Shown in pieces: positions 1 through 64,000 of a DNA stretch of 64,000 bases; position 1 is the stretch's first letter; every line of letters begins with the position of its first letter. The DNA comes from Eledone cirrhosa (Eukaryota). The stretch is taken from positions 281,666,001 through 281,730,000 of the forward strand of contig OZ024740.1 in the NCBI GenBank assembly GCA_964016885.1, in the 5' to 3' direction. Position numbers and translations under genes: made by a program. The notes under the pieces are model-generated. The model was not told the origin of the DNA and did no database searches. It was given only the letters and a program-made list of their open reading frames with translations.

Positions 1-19
1 CTATTGCATTGAAAAACAA

Positions 20-930
20 ATAGTTTTGGAAATAGGGATCAATCTCAATGTGTGCACCAGATGGCACAAGCTCTAGGACTGCTACTGGTCGTAACAGAGC
101 TCCGTTAAAGCGTTTTTTTAAAGATAAGGAGCCATTAATGAAAGCTTACTTAACATAGATGAAAATGAAATTCGTTCTTTTGTTATAGCACTCTTTCAAC
201 TGATTTTCAAAGATAGTTTTAATATTAAAATTAGATTATTTACTACTAATTACTTCATAATTCAGAGTATTTGACGATTATTCAATACGAAATTTTAGAA
301 ATGTAGTCTATTAATTTTAATAAACCACTGTAACTATACCATAAGCTATCTGCGAGGAGGCAGTATCATTCAATCAAAGTTATTATCCACTTTGACATAT
401 TGCAACTGAATAAATCTGAGAAATCAATGATAAGAGTAATTTTCACAATTATAACTGAGCATATCTTTTTATTTAAAAATCCCCCCATACACACAAACAC
501 ACACAACTCTAAATGCTAACCAAACTATCAATGGAAACTAATACATTTGAAAAAGTTTAACTCTTTCAAATGCAGCATTCTCGTGAAATACAGAAATTTT
601 ATAAAGATCCTTCAAAATGATATCTTTGTGGAACTCCCACATGATAAGAGAAGTGCTACTGTAAACGAAAAATAAACACTTGACAATATAATGGAAATAT
701 TTATGCTTATTTCCATCTGGAAGTTGAAGATTTTCGAAAAGTAAAGGGGATATCTCTAGGTTCTTTGTTGTTGTCCGTATGTAGTAGCATCTATATAAAA
801 TTATTTGAAAACACATTTCTGATACATGCAATGATAAAACACAGTTTGACTGAGATATGTGTAAAACACATTCGGTACTTGCATAAACGGTGGTGTCAAA
901 GCAGGTATATGAAAATCCCCAATCCACTTT
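20..930 (-). mobile_element. possible highly decayed Helitron Rep/helicase remnant
   Basis: Minus-strand peptides CYYIR..KNL...LLFENLQLPDG...YF and LIMWEFHKDIILKDL loosely resemble Helitron motifs (YYLRLLL..V.GPTSFEDLRTVDG; LWEKHK..L.ED); weak similarity only. Confidence 0.25.
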
Positions 931-1644
931 ACAAATTACAACTCCGCCTTTCCTTTAGTGTAAAACGATATCATGTCATGCTTACAACATCGAATTACAA
1001 ATATCCACTCCAATAATGATTTATAAGAAAAAATAGAGATATATCAACATGACATCCTAGAAAAGCGTGTATCTGCGAAATCACACAACTATGTTCATTT
1101 TGAAGGATAAGTTAGATAAAAACTATCATACCTTATAACACATTATTGGAATGATCTGGTTTGATGGAATAGTGTATCTTTTGTCTGTATAACATCGTAA
1201 AAGTGTTCAAGAGTAACATTATACTTCACAGTCAGCTCATCAAATTTAAACTAATAGGAAAATAAAATAATTCAAATATTTCACATATATCTCATCCATT
1301 CGTTGCTGGGAATAAAAGGGTTTAGGATGAACTCTTGAAATTAAAATCATGGAGCATATAACGTAGTAAGCAGTGATGAATGGTAGAAACATGAATGTTA
1401 CGAGAAATGAAATTATATGCCACTTTGAAATAAGATCTCACTTTGAAATAAGATCACTTTGAAATAAGATCTCTATTATAGTTTAAGAACGACAATGGAA
1501 ACCATATTAGAGACAGTACATGTAGTGTTAAATAGAGGTCAAAGTTCCGACTACCATTAAGAAAAACTAATTAATCTATATATAAATTAGCAGTGGCATA
1601 CTTGAGAAGAGTGTTTTATTACTTCATGCTACTGACAGGAAGAT

Positions 1645-1925
1645 AACCCCCTCGATTCGACAACAGACTGGCCTGATAGATATGATCGAGACTATCAAAA
1701 AGAACACACATAGATGGGCTGGATATGTCCCTAGTTTTAGAGACACCAGGTGGGCTATTAAAGTGACTAAGTGGACACCAAGGCAGTGGAGAAGAACCAG
1801 AAGGTGGCCAAAGGCCGGATGGCGTGATGATCTAACCCGATACTTCAGTCCCACATGGTCAAATATCAAATATGGCCAGAGTTAGGAAGTGTTGGAGATC
1901 AACAAGGGATGCGTTCCTCCAATAG
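1645..1925 (+). mobile_element. RTE-clade LINE 3' remnant
   Basis: IRQQTGLIDMIETIKK..HRWAGYV..DTRWAIKVTKWTPR...GWRDDL matches the RTE ORF C-terminal signature. Confidence 0.8.
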
Positions 1926-2572
1926 AAGTGAGAAGGCTCTGGATTTTGTATTTTTGACTGCTGTCAAAATTATTAAATGCTAATAAATCATGCTGGCTTT
2001 GCCGTGTAGTTAAAACGTTCGACTGACAAACAAGTAATTCTTTACTTGATCCTACTGTACGTCAGCATAAGCAGTAGTCTCAGTTTGATCACTACCTGAT
2101 GTGTTAAATTAGGAAAATTGAAACTGTTTGGAAGCCCATCATATGTATGTGTGTTTGATCCTGTGTTTGTGTAAAACCGGTTTGTCGAATTTTGTCTTTT
2201 TATGTCAAAAATGGTAACTTGCCTTTCAGTAAATGAAGACCTATAAAATAAATGCCAGACTAAAGTTGAAATTATTGAGCTCAAAACTCTGTTGATGTAA
2301 AGCGAAGTGTTAAACTACAGTGATAATCATGTTTAAGCATAGCTATATATACGATGCAGTCGAATAGATTATTTTGAGCTGAGTGTATGATTGTTACAAA
2401 CCATGATTGCTGGTAATCAATTATGTATAATATAAATATAACTAAAGTAAATCATTTGAAACCTCTTCTTGTTAATACGTGGGAGAAAATGCAATTATGA
2501 TATTGAAGTGAGTTATACATGTGAGCATAAACTGAATGTACTGTTTCAAAGGTTGTATTGAGTAGGTGAAAT

Positions 2573-2706
2573 AATTGTTTCTACTTTAGGCACAAGGCCA
2601 GCAATTATCCAGTGCATTACTGATACTTATCGACCCCGTAAGGATGAAAGGCAAAGTCAACTTCGGCGGGATTTGAACTCAGACCGTAAAGGGACGTAAC
2701 TATGCT
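2573..2706 (-). mobile_element. tRNA-derived SINE family A, 5'-truncated
   Basis: Reverse complement of the recurrent ~180 bp repeat (B box GAGTTCAAATCCC, core CCTTTCATCCTTACGGGGTCGATAA). Confidence 0.9.
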
Positions 2707-3219
2707 ATAGTCGGTGGTTGTAGCCATATTTTGACATACTAGACAATTTTTATTCAAGTTTCACAATTAAGAAATTTTAAGCGATGATGGAAACCGTAAT
2801 CTGCAGCAGAATGAAACTTAGCTGAGAAGAATTAAGTTTCAGTGTTCGGAAAATTTAATCTACCACAGCTTCACTGTGTTAATTATGTTATATCTTGCAA
2901 ACTGAAGTTGAAACTTTTATATACATTGGATTGTATTTCTTCAAATTAAAAATCAATAATGTGAATATGATAAACCTACTATCGTTCTTGTATGAGTTGA
3001 TATGCGGGTGTTTACAGAGTGAGTTGTATTAGCTATAGAAAATACTTTAAACGTATCTTCTTTTCGAACCACATACTAACTATAACCAGCGTTTATTGAT
3101 GGTGAGCCACCTTAGGATAGCCAAAGCCTATTGATCAAATCCATTCAATTATTATATAGAGAGAAAAATAGTGTATATGTCTGTCATATTGTAACAACTG
3201 TACTCAAGCAGGATGATTT

Positions 3220-3690
3220 TTATTAAGGATTTTAAAATATTTCTTTACTAGTTTAATATATTTGGTTTCGAACAATAACATTCCTAAATCCACAATGCTA
3301 TTAACATTTCGAGACCTTCACAGGTCCATCTTCAGAAGAAGAATGGTAAAAGTAATGTAGTATTGTTCGCGTGTATTGCAGTAAAAGGAAACGATCATCG
3401 GTGCTGTAATAAAAATCATGGACGCATAATTTAAATAGGCCATTAACTTTTCCATTCTTATTCTAACAATTGGGCAGTGAAGGTTTGAAAATGTTAATAG
3501 ATTTAAGAACGTTATTGTTCTAAACTAATCCCGCCGAGGTTAACTTTGCCTTTCATCCTTACGGGGTCGATAAAATAAAGTACCAGTAATACACTGGGTA
3601 ATTGCTGGCCTTGTGCCTAACGTAGAAACAGTTATTGTTCTAAACTAAAATACATAACTAATAAGAAAGTATTTAAAATCCTTCATAAAA
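3220..3690. repeat. diverged fold-back with HHR-like motif, interrupted by a SINE
   Basis: ~3223-3320 is the reverse complement of ~3477-3527 plus ~3631-3685; minus strand reads CTGAAGA-TGGACCT.GTGA.AGGTCTC-GAAA at ~3300-3335. Confidence 0.7.
3528..3630 (+). mobile_element. SINE family A, 5'-truncated, with 18-bp TSD
   Basis: GTTATTGTTCTAAACTAA flanks both sides (3511-3528 and 3631-3648). Confidence 0.92.
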
Positions 3691-3845
3691 AAGATCAAAT
3701 TTATCACAGTCGTATTTTCAATAAAATATGTTTGAAAGAAAAGCTTTTCCCTGTGTATTCATACAAACATAGATTCATACAAACATGCATACATGCATGC
3801 ATGTATACATACATACACAGATACATACATGCGTGCATACATACA

Positions 3846-4398
3846 TGGTGGCTGCCAACTCGTTTTCGAGTACGGCCACTACTTTATATCCATGTAGGAG
3901 AACCCCTACCGATGCGCTGAATGAGTGTGACTTTTTAGTCCAGCCAGCGACTTGAAAACTCTGGTACAAACACTACACTTGTGACAATTATTGACACATA
4001 GTGCTGGGCCCATGGTACCATGTGACGACAAGTACAGAGAGATCTCCAGATATAAAGCAATGCCTGTGCCGTGAAGCTTTTATAGTGAGCAAAGGCTCTG
4101 CACAAAGCCAGTCCCACTCTCTTAACCAAGATGATATTTACCATAAAGAAGAACAAGTCAACATCATTGGATACCATCAGGATTGCAGGTGTTATATCAG
4201 AGTTTTCCTTCTCCTAGAATTCTGCCTTGACAAAGGCTTAGGGGTCATCTCTCCCGGTGATTTTGGATGGCCATTGACTCTTAAGAGTTCCTTTTCCCTT
4301 TGACAGGTTTTGTTTTTAGTCCTTCAGGATGTCCAAAGTCACCCTCCTCACCAAGAAACCTTGGTGGGTTTGCCAGTTTAGTCGCCAACGACCCGACA
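3846..4398 (+). mobile_element. (CATA)n-flanked retroposon or LINE 3' UTR fragment
   Basis: Diverged second copy at ~4967-5440; both end GTTTAGTCGCC.ACGACCCGAC and start next to CATA tracts. Confidence 0.6.
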
Positions 4399-4418
4399 TA
4401 CATACATACATACATACA

Positions 4419-4450
<32 letters not shown>

Positions 4451-4500
4451 ATTCATACATACATACATACATACATACATACATACATACATACATACAT
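4398..4500. repeat. (CATA)n microsatellite
   Basis: Read directly; a second tract at ~4897-4966. Confidence 0.95.
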
Positions 4501-4966
4501 TCAGATTTATGCCTGTAATTGTTGGGTCACTGGGATATGTTAGCAACTGGCTCAATACAAATCTTGAGAAGCTAGGCTTCACAGGAACAGAAAAAACACA
4601 ACTTGTTCCATTAATGGAACAATAAAAATATGTAAAACATTCCAAAATTTTGCATCTAATAACTGCATAGACACATGTACAGATACAAAGCATATACACA
4701 TGCACACATACAACTCAAAACATACACATCCACACATACAATAACATCCATATCTACACAAGCATGCATGCAGGCATGCATACATAATCTACCTAGTTGA
4801 TGTTGTGTAAATTCCAATGAGAGAGTCTTGTGTCTGTGTTAGAATCCGACTCTCTCTCTATTGGTAAAAATGTGTGAAATTATAAAACCAGAAGAACATA
4901 CATACATACATACATACATACATACATACATACATACATACATACATACATACATACATACATACA

Positions 4967-5440
4967 TGGTGACTGCAAACTCTGCTAAGAGTATTGTAAT
5001 CGCTTGTCAGATTACAGAAAATGGTGTACCATTAGGCTACAGCCAGTCACACGAACCTGTAACATATCTTGAACAAGCAATGCCTGTGCTTTGAAGGTTT
5101 TTTAAGTGGGGAAAGGCCTTACACTCGACCAATCCCACTCTCTGAGCATCGAAAACACTACCCGAAAAGGAGAACTCGTCAACATCATCGGATGCTTCCG
5201 AAGTCGCAGGGTTTTTTTTTCAGAGTTTCCCTCTCCTAGAAAGGTGTTGTGACAAAACTGGCGGCCTTTCACTCCCAAGTAAAAAAAAAAGAAAAGTGCT
5301 ATTTGGATGGTCGTTGGCTCTGCTGAGTTCCTTCGCCCTTTGCCGGGTCTTGTATTTCATCCTGCAGGGTGTCCAAATATCACCCTAATCACCAAGCAAG
5401 CTTGGTGGGGTTGCCGGTTTAGTCGCCGACGACCCGACCA
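4967..5440 (+). mobile_element. second copy of the (CATA)n-associated retroposon
   Basis: Colinear similarity to 3846-4398 (GCAATGCCTGTG, TCCCACTCTC, GTCAACATCAT.GGAT, CAGAGTTT). Confidence 0.6.
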
Positions 5441-5774
5441 TGAGACAGGTTGTACTGGGTTACATGTTACCAATAGCACTTGAGAGCGACCTGACACATA
5501 CATACATACTGCATCTAATAACTGTACATGAATACACATGTACAGATACAAAGCATATGCACATGCACACAAAACATCCACATCCACACATACAATAACA
5601 TCCATACCTGCACACACATGTAAGTATGCAGACATGCATACATATCTACCTAGTTGATGTTGTGTAAATTCCAATGAGAGAGTCTTATATCTATGTTAGA
5701 AACCGACTTTCTCTCTATTGGGAAAAATCCAGAACATATATATATATATAAATACATAAGAGTACATACACGTA

Positions 5775-6101
<327 letters not shown>

Positions 6102-6439
6102 AATACAGAATGAAACCAGGGCTGCTAATACAAATTTTTCTTTAATCTCAACAATGTTTCTAAACAAACAAGTGTCGTGTCAGTACATGTAAACAATGAA
6201 TCAGACAGTTACAATTAATATTTTAAATGGCGTTCAGACTCAAATCTGAAGGCCATCAGGAGAGACGTGAAAATGTTATTTAGCACATTAAAAAGAATAG
6301 AGGCAAACAATAAGTAACAGCATAAAGTATAAGCAAGATTATAAATGGTAGAGAGAACAAATAAAGACTTTTAAGCCAGCGATGTACATAGGCATGCAAT
6401 AGTCCATTAGCATGAGCAATAATAATGAGGAACTTTAGC

Positions 6440-6940
6440 GGCATAGTCCTTGGAAAAGGGATGACCATTGACGTACATGGGAAACCAACCACATATTTGG
6501 CTATTATGACCACCCATCAAATTTTCAATCAATTTGAAGCTATATAATCACAGCGTATGAATACGTCAATGCTCATCCTTTTTTCCAATCTGGGGTTTTT
6601 TATAACTCCAACTATTAGGCTAATTTACTTAGTCAAAAATACGCCGGAAGCTCTATTTCTCTATCTAATTTTCAAATTCTCCGCTGTTTGTAAACAAATC
6701 TAATTTTTCAAAACATCTTATATATATATGCATTCATACGCTATGATTATATAGCTTCAAATTGATGGTAGATTTGATGGGTGACGTATTGGTGTAAGGG
6801 TAACATAGTGGTCATGATACCCACAGATATGGGTTCGTGTCCCATGTACGTCAATCTCATCCTTTTTCCAATCTGGGGTTTTTTATAACTCCAATTTACT
6901 TAGTCAAAAATAGGCGGAAGCTCTATTTCATTATCTAATA
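6440..6940. repeat. mosaic inverted-plus-direct duplication cassette ending at (TA)n
   Basis: ~6445-6562 is inverted at ~6731-6870; ~6562-6670 is directly repeated at ~6848-6939. Confidence 0.75.
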
Positions 6941-7289
6941 TATATATATGTTTATATATATATATATGTGTGTGTGTGTACATATGCTTGCGTGGAAGAT
7001 GGACGTCAAACGATGATGATGATGCTATATATGTATATACATATATATGTATATATATATATTTATATATATATATATATATTGTTATAATTTGACAGGG
7101 TCATGCCATCAATAAAAACACATGCACCAGTTGCTGAGCGAATGTGTTAGTCATTACGCTAAGTGATCCTTGGCACTGATTAACGTCCTTTAGATTTCAA
7201 ATTTCAAATGTTTTGTACCTTTTTAAGTCTACCTTTGTTGAAACTACGTCGGTTCCAACGATGATCGTTGTAGTTGTTCAAACAACAGA

Positions 7290-7540
7290 ACAGTCTGCTC
7301 CTGACATTAACGTCTAAGTGGTTCAGCATCTTACAGACACGTGCAACTTAAAAGAAGTTCTTAGGGAAATTCAGCGTGATACAGTCTGTGACAAGGCTGG
7401 TCTTTTGAATTGCTGGTACAACTCAATTTTACCAGCTGAGTTGACTGGATCAGCGTGACATAAATCGTCTTGTTCAAGGACAGAAAGCGTCACCGGGAAT
7501 CGAATTCACGAAGAAAATTCCGATAACCATGCACCTTCTC
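7290..7540 (-). mobile_element. tRNA-derived SINE family B, diverged
   Basis: Minus strand GTGAATTCGATTCCCGG..GTCCTTGAACAAGAC; related to the copy at 41.4-41.6 kb. Confidence 0.65.
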
Positions 7541-7563
7541 ATAAACAAAAATATATATATATA

Positions 7564-7688
7564 TAGGGTGGCCCAAAAGTCGCAATGCATAGGACATTTT
7601 TAAGTTTCCATATTTATTTATTATGAATAAATTGTTTCTTACAAAACATAATTATTTGTTTATGTATCGCGACTTTTGGGACACCCTG
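7564..7688. mobile_element. Tc1/mariner-type MITE
   Basis: TIRs AGGGTGGCCCAAAAGTCGC / GCGACTTTTGGGACACCCTG with TA flanks. Confidence 0.8.
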
Positions 7689-7703
7689 TATATATATATA
7701 TAC

Positions 7704-7752
<49 letters not shown>

Positions 7753-7755
7753 CGC

Positions 7756-7804
<49 letters not shown>

Positions 7805-8029
7805 AAGGAGAGAGAGAGAGGGAGGGGAGAAATATACATATATATATGTATGTGTGTAGACATATGTATCCTATATATGTGTGTATTTGAGTATAGTCAT
7901 GTGCGTATGTGTGTGAAGTTTCTCAAATAAGTATTATCACAGACAAATATGTTTAATATTCACAAATATAATGTAAATGTTTGCCTGCGTATATGAACAA
8001 TGTTATGCGTTTGCTTAATTTCATATCGC

Positions 8030-8200
8030 ATTGAGGGTCGGACACTATGCTTTGATGTATAGAGTTACGGCCCTTACCATTCTGAGTTCAAATCCCGCCG
8101 AGGTTAACTTTGCCTTTCATCCTTACGGGGTCGATAAAATAAAGTACCAGTAATACACTGGGATAATTGCTGGCCTTGCGCCAAATGTAGAAACAATTAT
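8030..8200 (+). mobile_element. SINE family A
   Basis: Matches the family consensus. Confidence 0.9.
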
Positions 8201-8624
8201 TATCATTAACCTCACCCAGGAATACAGATTTCTTCAGAAAAATTAATTATTTTCATGTTACTGTCACTGTCTCTGTCACTGCCAGTTTCCTTCATTCCAC
8301 TTCAAATAGATTAGATAACATATTTGTCTTATTTAATTAATAAAATAGAACTTTGATCTTTTCAACACCTAAATTTACTGTCAGATCATCGCTTGGGCTA
8401 CAACTCTAATCTACAATATTAATGTCATGGGTATATGATTAAAGGTTATGGATATTAAGTTAATATAAGTAATTTTCAATCGTAAATATCTTGCGACGAC
8501 CAACATTAGTTGAAATTGTAAATGTTCAATGATATCAATTGTGTGTATTAAATTGGTTTAATTCTTAGGGAATTCTAAGATATATAATTCTAAATTATAA
8601 ATAAAATTAATATAGCATAAAATT

Positions 8625-8810
8625 AATTGTTTCTACTTTAGGCACAAGGCCAACAATTACCCAGTGCATTACTGGTACTTTATTTTATCGACCCGGTAAG
8701 GATGAAAGGCAAAGTCAACCTCGGCGGGATTTGAACTCAGATCGTAAAGGGACGTAACTATGCTGGAAAGCATGGCGTCCGACCCTCTACCGATACTGCC
8801 AATCCACCGT
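8625..8810 (-). mobile_element. SINE family A, full length, with TSD
   Basis: Full consensus; TAGCATAAAATTAAT at both flanks. Confidence 0.92.
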
Positions 8811-9185
8811 AGCATAAAATTAATATAGCAATATGCAGATGACTGGCAAATGGGATCCTAAGATTATATAACTCCACTGGTCTCAGTCCTCTGTATTATT
8901 ACTCCAACTAACGGCCATCTCATAAATCTAAACATACTAAAGTATTAGAAATAGTTCAACAAACCTACATAAAGACGATTGTGTCGATATACTGGATGAA
9001 GTTAAAACTTTTATGACTCCCTCATTCAAAGAAGGTAGAAATGTACAGTAATATGTATCTTGAAGATAGTAGAATGTCTGGCACCAAACTTTGTTATTTA
9101 AAACTCTGCAGACCTCAACTTCTCTCGCCATAACATATCGTTAAAAATTCCCCTCTATATCTCCTGAGTGATACTGTAATATTTT

Positions 9186-9368
9186 GGTGGATTGGCAGTA
9201 TCGGTAGAGGGTCGGACGCCATGCTTTCCAGCATAGTTACGTCCCTTTACGATCTGAGTTCAAATCCCGCCGAGGTTGACTTTGCCTTTCATCCTTACGG
9301 GGTCGATAAAATAAAGTACCAGTAATGCACTGGGTAATTGCTGGCCTTGTGCCTAAAGTAGAAACAAA
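9186..9368 (+). mobile_element. SINE family A, full length
   Basis: A box TGGCAGTATCGG, B box GTTCAAATCC, Meta-domain-like core, tail AGTAGAAACAA. Confidence 0.92.
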
Positions 9369-10336
9369 TATTATAAATTTAGCTTCGAAAATATGCAAAG
9401 AGATACCAACACCTTCAAAAAGCACTTGGTATTTCTACTGTGCACAATATTGGATACATAGACAGTGACAGCAAACTTCTGCATTCACACTTCAATAAAT
9501 CTTATGGAGGGACGCCCCGAGTAACTATAAACGAACTCTCAGAAAAGGAGTAAAAACATATACTTATCTGATTATTATCACTATAACATTTGATAAATGT
9601 TTCTAGCTTAAATGAAAGCCTTTCAGAAAAAATAATTGTATATAAATATACCAGCAAAGAAACAAGACAATTAATCATTTGATAACCCCATGTATGAAAC
9701 CCATTTTTTAAAATGATGATATCACGAAACGATATTAGTGAAAAGGAAAATATGATTTGCTCACATCTAGCTTTTTTCGAAAACAGATTATCTCATTTCA
9801 ATTATCCCATTTCATTTCCTTTTATACGTAAATTCAGATCGTTAAACTGAAAGCAACAAAAGAAGTGAAAACTAATATTCTAATGATGACATTTTACTTC
9901 CATTTCAGAATGTTGTTTACAATTCCGGTGAATGTTTGGGTTTGACATTTCTATCGTTTTTATCTAACCATAAGTTATAAATTAATAATCTGCTTTTTAA
10001 ATGATTTATAGCTACTCAATCGAGTCCTGTCAAAGTCTTTTGCTGAAATATTCTCTCCAAACATTGATTTGTTGAGGTGCTTTTGATACAAATTCAAAAT
10101 CAGTTGAAGCTACATATAATCATATCTAGTTTAACAAACACTGCATACTTCCCTTTATACCTCTCATTAATTTGACATGCTGTTTCTGGATTTGTTCACG
10201 TTATCACGTCACATTCAGAAATAATCTATAAATATCCAAAATCTTATCTATATAGCAGTACTGCAGAGCTTCCGTCACAGTTTTGGCATTGGAGATGCTT
10301 AAGTACACGAATAATATTATTATTATTATTATTATG

Positions 10337-10368
<32 letters not shown>

Positions 10369-10369
<1 letters not shown>

Positions 10370-13300
10370 GGCGACCAACGTAGTAAATCGTATCATCGTG
10401 AGCTCCGCAAAGGTTTGTTTTCAGTTGTTTAAAATTGCCATTTATGGAAAATTTTTATTGTTAACTGTATATAAGTGCACATAAATTGTTTTCTGAAAAG
10501 GAGACTCAAAAAGATTGGGGCCTTGAGCCCAAAATTTAAACTTTTATAATTATAAAGAAAAAAATTTCGGTGAAAAATCATGGCCAACTCACAGCTGAAC
10601 CAAGTAGCTGAGAGCCTTCCTCACAAATTAACACCTCACACCGACACCACCATTGTAAATATTACTACGTTTGCCAACACTAAAAATATAAGCAGTAGCA
10701 ATATTTTAAATTTGTCTCAGGCACACATTCATTTCCCGCCATTACCAATGACTGCAGGTGTTGAAGCTGCCACCCCCAGCACCACCACAGCGACAACAGA
10801 AACAAAAGAAAAAAATAAATTATCTCGTGATATCGAAATGAATTCACCCAAAATGAACTCTTCCACACCGAACACCACTGACGCCACCACCACCACAACT
10901 GAAACTAAAATTAACAATAACAAAAATAACGATAGCAACAACAGCAACGATGAGAATAAGAAATCCCTGTCTTTTGCCAGAGTAGCAAAAAAGTGCGAAG
11001 CAATCCAGGTAACTCAGGAGGAATTAGAAGAAGCCAAAAGAATGGTAAAGAAAGATGGGTACAGGGTCAGCCTACCCCTACCCCCCTACCTAATAAAATG
11101 GAGCATCGGCGCCTATGCACCGTGTCTTATCGGACGATTAACATAAAATCGCGCCGAGTGGAACGGGCATCCGAGTCCCAAATCCAAAAAGATTTGGGAC
11201 ATGTATGGGCAAAATAAATCCACATCAGACGTGGGCAGAAATATGGAACCGTGGACGTGTTCTTTGAAACACCACAGGAGGCCAGAGAACACTCCATGGC
11301 CCCATTAAGAAGTGACGACTTCACACTCGTCCCTAGCTATTGTAGCCAGAGATTCGCGAAGATCAGGGTGACCCACGTTCCACCGGCCATCGAAATTTCC
11401 TGGCTAATGGCTGCCGTCCTCGCCGGCATCGAGGCCAACACCAAGATAATCGAAATAGCGAAAGAAAAGCAGGAGAACTGGTCCGGATCTGGGATGGAGC
11501 TCCTGATCCAAGCGGACAAAAAAGCATTGAGGAGATCCCAGAGGTAATAGACCTCATTGACGGCAGCCACCTCACCGTAATCGTCGAGGGCAGAAGGCCT
11601 AGGTGTGTCGTTTGTGGTGAAGGAACCCACCTAAGGGCTTTCTGCCCTCAGGCTAAAAGGTTGAGGCCACCTCTCTTACCCACCACAGTGACTCAACCAT
11701 CAACACCACCAGCAGCAGAAATGGCAGCAACAACTGTAGCAGCAACAACAGAAGCAACTGTAATAGCAACAACCCCAGCAACAGTAGCAAAACCAACACC
11801 ACCACCACCCAACTAGCACCAGCGCCTACACCATCCACCACGCCACAACCAAAACCAACGCCTGTGGAGCATTTTCCACTTCCCGACCTATCGCAACCGG
11901 AGACAGATTGTGACGACGAGGAGTGGGAAACGGTATCAGGAAAAAAGAAAAAAAGATAAAGAAACCAAAAAAGAAAAAATCCCCTTCCTTCCCCTTCCAA
12001 AAACAAAATACAGAGGGAAACAAATAAACTATCAAACAAAAAAGTTAGGACAGATATGCCACCATCCACACCAGCATCACCAACCCCATCACCACAAACA
12101 CCAACACCATCACCATCATTAAGCCCAACACCACCATCACCAACACCACAAAAGTCACCAAAAAGCGAAACAGAAACAAACCCACAACAAACGCAAACAA
12201 AACAATCAAAACGATACACACTACACAGCATTAAATTTGAACAACAAGCAATTATTACACTACATCCAACACAACACCAGCATCACAGAAAAAGACTACA
12301 CAACAACCCAAAAGTTCACACCACCTCCACACATACAAATCACTCGCATCAAACAGAAAACGTACACGGCACTAAAACAAAAATTCCCCAAAGACATCGG
12401 AGACTTCCGACAAGCACTCTCCAGGAGGATTTATAAGGACATCCTTCCGGAGGAGGCCACAAGCAGTGAAAAGGGATGGACAAACCATCCTTCCTCTACG
12501 AAAAGTAAGATAAGTGGTCTTTCCCATCTTTTCCACTCCATTTCAACATGACCTCACTCAGAATAGGCAGCATAAATGCGCGTGGCTTGGGGTCGTCATG
12601 GAAGCAGGGCCACCTGCTCAACGACCTCAGGTCACTAAACATAGATGTAGTGGCCATCAGCGAGACCAGAATCTCCGAAGCACGGGCCTTCGCACCGATC
12701 TTCGGCGGCTACGATGTGTACCCATCTCCCAGCCGTCCTGGATCGGGGGAAGGAGTTGCTGTGCTTTTACGGAGAGGTTTGGAACTCGCCATACGGGCCA
12801 TCTTCCTGGACAGAGAAGGTAAGTTGGTGGTGCTGGACGTGACCAGCGGAAACGGGCAATCTTTCAGGCTACTGGCTGTCTATGCCCTGACAGGAGTAGG
12901 ACGGCCTTATTTCTTCCGGCGTATGGAGACCTTTCTTGGAACGTCCCGCTCTTTAGTGTAAGTGGGCGACTGGAACGGGATCTTAGATGCACGCTGGGAC
13001 TGTGTGCGATTAGCGGATAGGGTAGGAGGGTGCAAGAGCCTCACCAAACTGTTCAGGCGTTTTGAACTGTCTGAGAGGTACCGATTGGATTTCCCGAATG
13101 TGCCAATGTGGACTTGGACAAATCGCATAGGGTCATCCAGATCATATCTAGAGAGAGTATTTTGTAGGGAAATAGATAGGTCTAGCATAGGCTGTCCACA
13201 ATTCAAGATAGTCAGCTACACGGACCACAAATTCGTGATCTGTGTGCTTGACTTAGATAGGCTTCATAGACGAGGACCCGGCTTCAGGAAGCTAAACGCG

Positions 13301-15570
13301 TCCTTACCAGCGCGCAAGGCCTACAGAGACCGGATTAGCGAACAGGTTAAGCGCGCGTTGACGGGGCCATCGTCAACAACAAGTGGTGGTTTGCTCTGAA
13401 AAGATCGATTAGAATAGAGTCCATTAGGTTTAGTAAGGCTTTAGCAATAGAGAAAAATAGAGCAGAGGGAGAACTAGTTAAAAAATTAGACGATGCGCTT
13501 AGCAAAGGCATCGCGACCGACGTGCTTGCGGAGAAATTGGCCCTTGACCAATTCTTCAATGCAAACCACGAAGGCTGCGTTGTCAGAGCTAGGGTGCGTG
13601 CTCTCAGACACGAGGGGACGAAAGCCGTTCAATGGGCCCGAGTGGCGGAGGCCCGTCGTGGCAACAAAACCACGATCCGGTCTTTGGTGGACCACGACGG
13701 CCGCATGCTACTCGATCCCGGGAAAATGTGTGAAGCTTTTCAGCGACACTTCGCACAGCTGTTCGGGGGAAGCGGCGGGCCGGATCGAGGATTGGACTTT
13801 AGTGTCTACCTCGACGAACTGCCGCGGGTCCGGCCACAGAGGCGGAGTGTTGCGAAAAGCCTATAACAGCCGGGGTAAATCGTCTGGTTTGGATGGTCTG
13901 CCCTATGAACTTTACGTACAGATGCCAGACTTGTTCGGAGGCCGCTTGGCGGACGTCTACTGGCAACAGAACGGGAGAATTCCCAGCTCTGTGAGCCGAG
14001 GAGCTGTGGCGCTGCTGAGAAAGGATCCGAACAAGGGGAATAACATAGATAATTTCCGGCACATAACTCTTTCTAAACACAGAGTTCAAGATTTTGGCCA
14101 AGGTGCTAGCAAAGAGGTTGGCGCTTGTCGTTGGTGGACTGGTGGGAGAGGCGCAGACATGCGCCATTCCCGGCAGATCCATCCACGACAACCTCAACCT
14201 CATGCGATACATCGTGGAGAGGGTATCAAGGGAACCTAGCACGGGTGGCTCCTTGATCAATTTAGATCAGTCGAAAGCTTTCGATAGGGTCGACCATCGT
14301 TATTTGGCGGAAGTCCTGATGGCGGCTGGCTTTGGGCCCGTTTCAGAGGCTGGATTGCTGCCATGCACAACGACATCTGCTCTGTGGTGAGAGTGAACGG
14401 TCACCTTTCGGAACCATTCAACATCATGCGCTCGGTTCGCCAAGAATGTCCCTCTCGTCCCTCTTGTACGTATTGACTCTCGAGCCATTACTGTACAAAC
14501 TGGAGACGTTGAGGGAGGTCCCGGGCGAACTAGGGTGCGGAATATCCGTGTCAACATATGCGGAAGATGTCACCGTAGTGGTGTCGAACGCCAAACACAT
14601 CGAGGCGATGGGTATACACTAAGAGAATACGAAGCGGTGACAGGAGCAATGATCAACCAGGAAACGTCAGTGGTCCATGCCGTCCAACAGCGTCGTCGGG
14701 TGCTGGACGGACGGACCGGTTAAATTGCTATGGGTTTGGTTCGGTCCGGACCTCCAGACGGACAAAAAACTGGGACGAGGTGATGAGCAGGGTGGCTTAT
14801 CTCACCCAGAAATGGGCGGAGAGTAAGCTATCCCTGAAAGGTCGAGCGGAGGTGGCTAACGTGTACATCGCGGCCGTCATCTACTACCGCCTGACCGTCG
14901 TACCTTTTCCTAAGCCTCGCCTGACTGTCCGAGATGCGCACAGGGCGTCGAAACCGTCCTGCACGCACTCGTCCACTATCCGAGCATTGCTGACTTGTGG
15001 GTTTATGTCGAACACCTGCTGTCATGTGTAGGACGGATCCGGCTATCAGCTGAATCCATCGTGAGGATTGCCCCGCCCTCTTCCTTTAGCCGGGAAGGGC
15101 AGGCAGTTTTTATCTGTCTGGTGGCCATGGCGAAAGAGATAGTATGGTGGACACGTTTGAAAGGGCTGAAGACGAGCACTTACCTCTTCGGTGATGCCCT
15201 GATTAACTTTTTAAAATTTCATTTGAAAAGGAAAATCAGCATTTTGTTGAAAGATGGGTGAGAGAAGCAAGAATAGCCCGAGTGAATGGGCCTACTCTGA
15301 GTATGTGTTTGTAAATTAAAGGTGGAAAACTGGGAGAGGGCACTTGCCCTGGTGGTCAGGGTCACTGTGGCCTTTTAATGGGCTTTCTCCACAAATGTCC
15401 CTTGGAAGTCTCCCCCCTATTGGGAAATTTTTCATTGTTATTTTTTTGTTACATCCTTTGTTTTTGTTTTTTACACGCAGAAATGCCCATTTGTTCCGTC
15501 CTGTATTGTCCTGCACTGTCCTTAATGTCTACTTTATGTAAATCGTTGTGGTTAATAAAGAAAGCTTTAT
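10369..15570 (+). mobile_element. near full-length Tx1/L1-like LINE flanked by (ATT)n
   Basis: Broken ORF1 from 10580 with zinc knuckle CVVCGEGTHLRAFCP; ORF2 from 12548 with APE endonuclease (SINARGL, SETR, GDWN, YTDH) and RT (DQSKAFDRV, YAEDV); AATAAA at the 3' end; many frameshifts. Confidence 0.92.
12548..15318 (+). pseudogene. LINE ORF2 (APE endonuclease-RT), frameshifted and internally deleted
   Basis: Motifs spread over several frames; jumps at ~14925 relative to the intact C-terminal paralog at 39746-40930. Confidence 0.88.
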
Positions 15571-15594
15571 AATAATTATTATTATTATTATTAT

Positions 15595-15892
15595 TTCATC
15601 CTTACGGGGTCGATAAAATAAAGTACCAGTAATGCACTGGGTAAATGCTGGCCATGTGCCTAAAGTAGAAACAATTAATATTATTATAACAATACTCGTG
15701 GATTGGCAGTGGATTGGCAGTATCGGTAGAGCGCGGACACCAAGCTTTGCAACAGAGAGTTACGGCCCTTTATGATCTGAGTTCAAATCTCGCCGAGGTT
15801 AACTTTGCCTTTCATCCTTACGGGGTTGATAAAATAATGTACCAGTAATATACTGGTTAATTACTGGCCTTGTGCCTAAAATAGAAACAATT
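15595..15892 (+). mobile_element. two SINE family A copies (one partial, one full)
   Basis: Consensus matches at ~15595-15677 and ~15700-15892. Confidence 0.88.
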
Positions 15893-15907
15893 ATTATTAT
15901 TATTATT

Positions 15908-18080
15908 GGCTGTCAGAGTGTGATAACGTGTTATTGTGACCTCCACAAGGTAGTACATTTTAAAAATGTTCGTTCTAATTAATTATTATATTATTTTTGA
16001 AAAAGAGTCGTAAGACTTCCGTCAAAACCCTGTAAAGGGGAACAGGAGACTTTATAAAATTTGGGCCTTTTGGCCTAAATATTTGAACTTTGTATATTGT
16101 TTGCCTATTTAAAGAAAATGGACGAGACGCTCCCAATATTAAGTCTGCCGTCTTGTGATAGCGACTTAAAAGTTGAGAGGGGGACACAATAACAAGCACA
16201 ATTATGGACCAAGAAAAAGTAATTAGAAACATAACATTCAACAACGAATTTAGCAACACCACCACAAACAACATGAACAACGATAGCAACAACAGTAATA
16301 GTGAAACAAGTAAAGAAAACAACAACAACAACAGCTCCAACTGCAACAACAACAGCTCCAACTGCAACAACGAAAACATCAACAACAACTGCACCAAGAA
16401 CAACACCACCAACAACAACGACACCAACAACATCATCACCAACAACAATGTGACCAATAACAGCAACATGGACAATAACAAGAACACTTTCGCTGCTGCA
16501 TGATCATCAGTGAAAAAGATAAACAATTGGCCCTGGCCTGGAAGCTCATCAAACAAGAGCAAACCTGGGTCAACCTAACTGTTCCGGCTGAAGCTATAGA
16601 GTCGGTGGAGAGGAGATCGGTGCACTTTAGATACATTTCAGTGCAGACAAAAAGTGGCAATCATTTCACAAGCCGAAATTGAAGCTGCGCTGAGGTGCAT
16701 CGGGGATGTCATCGAGTGTATAGTGAGGGGCAGACAATACGGCACCATCTCGGTGCTGTTTAAGTCAGAAGCCCTCGCTGTGAAACACTGGATGACCCCT
16801 TGCAAAACCAGCAAGGTCATTATATACCCCTCCCATATGGGAAAAAGAAAAGTAAGAGCATGCATTCTCTGGATTCCCCCAGGACTAGACATGTGGTGGC
16901 TCCTGGGTTGCGTGATTGTGGAAGGGATAGATGCCGTCTCGATCGAGGCCACCAGAACAGCCAGGGAGGACTGGACTGGGGTTGACCTGAAGATAATTAT
17001 CCAGATCAGGTCTAAAGACCTGAGTCAAATCCCTGACCACATCCGTCTCCAAAACGGGACGGATCTGCATGTAAATACCGAGGGAAAAATGCTGCATTCT
17101 TTGTATGCGGCGAAACGAAACAACGCATTGGAGAGCCTTCAGCCCTCAACTGAAAAATGCAAAGGGTCTTAAGCCTCCACTGCTGCCGAGGCAGGGCAGG
17201 GACTACCATCAACAACAGCACCGGCAATACCGCCATGCAACAACAGAAGAAACGCCACCACCAACTTCGGCCATCCAGGGGGAAATCGAGTAAAGCTCAC
17301 CTACACCCCCCCACACAAAAAAATACACACATTGATACAAACACAACAACATACACATACAGACTCACTTACAGACACAGGCACCTCATCTTTCAGTAGC
17401 GAGGACGAGGTAAAACCCAAAGCCAAAAAAACAAAAAGAAGCTAGAAAAGAATTCGACACATCACACACACAACAGGAAATGCCGACACCTCACACAACA
17501 AACACTTCCACATCACCAATGTCAACACCACCACCACAATTGCTCAAACATAAAACAACCACAACAAACACAAGAATAAAACAAGACACACAACTTCGTG
17601 CTAGTAAGAATGACCAACAAGGATTTGTTGGCCTTAGTAGCACAAAGGCAAGAAATAGAAAAAGCGGGGGAGATATTTGGAATGGGCACATTTCGCGTGC
17701 CAGAGGATTTACTACTGGTACGGATGTTGCTCGACTTCTACAAAGAGATTAGAGAGGGATTTCCTCGGGACATGGGAACCCCGAATATGAAACCCACTTC
17801 AAGACTGTTAAAGGGGTTCCCAATGGAAATCCCACTAACCCTGGAGGTCGCGTTGTTCGACCTCCACAAGCCCCGGGAGATAAGTAAACCTTTCCTCTCC
17901 CTCCTTTAGCCTACCAACATGGCTATCCCAAGAGTAGGATGTTTAAATGTCCGTGGCCTGGGATCGCCCTGGAAGCTTGGTCGCCTGCTCAACGACCTCG
18001 GATCGCCAGATATGGATGTGATTGCCGTCAGCGAGACCAGGATTTCCGACACGCGCACACTAGCATATAATTGCCAGGCA
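15908..18080 (+). mobile_element. Tx1/L1-like LINE 5' part (ORF1 and start of endonuclease)
   Basis: Starts after (ATT)n with a 5' motif like the one at 10369; ORF1 homologous (RGRQYGTISVLF, IPPG....WLL); ORF2 start MAIPRVGCLNVRGLGS. Confidence 0.85.
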
Positions 18081-19629
18081 CGCAAGAAGAACATGTTTTT
18101 TTGCCTGCAGCATATCACATAAACGGATATTTCATCTGCAGAAATCGTTCTCATACCAGCAACAAATGTATATACAGCATCTGTGATTGCATAAGGGAAT
18201 TATTGAAATAATTATAATGAATAAACGCTTTATCTAATCAGTATTTTTCTTGGTGTTATTCTTATAGATATATAAATATGTACAAATATATGTGCGTATA
18301 TATGAATTTAGAAACCTCTTACTGGACATATCTACAGACACGCACAAGCACAGACACTCACTCACACATACACACACACACACATACACACACACGCTCA
18401 CTCAGATTTTGAATTAACTTAGTCTACAACTGAAAAATCTAAATATATTTTTTGGCCAATCTAGAAGTCTGTAAACGTTTGGTCTTTAATTTTTTTTTTT
18501 TTCTTTTTGCAAACTTCAAAAGAAGCAATATCTAGTAGCTGATCTTTTATTCACTATAGCATACCTTTAGCGCATACTTTTAATTTCTGAGCATTGCTAT
18601 TACGTATCGCTCATTATGTGAATTACTAATATATTCTAATATCACCGAAGGTGAACATAGCGTTGGTTTCTTGATGTTTGCAATTAGTTTGTTCTTTCAT
18701 TGTTTGCTTACACAGTCTACCTTCAAAGATAGAGAAATTTGTTTGTTTCGTTTGATTTACCCAACACAATATCAACTCAAATACATGGGAATAGATACAA
18801 CTAGGAATTGAAACAAGGTTGAAGGTTCTGTTTAACAGATATGGTAACGTTGTTAACTTGCAAGTGCTTATCTATACAACAGACACGTCTACTATTAACG
18901 TAATACTGAGTAAGATACGGTATGACAGTGTGTGGTAAGGTTGGTCCTTTGAATAACAGATATCCATCCGATGGGTGTCCAAACAGTTTTTATCTCCTTA
19001 ATTTCAAACCACAAGGCTTGGCTAAAACTGAAGCAATGATAAATTACAATTGCCCAAGATGCCACTCAGTGGAATCAAACCCAGTAGAAGCGAACTTCTC
19101 AACCATTTGAACATGCTGTGTACCCTAGATTGCTTATGTTTTGTTGGAAAAAAAAAACTGAAAACTCAACTGCACAAATATTTCCAACTTATCAAACCTG
19201 CAAGTTTGAAGTTACACTCAGAGGGGTTTTAACTCAAAGCAATGGCATTATGTTCTCTAATGCATTGAATCTGTCATTGTACCCTGTCATTCACCACTAT
19301 TGCTGTTATTCTGTATATAAATAAAATAAATATTTCCTTTGTCTCAGGAACTATCAATTTCATTTTAGATCAGAAAAAATACTTTGTTTTATATTTTCTT
19401 TATACTGGATATTCTTGAACACCGACAAAATTGCTAAGATTTTTATAATTAAAAGAAAACAAATTTTGTTTCTTTATATTACATTAGACGTTTTCTTTCT
19501 TTTCTTTTTTCTTTCCTTTTATGTAAAAATAAATTATGCAATTCTGCAGGTATATAATTATGCACATGTTAATAATAGTTTTCACATTTGGCACAATGCT
19601 AACAATTTTGCAGAAGAGGAAAGTTGATT

Positions 19630-19790
19630 ATACGCCCCAGTGCGTTTCTGGTACTTTATTTTATCGACCCCATAAGAATGAAAGGCAAATCTAATCTCGG
19701 CGGGATTTGAACTCTGAACATAAAATGGCATAACTATATGCCACAAAGCATGTTGTCCGACACTCTACCGATACTGCCAATCCTCCGACC
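19630..19790 (-). mobile_element. SINE family A, diverged
   Basis: Consensus match. Confidence 0.8.
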
Positions 19791-19824
19791 TAACATCAAC
19801 AACAACAACAACAATAATAATAAT

Positions 19825-21410
19825 GTATTTATTAGCCACTCAGGGCTTACATTAAGAAAATATTAAACTGAGTACAGGATGACACAGAGAAATACAATGT
19901 TATTTTTGTGTGCATACAACGGATATAAGGATATCTATAAAAATAAACTTTAAAAGAATCAAACAAGCAAAATCAAATTCCCCAATAGGGGAGACCTCTA
20001 AGAGTCACTCGTAGAGAAATCTCACAAAAAGCCACTATCACACTGATCGATAGGGAAAGTGCCTTCTCCTAGTTGTCGACCTCCAATTTACAAGCACACA
20101 CTCAAAGCGGGCCTATTCACTTGGACCATGCTCACCAATTTCACCCACCTTTCAACAAACTGGTTGGAAATTATCCCTTTCGCTGAAGAGGAACGTTCTT
20201 GTCTTCAACGCTTTCAAACGTGTCTACTACGCGACCCTGACAAAAGGCAGATAAAAACTGTCTGTCCTTCCCGGCTAAAAGCAGGTGGTGGAGCGAACTT
20301 CACGATGGACTCAGCTGATAGCCGGATGCGTTCTTCGCCTGATAGCAGGTGTTCGACATAAACCCACAAGTCAGAAATGCTTTGACACTCGACGAGTGCT
20401 TTTAGGAATGTTTCGTCGCCTTGCGAGCAACTCAGACAGGTTCAGCTGACTTCACCTCCATGCCTGTAGAATTTATTTCAAACCAGTAATGTTCGCCGGT
20501 AACAATGCCAGGTCAGTGAGTTTTGGAAGTTTTACTTGAACCCTGTATCAAAAGTCATCCGGAAAATAGGGCTAGTTGAATTCCGGTGGGTGATTCTCAG
20601 GTTCTACCCAAGAACATCATCGCTTTTACGTGCCACTAACCCTCTATAGAACACTAAGGTGGAATTTCCACCGATTGTACTGTCCAATTTGCAGTGAGCT
20701 GTGAGCGCTTGAAAGTGCTCCCTCTGGGTTTTCGCTTGATCCATGACAGATCTATCAAGCAAACGAGCTGGGAGAAAACGCGTTTAGCGAACGGTGACCA
20801 CACCTGTTGACTGTCAAAGAAAGGTTGGGGATGTCGTAGCCTCAGTGGAAGTTTGCTTATCATCAACCACGTAGTAGGCGTTAACAGCAAAGGCACGCGT
20901 CTCATCCACAAAAAGCAAAAGAAAACACGGTGCAGTGCAGTCAGACTTGAACCAGGACAATGCAAGATGGTCAGGCGGTAGTAGATGTCGGACATAATGT
21001 ATGTGTTCGCCTCCTCTGTCCGACATTTTAGTGGTGGCTTCCTCTCAGCTCATTTCTGGGTGAGAGTGGCCAATATGATCATTACCTAGTCCCAGTTGTT
21101 GTACATCTGGAGGTATGGGCCGAACCCGAGCAATTTAACGGGTTCGCCTGTCCAACACCCGACGACATTTCCCGGTTAATTGTTGCTCTTGTTACCGCTT
21201 CGTACTCCCTGAAAGCGGTGCCCATCATCTCAATGTGTTTGGTTTTCAACACCTCTACGGTGACGTCGTCAGAATATGCTAACATGGATCTACCACATTC
21301 TGGTTCGCTCGCAACGCCCGTCGATGCTTCCAATTTATGAAGTAGTGACTCGAGAGTCAATACATGCAACAGGGATGATAAGGGGCAATCTTGGCGGACA
21401 CTAGGGGTCA
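19825..21410 (-). mobile_element. Tx1/L1-like LINE 3' half, decayed
   Basis: SVRQDCPLSSLLHVL, AYSDDV, IYYRLT; 3' UTR TCCCCTATTGGG shared with the other copies. Confidence 0.85.
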
Positions 21411-21959
21411 ATCTGACTAATTGTGGGTATTTCCGCAAGAATATCGCTATATATTCTTTTGGAGATTGACTCTTGCCGGTCTTTGATTGCATCGGGAATT
21501 TCACTTTTAGATTTATATATATATAAGTATGTATACGTACATACATATATGTATACAGACGTACAGTAGTATGTATATATATATATACATACATACACAC
21601 ATATATATATGTACGTATGGATTCACCGAACATTTATTATAATGCTCGGTGTGTTTGTAAACAAACATCCCGTATTAAGCCGTAGTGTCTAGCAACAATC
21701 GTTGCTCGTTTGTTCAACACTGACAAAGGAATGCTGTACTAATTTCAAGCTTATTAGCTATCGTCAGCAACGTATACCTTCCTGCCAGATGATTGAACGT
21801 CTGAAAGTATATACTTTCCTTATGCATATTAACGGCTGAGCAGCCTAATTTGCATATCGAGTGAGTTAATCGGCCGTACGCACCGAAAACGTTAAACGGA
21901 AAAAATGAAACGAAATTACATTTCTCACTCTTAGTACGGCTGTTACTTAAATATATATG

Positions 21960-22096
21960 TAATAGCCAGGGCATGCGCAGTCTTCCAAGTAGCGGGTGTT
22001 TGATAGTGGTGGTGGTGGTGGTGGTGTTAGTGGTGTTGGGCGTGCTTGCCGGCATTGTGAAGCTCACAATAACACGTCTTTACAAGTAAGTCGCCA
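21960..22096 (-). mobile_element. Tx1/L1-like LINE 5' end fragment
   Basis: GGCGAC..GACGTGTTATTGTGAGCTTCACAA matches the 5' ends at 10369 and 15908. Confidence 0.6.
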
Positions 22097-22481
22097 ATGA
22101 TAATAATAATAAGAAGATAAGGTACTTAATTTCGAAATTATTTCACAAAATTGCAGTTTTATGCGATAATGCTATTGACATGCAATTTGTTATTATATCG
22201 AGAAAAGATATTTGTAAAACAGGTTTTGCTCAGTAATTCGCGAAAATCATCGCATTATAAATCGTTCCAATGAACGATTTATAATAACAGTTCTTTATCC
22301 TGTTCATCAGCTGGTGAAGATACATATAGTAATTGGTAAAGACTTTTTGCCAGAGGGTTATCCAACTTAGAGATTCATCATCATAATTTTATTATAGTAT
22401 GTTGAAGTATCAAAATGAAACAACGGCTGACAAAATGCCATAAAGTGTTTACTGCATATTCTGAGTTCAAAATGCGCTAAT

Positions 22482-22662
22482 AATTGTTTCTACTTTAGGC
22501 ACAAGGCCAGCAATTACCCAGTGCATTACTGATACTTTATTTTATCGACCCCGTAAGGATGAAAGGCAAAGTCAACCTCGGCGGGATTTGAACTCAGATC
22601 GTAAAGGGACGTAACTATGCTAGAAAGCATGGCGTCCAACCCTCTACCGATACTGCCAATTT
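22482..22662 (-). mobile_element. SINE family A
   Basis: Consensus match. Confidence 0.9.
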
Positions 22663-23492
22663 ACTGTATTTGAAAAATACAATAATGAAATAAATCAATA
22701 AAATTCTGTTGTTGGAGAAGAGGAGACGAGTAATAATATAACAGAACCCAATGAAGAATTCGAGCACCACGAGAAAATGTGAAAATGTGTGTTTGTAACT
22801 TAATGACGGTGGGTGACGGGGGGGGGGGGGGTTGCCGGTTTCATGGATCAGAGATGGGGGGGGTCGCCGTTGACGGTGTGAAGGCAGTACGCCGACTGAG
22901 ACAATTGTCCCTTCGGGCAGTCTTTTTATGTCCGTCGGTAGGCTCAAGTCGGCTCTCAGTTTTTTGTTTTATTTTTTACACAGGAGTGGTGGTGATTGGG
23001 TAGAAATGTTTCGGAATTGTATTGTTATTATTACTATTATTGTTATTATTTTTGTGTTGGGTGAGCAGAAATGATGTGCGGAGCCCTGAGTACGCGACGA
23101 ATTTTTAATTGTGTTTTTTCTGTGAAAGCGTTCTCATCCGGTTGGTGATGGACATTAGGTAGAATGTATCAGAAGATTTGTGGAAGAATGTAACAGCAGG
23201 CCTTTTATTATATTCGAAAGTCTCGTCGCTCATATTACAATAAATTTAAATTTTAAATAAACAACACATTCATATGCTGACAGCTACACAAATAAGCAAA
23301 ATAAAATTAATGTAAATCTGAACAGAGTAAAAAATGGATTTCTCTTAACAGTACATGATAGTAAATGAAACTGAAGACAGTTTAGAAAATAATTGTTGAA
23401 TATGCAGTTTTTGCAAAAACAGACACGTTGAAAGTAGGAACATAGTTTTGTTTTTAATTCTTTTATGCGGTGTTTTCAATGCAATTTACAAT

Positions 23493-23550
23493 AATTGTTT
23501 CTACTTTATGCACAAGGTCAGCAATTACCCAGTGCATTACTGGTACTTTA
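23493..23550 (-). mobile_element. SINE family A 3' fragment
   Basis: Matches the tail of the consensus. Confidence 0.8.
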
Positions 23551-24964
23551 TAATGCAATTTCCAATAATGTTAGTCGTTATGTGAGCGTTTTTTAACCAT
23601 CTTTCTTTCCTACAACTTTACTAGTAGCTAGATTTAATACAACACTTTTAACAGTTGTATTAGACAATAGTTTCAGCTGATAATCTTACTATTTTAAAGT
23701 ATTGATATATCTTAACTTGGAACTAAACCAACAAGTGCATAGTAGTTTGAATCAGTTCCAGAATGAAAAAAAAGGAACTAAAACAGTTGAGTATTCCTGC
23801 ACTTAATTTATTATGTCGAGTGCGACTTGTTGGGTTTTAAATATTTATGATGTTTTACATTGCCACAAATCTGAACATTTTAAAGAAAGGATCTTGTTGG
23901 TTGAATTGACACAATACATGACTACTACTTACTCTCCGGATAGATGAAAAGAAATTCATCCCAGGGTTGAATTAAACTTTGGACGCAACGGTACGAAACT
24001 AAATATATGGTGAGCTCAGTTTTAAACATATGTAAACAAAGAACATGAAAATCAAATTTTCATGTTTTTTTGTTTCCAAAATGTTTTGGAGTTTCATCTA
24101 AGTGGATAAAACACATGTTGTACAAAATCAATTTGTAATTAAAAGTGGAGTCAGCTGTTTATGTGAATTTCAACTTGCAAAAAAAAAGATTATGATGTAG
24201 AACTATTTACACAATTGTTTATGAGATTCTCCTTATATTAAACTTTTAGAAAACTATCGAAAGACATCTGTAGGGTTTGTCTTTGTCTATAGAGAACAAA
24301 TAACCATGTTGAATTGTAGTTGCCTTTGTGGATTCTGATAATTGTAAATTGAAATATATTTCTCTCTGTGGTAATTTTTGAGAAGGCTTGCTAACACCTG
24401 GCGATATCTTACTACTTGTTGTGAACACTTCATAATTTCATTTCTTCATCAAATATTTTATTGAAATACTCAAAATGTTAAGAGAATCCGCGTGAAAACT
24501 GCACATTTTTGAGACTATGAAGAATGCCTAAAAATTGTAAAACATCGTTTAAAGATTTTGGTTTAATTGACAAGTGATAAATCGTGAGTACCGCAACATT
24601 AGACTAAAAAGTATACTCTCCTCGTTAATATTGATATTTATTGATACTCTTACTGATTTCATTTGCAATTATTAAAGATACTAAGTTTTATTTTTTTTTC
24701 CTTTTTAGGCATTGATTTTAAAATAATATAGCAAAAACATTTCTTTTGGAATATCAGATATATTGGATCCTGGTACCCGACGTTCCTCAATTGAACTGCT
24801 TCCGCTTCAAGGTTAGACAATAAATTCGGTTCTGATCAAATAAAAGCATTAGAGAACTGCTCAAATATTTTGGTTGATGTTGCACGCACAAATATCATAA
24901 AGTGCACTCTAAAGAATTCCATTCAACTGATTGGCAAAGCTACAACGACACACTAGTTCACAAA

Positions 24965-25285
24965 CTGGGGAAGGAGCCTCTCGAGGAGGGGTGGATGTTG
25001 CAGCGGATGTCGGTAGCCATTGTCCGCGGGAATGCTTTTGCGGTCTTGTCCACATGGTGCAGCCCCATTACCGCCATTCCATAGGCCCAGAGCCCAATCG
25101 CCCTCACCCTCCTCCCTCTCCGTTCTTCTGTGACACTAGCGCCCTTGCCATTCCCTTCCTTTTCTGTTTTTTTTTATATTTTCTTATTTTACATTCCATT
25201 CTTTTTTCTCAATCTAAATTTTCTTTTTTTCTTCTTTTTCTATTATATTGTATTTACATGATATATTTTTACATAGAATAAAGTT
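24965..25285 (+). mobile_element. CRE-like RLE non-LTR element 3' end
   Basis: WMLQRMSVAIVRGNAFAVLST is a typical CRE-clade C-terminus, followed by a T-rich UTR and AATAAA. Confidence 0.7.
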
Positions 25286-26122
25286 CGATAGTGCTCACAA
25301 ACACAGTTTCTTTTCATTGTATCTTCTATTGTTATTGGAATGGCCTCTAGTCCTCTGATTCAGAAAGTCTTGACTACTTATCCTCAAACCTATGTGCTAC
25401 AATTCTCCCTCATCATTTTGCTGTCTTTAATGCTTCTCAGCCAAGCTCTCATGTTAATAATCACCTACATATGTTAAAATCGAAAATCGATTTCATTGAT
25501 TTTCCCAATATGGGAAGCTCAAAAAGCACTGCCACTCTCCTCCGAATAATTAATAGGAAGTGATGTTAACAAACTTTCGTATTCTGTAACTTTGTTGACA
25601 CTTAATCAGTAAGACAACATATAACAGTCTGGTTACTGTTTGTTAAATATAAGTTTATATCTCTCCTGACACGGAAGATTATGTCATTCATTAGAAACTA
25701 ATCGTATTTCAATATTGGATATCTAATAAGATTTCATACTGTGTTCTGATATCGTGATCAAATACTTTAGTCCTTTAGGCTAGCATTTTGTCAAGTGGGT
25801 CAACAATTCTTCACTGCGTATTTAAATATATTTTATCGGCAAAAATATGTAGATTTTAATAAATATTATCTTGATTAATAAGATATATTGCGAGCTCCGA
25901 GATATATTACATATATATATGCCTGCATGTATGATCATATTCAAACACGCGCACGTATGTACACACGTACATGCATGCGTATAAATAGATTCACAAAAAA
26001 TAACATCTATCTGCATGTGTATAAAAAACAATAATAGTCTTAATCACAATATTATTTACTTGAAGAAGAAGAAGAAGAAGAAGAAGAAGAAGAAGAAGAA
26101 GGAGGAGGAGGAGGAGGAGGAA

Positions 26123-26570
26123 AACTGGTTACGAAGCACTGGATTAAAGACGAGACTGAAGGATTTCTAATTGCAATATAGGATCAAACTTCTCCCCATA
26201 AAACACATAATGAAGCACAACGAAACAAGTTACTGCAGAATATGTGGCGATGGGGAAGAAACAATTAACCACATAATCTCTGGCTGCCTTGTCTTATTTT
26301 TAAAAAAGAATATATGCACAGACATTTTAGAGTTGGAAGTTACATCCACTCTAGATACTTTATTTTATCGATCCCGAAAGGAAGTAAGGCAAAGTTAACC
26401 TCGGCAGGATTTGAACTCAGAATTTAAAAGGCTATAACTCTATGTTGATAAGCATAGTTTCTGACGCTCTATTGATACTGCCAATCCACCAATCGCTGTA
26501 ATGATAAGCTCTCAGCATACAGAAATAGCACTACCAGGCACTGCACACATTTAAAGAAGAGTACTTTTAA
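26123..26570 (+). mobile_element. R4/Dong-clade LINE remnant with an internal SINE
   Basis: NWLRSTGLKDETEGFLIAI.DQ, CRICGDGEETINHIISGC, then ALPGTAHI.RRVL; SINE at ~26355-26490; preceded by (GAA)n(GGA)n. Confidence 0.8.
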
Positions 26571-26664
26571 TATAATAAAAATAATACCGCCAGTGTGTAT
26601 GAATATGAGAATATATATACACAAACACATACATGCATGTATGTGTTTGCGTATGAAACTTCTA

Positions 26665-26772
26665 AAGGCAAAGTTAACCTCGGCGGGATTTGAACTCAGA
26701 CCGTAAAGGGCCGTAACTCTTTGCTATAAAGCATGGCGTCCGACCCTCTACCGATACTGCCAATCCACCGCC
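26665..26772 (-). mobile_element. SINE family A 5' part
   Basis: Consensus match. Confidence 0.85.
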
Positions 26773-27204
26773 CTCATAATGTGTAAATGACAGACGATGT
26801 GTACATAATGCGTAAATGACAGACATACTGTGTAAAATGACAGACGATGTTTTAAAGTTATTGCCCCTGATATAGTTGTATGTATTGTAATTGCTGTTCT
26901 AAGAACACGTGGTGCAATTACAGCAGGTCTTCCTAGATGGCATGTGCAGTTTTATATGAAATAAATGTATAACACAAGGTATATCGCTGAACAAGTTAAT
27001 GCTTAAAAGTTTGAAGAATGTTGAAACCATTGTATGTATTGTAACTGTGTAATTTGGAAAACCTATTACATTCAGTTAATGATGGTTCTTTCTAATATTG
27101 AAGAAGTATGAAAGGTGATGTCCATCTTATTGGATATGTCAGGTGAAGGATTAGTTGCTACTATTACTAAGAGATACGTATAGCTATTTTTAGGTATATG
27201 TATG

Positions 27205-28152
27205 TATCACCCATCCACCATCTGAGTGAGTTTCTTGGTCAGTGTCCAAGTCTCAGACCCATACAGCAGCACAGACTCCACTACAGCAATGAAGAGGCGG
27301 ATTTTCAGATCTTTACGAAGGTCCGACTTCCACACCGATCTCAAGCTGTGGCACGCCGCCCAGGCTTTGCTCTTCCTCTCAACCACATCATCTTCCGTAT
27401 TCCCAATCTTTGCTCCCAAATACAGGAAGTCCTCAACCAATTCCAGCGGCTTCCCGACTACATTAGTAATCCCCTCTGGCTTCTCAACATTCTCTACCAG
27501 ATATTTTGTATTAGTCTCATTCATTCTCAGCCCCACACTCATCGACACAGTCTCAACCTCCTGCATCAAATCCTCTGCCTCCTTCACTGTATTTGTCACC
27601 AAAACTATGTCGTCGGCAAATTCAGCATCTGATACCTTTTTCGCCTTAACTCTCCTGCTCTGAGCCGGTACTACAGTAAAGCCAGAGTCCTGGTGTTTCT
27701 CCAGTGCAAGGCGCATACAATAGTCCACTACGATGATAAAAAGGTAGGGATCCAATGTATCTCCCTAGAGCACTTCAGCCAGTATATCAAAGAACTCTGT
27801 CATCCCATCAGATGAGAATGCTGAGGATGGCTCTGAACATTAATCAGTATACACTGAGGATGAACCTCAGAGCTATATGGGAGCCTCCCAAAAGTCAGCT
27901 CAAAAGTGACACAGAGGAGACTGAGGTTAGCTGGACATGCTCACCGACATCCAGAGTTGACATTGCACTCAGTGCTCCTGTGGGAGCCCCTACATGGACA
28001 CACTGAAAGAGGAAGACCAAGGTTAACGTATGTTGATGCCCCAAGGACAGACACTGGTCTGTTGGAGACGCAGGACATGGCAGCGATAATGAGGGACAGG
28101 GACCGCTGGAGAGAACTCGTCCATGGATCTTGGGAATTTTACCCGCCCTAGA
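27205..28152. mobile_element. RTE-like LINE with 5' inversion
   Basis: Minus arm GDTLDPYLF..FADD..LLYGSETWTL..LTQMVDG; plus arm continues RMLRMALN..RRLRLAGH..RGRPR. Confidence 0.9.
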
Positions 28153-28199
28153 TAGATATGCAAGTAAGCACCATATATATATAGTTGGAAAATATCGTC

Positions 28200-29460
28200 T
28201 GTTAGGCTAAAACGTTTAACTTACATTTTCAATCACAATAAGTCCGTCCACTAGGCTGGCATGTATTCTGGGGAATAGTGCTTCCAACAGAAATGCAGAT
28301 ATTTTCTAAAATGAGGGCAGGATATAAAACTTTCATTCTTGGAATTGGGTTATTTTATTGGATGATTTCTGATTTTTTTAAAATTAGTATCTTTGCAGGT
28401 GAAAAAGTCCTGTATCAATCAGATCAATGGATATAATATAATATTGCAATTGATATTATATTATATTTCTGCCATTTAAGGCCCATATATTGTTCGCTAA
28501 ATCCCTGAAAGTTGTCGTATCTTAATGCCTGACAGACGAATAGTACAAATAGTACACTTGTCGTTTCCCCCACTGCATCGTTAGTTGTGCCTATGGTAAC
28601 TTCAGCTTCGTATACGATTTAATTGATGTTAGATGCATTGTCCAACCGACAAAGGTCTTTTTCATTGCTTAAATGTCCTCAGCTTTTCTGAGTTGTGTTT
28701 AATTCTTTAAAGGACTTATTATTAGAAGCACCAATGTAGCTTATCTTGATGGAACATCCGGATATTTTACTATATCAGTGTTACAATGAGAAATTCTTTC
28801 CTACTAGGTGTAGAAATCTTTTAACTATGTTAAGGTCTGAAATTTAATTCGAAAGAATGTGAAAACCAAGTTACCATTCTAGGTCTCTGGGGGGTGGGAT
28901 TTATAGTAAAGCTAATATTTGAAGCCGATATTTAGAAGGGCTCAGTTATATATAGTAAGGGACTGTCATCAAATATAGCTTTAGAAGAGAGTAGAATAGA
29001 TTTTCTGCAGCGTAAGAGTAAGTGAAGTGTCAGTATTCTGTATTTATATATCTAAGATCCTATGGAAGGGTTTATAAGTACCTGAAGTTATGTTGAATGC
29101 TAAATATAAGATATCCGTATTGGTTAGATTAGCATCTAGAGATATCTGAAGTCTTAAGTTATGGAAAGTTGGTATTAGTTCTTTTCGGAAGGAGTCCCAT
29201 GTGTAACTGATATCCGACCATTATAATTCTTGGAGAAATGCAATTTATCATCCGGTATAGACCGACATTGTGGCTGGAGAATTTGAACGTCAATAGGTCA
29301 AAAATATATAACCTGACAAGGTCACATGCATCTGCTCAATCCTATGACACATCTAGCCGTTAAAAAAATCCTCTGATTCAGATTTTTTCATCTGAATGAA
29401 GCCGCTATTGCAGAGGCATTGATGGTAACGAATCTATGAAACGAGCCATTAATATTATAT
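28200..29460 (-). mobile_element. decayed Naiad-like Penelope element
   Basis: Minus-strand remnants DACDLVRLYIFDLL, GLYR.D, VTWFSHSF, NIVKRFLHLV, IVYEAEV parallel the motifs of the 46-48 kb element. Confidence 0.65.
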
Positions 29461-29556
29461 GATTTTATGCAATGTCCATATTATGTAATAATATTGCACT
29501 TCTCATCCTTGTTTATTATTAATCTCCATGTATACATATATCCATCCATAGACACA

Positions 29557-31384
<1,828 letters not shown>

Positions 31385-31416
31385 AGATCAAAAGATGGTT
31401 AAAGGAGTTCCATGTA

Positions 31417-31483
31417 TTTTATTATGCGCATTTCAAAAACAAACATCATCATGCAATAATATTTGTGTTTTCATCAGATAAAA
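31417..31483 (-). ncRNA. type I hammerhead ribozyme (left-arm copy)
   Basis: Reverse complement of 31614-31680. Confidence 0.8.
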
Positions 31484-31613
31484 CAGGAGAACATGATATG
31501 AAGGCTAAAAAACACTTGTGGATAGTGCAGTTTTAAATCTACATATCTAAATCTACATATTTAAAACTGCACTATCCACAAGTGTTTTTTAGCCTTCATA
31601 TCATGTTCTCCTG

Positions 31614-31680
31614 TTTTATCTGATGAAAACACAAATATTATTGCATGATGATGTTTGTTTTTGAAATGCGCATAATAAAA
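31614..31680 (+). ncRNA. type I hammerhead ribozyme
   Basis: TTTTAT-CTGATGA-AAACA..TGTTTTT-GAAA-T-GCGC-A-TA-ATAAAA; intact core and all three stems. Confidence 0.85.
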
Positions 31681-31803
31681 TACATGGAACTCCTTTAACC
31701 ATCTTTTGATCTTATATTATGCATACTCCAGTCCTACAAACTGTAGAGTGCTTCTTATCCGATATCTGCATTGCTTTATTGTACTACAATAAAACTCACC
31801 TCC

Positions 31804-31879
<76 letters not shown>

Positions 31880-31882
<3 letters not shown>

Positions 31883-33557
31883 CAAATTTATACGGGAACA
31901 AAACAGAGAGGCAGACAAATAAAGGTTTATTAGGTTCACGCTTTTGAAAGTGGGGTGGTGGGGAACGACGTTTCGGGCATAAGCCCTTTTTCAGAAGTAA
32001 ATAGGTTAGGAAGAGAGTTCAGAGGGTGTGTGGAAATACATTTAGAAAAAAGGTGGAAGGAGAACAAATAAAAATAAAAATAAACGTAAAAATAAACATA
32101 ATAAACAATAAGATGAACAAGTGGTGGAAGGGTGTGAGGCGTGTAAGGGTGGTGGCGGGTGGAGTTGGGAGAGGGAGGCGGGGGGTCGAAGCGGAGAAGG
32201 CTGAAGGTAGTGTTTGTGTATGTGTGTAGGTGTACGTGAGTGTGTGTGCGTGTGTATGTGAGAGTTTGAGGAAGAACGAGGTTCCATGTTCAGGAAAAGG
32301 TGTGTGCGTGGGGTGGGGTGTAAGTCGGTGTGTGCGTGCGTGTGGAAGGAGAGGAGTCAGGGGGTGGGGAAGGTGGCGTGTGGATTCCGGAGGTTGAGTG
32401 TGTATATGTGGGGGTACGCACGTGTGTGTTTGTGTTTATATGTGATGTGGATGTGGGTGGCGTGGTGCGGAAAAAAATGTGAGTGTATGTTCGTGGGTAA
32501 GTTCCTGAGGTAGTTCCGTCGGATGTGTGAAGGGATGCTGGATATTTTTCATGTTATGGAGTGGATGGTTGGAGAGATGACCGATGGTGTAGAATCCAAT
32601 GTTGCTGGTGGTTGGAAGTGGAGGGAAGTGGGGTGTGCGCGCAACAGGAAGTGGTCAGAGGGTCAAGGCAGGGTGAAGAGATAGCAGTAGAACGGGATGA
32701 CAGGTGGAGGGAGGTTAGTGTGGTGAGGTCTGTGTGTGTGTCTGTGCGTGCGGAGGTGCGGTGGACAGTGAAGTGGGGCAATGGGGTGTATATTTGTAGA
32801 GGTGTTAGAGGGATGTGTGTGCGTGAAGGGGTGTAGGTGGAGCGGGAGAGAGAGAGAGAGGGTGAGGGAGAGAGAGAGGGAGAGAAGAGGTGTTGGGGAC
32901 GGAGGAGGGAGTGTAGTGTACTGGTGTGTGTGTGCGTGTTTGGATGAGTGTGTGTGTGGTGAAGGGGTGTTAGTATGTTAGTTGTGGGATGGGCCAAGGG
33001 GTGGGGTGGTGAAAGAGGAAGTGTGTTAGATGTGTTAGTGGGGAAAGGTGGGCGGTCGAAGGCTAAAGGAATAAGGGTGGGGAGTTCAGGCCGGGGGGGT
33101 CTGGAGGGTGAAGACGGTGCGTTGTTCGACCGTGAGGCGGGGGCGGGTATTCCATGGCATTGGAGTAGGCCACAGACTGTGAGGTGGTGGGCGGAATGTC
33201 CAGGGGAGCGAAAGTGGCGGACAATCGGCGAACTCCCGCCGAGACGAATATCCCAGAGGTGTTCAGTGAAACGGTCCGCCAGGCGACGTCCAGTCTGTCC
33301 GACGTAGGTTGCTCTGCACTCCGTGCAGCGAAGTCCATAGATTAGGTTGGAGGAGGTGCAGCGGAAGGCGTGCCGGACAGAGAGAGACTGGCCGTTGGGA
33401 CCATGGAAAGTGGTGGTGTTGGTGATGTGGGGGCAGGTGTGGCAACGAGGCATGGCGAAGGGAAGTGAACCGGGGGGCTGGAGTAAGAAGGGCGTGGATT
33501 GGGGGTAGGGAGCTGTGGACGAGGAGGGTGCGGAGATTGCGTGCGCGTTTGAAGAAG

Positions 33558-33560
<3 letters not shown>
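31880..33560 (-). mobile_element. Penelope-like element 3' part (GIY-YIG endonuclease, UTR, HHR remnant)
   Basis: PRCHTCPHI..FRCTSSNLIYGLRCTEC.ATYVGQTGRRLADRFTEH; CTGAAAA-AGGGC.TTAT.GCCC-GAAACGTC at ~31964-31998; (TA)n on both sides. Confidence 0.9.
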
Positions 33561-33634
<74 letters not shown>

Positions 33635-33637
<3 letters not shown>

Positions 33638-33888
33638 GTGTATTATTCTGTCATTACTACCACAGAAGCCCGACGAGCTTTTGATTCTAGAGTCGGGCTA
33701 GATCGATACAGATCGAACCTTGAATTGATCAGTAGCGAAACGCGCGTCACCAACCAATAAACGTAATGAAGGGGTAACCATTCGTCCTTACACTCTAGCT
33801 AGCTCTACACCTCGATACTGACGTGAACCTAAACATCGAGTGCTCACCCGGGTGAACCTACAGTAACTTCACGTTACACTCCCTGGAT
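33635..33888 (+). mobile_element. (TA)n-flanked PLE pLTR-like fragment with variant HHR
   Basis: CCGACGA-GCT..AGC-GAAA-C-GCGC-G-TC followed by AATAAA. Confidence 0.55.
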
Positions 33889-34029
33889 ATATATATATAT
33901 ATGGATGAGAAGAGGGCTGTGTGGTTACTGATAACCGGTGTTAGAAGGTAAGGGGACAGAAACAAGAGGTGGACAGTCTCCCGTCAGTAGTTACCTACGG
34001 GTCACAGATGTTTCAGCACATTATTAATG

Positions 34030-34212
34030 AATTGGCAGTATCGGTAGAGAGTCGGACACCGTGCTTTGCAGCATAGAGTTATGGGCCTTTATGATCTGAG
34101 TTCAAATCCCGCCGAGGTTAACTTTGCCTTTCATCCTTACGGGCTCGATAAAATAAAGTACCAGTAATACACTGAGTAATTGCTGGCTTTGTGTCGAAAG
34201 TAGAAACAATTA
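34030..34212 (+). mobile_element. SINE family A
   Basis: Consensus match. Confidence 0.9.
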
Positions 34213-34670
34213 TTAACTATACATCTATCCGTAGCACGCACATAGCCTTTTATCTATCAAAAGGCCTTGAGGGAGAGAAAGAAAAGAAGAAAGAGAGAAG
34301 AAAAAAGGGAAAAAGAGGAAAAAATGGGGAAAAAAACTACCGATAGAAGGGGGAACACGGGACAATGGTACATGTAAGCAAGCAAGTAACCGAGAGAATG
34401 GGGATCATGTTTTTAAAAAGCCGTTGGGTTTAAGCCCGGGGCAAATAATAACGTAGCTAGGTATCCACACGTCTATCCTCAACGAAATCACACGAGAAAG
34501 AGAGAAAGACGGAGGAAACGGAAGCGAGAGAGAGTAGAAGGCAGAGAGGCTGAGTGAGAGGGATAGAGAGAGAGAAAGTGAGGAGGAGGGAAGGGGGTTA
34601 ATCCAAACGGGTCTAGAACGCACGTGGACTGACGACCAAGCGAAATCGATAAAAAGAAAGGGAGAGAGAA

Positions 34671-34710
<40 letters not shown>

Positions 34711-35601
34711 AACAAGATACATATGCACGCTTCACATCGTTATTAGTCTCAGTGAGATATCCCAACATTATGTTCATATAAATTATGAATCGTTTAGAGC
34801 TGCGACATTAAGTTTATACAGTGAAAGAATAAACAAAAGGAATTTGCTTTTGATGTATATTATAAAAGGAATATTTGCAATCGTAAATTATAGCAAGTCT
34901 TTCACAGCAGAGCATTCTGCTTCGAGAGCTATACCGGTGTTCCAGTGTTATAAAAGTAATAACATTTCTGCCATCAAAAGTATAAGGCTATCTGTCATGT
35001 GGAATTAATTATAACAATGCCTGGAACGGAGAATTGTACATAAAGCCAAACACTTATAATGTTCAAAATGACATTAACGTTTTGGGGTCATATATACTCG
35101 GTAAGAAGTCACAAAAGTACATTATAACGTAAGCACAGATAATCAACATCTGTTGCACGATATAAAAAACGGATCGTGTAAAAAGGATATATATATGACA
35201 AACAGTGTCGTGGGGTTATATCAGTCACGTGGGGGGACTATGTATAGAAAAATGTCTGTGTATCATTTTAATATGTGAAGCGAAATAAAGTTTCTGAAGA
35301 TTAATCGATATTAACGACATTTGTGCAAACATGCTCCTACTTTTCGTTCTCCTTCTCCTCCTCTCCTCCTCCTCCTCCTCCTCATCATCATCATCACCAT
35401 CACCACCACCATCATCATTATCACCATCATCATCATCATGATAACAGATTAGACGAGATAACGACAAAATATTTTTCATATACTCCATTTTTCGTGTGTG
35501 TTTTTCAGTTAGATTCCATTCGCTATACCATCCATTTTGTAGAGTGGATTGGTTGCATTATATCTTGGCACATGCACTATATACAAACGCTGTACTGAAA
35601 A

Positions 35602-35790
35602 TAATTGTTTCTACTTTGGCACAAGGCCATCAATTACCCAGTGCATTACTGGTACTTTATTTTATCGACCCCGTAAGGATGAAAGGCAAAGTAAACCTCG
35701 GCGAGATTTGAACTCAGAATGGCAAGGACCGTAACTCTATGCGTCAAAGCATGGCGTCCGACCCTCTACCGATACTGCCAATCCACCGCC
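35602..35790 (-). mobile_element. SINE family A with TSD
   Basis: CTGTACTGAAAATAAT at both flanks. Confidence 0.92.
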
Positions 35791-36099
35791 TGTACTGAAA
35801 ATAATAAGTGTGTGTTATTTATCCCCGAGAAGTTACAAATAAAATATTACACATCGATCAAGTTTGCACAATATGTGAAAATCTTTCAACCAGAACTGTT
35901 TGCTTACAAAATCTATAAGACATCACTGTCTTCCATGCCTCGTAAGTAAACGGATGATGAAGATGAGAAATAACTCCGAAATATTTGTATACTCCACTCC
36001 TATATCGATGTTCAATTTCACTCCATATATTTTAAGCTGTGATGTCATCACAGCTTAAAATGATTAAAGCGAGACTAAATGTACGTTCATTATATGTAA

Positions 36100-36197
36100 G
36101 GTTAACGTTGTCTTTCATCCTTACGGGGTCGATAAAATAAAGTACCAGTAATGTACTGGGTAATTGCTGGCATTGTGCCAAAATGTAGAAACAATTA
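36100..36197 (+). mobile_element. SINE family A 3' part
   Basis: Consensus match. Confidence 0.85.
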
Positions 36198-37896
36198 TAT
36201 GTAATGTCTTCAATATGTTCATTCTTTATTTGGTTAAACATACAGAAAAAGAAAGCAGTATTAGAAAGGACAATAAATGACACAAATATGAGGAAAGGGA
36301 TGGGAAGAGCAAGGACTGCTTGATAAAGAAATTATATATGTAACCCATAACAACGCAGTTAAAATGCGTATCAACCAGTATAGTCTATATATTGCACGTA
36401 GCCATAACACAGTAAAGTTGAACATAGTATAATGAATCACTAACTACCTTGAAAAAGCATATTCATCGATGGGAAAACCACATCATCATACATAACATTG
36501 TAAGAATTAAAAATCAGACATGCAAAGTCGACGCAAACCCATTAAATACCAGAATACACTCTCAATAAAGAAGAACAGGCTAAACTATATTATCAACATC
36601 AACCATCACACAATCCCCAGCTTAGAAACTGCTGTATATTGATACTACCTGAACCTAGAGGTATACAGTAATAGATTTGGCATTGGAGAAAATGCAAAAC
36701 TACAAGACGGCAATACTGTAGCCCATATAGTAACACACTGAATGTCAGAATGCAAACTGCAACTACAAAATATCTTTTATTGTCAGCATACTCTATTGGG
36801 TTTGCTTTAAAACAATTTTAAAGGTCTCCAGCTTGCCACTATGCAAAGATAAACCATACGTAAATACTGACAGGATTATTAATTTTAAGTAAAGAGTTTT
36901 TGAATTGAAATCGTTCTGCTCTATCAAAACTTATACGTTTTTACACATGTTACGAGTACCATAAATTCACCAAGGAAATTGAATGAATGAAGCAATGATA
37001 TTCTTCATGGAATAAAATAAATTATAAAATAATAAGCTCTTTCTAAAGATATATTTTTCATCTCTTTGCAAATTATGGGATAATGGCAAAATATCACGAC
37101 TAAATATTTAATTTAAATACATGCACCTGTAGGATATGGTACTGACGAGAGTCACATATAAGATCATGTTTTTTTTTCCTTTCTTTCAACGGCAAGGAAT
37201 ACATTCTATGAATTGCTTTTTTTTTTTCATTCTTAAAATTAATCTCTGTGTTTCTGTCTAATTTCATTTCTAATCCAGCACATTATATGATGCGTGTGAT
37301 GAACACGAAACTTATTTTCATCTATATTTGGAAAATTTATTTATCATTCTAGAAAGTAAACTTTATTGGTGATATTCATGAGGATAAACATATTTTCTCG
37401 TTGATTTTCGCATTTTATTTTGCTATGTTTTTAAATAAAAATGTGAAAAAAATTGCATTTCTTTTTATAAGTGGTCCTATCAAGAATTAGAATAGAGTGA
37501 CTTTAACACTGGAGAAAATTAAACAAATATTTTTTCATGGACAAACATGTATTACCTTCTTAATTAGATACTAAAAAAACAAATGTGTAAGGATAGAGAT
37601 GATATTGTTAGACATTCATCTTTTTCTGAATATCAGCGAAAAAAATAAACAATACTACATGGTATTTTCAGACGAAATTGAAATTCTCTATGAAGCAGAA
37701 GATTATCAGCAAAAACACACTATTCGTTAACGATATGATACAAAATAATGATGAGAACCAGTACATTGACGTACAGAATAATGAGGAGAAAAATATATTC
37801 TAAAAATATATATAAAACTAGACGGTGGACTAGATGTCTTAGTTAAACTCAATGTGTATATCAATATTAAGCACCACAAAGATGCTTTGCTTCTAA

Positions 37897-38065
37897 TAAT
37901 TGTTTCTACTTTAGGCACAAGGCCAGCAATTATACCAGTGCATTACTGGTGCTTTATTTTATCGACCCCGTAAGGATGAAAGGCAAAGTTAACCTCGGTG
38001 GGATTTGAACTCAAACCGGAAAGGGCCGTAACTCTATGCTGCAAAGCATAGCGTCCGACCCTCTA
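37897..38065 (-). mobile_element. SINE family A
   Basis: Consensus match. Confidence 0.9.
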
Positions 38066-39745
38066 CTGATACTCCCAATACACCGCTTTGCCTCTAATAA
38101 TAAATGTAGGTTAATTAAGCCAGCTAAGTTGGGGACTGGATAAATTAGTAAGAAAACTTGATGTAACTGTAATAACAATATAAGGAAAGTAAGAAACACC
38201 TAAAGAAGCATAGTTATTAACAACGTGACTCTACCTCACTCTCGAAATTTATCTAAACCCTGAAGGACAATAGTGTATGAAACCTACGTGCCATATAGAG
38301 TGTAAGAAATAATTGATGGAGTAGCAAATACAACATATGCATTGCGAGAAAGTTGAAGAAACTAACCCTACCTGCAAATATTCTCAGCTAAAACGAAGGA
38401 ACCTTTCCCCAAAGTTACACCCCAAATCCTTGAAACTACGAGCTTTTACACACGTCTTCATCCACAAATCTATCACAGGTAAAGTCTCCATCCTCCTTCC
38501 AACCCCGTCTTTTTCATCTGCTCTCCAACAGCTAAACATAACAATACAAAATACAACTAATATTACATATCACCACTTAACAATATGCAGAATATCAAAC
38601 GTTTCACCCTCACCACCACATGCAATCAGACATTCAATTACTGCTGATACTAGCAGCTTTCTTTGCATAACATCTAAATAAATATAACTAGATAATGTGT
38701 AGTCTGAGAAGCATTAAACAAACGCATGCTTTACAAAATCAAGTTAATACCCCAAACTCACTGAACGCTACCCTCAGGTGAAATGAATATTTGAGAACAA
38801 ATGAAAAGTATCACAACACTAAATGCTGTATGGTGTTTATGGTGGAACATACTGCAGGGGCAAACAATATATAGTCTACTGTGACCCACAATCAACATAT
38901 TACGAATAAAAACTCTGAAACACTTTGGAGTGCAAGTGGCATAGAGAAGGACATCGTTCTTCCAAGGATACACGACCACTGAAGATTGAATTGCAAGTAC
39001 AGAAGTAAGTTATTGATGTCCAATTACTATGACTCAAGACGAAACGTGGCCAAAAGTATTAGGTCGTCAATTATGAAACTTGTTGAAATTTGTTTTTTGT
39101 CTAAAAATGTCTACAAATTTCCTGCTTGACGACCTAATACGACCATTGACATTATTTTCTTGTCGCTGTGAGCATTCTACTGAACCACGGTAATACTCTA
39201 ATATGTTTTCGCTTCCAAGTTTGCGTGTGTCTTTGAAGTGTGGTGCTCATCGACGGCAGGTGCACGAATGCAGTACGATTACAAGATCACCATTATCTTA
39301 TCCTATCATAATTTGTTATTTTACTTTAGGACTCTATATTTCTCTTAACTGCATTACAGGTCTCATTATCTATTCATTTATTCATTATGAACTGTAAACC
39401 CTCTTATTCTACTTTCCACCTTAGGCTAGAATTAATTTCAATTTTTTTTATTATAAACCAAAACACCTAGAGATTTGGTTGTAATTTTAATTTTAATTTT
39501 AATTTCCTTCATAATTTCAATTACTAGTTTTAAAACTAGTTAGAATGTCGGTCCAATCCGTAGCAGTATTTGTTCTTGCTTTTTTCATTCTCAATTCAAA
39601 TCCCATTGTCCCATTGAAGCCAAATTTGCCATAGAGCCCCGGGGGGGGGGGGATAAAATAAGTACCAGTATTGCATTGGGGTCGATTTGATCGACTTTCC
39701 CTTCCTCCAAAATTGCTGGCCTTGTGTTTATAGTAGGAATGGGAC

Positions 39746-41180
39746 GAACGGACCGGTTAAATTGCTAGGGGTCTGGTTCGGTCCGGACCTCCAGATGGAC
39801 AGAAACTGGGACGAGATGACGAGTAGGGTGGCTTCTCTCACCCAGAAAAGGGCAGAGAAGAAGCTATCCCTGAAAGGTCGAGCTGAAGTGGCAAATGCAT
39901 ACATCGCGTCCGTCATCTACTACCGCCTGATCGTCGTACCTTGTCCTAAGCCTCGCCTGTCTGCGCTGGAGCGTTTGCTCTTTCGCTTTTTGTGGAAGGG
40001 ACGCGCTCCGATGGTCAGGCGGTCCATCTGCTGTCAACACCCGCTACGTGGAGGGCTGGGCCTGCCGTGGCTGATGATGCGCAGACACGCGCTCAGGCTA
40101 CGACATCTCCACCTCTTCCTCGACAGTGATCAGGTGTGGTCACCGTTTGCTAGACGCGTCTTTCCCCAGCTCGTCTCCTTGACGGAGCTGCAGTCCTGGG
40201 TCAAGCGAAGACCGAGAGGGAGCGCTTGGAGACTGGAATGTCTTCAGGCGCTGGCAGCCCTCGACCAATCGGGCAATGTGATCGGTGGAAACTCCACCTT
40301 GGCGTTCTATAGAGGATTAGTGGAGGGGAAGAGCGACGACGTACTTGGCGAAACTCTAGGCATCGACGAAAATCAACTAGCCAATCTCTTCGGAAGAACT
40401 TTCGGGTCGGGGCCTATGGACAACTTCCAGAAATCCCTGGCCTGGCAGTGTTACCGAGGGGCTTTGCCAGTTCGGGATAAACTCTACAGGCATGGAGGTG
40501 CCGTCAGCCGGGCATGTCCGAGATGCGCGCAGGGCGACGAAACCGTCCTGCATGCACTCGTCCAGTGTCCGAGCATTGCTGACTTGTGGGTTTATGTCGA
40601 ACACCTGCTGTCACGTGTAGAACGGATCCGGCTATCAGCTGAATCCATCGTGAGGATTGCCCCGCCCTCTTCCTTTAGCCGGGAAGGACAGGCAGTTTTT
40701 ATCTGTCTGGTAGCCATAGCGAAAGAGATAGTATGGTGGACGCGTTTGAAAGGGCTGAAGACGAGCACTTACCTCTTCGGTGATGCCCTGATTAACTTTT
40801 TCAAATTTCATTTAAAAGGAAAATCAGGGTAGAGAGGGAAGTGCTCTCTTCCCAGCATTTTGTTGAAAGATGGGTGATAGAGGCAAGAATGGCACGAGTG
40901 AATGGGCCCACTCTGAGTATCTGTCTGTAAATTAAAGGTGGAAAACTGGGAGAGGGCACTTGCCCTGGTGGTCAGGGTTACTGTGGCTTTTTGATGGGCT
41001 TTCTCCACGATGGCCTTCGGAAGTCTCCCCCCTATTGGGGAATTTTTTCATTGTTCTATTATTACATCTTCTATTTCTTGTTTTTTACACGCAGAAATGC
41101 CCATTTGTACCGCCCTGTATTCTCCTGTACTGTCCTTAATGTCTACTTTATGTAGACCCTTGTGGTTAATAAAGAAAGCA
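39746..41180 (+). mobile_element. Tx1/L1-like LINE, 5'-truncated, young
   Basis: Open frame LLGVWFG..LSLKGRAEV..GGLGLP..CPRCAQGDETVLHALVQC; same 3' UTR as the 15.3-15.57 kb copy; (ATT)n tail. Confidence 0.93.
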
Positions 41181-41214
41181 TTATTATTATTATTATTATT
41201 CTCTTATATAAATA

Positions 41215-41350
41215 ATGATTTCTTTATTGGCCACAAGGGCTGACATCAAGAAAAACATTACAGACGGCACAGGACGGTATGATTTGGGTTTTATGCGTGT
41301 ACAGATTTTTATTATTTATATAAGAAACGAAAATGAAAAAAAGACATAGA
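41215..41350 (-). mobile_element. Tx1/L1-like LINE extreme 3' end
   Basis: Reverse complement resembles 42850-42960 (CCCTTGTGGCCAATAAAGAAATCATT). Confidence 0.75.
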
Positions 41351-41364
41351 AACATATTTTTTAG

Positions 41365-41583
41365 GAACGATCGACTTTCGTCAAATCGGACCGAGGGAAC
41401 AATCTTTCCGTTGGTCTTTCCAATTGCTAATACTATCTATCGGTCGCAACTCCAGGTAGAAGGAGCAACGTGAAATAAAGTGTCTTGCTCAAGGACATAA
41501 CGCATAGCCTGGTCCAGGAATCGAACTCACAACCTTACGATTGCGAATCCAATTCTCTAACCGCTCAGCCACACGCCTTCACT
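41365..41583 (-). mobile_element. tRNA-derived SINE family B
   Basis: GGCGTGTGGCTGAGCGGTTAG (A box), GAGTTCGATTCC (B box), GTCCTTGAGCAAGACACTT core. Confidence 0.85.
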
Positions 41584-41584
41584 A

Positions 41585-41865
41585 TATATATATATAAAGA
41601 AAAAGAGATGAAATCGAAAATGCAACTGGAGTCTTATTTTTTTTAAAAATATATATATTTATTTGGTTCCTTTACCGGTTTCGCAGTTCTTCTGCTTTTC
41701 AAAAGGTGAGTTGAGATGGAGGGTCTGTGGTTTTTCTCACATGTGATATATATTTTTTTAAAAAATAAGACTCCAGTTGCATTTTCGATTTCATCTCTTT
41801 TTCTTTATACTTTCACTCGTGTAGGACACCTCGGTTATTTTTCATTTTGTAAAAAAAAACCTCAC

Positions 41866-41875
<10 letters not shown>
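41585..41875. mobile_element. fold-back copy of a PLE 3' terminus
   Basis: 41595-41743 matches 49510-49655 directly; ~41747-41872 matches the reverse complement of 49446-49570. Confidence 0.9.
41669..41706 (-). ncRNA. minimal HHR with U3-A8 covariant core
   Basis: CCTT-TTGAAAA-GCAG.AAGAA.CTGC-GAAA-CCGG-TA-AAGG. Confidence 0.75.
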
Positions 41876-41902
<27 letters not shown>

Positions 41903-41907
<5 letters not shown>

Positions 41908-42960
41908 AATAAAAATGAAAATTCAAACAATGGAAAATTCCCCAATAGGGGGGAAACCTCCGAGGGTTACTCGAGGCGAAAACCACACAAAAGACCACGG
42001 CCACCCTGACCACCAGGGCAAGCGCCCTCTCTCAATGTTTTCCCTATTCCTCAAACTACAAGCGTATATTCAGAGCGGTCCCGTTCACTCGGACCATTCT
42101 CGCTACATTCACCCACTTTTCAACAAACTTGTTAGAAGACAGCACTTGCCTCTCCACCTTGATTTCCCTCTTCAAGTGAAACTTGAAAAAGTTAGTCAGG
42201 GATTCGCCGAAGAGGAAAGTGTCTGTCTTTAACCCTTTCAACCTTGTCCACCACACAATCTCTTTCGCCATGGCCACCAGGCAGATGAAAACTGCCTGCC
42301 CTTCCTCCTCGAAGGAAGACGGCGAGACCATCTGCGCAATGGACTCAGTCGATAATCGGATCGGTCCTACACGCGACAGCAACTATTCGACATAGCTCCA
42401 CAAGTCAGCAATGCTCGGGCACTGAACGAGTGCGTGTACGACGGTTTCATCGCTCTGCGCGCATCTCGGATAGTCTCGGCTGACGGCACTTCCGTGCCTG
42501 TAGAGCTTATCTCGAACCGGCAAAGCTCCCCGGTAGCACTGCCAGGCCAGGGATTTCTGGAAGTTATCCATAGGTCCTGGGCTGAAAGTTCTCCGGAAGA
42601 GAGCAAACAGCTGATCTTCTTCGACGCCTAGAATCTCTCCGAGAACGTCGTCGTTCTTCTCCCTCCACTAGTCCTCTATAGAACGCCGAGATGGATGTTC
42701 CACCGATACTGTTGCCCAGCTGGCAGAGGGCGATGAGCGCCTGGAGACATTCCAGTTTCCAAGCGCTATCCCTCAGTCTTTTCCTGATCCAGGACTGCAG
42801 CTCCGTCAAGGAGACGAGCTGTGGGAAAACATTTCTCTTATATAAAAAAATTAAAATCTTTACACGCACAAAACCCACATCGTACCATCCTGTACCGTCC
42901 TGTGCCGTCTGTAATGTTTTTCTTAATATCAGCCCTTGTGGCCAATAAAGAAATCATTAT
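41903..42960 (-). mobile_element. Tx1/L1-like LINE 3' part with inverted terminal piece
   Basis: Minus 41903-42830 encodes the ORF2 C-terminus (MDNFQKSLAWQCYRG); 42830-42960 is a plus-strand 3' end. Confidence 0.88.
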
Positions 42961-42979
42961 TGTTATTATTGTTGTTCTT

Positions 42980-43720
42980 TAAGTCTCACTGGAAAGTTTG
43001 TTGAAATAAATATCAAGCCGCTACCTGCAGCCTCAGATATTCAGGGCGTATCGGAGGGTTCTTGCTGTTCTCTGCAAGCATGCCTTTTGAAGTGTTCCAA
43101 AAACGGGGCTGGACTAATCTTCTTTAACCATCCTTGGAAACTCTTTGAGATAGTACCTAGTGCGCCTATCACAATCGGGATGACCTTGATTTCGTGGCAG
43201 TTCCAAATCATTTTAAACTCCCACTTTAAATCCTAGTATTGGTTAATTTTCTCCCTCTCTTTTTCTTGCATTCTCTTGTAAAATGGGCAGGCTACATCTA
43301 CAATCAGGCGCGATCTTTTTCCCTTGTCCAAAACCACCAGGTCAGGTCTATTGTGTTCTAATTTCTTGTCCGTCTGTATCCTAAAATCCCATAGCACCTT
43401 CACCTGATCGTTTTCTATCACCGACTCTGGCTTATGCTCATACCACTTCTCAGAATGTGGTAAATTAGTTTGCATAGATGCCAATGGATCACCCTGCCTA
43501 TCATATCATATCTCCAGCCTTTATAGTGAGTCTGAGCTAGGTGTTTACACTCAGATTCAATTTGAGCCACAGTCTCCTCTCTCTCTCTCCACAGATCCTA
43601 CACAGTGAGCCAGCCTCCTCCTTGTCAATATGGTGTTTCACCCACTTCGTTCTGAGGATTTGCTCTTGCACAGCCATTAGCATTCCTTCATAGTACCTTC
43701 TTTAAGAAAACGGAATTTAG
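42980..43720 (-). mobile_element. R4/Dong-clade LINE 3' part (RLE)
   Basis: WYEHKPESVIEND.VKVLWDFRIQTD..LEHNRPDLVV..IVDVACP. Confidence 0.88.
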
Positions 43721-44637
43721 AGATCCACAGACATAGAACTTTTGTTTCATGTGAAACTAGAGATTATAGAGAAGATTCCAGGACTTATATAGCTTCCAAG
43801 TGCGGGTGGAGGGAGCTACAAGTGAAACTATCGTTCTGGCTTCAAGTCATTCTGCTTTCAAATCTTGCCAAGATGCCGATTACAATGAAGTACTTGTCAT
43901 GTATTGTGTTAGATATAATCGACTTTCCCATTCCGTCAAAATTCAGGCCTTTTGCTTGAATTAAAAATCCTTATTAGTGTAATTTTAATTGTGTATTTTT
44001 CTGTCTGGTTACATTAAGTATATTAACTTTTCCTTCGCCCCTAATATTATATGCTTATACTAATGCTTAATAGGTTGGTACTTACGGAAGAATACGAAGA
44101 AGAATACCAACGAATATTCGAAAAATGTATAGGGTATTTAGTTAAGTAGATTATAGCTAGGCTATTGCTACTGTCACTAGACACATACATATATTTGTAT
44201 ATAACCTTTTAGCCTGCTTTATTTATATCTGTACTTCAGTATTTCATTTGAACGTTTCACATTTTCTTTCAAGATTAATATTTGCAATTAAAGCAACTCA
44301 TATCCATTTTGTCATCTATATTTATGCTTATATTTCAAAGTGGAAATAAGAGCTGGACAAGTTTAAAACTGTTGTATCTTTCTATGTAAATTTGAAAATA
44401 CTGAAACGTGTCTAGAGCCCTTATCAACGTAAGACGTAGAAGCCATAATATAGGAATCTGAAGTTCATATTCCATTTTGAAAGGCTTCGAAAGCATGCAA
44501 ATTTAACCCACACAAATATACTGAGTATACATACATACTCACACACACGCACACATACACACGCGCGCATATATATAGCGAGAGAGTGTGTGTGAGAGAG
44601 AGATGGCTAGATAGATGATAGGTAGATAGATAGATAT

Positions 44638-45458
44638 ATTTCTTTTATTTGCCACTAGGGCATCAAAAGTGGGACAAGTACAAAGGGGGGAGTTTACACA
44701 AAAAGGCGTCCTCAATAAGGAGGAGGCAATAACAAAATATAAAAATAAAATAAGATATAACAAAAAATAAAATTTTTAACAAAATCCTCAATAGAGAGGA
44801 GGCGCCTTGGGGGGTCGCACACACCCCCGAAAAAAGTGTGCAACCCTTCTCCTCAGGAGCACAGAGAAGGGGTGCTCCCTTGGTCTTTCATCTTCCTCAC
44901 CTATAGTCTGATGTAGAGTGAAGGCCCATTCACACGGGCCATTCTCGCCACTTTCACCCATCTTTCATAGAAACGGCTGGGGTGCAGCACCTCTCTCTCC
45001 ATCCTGATCCTTCTTCCGAAATGATATCGGAAGAAACGGACCAGTTGTTGGCCAGAGAGAAAGGTGCCCGACCTCAGTCCTTTCAGACGCGTCCACCATA
45101 CAACCTCTTTCGCCATGGCTATTACGCACAGAAACACCGCCTCTGCTTCATCTTTGAAGGGGGGAGGCGGCTTGATCATTACAATAGACTCGGTGGTCAA
45201 CCGGATCGGTCCCACCCTTGACAGCAGTTGTTCGACATAGCCCCACAGATCGGCTACGCCCGAGCAGTGTACTAATGCGTGTGCAACGGTTTCCTCGTCG
45301 CACACGCATCTGGGACAGATCTTTTTGGCGGGGTCCCTACCCGGGCGCCCGTGTCTGTAGAGCCTTTCTCGAACGGGTAAAGCCCCTCGGTAGCACTGCC
45401 AGGCCAGGGACTTCTGGAAGTTGTCCATAGGTCCCGGGCTGAATGTCCTACTGAACAG
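44638..45458 (-). mobile_element. Tx1/L1-like LINE 3' part in (GATA)n
   Basis: ORF2 C-terminus homologous to the 39.7-40.9 kb copy; GATA repeats on both sides. Confidence 0.9.
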
Positions 45459-45459
45459 G

Positions 45460-45531
<72 letters not shown>

Positions 45532-45534
<3 letters not shown>

Positions 45535-45968
45535 ATTTCTTTATTAGCCACAAGGGCACAAAAGAAAGGGACAAATACAAATAGGGAGTTTACATACTGG
45601 TATATGAAAATAAAACTATTAATAAAATAACAAATAACAATTGATATCCCCAATAGGGGGGAGGCGTAACACAGGGGTTGTACACACCCGGAAAAAATGT
45701 ACAACCCTCATCTCCAGGAGCACCAAGAGTGAGTACTCCCTTCCTCTCTTCCTCTTTTTCCTCAACCTACAGGCTTATATAGAGAGAAGGCCCAACCACT
45801 CGGGCCATCTTTGCCACATTCACCCACCTTTTATAAAATTTACTGGGGTACAGCACCTCTCTCTCCATCCTGATTCTTCTTCCAAAATGATATTTGAAAC
45901 AACGAATCAGTTGCTCGCCGGAGAGAAAGGTGTCTGACCTCAGCCCTTTTAACCTCGTCCACCACACA
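45532..45968 (-). mobile_element. second (GATA)n-flanked Tx1/L1-like 3' fragment
   Basis: WWTRLKGLRSDTFLSG..; (GATA)n at 45460-45532 and 45981-46064. Confidence 0.88.
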
Positions 45969-45980
45969 TCTACTATCAAC

Positions 45981-46066
<86 letters not shown>

Positions 46067-48139
46067 GTGATTGTATAAGTTTGAGAAATCGCAGAATAAG
46101 AATAGCACTAAGTTTATACAGTTTGATATCTCTAACAACTACTCTTCGATCTCTACAACTCTTTTAGGTAAGGCCCTAAACTTTGCTAGCTTACACACCG
46201 ACCTTACATCTGAAGAAATTAACATTATTATCCTAGCTAGGAAAACCTTAATTGAGTTCAACGGAGACTTGTGGACTAGGAGAGACTGGCCGGACAATTT
46301 TGACATCACCGTGAGATCCACGGACTCATCCCAGGTGACGGATCTGGTGGGCGTCTACATCCTCGACTGTCTTGGAGGGGAAATGCCCCATTTGGGAGGT
46401 GGGGCTAACCGTGACGACGTTTTGTTTACTGTGTCGTATCATAATAAAAGTATGGTAAAGAGGGTGAGGAAAATACTAAGCAAATTCTTCAACAATATAG
46501 ACATAAGTATAGTGTTTGAGGAAAACCTGAAGATAGTTAATTTTCTAGATGTTACACTTAACCTCAATTCAGGACTCTTCCAACCCTACCACAAACCCAA
46601 CGAGAATTTAAATTATGTCAACGCAAAACCGAACCACCCTAGAATAGTCACTAACGGTATTACAAAAAGCGTCTCTAGTAGAATTTCAGGACTATCTTCC
46701 AATGAAGATACATTCGATAGGATCTCAAATTACTATAATAGCGCCCTGGAACACACGGGGCATAGACAGGGAATCTCATTCAAGCGTCCATTAAATAGTA
46801 GTACCAACATTGCCTGCGATAGCTTAGGCCAAAATAGTGACACTTTAGTTAACAGCAGGCGGGAGGCGAAGGAAGATCAATATAGACTCCATGTTGCATT
46901 GCCTCCTAGTCCCAATGACGACGGTACCAATGAGAATAACCACCCAGATACAAATACGGTGTCCGAGCACCGTACAGCCAGCGGCAACTTTAATTGTAAC
47001 CTTAACTGTAGAGTTGATAAAACAACCGTTGAACGTAAAATAGAACGGAGGTCGGGTAGAGGGAATAGGGATAAATGTAGTAGGCGCATAGTGGATATAA
47101 CCCCGGCTATCGAGGGTAATTCCAATAACTGCACGGGGCGGGGTACACCGCCTCGGAGACTTGGGACGATTCCAAACACCACCTGGACACCTCGGGATAT
47201 CATCGACCCACAGGTAGTTATCAGTTCTAATAGATCAGCAGCAACCAACGAGGCAGGTAATACTAGTATAGATAATAAGAACAAGAGGCATCGGACCAAA
47301 CAAATCTTGTGGTACAACCCCCCATACTCCACCGGCCTGACCACTAGTATAGCTAAGATTTTCTTTAGGGCCTTAGACAAATGCTTCCCTAGATCACACA
47401 AATACTATAAAATATTCAATAGGAATACCATGAAGCTGTCCTACTCCAAACCAGTAATATAGCTCAGAATATAGCTAAGATGAATTATAGTAGACTTAGG
47501 ACAGCCCAGGGCGGGATGAGGCATGGCAGAACTAATGGCAATTTTATGCATTAACGGACTCATGCGCGTGAGGTGAGTCGAGCCACCCCAAACCCTGGGA
47601 ACTTACCCATAGAGCAGACAAGAACTGAGACCCGACACTAGAGGCACCGTGGTTCCTCGGGAACTACCCCAGTCGGTAGCAGAAAATGTAATTGCAGGAA
47701 CACCGCTACTTGCCCCTTGGCTGAGAAATGCCTCACCAAGAACATAGTCTACGACTGTAAGGTCTCCACTTTAGATAGAATGTTCAGGTATGTTGGGGCG
47801 ACTGCCACTGAATTTAAGGATAGATGGTATAATCACTGCCATACCTTTAATAGATTAGATTAAAAAAATAGTACGGCGCTTTCTGAATTAGTCTGGAAGC
47901 TTAAACAACAGAATATAGAACACTCCTTATCCTGGTCCATAGTTTTCTCAGCCCAGCTATATAACGGCAGCACAGGCGTTTGTAATGTATGTATAGCTGA
48001 AACCTTTAATATAATTAGAGGCGGGCCCCCTACTAATAAATAGGAGAGCGGACTTTTTCAACATCTGCCAGCATAGAACCTCGAAAACTTTCCTCGGGAT
48101 TTTTTGGAAAGTAACCTCCCACTTACGCCACCCTTTTTA

Positions 48140-48600
48140 CCTTAGCCATATAGTTCTCTCATTTAGCAAAAAATATTCAATCACACACTCAGGTAGTAGA
48201 CAGCTAAGATCGTTTGTGCACTTACACACTGTACTCGGTATGTTTCCACAGAGTTCTCACAGCTGAGTGCACATTTACCATTACTTTAGAATACCTAGTT
48301 AGTAAATAGTTAGAACAATTACACACTCAGTTAAGACCGATTACGCGCATTCAGCATTACTTTAGAATACCCTAACCATAGAGTTCTCTCAGTTAGTAAA
48401 TAGTTAGACGTATTACACACTCAGTTAAGAACGATTACGCTCTTTATACACAATTCTACACAGTACCAGGTTTCTTTAGACACGGAGTTTTCACAGTTAT
48501 GACCAGTCACGATCTTATCAATTGAATACTTCACTAGGTTTTTGGTTTGTGATCCTCTAACCATGGAGTGCTCACAGTTGCTGAATGGACAATACTACTT
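48140..48600 (+). repeat. degenerate tandem repeats in the PLE 3' UTR
   Basis: Recurrent CCATAGAGTTCTC.CAGTT, TTACACACTCAGTTAAG and CATTACTTTAGAATACC blocks. Confidence 0.7.
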
Positions 48601-49300
48601 ACATGCCATCAATGGGCTTACACACATCCCCGGGGTTTTGTTATTTTATTTTATTTTGAGTTGGGTAACACTCCTCCATCACTCAAACACTTATCTTAAA
48701 AGCCCGAGGGCCCATATGACGGGAAAATGCACACACTGACACCTTAACTCAAATACCCAACTCTACATGGAGAGTTCGATACGAACTGAATACTTGCTCT
48801 ACACATGGATCAAAACATACACTATTTAGACGATACGGATGTTACAATTCAATCGATACACGTATAGCAGAACGTTGAACGGAATTTACTTGCGTGTGTA
48901 TAGGGTTGTGGTTGACCCAAATTTTCTGATTTACATCGTTACAATTGAGATTTGACCAATATAACATTTGTTGTTTTGTAACCTAACTTTCGGTGCATAC
49001 TGTGTTGGTGTATATATTTTTTTCTCTGACCTCGCGTCGGTGTGTGTGAGTGTGTGTGTACTCACTCACACTAATTGTGACCGACCGAAATTCTACAGAT
49101 TTGATGCTGAGGTTAGACCTGTCCAGCGTCTTTTACAGCTATTGAGAGATAGAGACTTGATATATTTATGACCCTGATTGAAGACGATAGCAGTTGGCGT
49201 GTTTTGGCTGCTGAATCTTCATATGGGGAACAAAACTCTAGTGAGTGAACATCGTTAGTTTTTCCTCCCTCATATCAAAGATTTGAAGACATTTGATTAT

Positions 49301-49374
49301 TCACCTGATGAGATCAGTGATAATCGATCATGACCACACGATCGATCTATCTCTTATTGAAACATGTGTCGTGA
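49301..49374 (+). ncRNA. type I hammerhead ribozyme at the PLE 3' end
   Basis: TCAC-CTGATGA-..ATCGATC/GATCGAT..-GAAA-C-ATGT-G-TC-GTGA. Confidence 0.8.
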
Positions 49375-49420
49375 TTAAAATGATTGGAAATTTATACCAT
49401 GCCTTCGGATCTTTATTTTG

Positions 49421-49445
<25 letters not shown>

Positions 49446-49452
<7 letters not shown>

Positions 49453-51900
49453 GTGAGGTTTTTTTTACAAAATGAAAAATAACCGAGGTGTCCTACACGA
49501 GTGAAAGTATAAAGAAAAAAAGATGAAATCGAAAATGCAACTGGATTCTTATTTTTTTTTAAATATATATATTTATTTGGTTCCTTTACCGGTTTCGCAG
49601 TTCTTCGGCTTTTCAAAAGTAGAGTTGAGATGGAGGGTCTGTGGTTTTTCTCACATCTGGTTGGTCTCTGAATGTTACTTGTTTTATATGGAAAAAGTGG
49701 CTCGAAATGCCAGGTTTTTCGAGAAGTAATTTGATTGGTTGGTCAATAATTATAATAAATATCGCGCCAGTTCGCGTTACAGAGTTCTTCAAACAAGGGG
49801 GGGTCGGTTGTCACAGGTTGTTTTTTCATATATGAGTGTTTGAATTTCTTTTTACTTAAAAAAAGGGGGGCTCACGAGGGCTTTTTTTAAATAAACATAA
49901 TTTGATTGGTTATAAATGAAATTATGGCTGTCACGTGAACAAGTTTTTATGAAATTTCCGCGCCCTTATTTGGAAATTCATTCTGTAGCCTTTTTAGAGA
50001 ATTTGATGACAAGTAAAAGATAATGGTCAAGAGAAATTGGATGGGAGAATTGTTCTGGTTCAGTGAATATGGTTAGTTCGCTGGGGTGTCAGAATTCAGA
50101 TTTTCTATTGAATAAAAAAGGTAAAGATATGTATGTTTATTTGTGTGTTTGTGTGTGTGTGTGTTGTGTGTGTTTGAATTTCTTTCGAGTAGAATTTCCT
50201 TTAATTCTTGAAGTCTTTTATTTCGCGTTTCATAATTGGAGACAATTGTGCAAATTCTTCTTGCTAGGTTAAAAGGAATTCTTCTTGCTAGGTTCGTCTT
50301 CGTGTGCTTTGGATGGTTGGAGGTGAATAGCAGGTATTGTTTGGAATCTGTTGGTTTGTAGTGTATGTCAGTTTCAATATTTGTGTCTTTTTTTAAGATT
50401 AAGATGTCCAGAAATGGGAGTTGATGTTGGTTGTATTCCATTGTGAATTGGATGTGGTTATTGATGCCGTTTATTAAGTTTTTGAAATCCTTCAGTTGGT
50501 CGAGTGTGTGGGACCAAAGAATGAGACAATCATCCAAGTAGCGTTTCCAATTCTCTGATAAATATTTGTGGAAGTTCAATCCGTATTTTGATTTGGACTG
50601 TTCATATATCTGGACTTCTAAGTATGCCATGACTAAGTTGGCATAAGTTGGAACGGCTTTTGTACCCATCGCAGTCCCCGATATTTGCTTGTAAGTACTG
50701 CCATCGAAATCAAAAAAGTTGTTCAGTAAGATGAATTTTAATCCCTCGGTGATGAAGCTTTTTTCAATTCTGTCAGGTATCTCATTGGGATATTTCTCTA
50801 GCCAGAATCCTATTGCTTCTAGTCCGTATTGGTGTAGGATCGTTGTGTAGAGATTCACTACACCGAAAGACACAATAATAGTGTCGTTGTTGACATGTTT
50901 GGGGAGGTGGTTTAAGAGGTCCAGATCGTCTCTTACAAGGCTTGGTATGTGTTTGAGAATTGGTTTTAGTAGTATGTCTATAAAGTTGCTCAGTCTGTGT
51001 GTTTCGCATTGTGGGCCCGCTACAATTGGTCTTAATTTAAGGTCTGTGGGGTATTGTGTGTTCACGCAGGCTGAGGTGGATTGTTTACAGGCATCGTTAA
51101 TTATTTTACATTTGTGGATCTTCGGAAGTCCGTAAAGGTTGCTGGTTTTGTATTCAAAATGTGTTAAATAATCGCGTTCCTTTTTAGTTAGGTCTTCCTG
51201 GTATCGATAAATCAGTGTGTTTAATCTGGTCATTGTTTTTTATTGATGGTAGTTTTTTACTCTTTCATAGTAATTAGTATTTTGTAAAAGAGAGAACATA
51301 GAATTTTATATTTTTCAGCCTCCATAATGACAACAGTACTTCCCTTGTCCGCTTCCTTAATTATAATGTCCGTATTGTTTTTTAGTTCATAGATAATCTC
51401 CCATTCCCTTCGACTCGTGTTGGGTTTGGGTTTAGGTTGCGGTAGTTCATGGTATGGGAAAGTAGCTATGTGGTCACAAAATTTGTCCAGAACTCTGTTT
51501 CTACCTTTTGTTGGGTTGTAGCTGCTTTTATTCCGTACAATTGATTCGTCGTTATTCTCCTTGTCAAAGAATTCCTCTGTGAGACGTAATTTTCTACAGA
51601 AGTGTGAGATATCGTCATTTATCTCATTGGGGTTAGAGTATTGTGGTGTTGGTGTGAATTTCAGTCCTTTGGAGAGAATTTTTACTTGTTGGGCTGAGAG
51701 GTTTGTATTTGAAAGGTTAATTATTTTCGGTTTTTCAAAATCGGTTTGTGCCAACGGGTGTCTTGGGTCCTGTAGCCTTGGTCTAAAAAATGATTTTTCT
51801 GGAATGTTTTTTCAATGGTATTATTATATCTAATGGTATTTCCCCTGTTGTTGTGTGGTCTTGTATAGAATTTTCGGACGTATTGAGGTTCGGTTTGTTG
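49446..51900 (-). mobile_element. Neptune-like Penelope element, internally deleted
   Basis: IINLS..LSKGLKFTPTP, IIKEADKG, YGLPKIHK, LRPIV, GTAMG, WKRYLDDC, LPFLDI, YKPTD; most of the GIY-YIG domain lost at the (TG)n near 50150; (TA)n flanks. Confidence 0.92.
49583..49620 (-). ncRNA. minimal HHR with U3-A8 core at the PLE 3' end
   Basis: CTT-TTGAAAA-GC..GC-GAAA-CCGG-TA-AAG. Confidence 0.65.
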
Positions 51901-51987
51901 ATATATATATATATATAAAATAAATAAAATAAAATAAAATAAAATAAAATAAATAAGTCAAATGCTTAAAATGTGGCTTCGATTATT

Positions 51988-52042
51988 ACTGCTATATATA
52001 TTTCGGTGACAGCCATCTTTGGCTGTGGCCTCTTCAGGCAGT
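51988..52042 (-). ncRNA. type I hammerhead ribozyme
   Basis: ACTGC-CTGAAGA-GG..ACAGCC/GGCTGT..CC-GAAA-T-ATAT-A-TA-GCAGT; canonical core. Confidence 0.85.
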
Positions 52043-52147
52043 CCGAATTAGTGTGGTAGAGACGAGTACACATGTTTTTGAGGTGTTTAATTTTGTCAAT
52101 ACTCTGATATGCCCAGTTCCTGGTTGTTATTTCACTGAGGATCTGGA

Positions 52148-52184
<37 letters not shown>

Positions 52185-52218
52185 GTTTAGATTGATATCC
52201 AGGGATTTCGATGTTGTT

Positions 52219-53010
<792 letters not shown>

Positions 53011-53017
<7 letters not shown>

Positions 53018-53420
53018 TACCAGATTAAAGATTAAGCTAAGAATTGCTGCTTTCACCCTTAACGGTCAATTTTGGCTTGTAAACATAAATTTCACAAAAC
53101 TTTCCTGTATTACAGCCCCACATTATATCCTAACGGATAGTACGAACTATACGCGGATATTTTACGTCTTGATGTGGTAGCTAAGTATATGTTATGTGTA
53201 TACCATTACTTATTTGTATAGGTAAGTATATATTACCTGTATGTTTTGTGAAGGGAACGTTTCCACGAACCAAAGTATCGTCTTCCTGTCTTCCTTCGGT
53301 TGCAACGTGTTTCGAAATATTTACTTCTGCGTTCAGAGATTGATTTTTTTAGGTTCAGAAGATCTCGGTAAGGGTGAAAGCAGCGATTCTTTGCTTAAAC
53401 TTTAATCTGTTATTTTAATA
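53011..53420. repeat. cassette with ~55-bp inverted ends next to (TA)n
   Basis: 53011-53065 pairs with ~53365-53419. Confidence 0.75.
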
Positions 53421-53523
53421 AATTATTTCTCTACGGTTCTTATATATTTGATATATATTTATCCTTATCGAGCCGTCTTTGGATTTAGTCTTCAAATTTA
53501 TTATTATTACTATATATAAATAT

Positions 53524-53840
53524 AAAACAAATAGTAGAAAGGAAAAAGATTTTTTCTGTAGAAAATGTTGAAGAGATATTTTTGGTGAAATTTCAAACCA
53601 TCAATTTATTTACTATACCGGTTTTAGCATGAAATGCATTATTTAATAATTGTTATTATCATTGCTTTTCACTATTTGTACAAATATGCAACTTAACAAT
53701 ATTCTGCATATCCGCAATTGAAAATGCATTTAATGCTGAAACCGGTGTTGTAAATAAATTAATGTTTTGAAATTTCCTCCAAAATATCTCTTCAACATTT
53801 TCTACAGAAAAAATATTTTTCCTTTCTACTATTTGTTTTT
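53524..53840. repeat. fold-back with ~115-bp arms
   Basis: 53524-53640 pairs with 53722-53839; arm contains GAAA-CCGG-T. Confidence 0.85.
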
Positions 53841-53887
53841 TATATATATCAACGCGTGTGTTACCTTTCTACATTCGATATATATAT

Positions 53888-54100
53888 ATAAACGTTTGTA
53901 TTTGTAAAGCCAAAACAATGCAGGTATGGATATAGAATATAAATGCAAATGCAAAAGATATTGTTGACAATTAGTCTTTTACCTTAAATTTATTTAAATA
54001 TCCTTTTAGGATATTTAAATAAATTTAAGGTAAAACATAATAAACAAATAGAAACGTTTATACCTTATTACACAATGCTTCAAGTGAACTATAACTTCAT
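53888..54100. repeat. shorter fold-back of the same family as 52495-52930
   Basis: Same left arm and same tail ATTACACAATGCTTCAAGTGAACTATAAC; turn point at ~54004. Confidence 0.85.
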
Positions 54101-54899
54101 ATATATATCAGTTTGGCTTTTATTCCAGTGCTTCTTAACCTGTTTTGTGAATTTTCTTGTCGACTCCCGCTCTATTCAGTCTTTTTCGAGTATTAGCCAT
54201 GTACCGGTTTGTCTTACTATAGCTTTAGCAGCACATTCTGGAAATTTGGTTCCAATTTGTATTTTTATCTTTTTCGCAGTTTCTGTAGCTGTTTTTCATT
54301 TTCCTCATAAATATCTATCAATTCACTTTCTATTTTGAATTTCTTGTAGAAAACAATTTGCATGATTTGATCATGTTTCATGTATTTTGTATTAACTGAC
54401 CGGTATTGTTTTCGAGGTAGGTATAATATTTCTACTTAATTATTTTTCTTGTTTTTGTTGCTAGTCTTTTCGTATCCAGTTCAGTACGCTGAAACTGTAG
54501 CTTATACCTGCGGTCGCTAGAATATTAATGTCAATTACCTTATTCTTTGCATTTAGTTCTCTCTTAAGTAGTAATCTAATCCGTCTATAATAAATCTTTC
54601 TAATATTTTGTTTCATCTGAGTGTATTGAATGCCATATAGTTAATTGAGTCCTAAGTATCTCTATGTCTATATTTGATTTAATTCTCTCATCTCAGTTTT
54701 TCACTTATCTCAGGTTTTCTCTTATCTCAGATTTTTACTAGTTTTCCTCTCTTCATATTTGCTTTGGCACATTTTTCTAGTCAAAATTTCATGCCTGTTT
54801 TATTTGTGCGACTTCATGTAGTGTCTGCAGCAATGTTTTTCACGTTGTCTCTCATCTGTAGCGTACAACTTAAGATTGTCTATGTAAAAGGTGTGGGTA

Positions 54900-55161
54900 T
54901 GGTGTGGTGTGCGGTGGCCGGAAGCTGGGGAGTGCTCGACCGGAAGAGTGCTTGACTAGAAGGGTGCTTGACCGGAAGGGTGCTCGAGCGGAAGGGCCAG
55001 CAGATCGGTCTCTCTCTAGTGGTGATCAGAAACGTGGTGGACGTGAGTTTGGCAGCTCCCGGGTATTAATGAGTTGGACGTACGTGGAAGAGGAGAAACC
55101 AGCCATGGGATTTAGCGGCGCCTATGAAAAGCGGTAAGTGAGATAGCTTTTTCTAACCACA
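54900..55161 (+). repeat. 5' LTR
   Basis: Direct repeat of 58389-58635. Confidence 0.92.
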
Positions 55162-55296
55162 AGCTATTTCGGCACTGGAAACTGAGATCTGATTGCAGGA
55201 AAAAAAAAAAAAACTTTCTCGAAAACAAATCTACTGGAAAAACAGAGAGGAGTCTGTTGTTTTTTTTTTATTACGTACCGCAAGACAAATTAGGAT

Positions 55297-58200
55297 ATGG
55301 CGACGAGACTACGAACGAGCGAAGCGATTAGGGCATTTACCGGTGAAGGCGATGTTGTCGCTTGGCTGCGAAAAGTCCAGCTGGTCGCAAGCTTACAGAA
55401 GATAGATGTGGTTGGCCTCATGGCACTTTACCTCGAGGGGACGCGTTGGTACTCTTCCTTGGGTTGGAGGAACACAGCCAAAGGATGCGCAAAAGATTGA
55501 GAGGCGCATGATGGAAGCGTTCGCGGAGGGACCGTTAGCCGCTTTTGCTAAGCTGGCAAGAATTAGATGGAACGGTGAACGCGTTAACATTTTCGCAGCG
55601 GAAATACGGCGATTGGCCATGTTGGCTGGATATCAGGTGGAATGCGAACGCACGGTGTGGTTGGCGTTCATAAATGGATTTCCAGACGACATAGCGGTGA
55701 AACTGCAGCAAGTCCCGGGTTACAAAGAAATGGAGATGCGTTCACTGGTGGAGCAAGCCCGCATCATAGCAGAAGATGCCAAGAAGAGTGTCGCAGCGAT
55801 AGCAACTACAGAGGCTCAAGACAGCCGGCAGCGAAATGGTGAAATGGAGGCAACCACGGCACGCGGTCGCCCGCGAACGTTTAGAGGTCGCTGTTTTAGG
55901 TGCCAGGGCCTGCACATGGCGAGAGACTGTAGAGAGTCAAGGCCGGAAATAATATACTACCAGTGTAAGCGACCAGGCCACATTGCTACTAACTGCGACC
56001 AGGGAAACGATCCAAGGGGAACTACTGCGCCGGTAGTTGCCCCTTACGAGTAGAGGCGCTGCCCGTGGTGGAAGTCTTCGTGAGGGGAAAGCCACAGCGA
56101 GCCCTCGTGGACACGGGCTGTACGACGACACTGGTGACCGCGGGGGTGGCGCAGAGGTGGAGAGGGAAGAGCAGCGTAAGGGCAGTCGACGGCAGGAAAA
56201 TTGAATGCCGAGGTCGCAGCGAGGTGGAGATGGCGGTACGGGGAAGGAAAATAAGGCTTTCTGCCATCGTAGTTGACAACGTGGTAGATGGGATCTGCGT
56301 GGTTATGGGCATGGACGCAATTGACCCTCTAGAAGGCGTCACAGTGAACAACGTCGGTGTGTTGTTTGGCGGCGCTGCATCGGTATGCGCTGTGAGTACG
56401 CGACAGGAGAACCAGAAGGCCCACGAGGAGAAATACCCCGCTTACACTGTGCAGGAAAAGACTTCAAGGCCGTGTTCGATAGGCAGCGATGGGTTGTTGA
56501 GTGATACTGGAAGGAAGAACCACCAACACTGAAGACCAAAGTGGGCTGCTATCAACACACATTGAAGGGAGACATTAGGAGCGAGTTCGAGCGAGAGGTA
56601 GAGAGATGGATTGAGGAGGGCATACTGCTTCCCTGGAAAGAGGAGGTGAAGTGCGGAGTATTTCCGTTAATGGCGGTGGCGCAACCCACGAAGAACAAGG
56701 TGGGGCCGCTACTGGACTTTCGGGAGCTGAACGAGTACGTGTCATGCCACACGGGTGGCGAGGTCAGGGATGTCTGTGGGGAACCCTGCGTGAGTGGAGA
56801 CGCATGACGGGGTTTCAGCAATCGTAGATCTAAAGTCGGCATACTTGCAATTGCATATAGATGAGAAGCTCTGGCAGTATCAGCTGGTCAGATATAAGGG
56901 CCGGACATATTGCCTGACCAGGCTCGGTTTCGGGCTGAGCTCCGCACCGAAGATCATGGCGTCGGCCCTGAAGACCATTCTGGGAAAGGCCGACAAGATG
57001 AAGAGGGCCACTAATTCCTACATTGACGACATCCTAGTGGACGAGTCCGTAGTGTCGGTGGCAGAGGTCACGAGCCATTTACAGGGGTATGGACTGGTTG
57101 CGAAGCCGTCAGAAGCGTTGGAGGGAGGAACCGCGTTGGAACTTAGGCTACGGCGAGACAGGACGGGCGTCTTGGTATTCCAGAGTGGAAATGAAGTTCC
57201 AGAACTGGGCCCAAGTATGAGTAGGCGGGAGCTTTTCTGGGTGGCTCCGGATGGCATGCAGCTATGTCAAGAGACGAGCGGGAGGGGCGACTTGGAGTGA
57301 CAGAGTGGGAGAGAGGGCGGTGGCCATGATGCAGGAGATCTTGGAGAGGGTAAAGGCCGACCCCCAGTGCGGGGACGCTGGTATGTTCCCAAATCGCAGA
57401 GCGGGACCGTATGGTGCGATGCCAGCAGCATACTGCTGGGTGTCACGTTGGAGATAGGAGGTGTTGAGGTCGAGGATGCAGCCTGGCTTAAGAAGAAGGA
57501 CGACTGCAATCACATCAATGTGGCCGAACTGGACGCGGTGTTGAGAGGGGTGAACCTCACCCTGAGGTGGGGACAGCGCACCATCGAGGTACGCACCGAC
57601 TCGGCTACTGTACTCGGATGGGTGAGATCAGTGCTCACCAGTGAGAAGAGAGTGCGAACGAGAGGGGCGGCAGAGATGCTGATAAAGCACCGCCTGGAAA
57701 CTTTAGGAGAGCTGGCAACCGAGTTCGACCTGAGGCTGAGCGTAGTTTTCGTGCCCTCAGAGAAAAATAGGGCGGACGTCTTAACGAGGGTGAAGAAAGC
57801 CTGGATGGAATCGCCGGAGGAGGTAGAAGAGGGGATAGCTGCCGTGTGTCGGCTGACCGAGTCGGGTCTGAAAGGGTTGCATGACATGCACCACATGGGA
57901 GTGGATAGGACCTTGTTCCTAGCCAGGAGAATCGACTCGGACGTTAACAGACACAGTGTTCAATGGGTGGTTAGAGGCTGCGTCCGATGTCAGTCCATTG
58001 ATCCCGCCCCGGGTGTGCACGAAACGGGAAGCCTCCCGGTGGATCGCGACTGGAAGCGATTGGCGGTGGATGTAATGCACTACCGACAGGGAACGTACCT
58101 CTCGATGGTCGACTGTGGACCAGGACGGATGGCGATATGGAGGGAGATGAAGACTGGAACGGCCGAGGAAATCATGCGGACGTTGAGAGGGGTGTTCTTG

Positions 58201-58371
58201 GAGCGGGGCCCTGTGGACGTAGAATCACTGTGTCAACGGACTCCGAGGAAGAGGAAACCCAAAGTGGAAAGAGGAAACCCAACACTTCGGAGATCGCAAA
58301 GAAGTCGCAAACCACCAACTTGGACAGCAGACTTTCATATGCAGAAGGACGAGGGGGAAATTGATCCTTGA
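55297..58371 (+). pseudogene. gag-pol (frameshifted)
   Basis: Domains in order gag-PR-RT-RH-IN across several frames. Confidence 0.88.
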
Positions 58372-58388
58372 GATCAGGGGGGGGGGTA

Positions 58389-58635
58389 TGTTGTGGTGTG
58401 CGGTGGCCGGAAGCTGGGGAGTGCTCAACCGGAAGAGTGCTTGACTGGAAGGGTGCTTGGCCGGAAGGGTGCTCGACCGGAAGGGCCAGCAGATCGGTCT
58501 CTCTCTAGTGGTGATCAGAAACGTGGTGGACGCGAGTTTGGCAGCTCCCGGGTATTAATCAGTTGGACGAAACCAGCCATGGGATTTAGCGGCGCCTATG
58601 AAAAGCGATAAGTGAGATAGCTTTTTCTAACCACA
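58389..58635 (+). repeat. 3' LTR
   Basis: Matches the 5' LTR with several substitutions and a ~15-bp deletion. Confidence 0.92.
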
Positions 58636-60999
58636 AAAGGGGTGGGTGGTTATCTCGCCTTAGCATTTATATTTAACTCTAGTCATGTTTAATATCTTAG
58701 ATAATGATGTCAATGCTAGGCAGAAGAGATATTTTGAAATAGAGTCCCTTTGAAATTTTTTTCTGTTAATGGAGATATCCTCAGTTTTTATGCATCCATT
58801 TTTTTTCTATCTGCAGAACTGTTAACCCTTTACTCATAGCATGTTAAATGTATGTTTTTAGTGTTAGTGATACTTTGTTTATGGACAGTGTGTTCAGTAT
58901 CCAAGTATGGGAATGCTGTCAAAATCCTTCTGGTAATCATTCCATTCCATGCTGAGACTTATTCTTTCCTTTTCTACAGTTTTCTGTAATAGCTTTGTTG
59001 CTTAATAATTGATCTTTGCGGCCATTTGAGCCTTTGTAACATCATTTCTGTTCTTTTGGAAACAACTTGTTTTGTTTTTGTTTTTTTTTAAGTTGTTGGT
59101 CGGTTTCTGTTAAGTCGACGCTAGGTGGCGCGATCTTCTACACATTATTGCTGTTAAGGTCTTGTACTTTGTAAGAAGGCATGTTATGGGTTTGTAGTTT
59201 TAGGGGTTTATTGTGCTATTATTCTTGGGGGTAATTTTCCCCTTAGTAAGTCAGTCGGTTGTCATTTCTGACTCCATTAATATCTCATTACCCTTCTTGC
59301 AAATATACAATCTTTCATGCCTCGATGCCTTCCATTTGCTTGATTTTTTCAGTGTTTTAGACACTGCTGTTGAGATGTATTTCTATAGTTGTTCACGTTC
59401 TCTATTTCTTGTTCTTACTATTCATGTGCTTGGCCTTACCCCTGCTTCCTTCCGCTCCCTACACACTACCTTTCCACTTATTTTCCTTGGAGGGCTTAAT
59501 TTATCTCTATTTTGTTTCTCCTAAGATCTTGGTAGAAACGTTTTAGGTTGGAGTGAAATAACGGGTTTTGTTTGAAAAAACTATTGGCGTTTTTCATATC
59601 TCTGGATTCTTTGCACCTTTTCAAGTATTTGTTGCTTTGGGATTCCTTAGTTTCATTGATTTCCTTTTCTGTTATAGTTTAATTTTTTAATATTTGTATT
59701 TTCTTCCCTTTTATAAGTTGTCTTATTTTCTTTCTTTTGCATTTATGATTTAGAGGTCTTTTTATTTTTATTTTCTGTCTATTTTTGAATCTTTGATTTC
59801 CATGTTTGTGTGGGTTATTTTCTATTTTTGTTGTCTGAGTCTAAGAGATTGTTCTTTTTCTTTTGTAACAACTGTGGGTGCTGCATATATTATGCTATTT
59901 AGCCTTGTGATACTAATGTTTTTGTTTGTGTTAATTAAGTCTATGATGGCTAGGCTAGAGTTCTTTTATACGTCTTGCTTTTTCAACATTGATTTTTATC
60001 TTTGAAAGGTGTATTCTTTGTTTCATAGAGGGATCTATTGTTTGGAGTGGTTAAATTAATTATATTTTTATTCTATTGTGGTCCTTAATTCCGTCTTCTG
60101 GGTTTTTGTACCTACATCTTCCTCCACATATTTCTTTTCATTTTTATTTTTGGCTTTCTTGTCATGAAACGGATTTTTTGGTTAGTCTTCTATTTGTCTT
60201 TTAAAATGAGTGTTTTGTTGTTTACTTTATGGTTTAGAGATGTTAGTTCTATCTCCACATTTTAAACTTTCCATATTTTTATGTTCGTGTTCGTTAGTTG
60301 TTTTATGTTCGTTATTTGTGTTTTCTTGGTGTATTTTCTCTTTTAGATTCTCTATTTCAATTTCTGATATTTTCTGATATTTTTCTGTTTTGTTTCCAAT
60401 ATATATCTTCTTATCTTCGCTAGTTTATTGGGGTCGAGTTTTTGTAAGTGTGTACTGTTGTGTTTTTATTTTTTAGTACAGTGCTATTGTAAAATATGCA
60501 TATAGATTAGAAAGATTCCTCTTGTAGTGACTAGCGCCATCTATGTCCAGAACCAGACTATTTGGAGTTACTTCCCCGTGGCCAGTATATAAGGGAGCGT
60601 TCTGACGCCTCTCTCTCTCTCTCTCTCTCTCTTCACCTTTTGGATGCCTGCAACACATCTGCTGAGGACCTATGCTATAAGGCTCAGCTCAGATGTATTC
60701 CAATCCTAGTTCCAAGGATTAACAAAGCAAGTTACAGGTATGTCATTTAACCATTGTAATACACACGCACAAGCACACGAATAAAGAAAAACTACCTTCA
60801 CATACTGTTGAGAAGACTTATCGTTGTTATCATATATATTATTTCCTGTCTGCATCTCATCATCTTGCTTCCTGCTTTCCTTACATATTCTTGTGTACCT
60901 TCACTTATTAAATTATTAAATTAGTGATTGGCATACACTAGAGTAAATAACCTTATGACTAAACTCACGAAACTCTCGTGTCTATTTGTGTCTTTTCAA

Positions 61000-62290
61000 T
61001 TGTATTTGTGACACTTCATGGCTCTTCATTTAGATTGTCATAATTTTTGTCGGATATTGGTTTTTTTTGCTTCTGTGTTTTTTAAAAGATTTTATACGCA
61101 AAAGCGAACAACACTGCCACCACCACCATCAACATCATCACGATAATAACAGAAAATACAATACAAACAAGCAACAAAGATAATATAAACAAAAACAATG
61201 ACGACAACAGCAACGACAACAACAACATAAATAGTAACAACATTAATAATAACATAATAAAAACAACAGCATAAACAACTACAACAATAATAAAAACAAC
61301 AATGACCGAGGTGTTGACGGCAGGGGAAAAAAACACTAATTTACAGAACAATTTCTACGCAATCGAGACGGCCAGAGGCGGCATCACAAAGTGAGTGAGA
61401 AAGAGCATCGAAAGACATAATGCTTGGCGTAAGGCATATACCTAGACCAATGCAATACGCTGGCATGTCAGTGCTTTTTTAAAAGCGAAGCTCTCACCAT
61501 CAAACATTTTGTGGTCCCCGTTAGGACAGGCCATTTTGTACTATACCCTTCGACAAAGGAAGAAGAACTGTAAGGTTCAGCATCGCCGGTATTACGCCAA
61601 TATAGAAAATCAGATAGATCCTGGTCCGTACGAGAAGGATGTGAAACTCGCTAAGAAATCAGGTCACCAGGAGGGAATAATTGTTTCTACTTTAGGCACA
61701 AGGCCAGCAATTACCCAGTGCATTACTGGTACTTTATTTTATCGACCCCGTAAGGATGAAAGGCAAAGTCAACCTCGGCGGGATTTGAACTCAGATCGTA
61801 AAGGGACATAACTCTGCTGGAAAGCATGGCGTCCGACCCTCTACTGATACTGCCAATCAACCGCCCTATCCACCAGGAGGGAATAATGTTCGGGGATATG
61901 TTTGGAGAACCTCCTACAAATGAAACCGGAAAAATAGAAAATATCCCTGACATCATTCACCTACCGAGTGGCGTGGTTCTAAACGAGATCGTTGTTGATA
62001 AAAAAAAAAAACATGTTGTCATTTGTGCGATGAGACAAATAGGGCATGATGACCCATTTTTTCAGGCGATTGGAAGCCTTCCTTATAATGACTCCCTCTT
62101 TACTGTTAGTGGGGAACTAGAACGGCATCTTTAATGCATGTTGGGACTGTGAGACAGTAACCGGTAGAATGGGGGTACAAAAGCATGTAGAACCTGATTA
62201 GACAATTCCAACTATCTGGCACGTACCGACTACATTTCCCGAATGCGAGTATGTGGACATGGAGCACTCGCATTGGATCATCTAGATCAT
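61000..62290 (+). mobile_element. heavily decayed Tx1/L1-like LINE 5' part
   Basis: AAC-rich ORF1 start, IPDIIHLPSG, and endonuclease remnant similar to 12900-13145. Confidence 0.6.
61680..61868 (-). mobile_element. SINE family A with 17-bp TSD
   Basis: CACCAGGAGGGAATAAT at both flanks. Confidence 0.92.
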
Positions 62291-62329
62291 AATTACATAC
62301 ACAAACACACACACATACATATATGTTTG

Positions 62330-62414
<85 letters not shown>

Positions 62415-62546
62415 ATGTGTGTGTGAATATATATGTGTGTTCGAAAGTAATGTTTTTTTAGTATACCCCACACGGATAAACACACAGGAAAAAGAACTGA
62501 AAAATGCAAATGGAGCCTTTCAGAAGGTTTATTTACAATAATTTAT

Positions 62547-62586
62547 GAGTTTACCGGTTTCGCAAGTTTTGTGATTATCAAAAGTC
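62547..62586 (-). ncRNA. minimal HHR-like motif with U3-A8 core
   Basis: GACTT-TTGATAA-TCA..TGC-GAAA-CCGG-TA-AACTC followed by AATAAA; stems partly mismatched. Confidence 0.5.
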
Positions 62587-62635
62587 AAGAGAGATGGAGA
62601 AATGTGCGGCTATGTCAAAACACACACACACACAC

Positions 62636-62723
<88 letters not shown>

Positions 62724-62775
62724 CATAGGCGGTATGCCGGTTCAGCACTCTGTGCTCTTACAGAGCAGAGTATGA

Positions 62776-63065
62776 TATAATAGAAAACGAAAAATCAGTG
62801 ATGCATCTGAACTCAATTTATTGTCTGTTACAATTGTTTCACCGGCGGACAGATCGAGACGCGTTCATTGTGTGGATCTGTGTGATTCTGGACCCGCAGG
62901 TTCGCACGGACACATATTCTCCAAAATCATTAGACGAGTCCATCGAACCTGCGGGCCCAGAATCAAACAGATCCACATAATGATCGCGTCTCGAGCTGTC
63001 CGCCGGTGAAACAATTGTAACACACAATAAATTGAGTTCAGATGCATTACTGATTTTTCGTTTTC

Positions 63066-63072
<7 letters not shown>
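62776..63072. repeat. fold-back with ~135-bp arms between (TA)n tracts
   Basis: 62776-62910 pairs with ~62938-63072; contains GAAA-C-AATT-G-TA. Confidence 0.92.
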
Positions 63073-63129
<57 letters not shown>

Positions 63130-63156
63130 ATGTCACTACTATTATAACAGCCGCTG

Positions 63157-63217
<61 letters not shown>

Positions 63218-63221
<4 letters not shown>

Positions 63222-63330
63222 AAAAGTTTAATCCCGACGGCAGAGCTCAAGCCGATTCGACGGGTAATTCTGGTCCAGAAATACCCGTCGAAACTGCTTG
63301 AGCTCTGCCGTCGGGGTTAAACTTTTTCCT
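63218..63330. repeat. ~112-bp GC-rich hairpin next to (TA)n
   Basis: AGGGAAAAGTTTAATCCCGACGGCAGAGCTCAAGC..TTCTGG-T-CCAGAA..GCTTGAGCTCTGCCGTCGGGGTTAAACTTTTTCCT. Confidence 0.9.
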
Positions 63331-64000
63331 ATTACCCACTCTACTACCCTATGTATGAGTACTCTGGTGCGTTATGGTCCATCTGGTTCCTTACCACACT
63401 TCCTTCGTTATATATATATAATAAAATATGGAGAAAAATACTGCAGGTAGCGCATGGATAACATGTAATAAAATGAGTCCCTCATCAGTGATTTGCCGAA
63501 GATCATAGATATTTCATTGCATTTGGACGTCATAAACGGGTAGCGAGTACGAATGCACTAAATTCTGGTGGCCAACAAAGCCTGCAGTAAATAAATGTTG
63601 GTTTGTCTGTACTCCCACTGACCGTATAAAGTTGTCGTCCAAGGTGGTGGAGGACTGGTAGATAGATTGACAAATAGGGTTGTTGGTATTCCCAGTTGTC
63701 GTTTAGTGGTCAGCCACCCACACCCCTGCGACTAAGCAGGGCTGCCGGGATGTCCTGAAAATAAGAAGGGTGCGGACACTCAAAGCAAAAACATGCACAT
63801 TTTTTTTTGTCCGCTCCCTTCAACACCAGATTGCCTCGAAAATGTTACCTTTTAATCAATTTTTGCTGTCTGAAGAAATCACGATGTCTATTGTCAGTGA
63901 AATATGTATAACGGCTCAATTAATAAAGGACCCTAACATCTTCAACTTCACATTTTCCCTTTATTAATATACTCCGTCATCTTTGTTTTTAGGAAGTAAT

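What the first reader, a model, noticed from the sequence alone, without database searches (positions are those of the whole stretch)
41585..41875. Fold-back visibly built from the 3' end of the PLE family found at 49.4 kb
Seen: the right part is the sense 3' terminus of the Neptune-like PLE (..CCTCACTTTCTAA-(TA)n, same as the reverse complement of 49446-49570). The left part is an overlapping inverted piece matching 49510-49655, including the ribozyme. This is in-window evidence for where the palindromes come from (inference: fold-back priming or template switching during PLE reverse transcription).
Basis: partly seen in the sequence, partly recalled or inferred. Interest (0 to 1): 0.75.

Follow-up and report, generated by a model that had tools for sequence, protein, structure and literature searches.

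The report
Two-ended Penelope retroelement insertion stub
This 280-base fold-back is two overlapping pieces of the end of an abundant Penelope-like jumping gene set head to head in a TA repeat, the family's ordinary way of inserting, and its copies suggest that both cut DNA ends are likely copied from one RNA up to the point where that RNA likely begins.

Summary
41593-41745 matches 49508-49659 and 41746-41872 matches 49572-49446 inverted. The parent is an RT + GIY-YIG Penelope-like element (PLE) with Neptune-type zinc-finger motifs and a U3-A8 hammerhead motif.

It is not a one-off, and 49.4 kb is not the donor (another subfamily). The genome holds 7,021 exact 3'-end hits and 3,837 hits of a second end 62 nt inside. 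Two-armed copies nearly always pair one of each, and either arm can be the longer (18 vs 20), which argues against simple fold-back priming. Short arms stop at 201-212 nt, about 30 nt below a TATAAAA box, but 0 of 21 full-length copies stop there.

Best reading: both target ends are primed at two sites on one RNA, the cDNAs run to the RNA 5' end and are end-joined; this copy then lost about 76 nt of one arm. The architecture and the two RT start sites are published. The pairing and stop statistics were not found in my six literature searches. The scan noted this architecture before, in this genome and another.

The parts
41583..41596 (.). left (TA)n target run; its last TATA is shared with the element's internal TATA (position 62-65 from the PLE 3' end)
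   Evidence: sequence
41593..41742 (-). inverted arm: PLE positions 209 to 62, no tail, subfamily ACCTC
41667..41708 (-). minimal type I hammerhead motif with U3-A8 core, predicted cut after 41673 (3' product starts at position 139)
   Evidence: core string intact in 196 of 240 arms; activity untested
41738..41745 (.). head-to-head junction CACATGTG, centre between 41741 and 41742; GTG is mirror-arm sequence kept before a loss of about 76 nt
41746..41872 (+). sense arm: PLE positions 127 to 1, lacks the hammerhead
41810..41872 (+). tail (about 62 nt) between the two recurrent ends; present on one arm only
41873..41904 (.). right (TA)n target run
   Evidence: sequence
49446..51901 (-). 5'-truncated single-arm copy of the same PLE family, other subfamily (TACTT); RT ORF 50073-51239; about 1.2 kb including the endonuclease missing; TA runs on both sides
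49659..49738 (-). putative promoter in the parent: CCAAT 49738-49734, TATAAAA 49688-49682, boundary C of CAGATGTGAG at 49659 (position 212)
   Evidence: function inferred from spacing and from where short copies stop

Best explanation
This is a short insertion of a Neptune-like Penelope retroelement whose two arms were likely made by priming both cut ends of a TA repeat at two sites of one RNA, each copy likely running to the RNA's 5' end before the two were joined head to head. Shown: family identity, two fixed ends (positions 1 and 62), their pairing, the hard stop at 201-212, repeated origin across subfamilies. Inferred: the endonuclease cuts both strands of (TA)n; one 3'-OH primes at the 3' end (followed by TATATA in the tandem junction) and the other at the internal TATA 62 nt upstream; with no RNase H domain seen, the two cDNAs can overlap; position 212/211 is the transcription start; the cDNA ends are joined by 1-2 nt microhomology (AT here), often with templated inserts. 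In this copy about 76 nt of the tail-bearing arm, with its hammerhead, were lost during or after joining. At most one hammerhead lies on any transcript of it, so it is likely inert.
For: Pairing (first 100 exact hits of each end on C1): of 100 62-ends, 71 have a 1-end partner, 3 a 62-end partner (2 insertions), 4 other, 21 none, 1 unresolved; of 100 1-ends, 47 have a 62-end partner, 1 a 1-end partner (a chaining artefact, L186), 11 other, 39 none, 2 unresolved; binomial p 1e-10 and 2e-20 against random pairing. Of 89 paired entries (L188 parsed twice), the 62-arm is over 15 nt longer in 18, the 1-arm in 20, within 15 nt in 51; 67 short-short, 18 long-long, 4 mixed (Fisher p 2e-15). Arm extents: 41 of 100 and 43 of 100 end at 201-212, only 2 and 2 at 213-299. 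Single-arm copies: 42 of 43 distinct loci start at 206-212 (hand count of the first 100 lines), so the stop does not need a partner arm. TATAAAA at 241 and CCAAT at 290. Arms agree at diagnostic sites in 292 of 305 (short) and 167 of 189 (long) comparisons against 58% by chance, while rare variants are mostly one-armed (71 vs 6; 65 vs 8). L286 carries one novel junction in both arms. PMC11167929 (main text read): a PLE protein cuts and extends both strands, starts RT at two sites that bound the tail, and is predicted to be a dimer.
Against: No RNA run was available, so the start site is inferred. No cap-derived G excess (G 10, A 5, C 36, T 49 of 100 listed), and C212 is often included, which is not the usual purine start. 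PMC11167929 saw no difference in start site between top and bottom strand and priming without homology to the target, whereas both ends here abut TA-like sequence. D. virilis Penelope has a TATA-less internal promoter (PMC2377424, passages). The TATA prediction could not be tested in a second family (0 of 27 hits had shared upstream sequence). Arm concordance could also arise from two RNAs of one subfamily. One possible mixed case with a 210-nt arm beside a 2.4-kb arm (L159, 430-nt gap) was scored 'none'. Exact patterns favour young copies and the sample is one chromosome region.
Confidence: 0.7

Rival explanations
1. Self-priming fold-back: one cDNA (or an antisense template) folds back and copies itself, as the first reader and PMC3846280 propose.
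For: Perfect centres at self-complementary motifs (AT at 209, TTTAAA near 120, (AT)n near 128-131); both arms share variants; 137 exact 40-mer palindrome centres. Short snap-back synthesis may explain the GTG in this copy.
Against: A cDNA primed at 1 cannot give a 62-arm longer than itself, and one primed at 62 cannot give the tail, yet each arm is the longer about equally often (18 vs 20), by kilobases in L076, L080, L083. It would need later deletions to erase the bias.
Confidence: 0.12
2. A single non-autonomous palindromic master element (MITE- or SINE-like) that spread and then suffered deletions; this copy is one deleted daughter.
For: 137 identical centres; 442 half-centre hits, 168 unpaired; 4 of 11 unpaired loci examined keep the centre and lack part of one arm, as here; 0 of 115 long parent-type arms show such a deletion.
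Against: Exact AT-centred arms fall in all four main subfamilies (9, 14, 14, 3), the same ones as long copies (39, 27, 10, 17); many different junctions around one boundary; single-arm copies stop at the same place. Later deletion from a locally formed perfect palindrome remains open for this copy and is part of the best explanation.
Confidence: 0.05
3. Two independent RNAs or two successive insertions into the same TA run.
For: Single-arm copies are common (39 and 21 of 100 anchors had no partner); tail-to-tail neighbours share TA runs (L166/L167); 22 of 189 diagnostic sites disagree between long arms.
Against: Predicts 1+1 and 62+62 pairs and mixed long/short pairs, which are rare; no TA run between arms; L286 shares a private junction on both arms.
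Confidence: 0.08
4. The 212 boundary is an RT stall or a splice acceptor (CAG|ATG) and not a transcription start; or the palindromes are assembly artefacts.
For: CAG|ATG resembles an acceptor; many starts fall at A209; no RNA data.
Against: Long arms pass the site, and 0 of 21 full-length copies stop there; starts include C212, A211, G210 and no common upstream exon appears; short-read contigs from other runs show the 62-end next to TA and several head-to-head joints, though none listed bridges this copy's own junction.
Confidence: 0.05

Closest known systems
Insertion units of endonuclease-bearing PLEs (Penelope, Neptune, Naiad; PMC8557442 passages and section 11, PMC3846280 passages, PMC2377424 passages)
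   Same: Partial tandems with a pLTR, an inverted 5'-truncated copy, a tail at one end only, palindromes at the inverted junction, (TA)n targets.
   Different: Tail about 62 nt against 30-40 nt; the passages read give no pairing counts, no fixed stop of short arms, and read the palindromes as self-priming.
Poseidon element of Anolis in vitro (Frangieh 2024, PMC11167929, main text read)
   Same: Two RT start sites bounding the tail; both strands cut and extended; internal initiation; predicted dimer.
   Different: No one-site-per-strand pairing was seen in vitro and priming was without homology; no model of inverted arms is given in the text read.
[quoted passage not shown]
   Same: Type I motif, palindromic loop 3 (ACCGGT), U3-A8 core variant, pairs on opposite strands 100-700 bp apart.
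   Different: Here stem II is 4 bp; this copy keeps only one motif.
LINE-1 twin priming (recalled; search listing only)
   Same: Both target ends prime on one RNA, giving an inverted 5' piece with microhomology junctions.
   Different: L1 pieces are adjacent with a variable second site; here the second site is fixed 62 nt from the end and the arms overlap by tens to thousands of bases.
Non-LTR retrozymes (bioRxiv 10.64898/2026.07.22.740005, part 1 of 5 read)
   Same: Non-coding, hammerhead-bearing, pLTR-derived.
   Different: Retrozymes are head-to-tail tandems; this is head to head and shows no lineage of its own.

Membership tests
EN+ Penelope-like element (parent family) | RT followed by C-terminal GIY-YIG endonuclease | tested here: met
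   L080: RVT_1 30.1 bits and GIY-YIG 23.4 bits, both above Pfam cut-off; L084 just below both
EN+ Penelope-like element (parent family) | Partial tandem forming a pLTR before the ORF | tested here: met
   84 exact 3'end-TATATA-ORF leader junctions; 26 of 30 examined carry 56 to over 1,500 nt of upstream 3' end
EN+ Penelope-like element (parent family) | Inverted truncated copy and tail at one end | tested here: met
EN+ Penelope-like element (parent family) | Hammerhead in the pLTR | tested here: inconclusive
   Motif and stems present and conserved; no Rfam hit; cleavage untested
Neptune/Nematis clades | CX2-5CxxC linker before GIY-YIG and CCHH motif | tested here: met
   CGRSNCGTC linker, CKGC inside the core, two downstream His, read by eye in the L080 and L084 translations; definitions from PMC8557442
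Neptune clade | RT phylogeny with Neptune and not Nematis references | not tested
   no reference sequences fetched
Hydra clade | No CCHH, DKT for DKG, GxKF not conserved, CxCX5C linker | tested here: not met
   GLKF, DKG and CCHH present against section 11 of PMC8557442
Non-autonomous element with its own master (MITE, SINE) | Copies share one junction and one lineage | tested here: not met
   many junctions, four subfamilies shared with long copies
Non-LTR retrozyme | Head-to-tail tandem units each with a hammerhead | tested here: not met
   head-to-head arms, one motif
Non-LTR retrozyme | Circular RNA expression | not testable with these tools
   no RNA holder listed

The most novel reading that the evidence does not exclude
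PLE insertion is a coordinated double TPRT on one RNA, and the genome records two templates: linear capped RNA that yields stubs ending at the transcription start, and an RNA continuous across that start (a circle made by the two hammerheads, or an LTR-like strand transfer) that yields full copies with a regenerated promoter; a small class of arms ending at position 139 would be a fossil of hammerhead cleavage in vivo.
Probability: 0.3. Interest if true: 0.72.

Novelty: new member of a known kind. Interest (0 to 1): 0.42.

Why it matters
The locus itself is ordinary: one of thousands of such stubs. Its value is as a sample of a natural experiment. How PLEs form inverted arms, the one-sided tail and a fresh pLTR, and what their hammerheads do, are stated as open in PMC8557442, PMC2377424 and PMC11167929. 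The family gives countable predictions (one start site per strand, a stop 30 nt below a TATA box, no stop in full-length copies) that the existing in vitro PLE system and a 5'-end RNA library could test directly. It also explains a large class of TA-flanked, ribozyme-bearing palindromes that could be mistaken for MITEs or a new fold-back family.

Tried and rejected
Rfam scan of the window: 0 hits.
RNA evidence: no RNA holder listed; this says nothing about expression.
Contigs of four runs: no listed piece spans this copy's junction or its empty site, so polymorphism and the timing of the 76-nt loss are open.
Cap-derived G: G 10 (three in one tandem array), A 5, C 36, T 49 of the first 100 of 237 hits; no clear excess.
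Junctions at the hammerhead cut: in the sample 5 and 6 of 100 arms end at 132-139 against 0 and 2 at 140-169; genome-wide 24 of 42 distinct loci start at 137-141 and 18 at 142-158 (hand count of the first 100 lines). Suggestive only: TA and G/C microhomology and the stem itself confound it, and some 135-137 arms have partners that pass 139.
TATA test in the 31.4 kb family: 0 of 27 hits reached shared upstream sequence, so untested, and that family's link to an RT was not shown.
Natively templated CACATGTG: seen in 3 long arms of the TA-type subfamilies, in none of 37 of this copy's subfamily, so it does not explain the GTG here.
RT skipping over the ribozyme: 0 of 115 long arms show the deletion.
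One search used a list with one extra value (22); one search corrected it to 21.
Target-site duplication cannot be read inside (TA)n.
Literature searches gave no paper with pairing or run-off counts; the library lacks most subscription journals, and no supplements were read (those of PMC11167929 and PMC8557442 may bear on tail ends and clade).

Full report
Observation. The two-orientation match is exact as described: the left arm 41593-41745 equals 49508-49659, the right arm 41746-41872 equals 49572-49446 inverted, both about 94-95% identical, between two (TA)n runs. Positions below count from the PLE 3' end on the natural copy in L084. The left arm covers 62-209 in antisense, the right arm 127-1 in sense. 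A minimal type I hammerhead motif with a U3-A8 core lies in the left arm; this core variant is described for PLE hammerheads in PMC4209133 (part 1 read). Its core string is intact in 196 of 240 arms. Rfam does not detect it and its fold is not unusually stable.

Parent. The 49.4-51.9 kb copy has an RT ORF and lacks about 1.2 kb including the endonuclease. Full copies encode RT, a CX4CxxC linker and a GIY-YIG domain with CCHH, which fits Neptune or Nematis and not Hydra as defined in PMC8557442; no tree was built. The family forms partial tandems (84 exact junctions).

The locus is typical. Exact patterns give 7,021 ends at position 1 and 3,837 at position 62, each followed by TA, 3,193 parent-type hits across 212 and 137 perfect centres. 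I took the first 100 hits of each end on C1 and resolved their neighbourhoods. Of 100 62-ends, 71 pair head to head with a 1-end, 3 with a 62-end, 4 other, 21 none, 1 unresolved. Of 100 1-ends, 47 pair with a 62-end, 1 with a 1-end (a chaining artefact), 11 other, 39 none, 2 unresolved. Among 89 paired entries (one locus parsed twice) either arm may be longer (18 vs 20; 51 within 15 nt), and pairs are short-short (67) or long-long (18), rarely mixed (4).

A hard 5' boundary. 41 and 43 of 100 arms end at 201-212 and only 2 and 2 at 213-299. Single-arm copies joined straight to TA do the same: 42 of 43 distinct loci start at 206-212 (hand count). TATAAAA lies at 241 and CCAAT at 290, the usual spacing of a polymerase II promoter (established knowledge). 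A stall would also stop cDNAs that arrive through the ORF, but 0 of 21 full-length copies that reach 201 stop at 201-212 (p 6e-7 against 41 of 72). So I infer a transcription start for the short class, and a template that continues across it for full copies. Against: no cap-G excess, no RNA data, no test in a second family, and a TATA-less promoter in Drosophila Penelope (PMC2377424 passages).

Repeated origin, one template. Exact palindromes occur in all four main subfamilies, as long copies do. Arms of one insertion agree at diagnostic sites in 292 of 305 and 167 of 189 comparisons (58% by chance), while rare variants are mostly on one arm, so later conversion does not explain the agreement. 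This copy's left arm is identical at 118 scored sites to 16 long arms but differs at 5 from the 49.4 kb neighbour. L286 holds a 165-nt unit three times in one arm and its novel junction once in the inverted arm: one locus, best read as both arms copied from a small circular or multimeric RNA.

Junctions. They use 0-2 nt microhomology at self-complementary motifs and often carry short templated duplications, as in polymerase theta end joining (recalled). Here the two ends met at AT; the mirror arm keeps GTG(A) and resumes at 127. Four of 11 unpaired half-centre loci examined are of this kind, and no long arm shows the deletion (0 of 115). Whether the loss came during joining or later is open. 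A modest excess of ends near the ribozyme cut (139) is seen but confounded.

Mechanism. Shown: two fixed ends, their pairing, symmetric length distribution, fixed stop, repeated origin. Inferred: double-strand cut in (TA)n, one primer per site on one RNA, run-off at the 5' end, end joining. This agrees with PMC11167929 (both strands cut and extended, two start sites bounding the tail, predicted dimer), except that no strand-specific start and no target homology were seen there. Self-priming (PMC3846280 passages) predicts a length bias that is absent.

Generality and novelty. Seven other palindromes in the window show TA, tail-less arm, tailed arm, TA by eye; one has at least 39 genomic copies with variable centres. 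The architecture is published, so this is a new member of a known kind. I found no paper with the pairing or run-off counts; supplements were not read. Earlier scan notes reached the same architecture in this genome and the same start-site idea in another genome; I formed my reading before seeing them and do not count them as support. PMC9977147 (passages) added nothing. Verdict: real, ordinary as a locus, useful as evidence on an open mechanism; interest 0.42.

Noticed in passing
L286 (G000:C3:292518500-292522500): Insertion with a 165-nt unit (positions 112 to 1 plus about 53 nt of ORF leader) repeated three times in one arm and the same new junction in the inverted arm; suggests a small circular template. 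The unit lacks the hammerhead.
   Followed up: partly
window 31377-31806: Second family: 344-bp palindrome with a hammerhead motif on each strand and an 85-nt tail; at least 39 similar copies, centres vary around one boundary; no long parent found.
   Followed up: partly
window 29648-30415, 52381-53012, 53514-53849, 53878-54108, 62637-63218, 63216-63332: Further TA-flanked palindromes of unrelated sequence with a tail on one arm only (by eye).
   Followed up: no
window 49299-49376 (+) and 52043-51987 (-): Hammerhead motifs of other families, each beside a TA run shared with the 49.4-51.9 kb PLE copy.
   Followed up: no
L084:3356-4000: An upstream ORF (MPPKSQ..., over 200 aa) precedes the RT ORF in another frame in full copies.
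   Followed up: no
L077, L081, L085 (positions about 394-735 from the 3' end): Many long copies carry a tandem duplication of about 340 nt in the 3' UTR.
   Followed up: no
window 54895-58636: LTR retrotransposon-like element: 268-bp direct repeats, zinc knuckle, protease, RT, RNase H and integrase zinc-finger hits.
   Followed up: no
window 39657-42828, 44594-46138, 14435-15586, 19804-21399: LINE fragments with zf-RVT hits in both orientations; the finding sits between a short high-copy repeat end (41430-41582) and one of these.
   Followed up: no
window 2569-2707, 8030-8208, 8617-8811, 9186-9376, 15695-15902, 22477-22668, 34028-34215, 35598-35834, 37893-38130, 61676-61876: Dispersed repeat of about 190 bp with more than ten copies in the window.
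   Followed up: no
L110, L369, L382: Long copies of the older subfamilies with a native CACATGTG at the boundary (3 of the long arms scored).
   Followed up: partly
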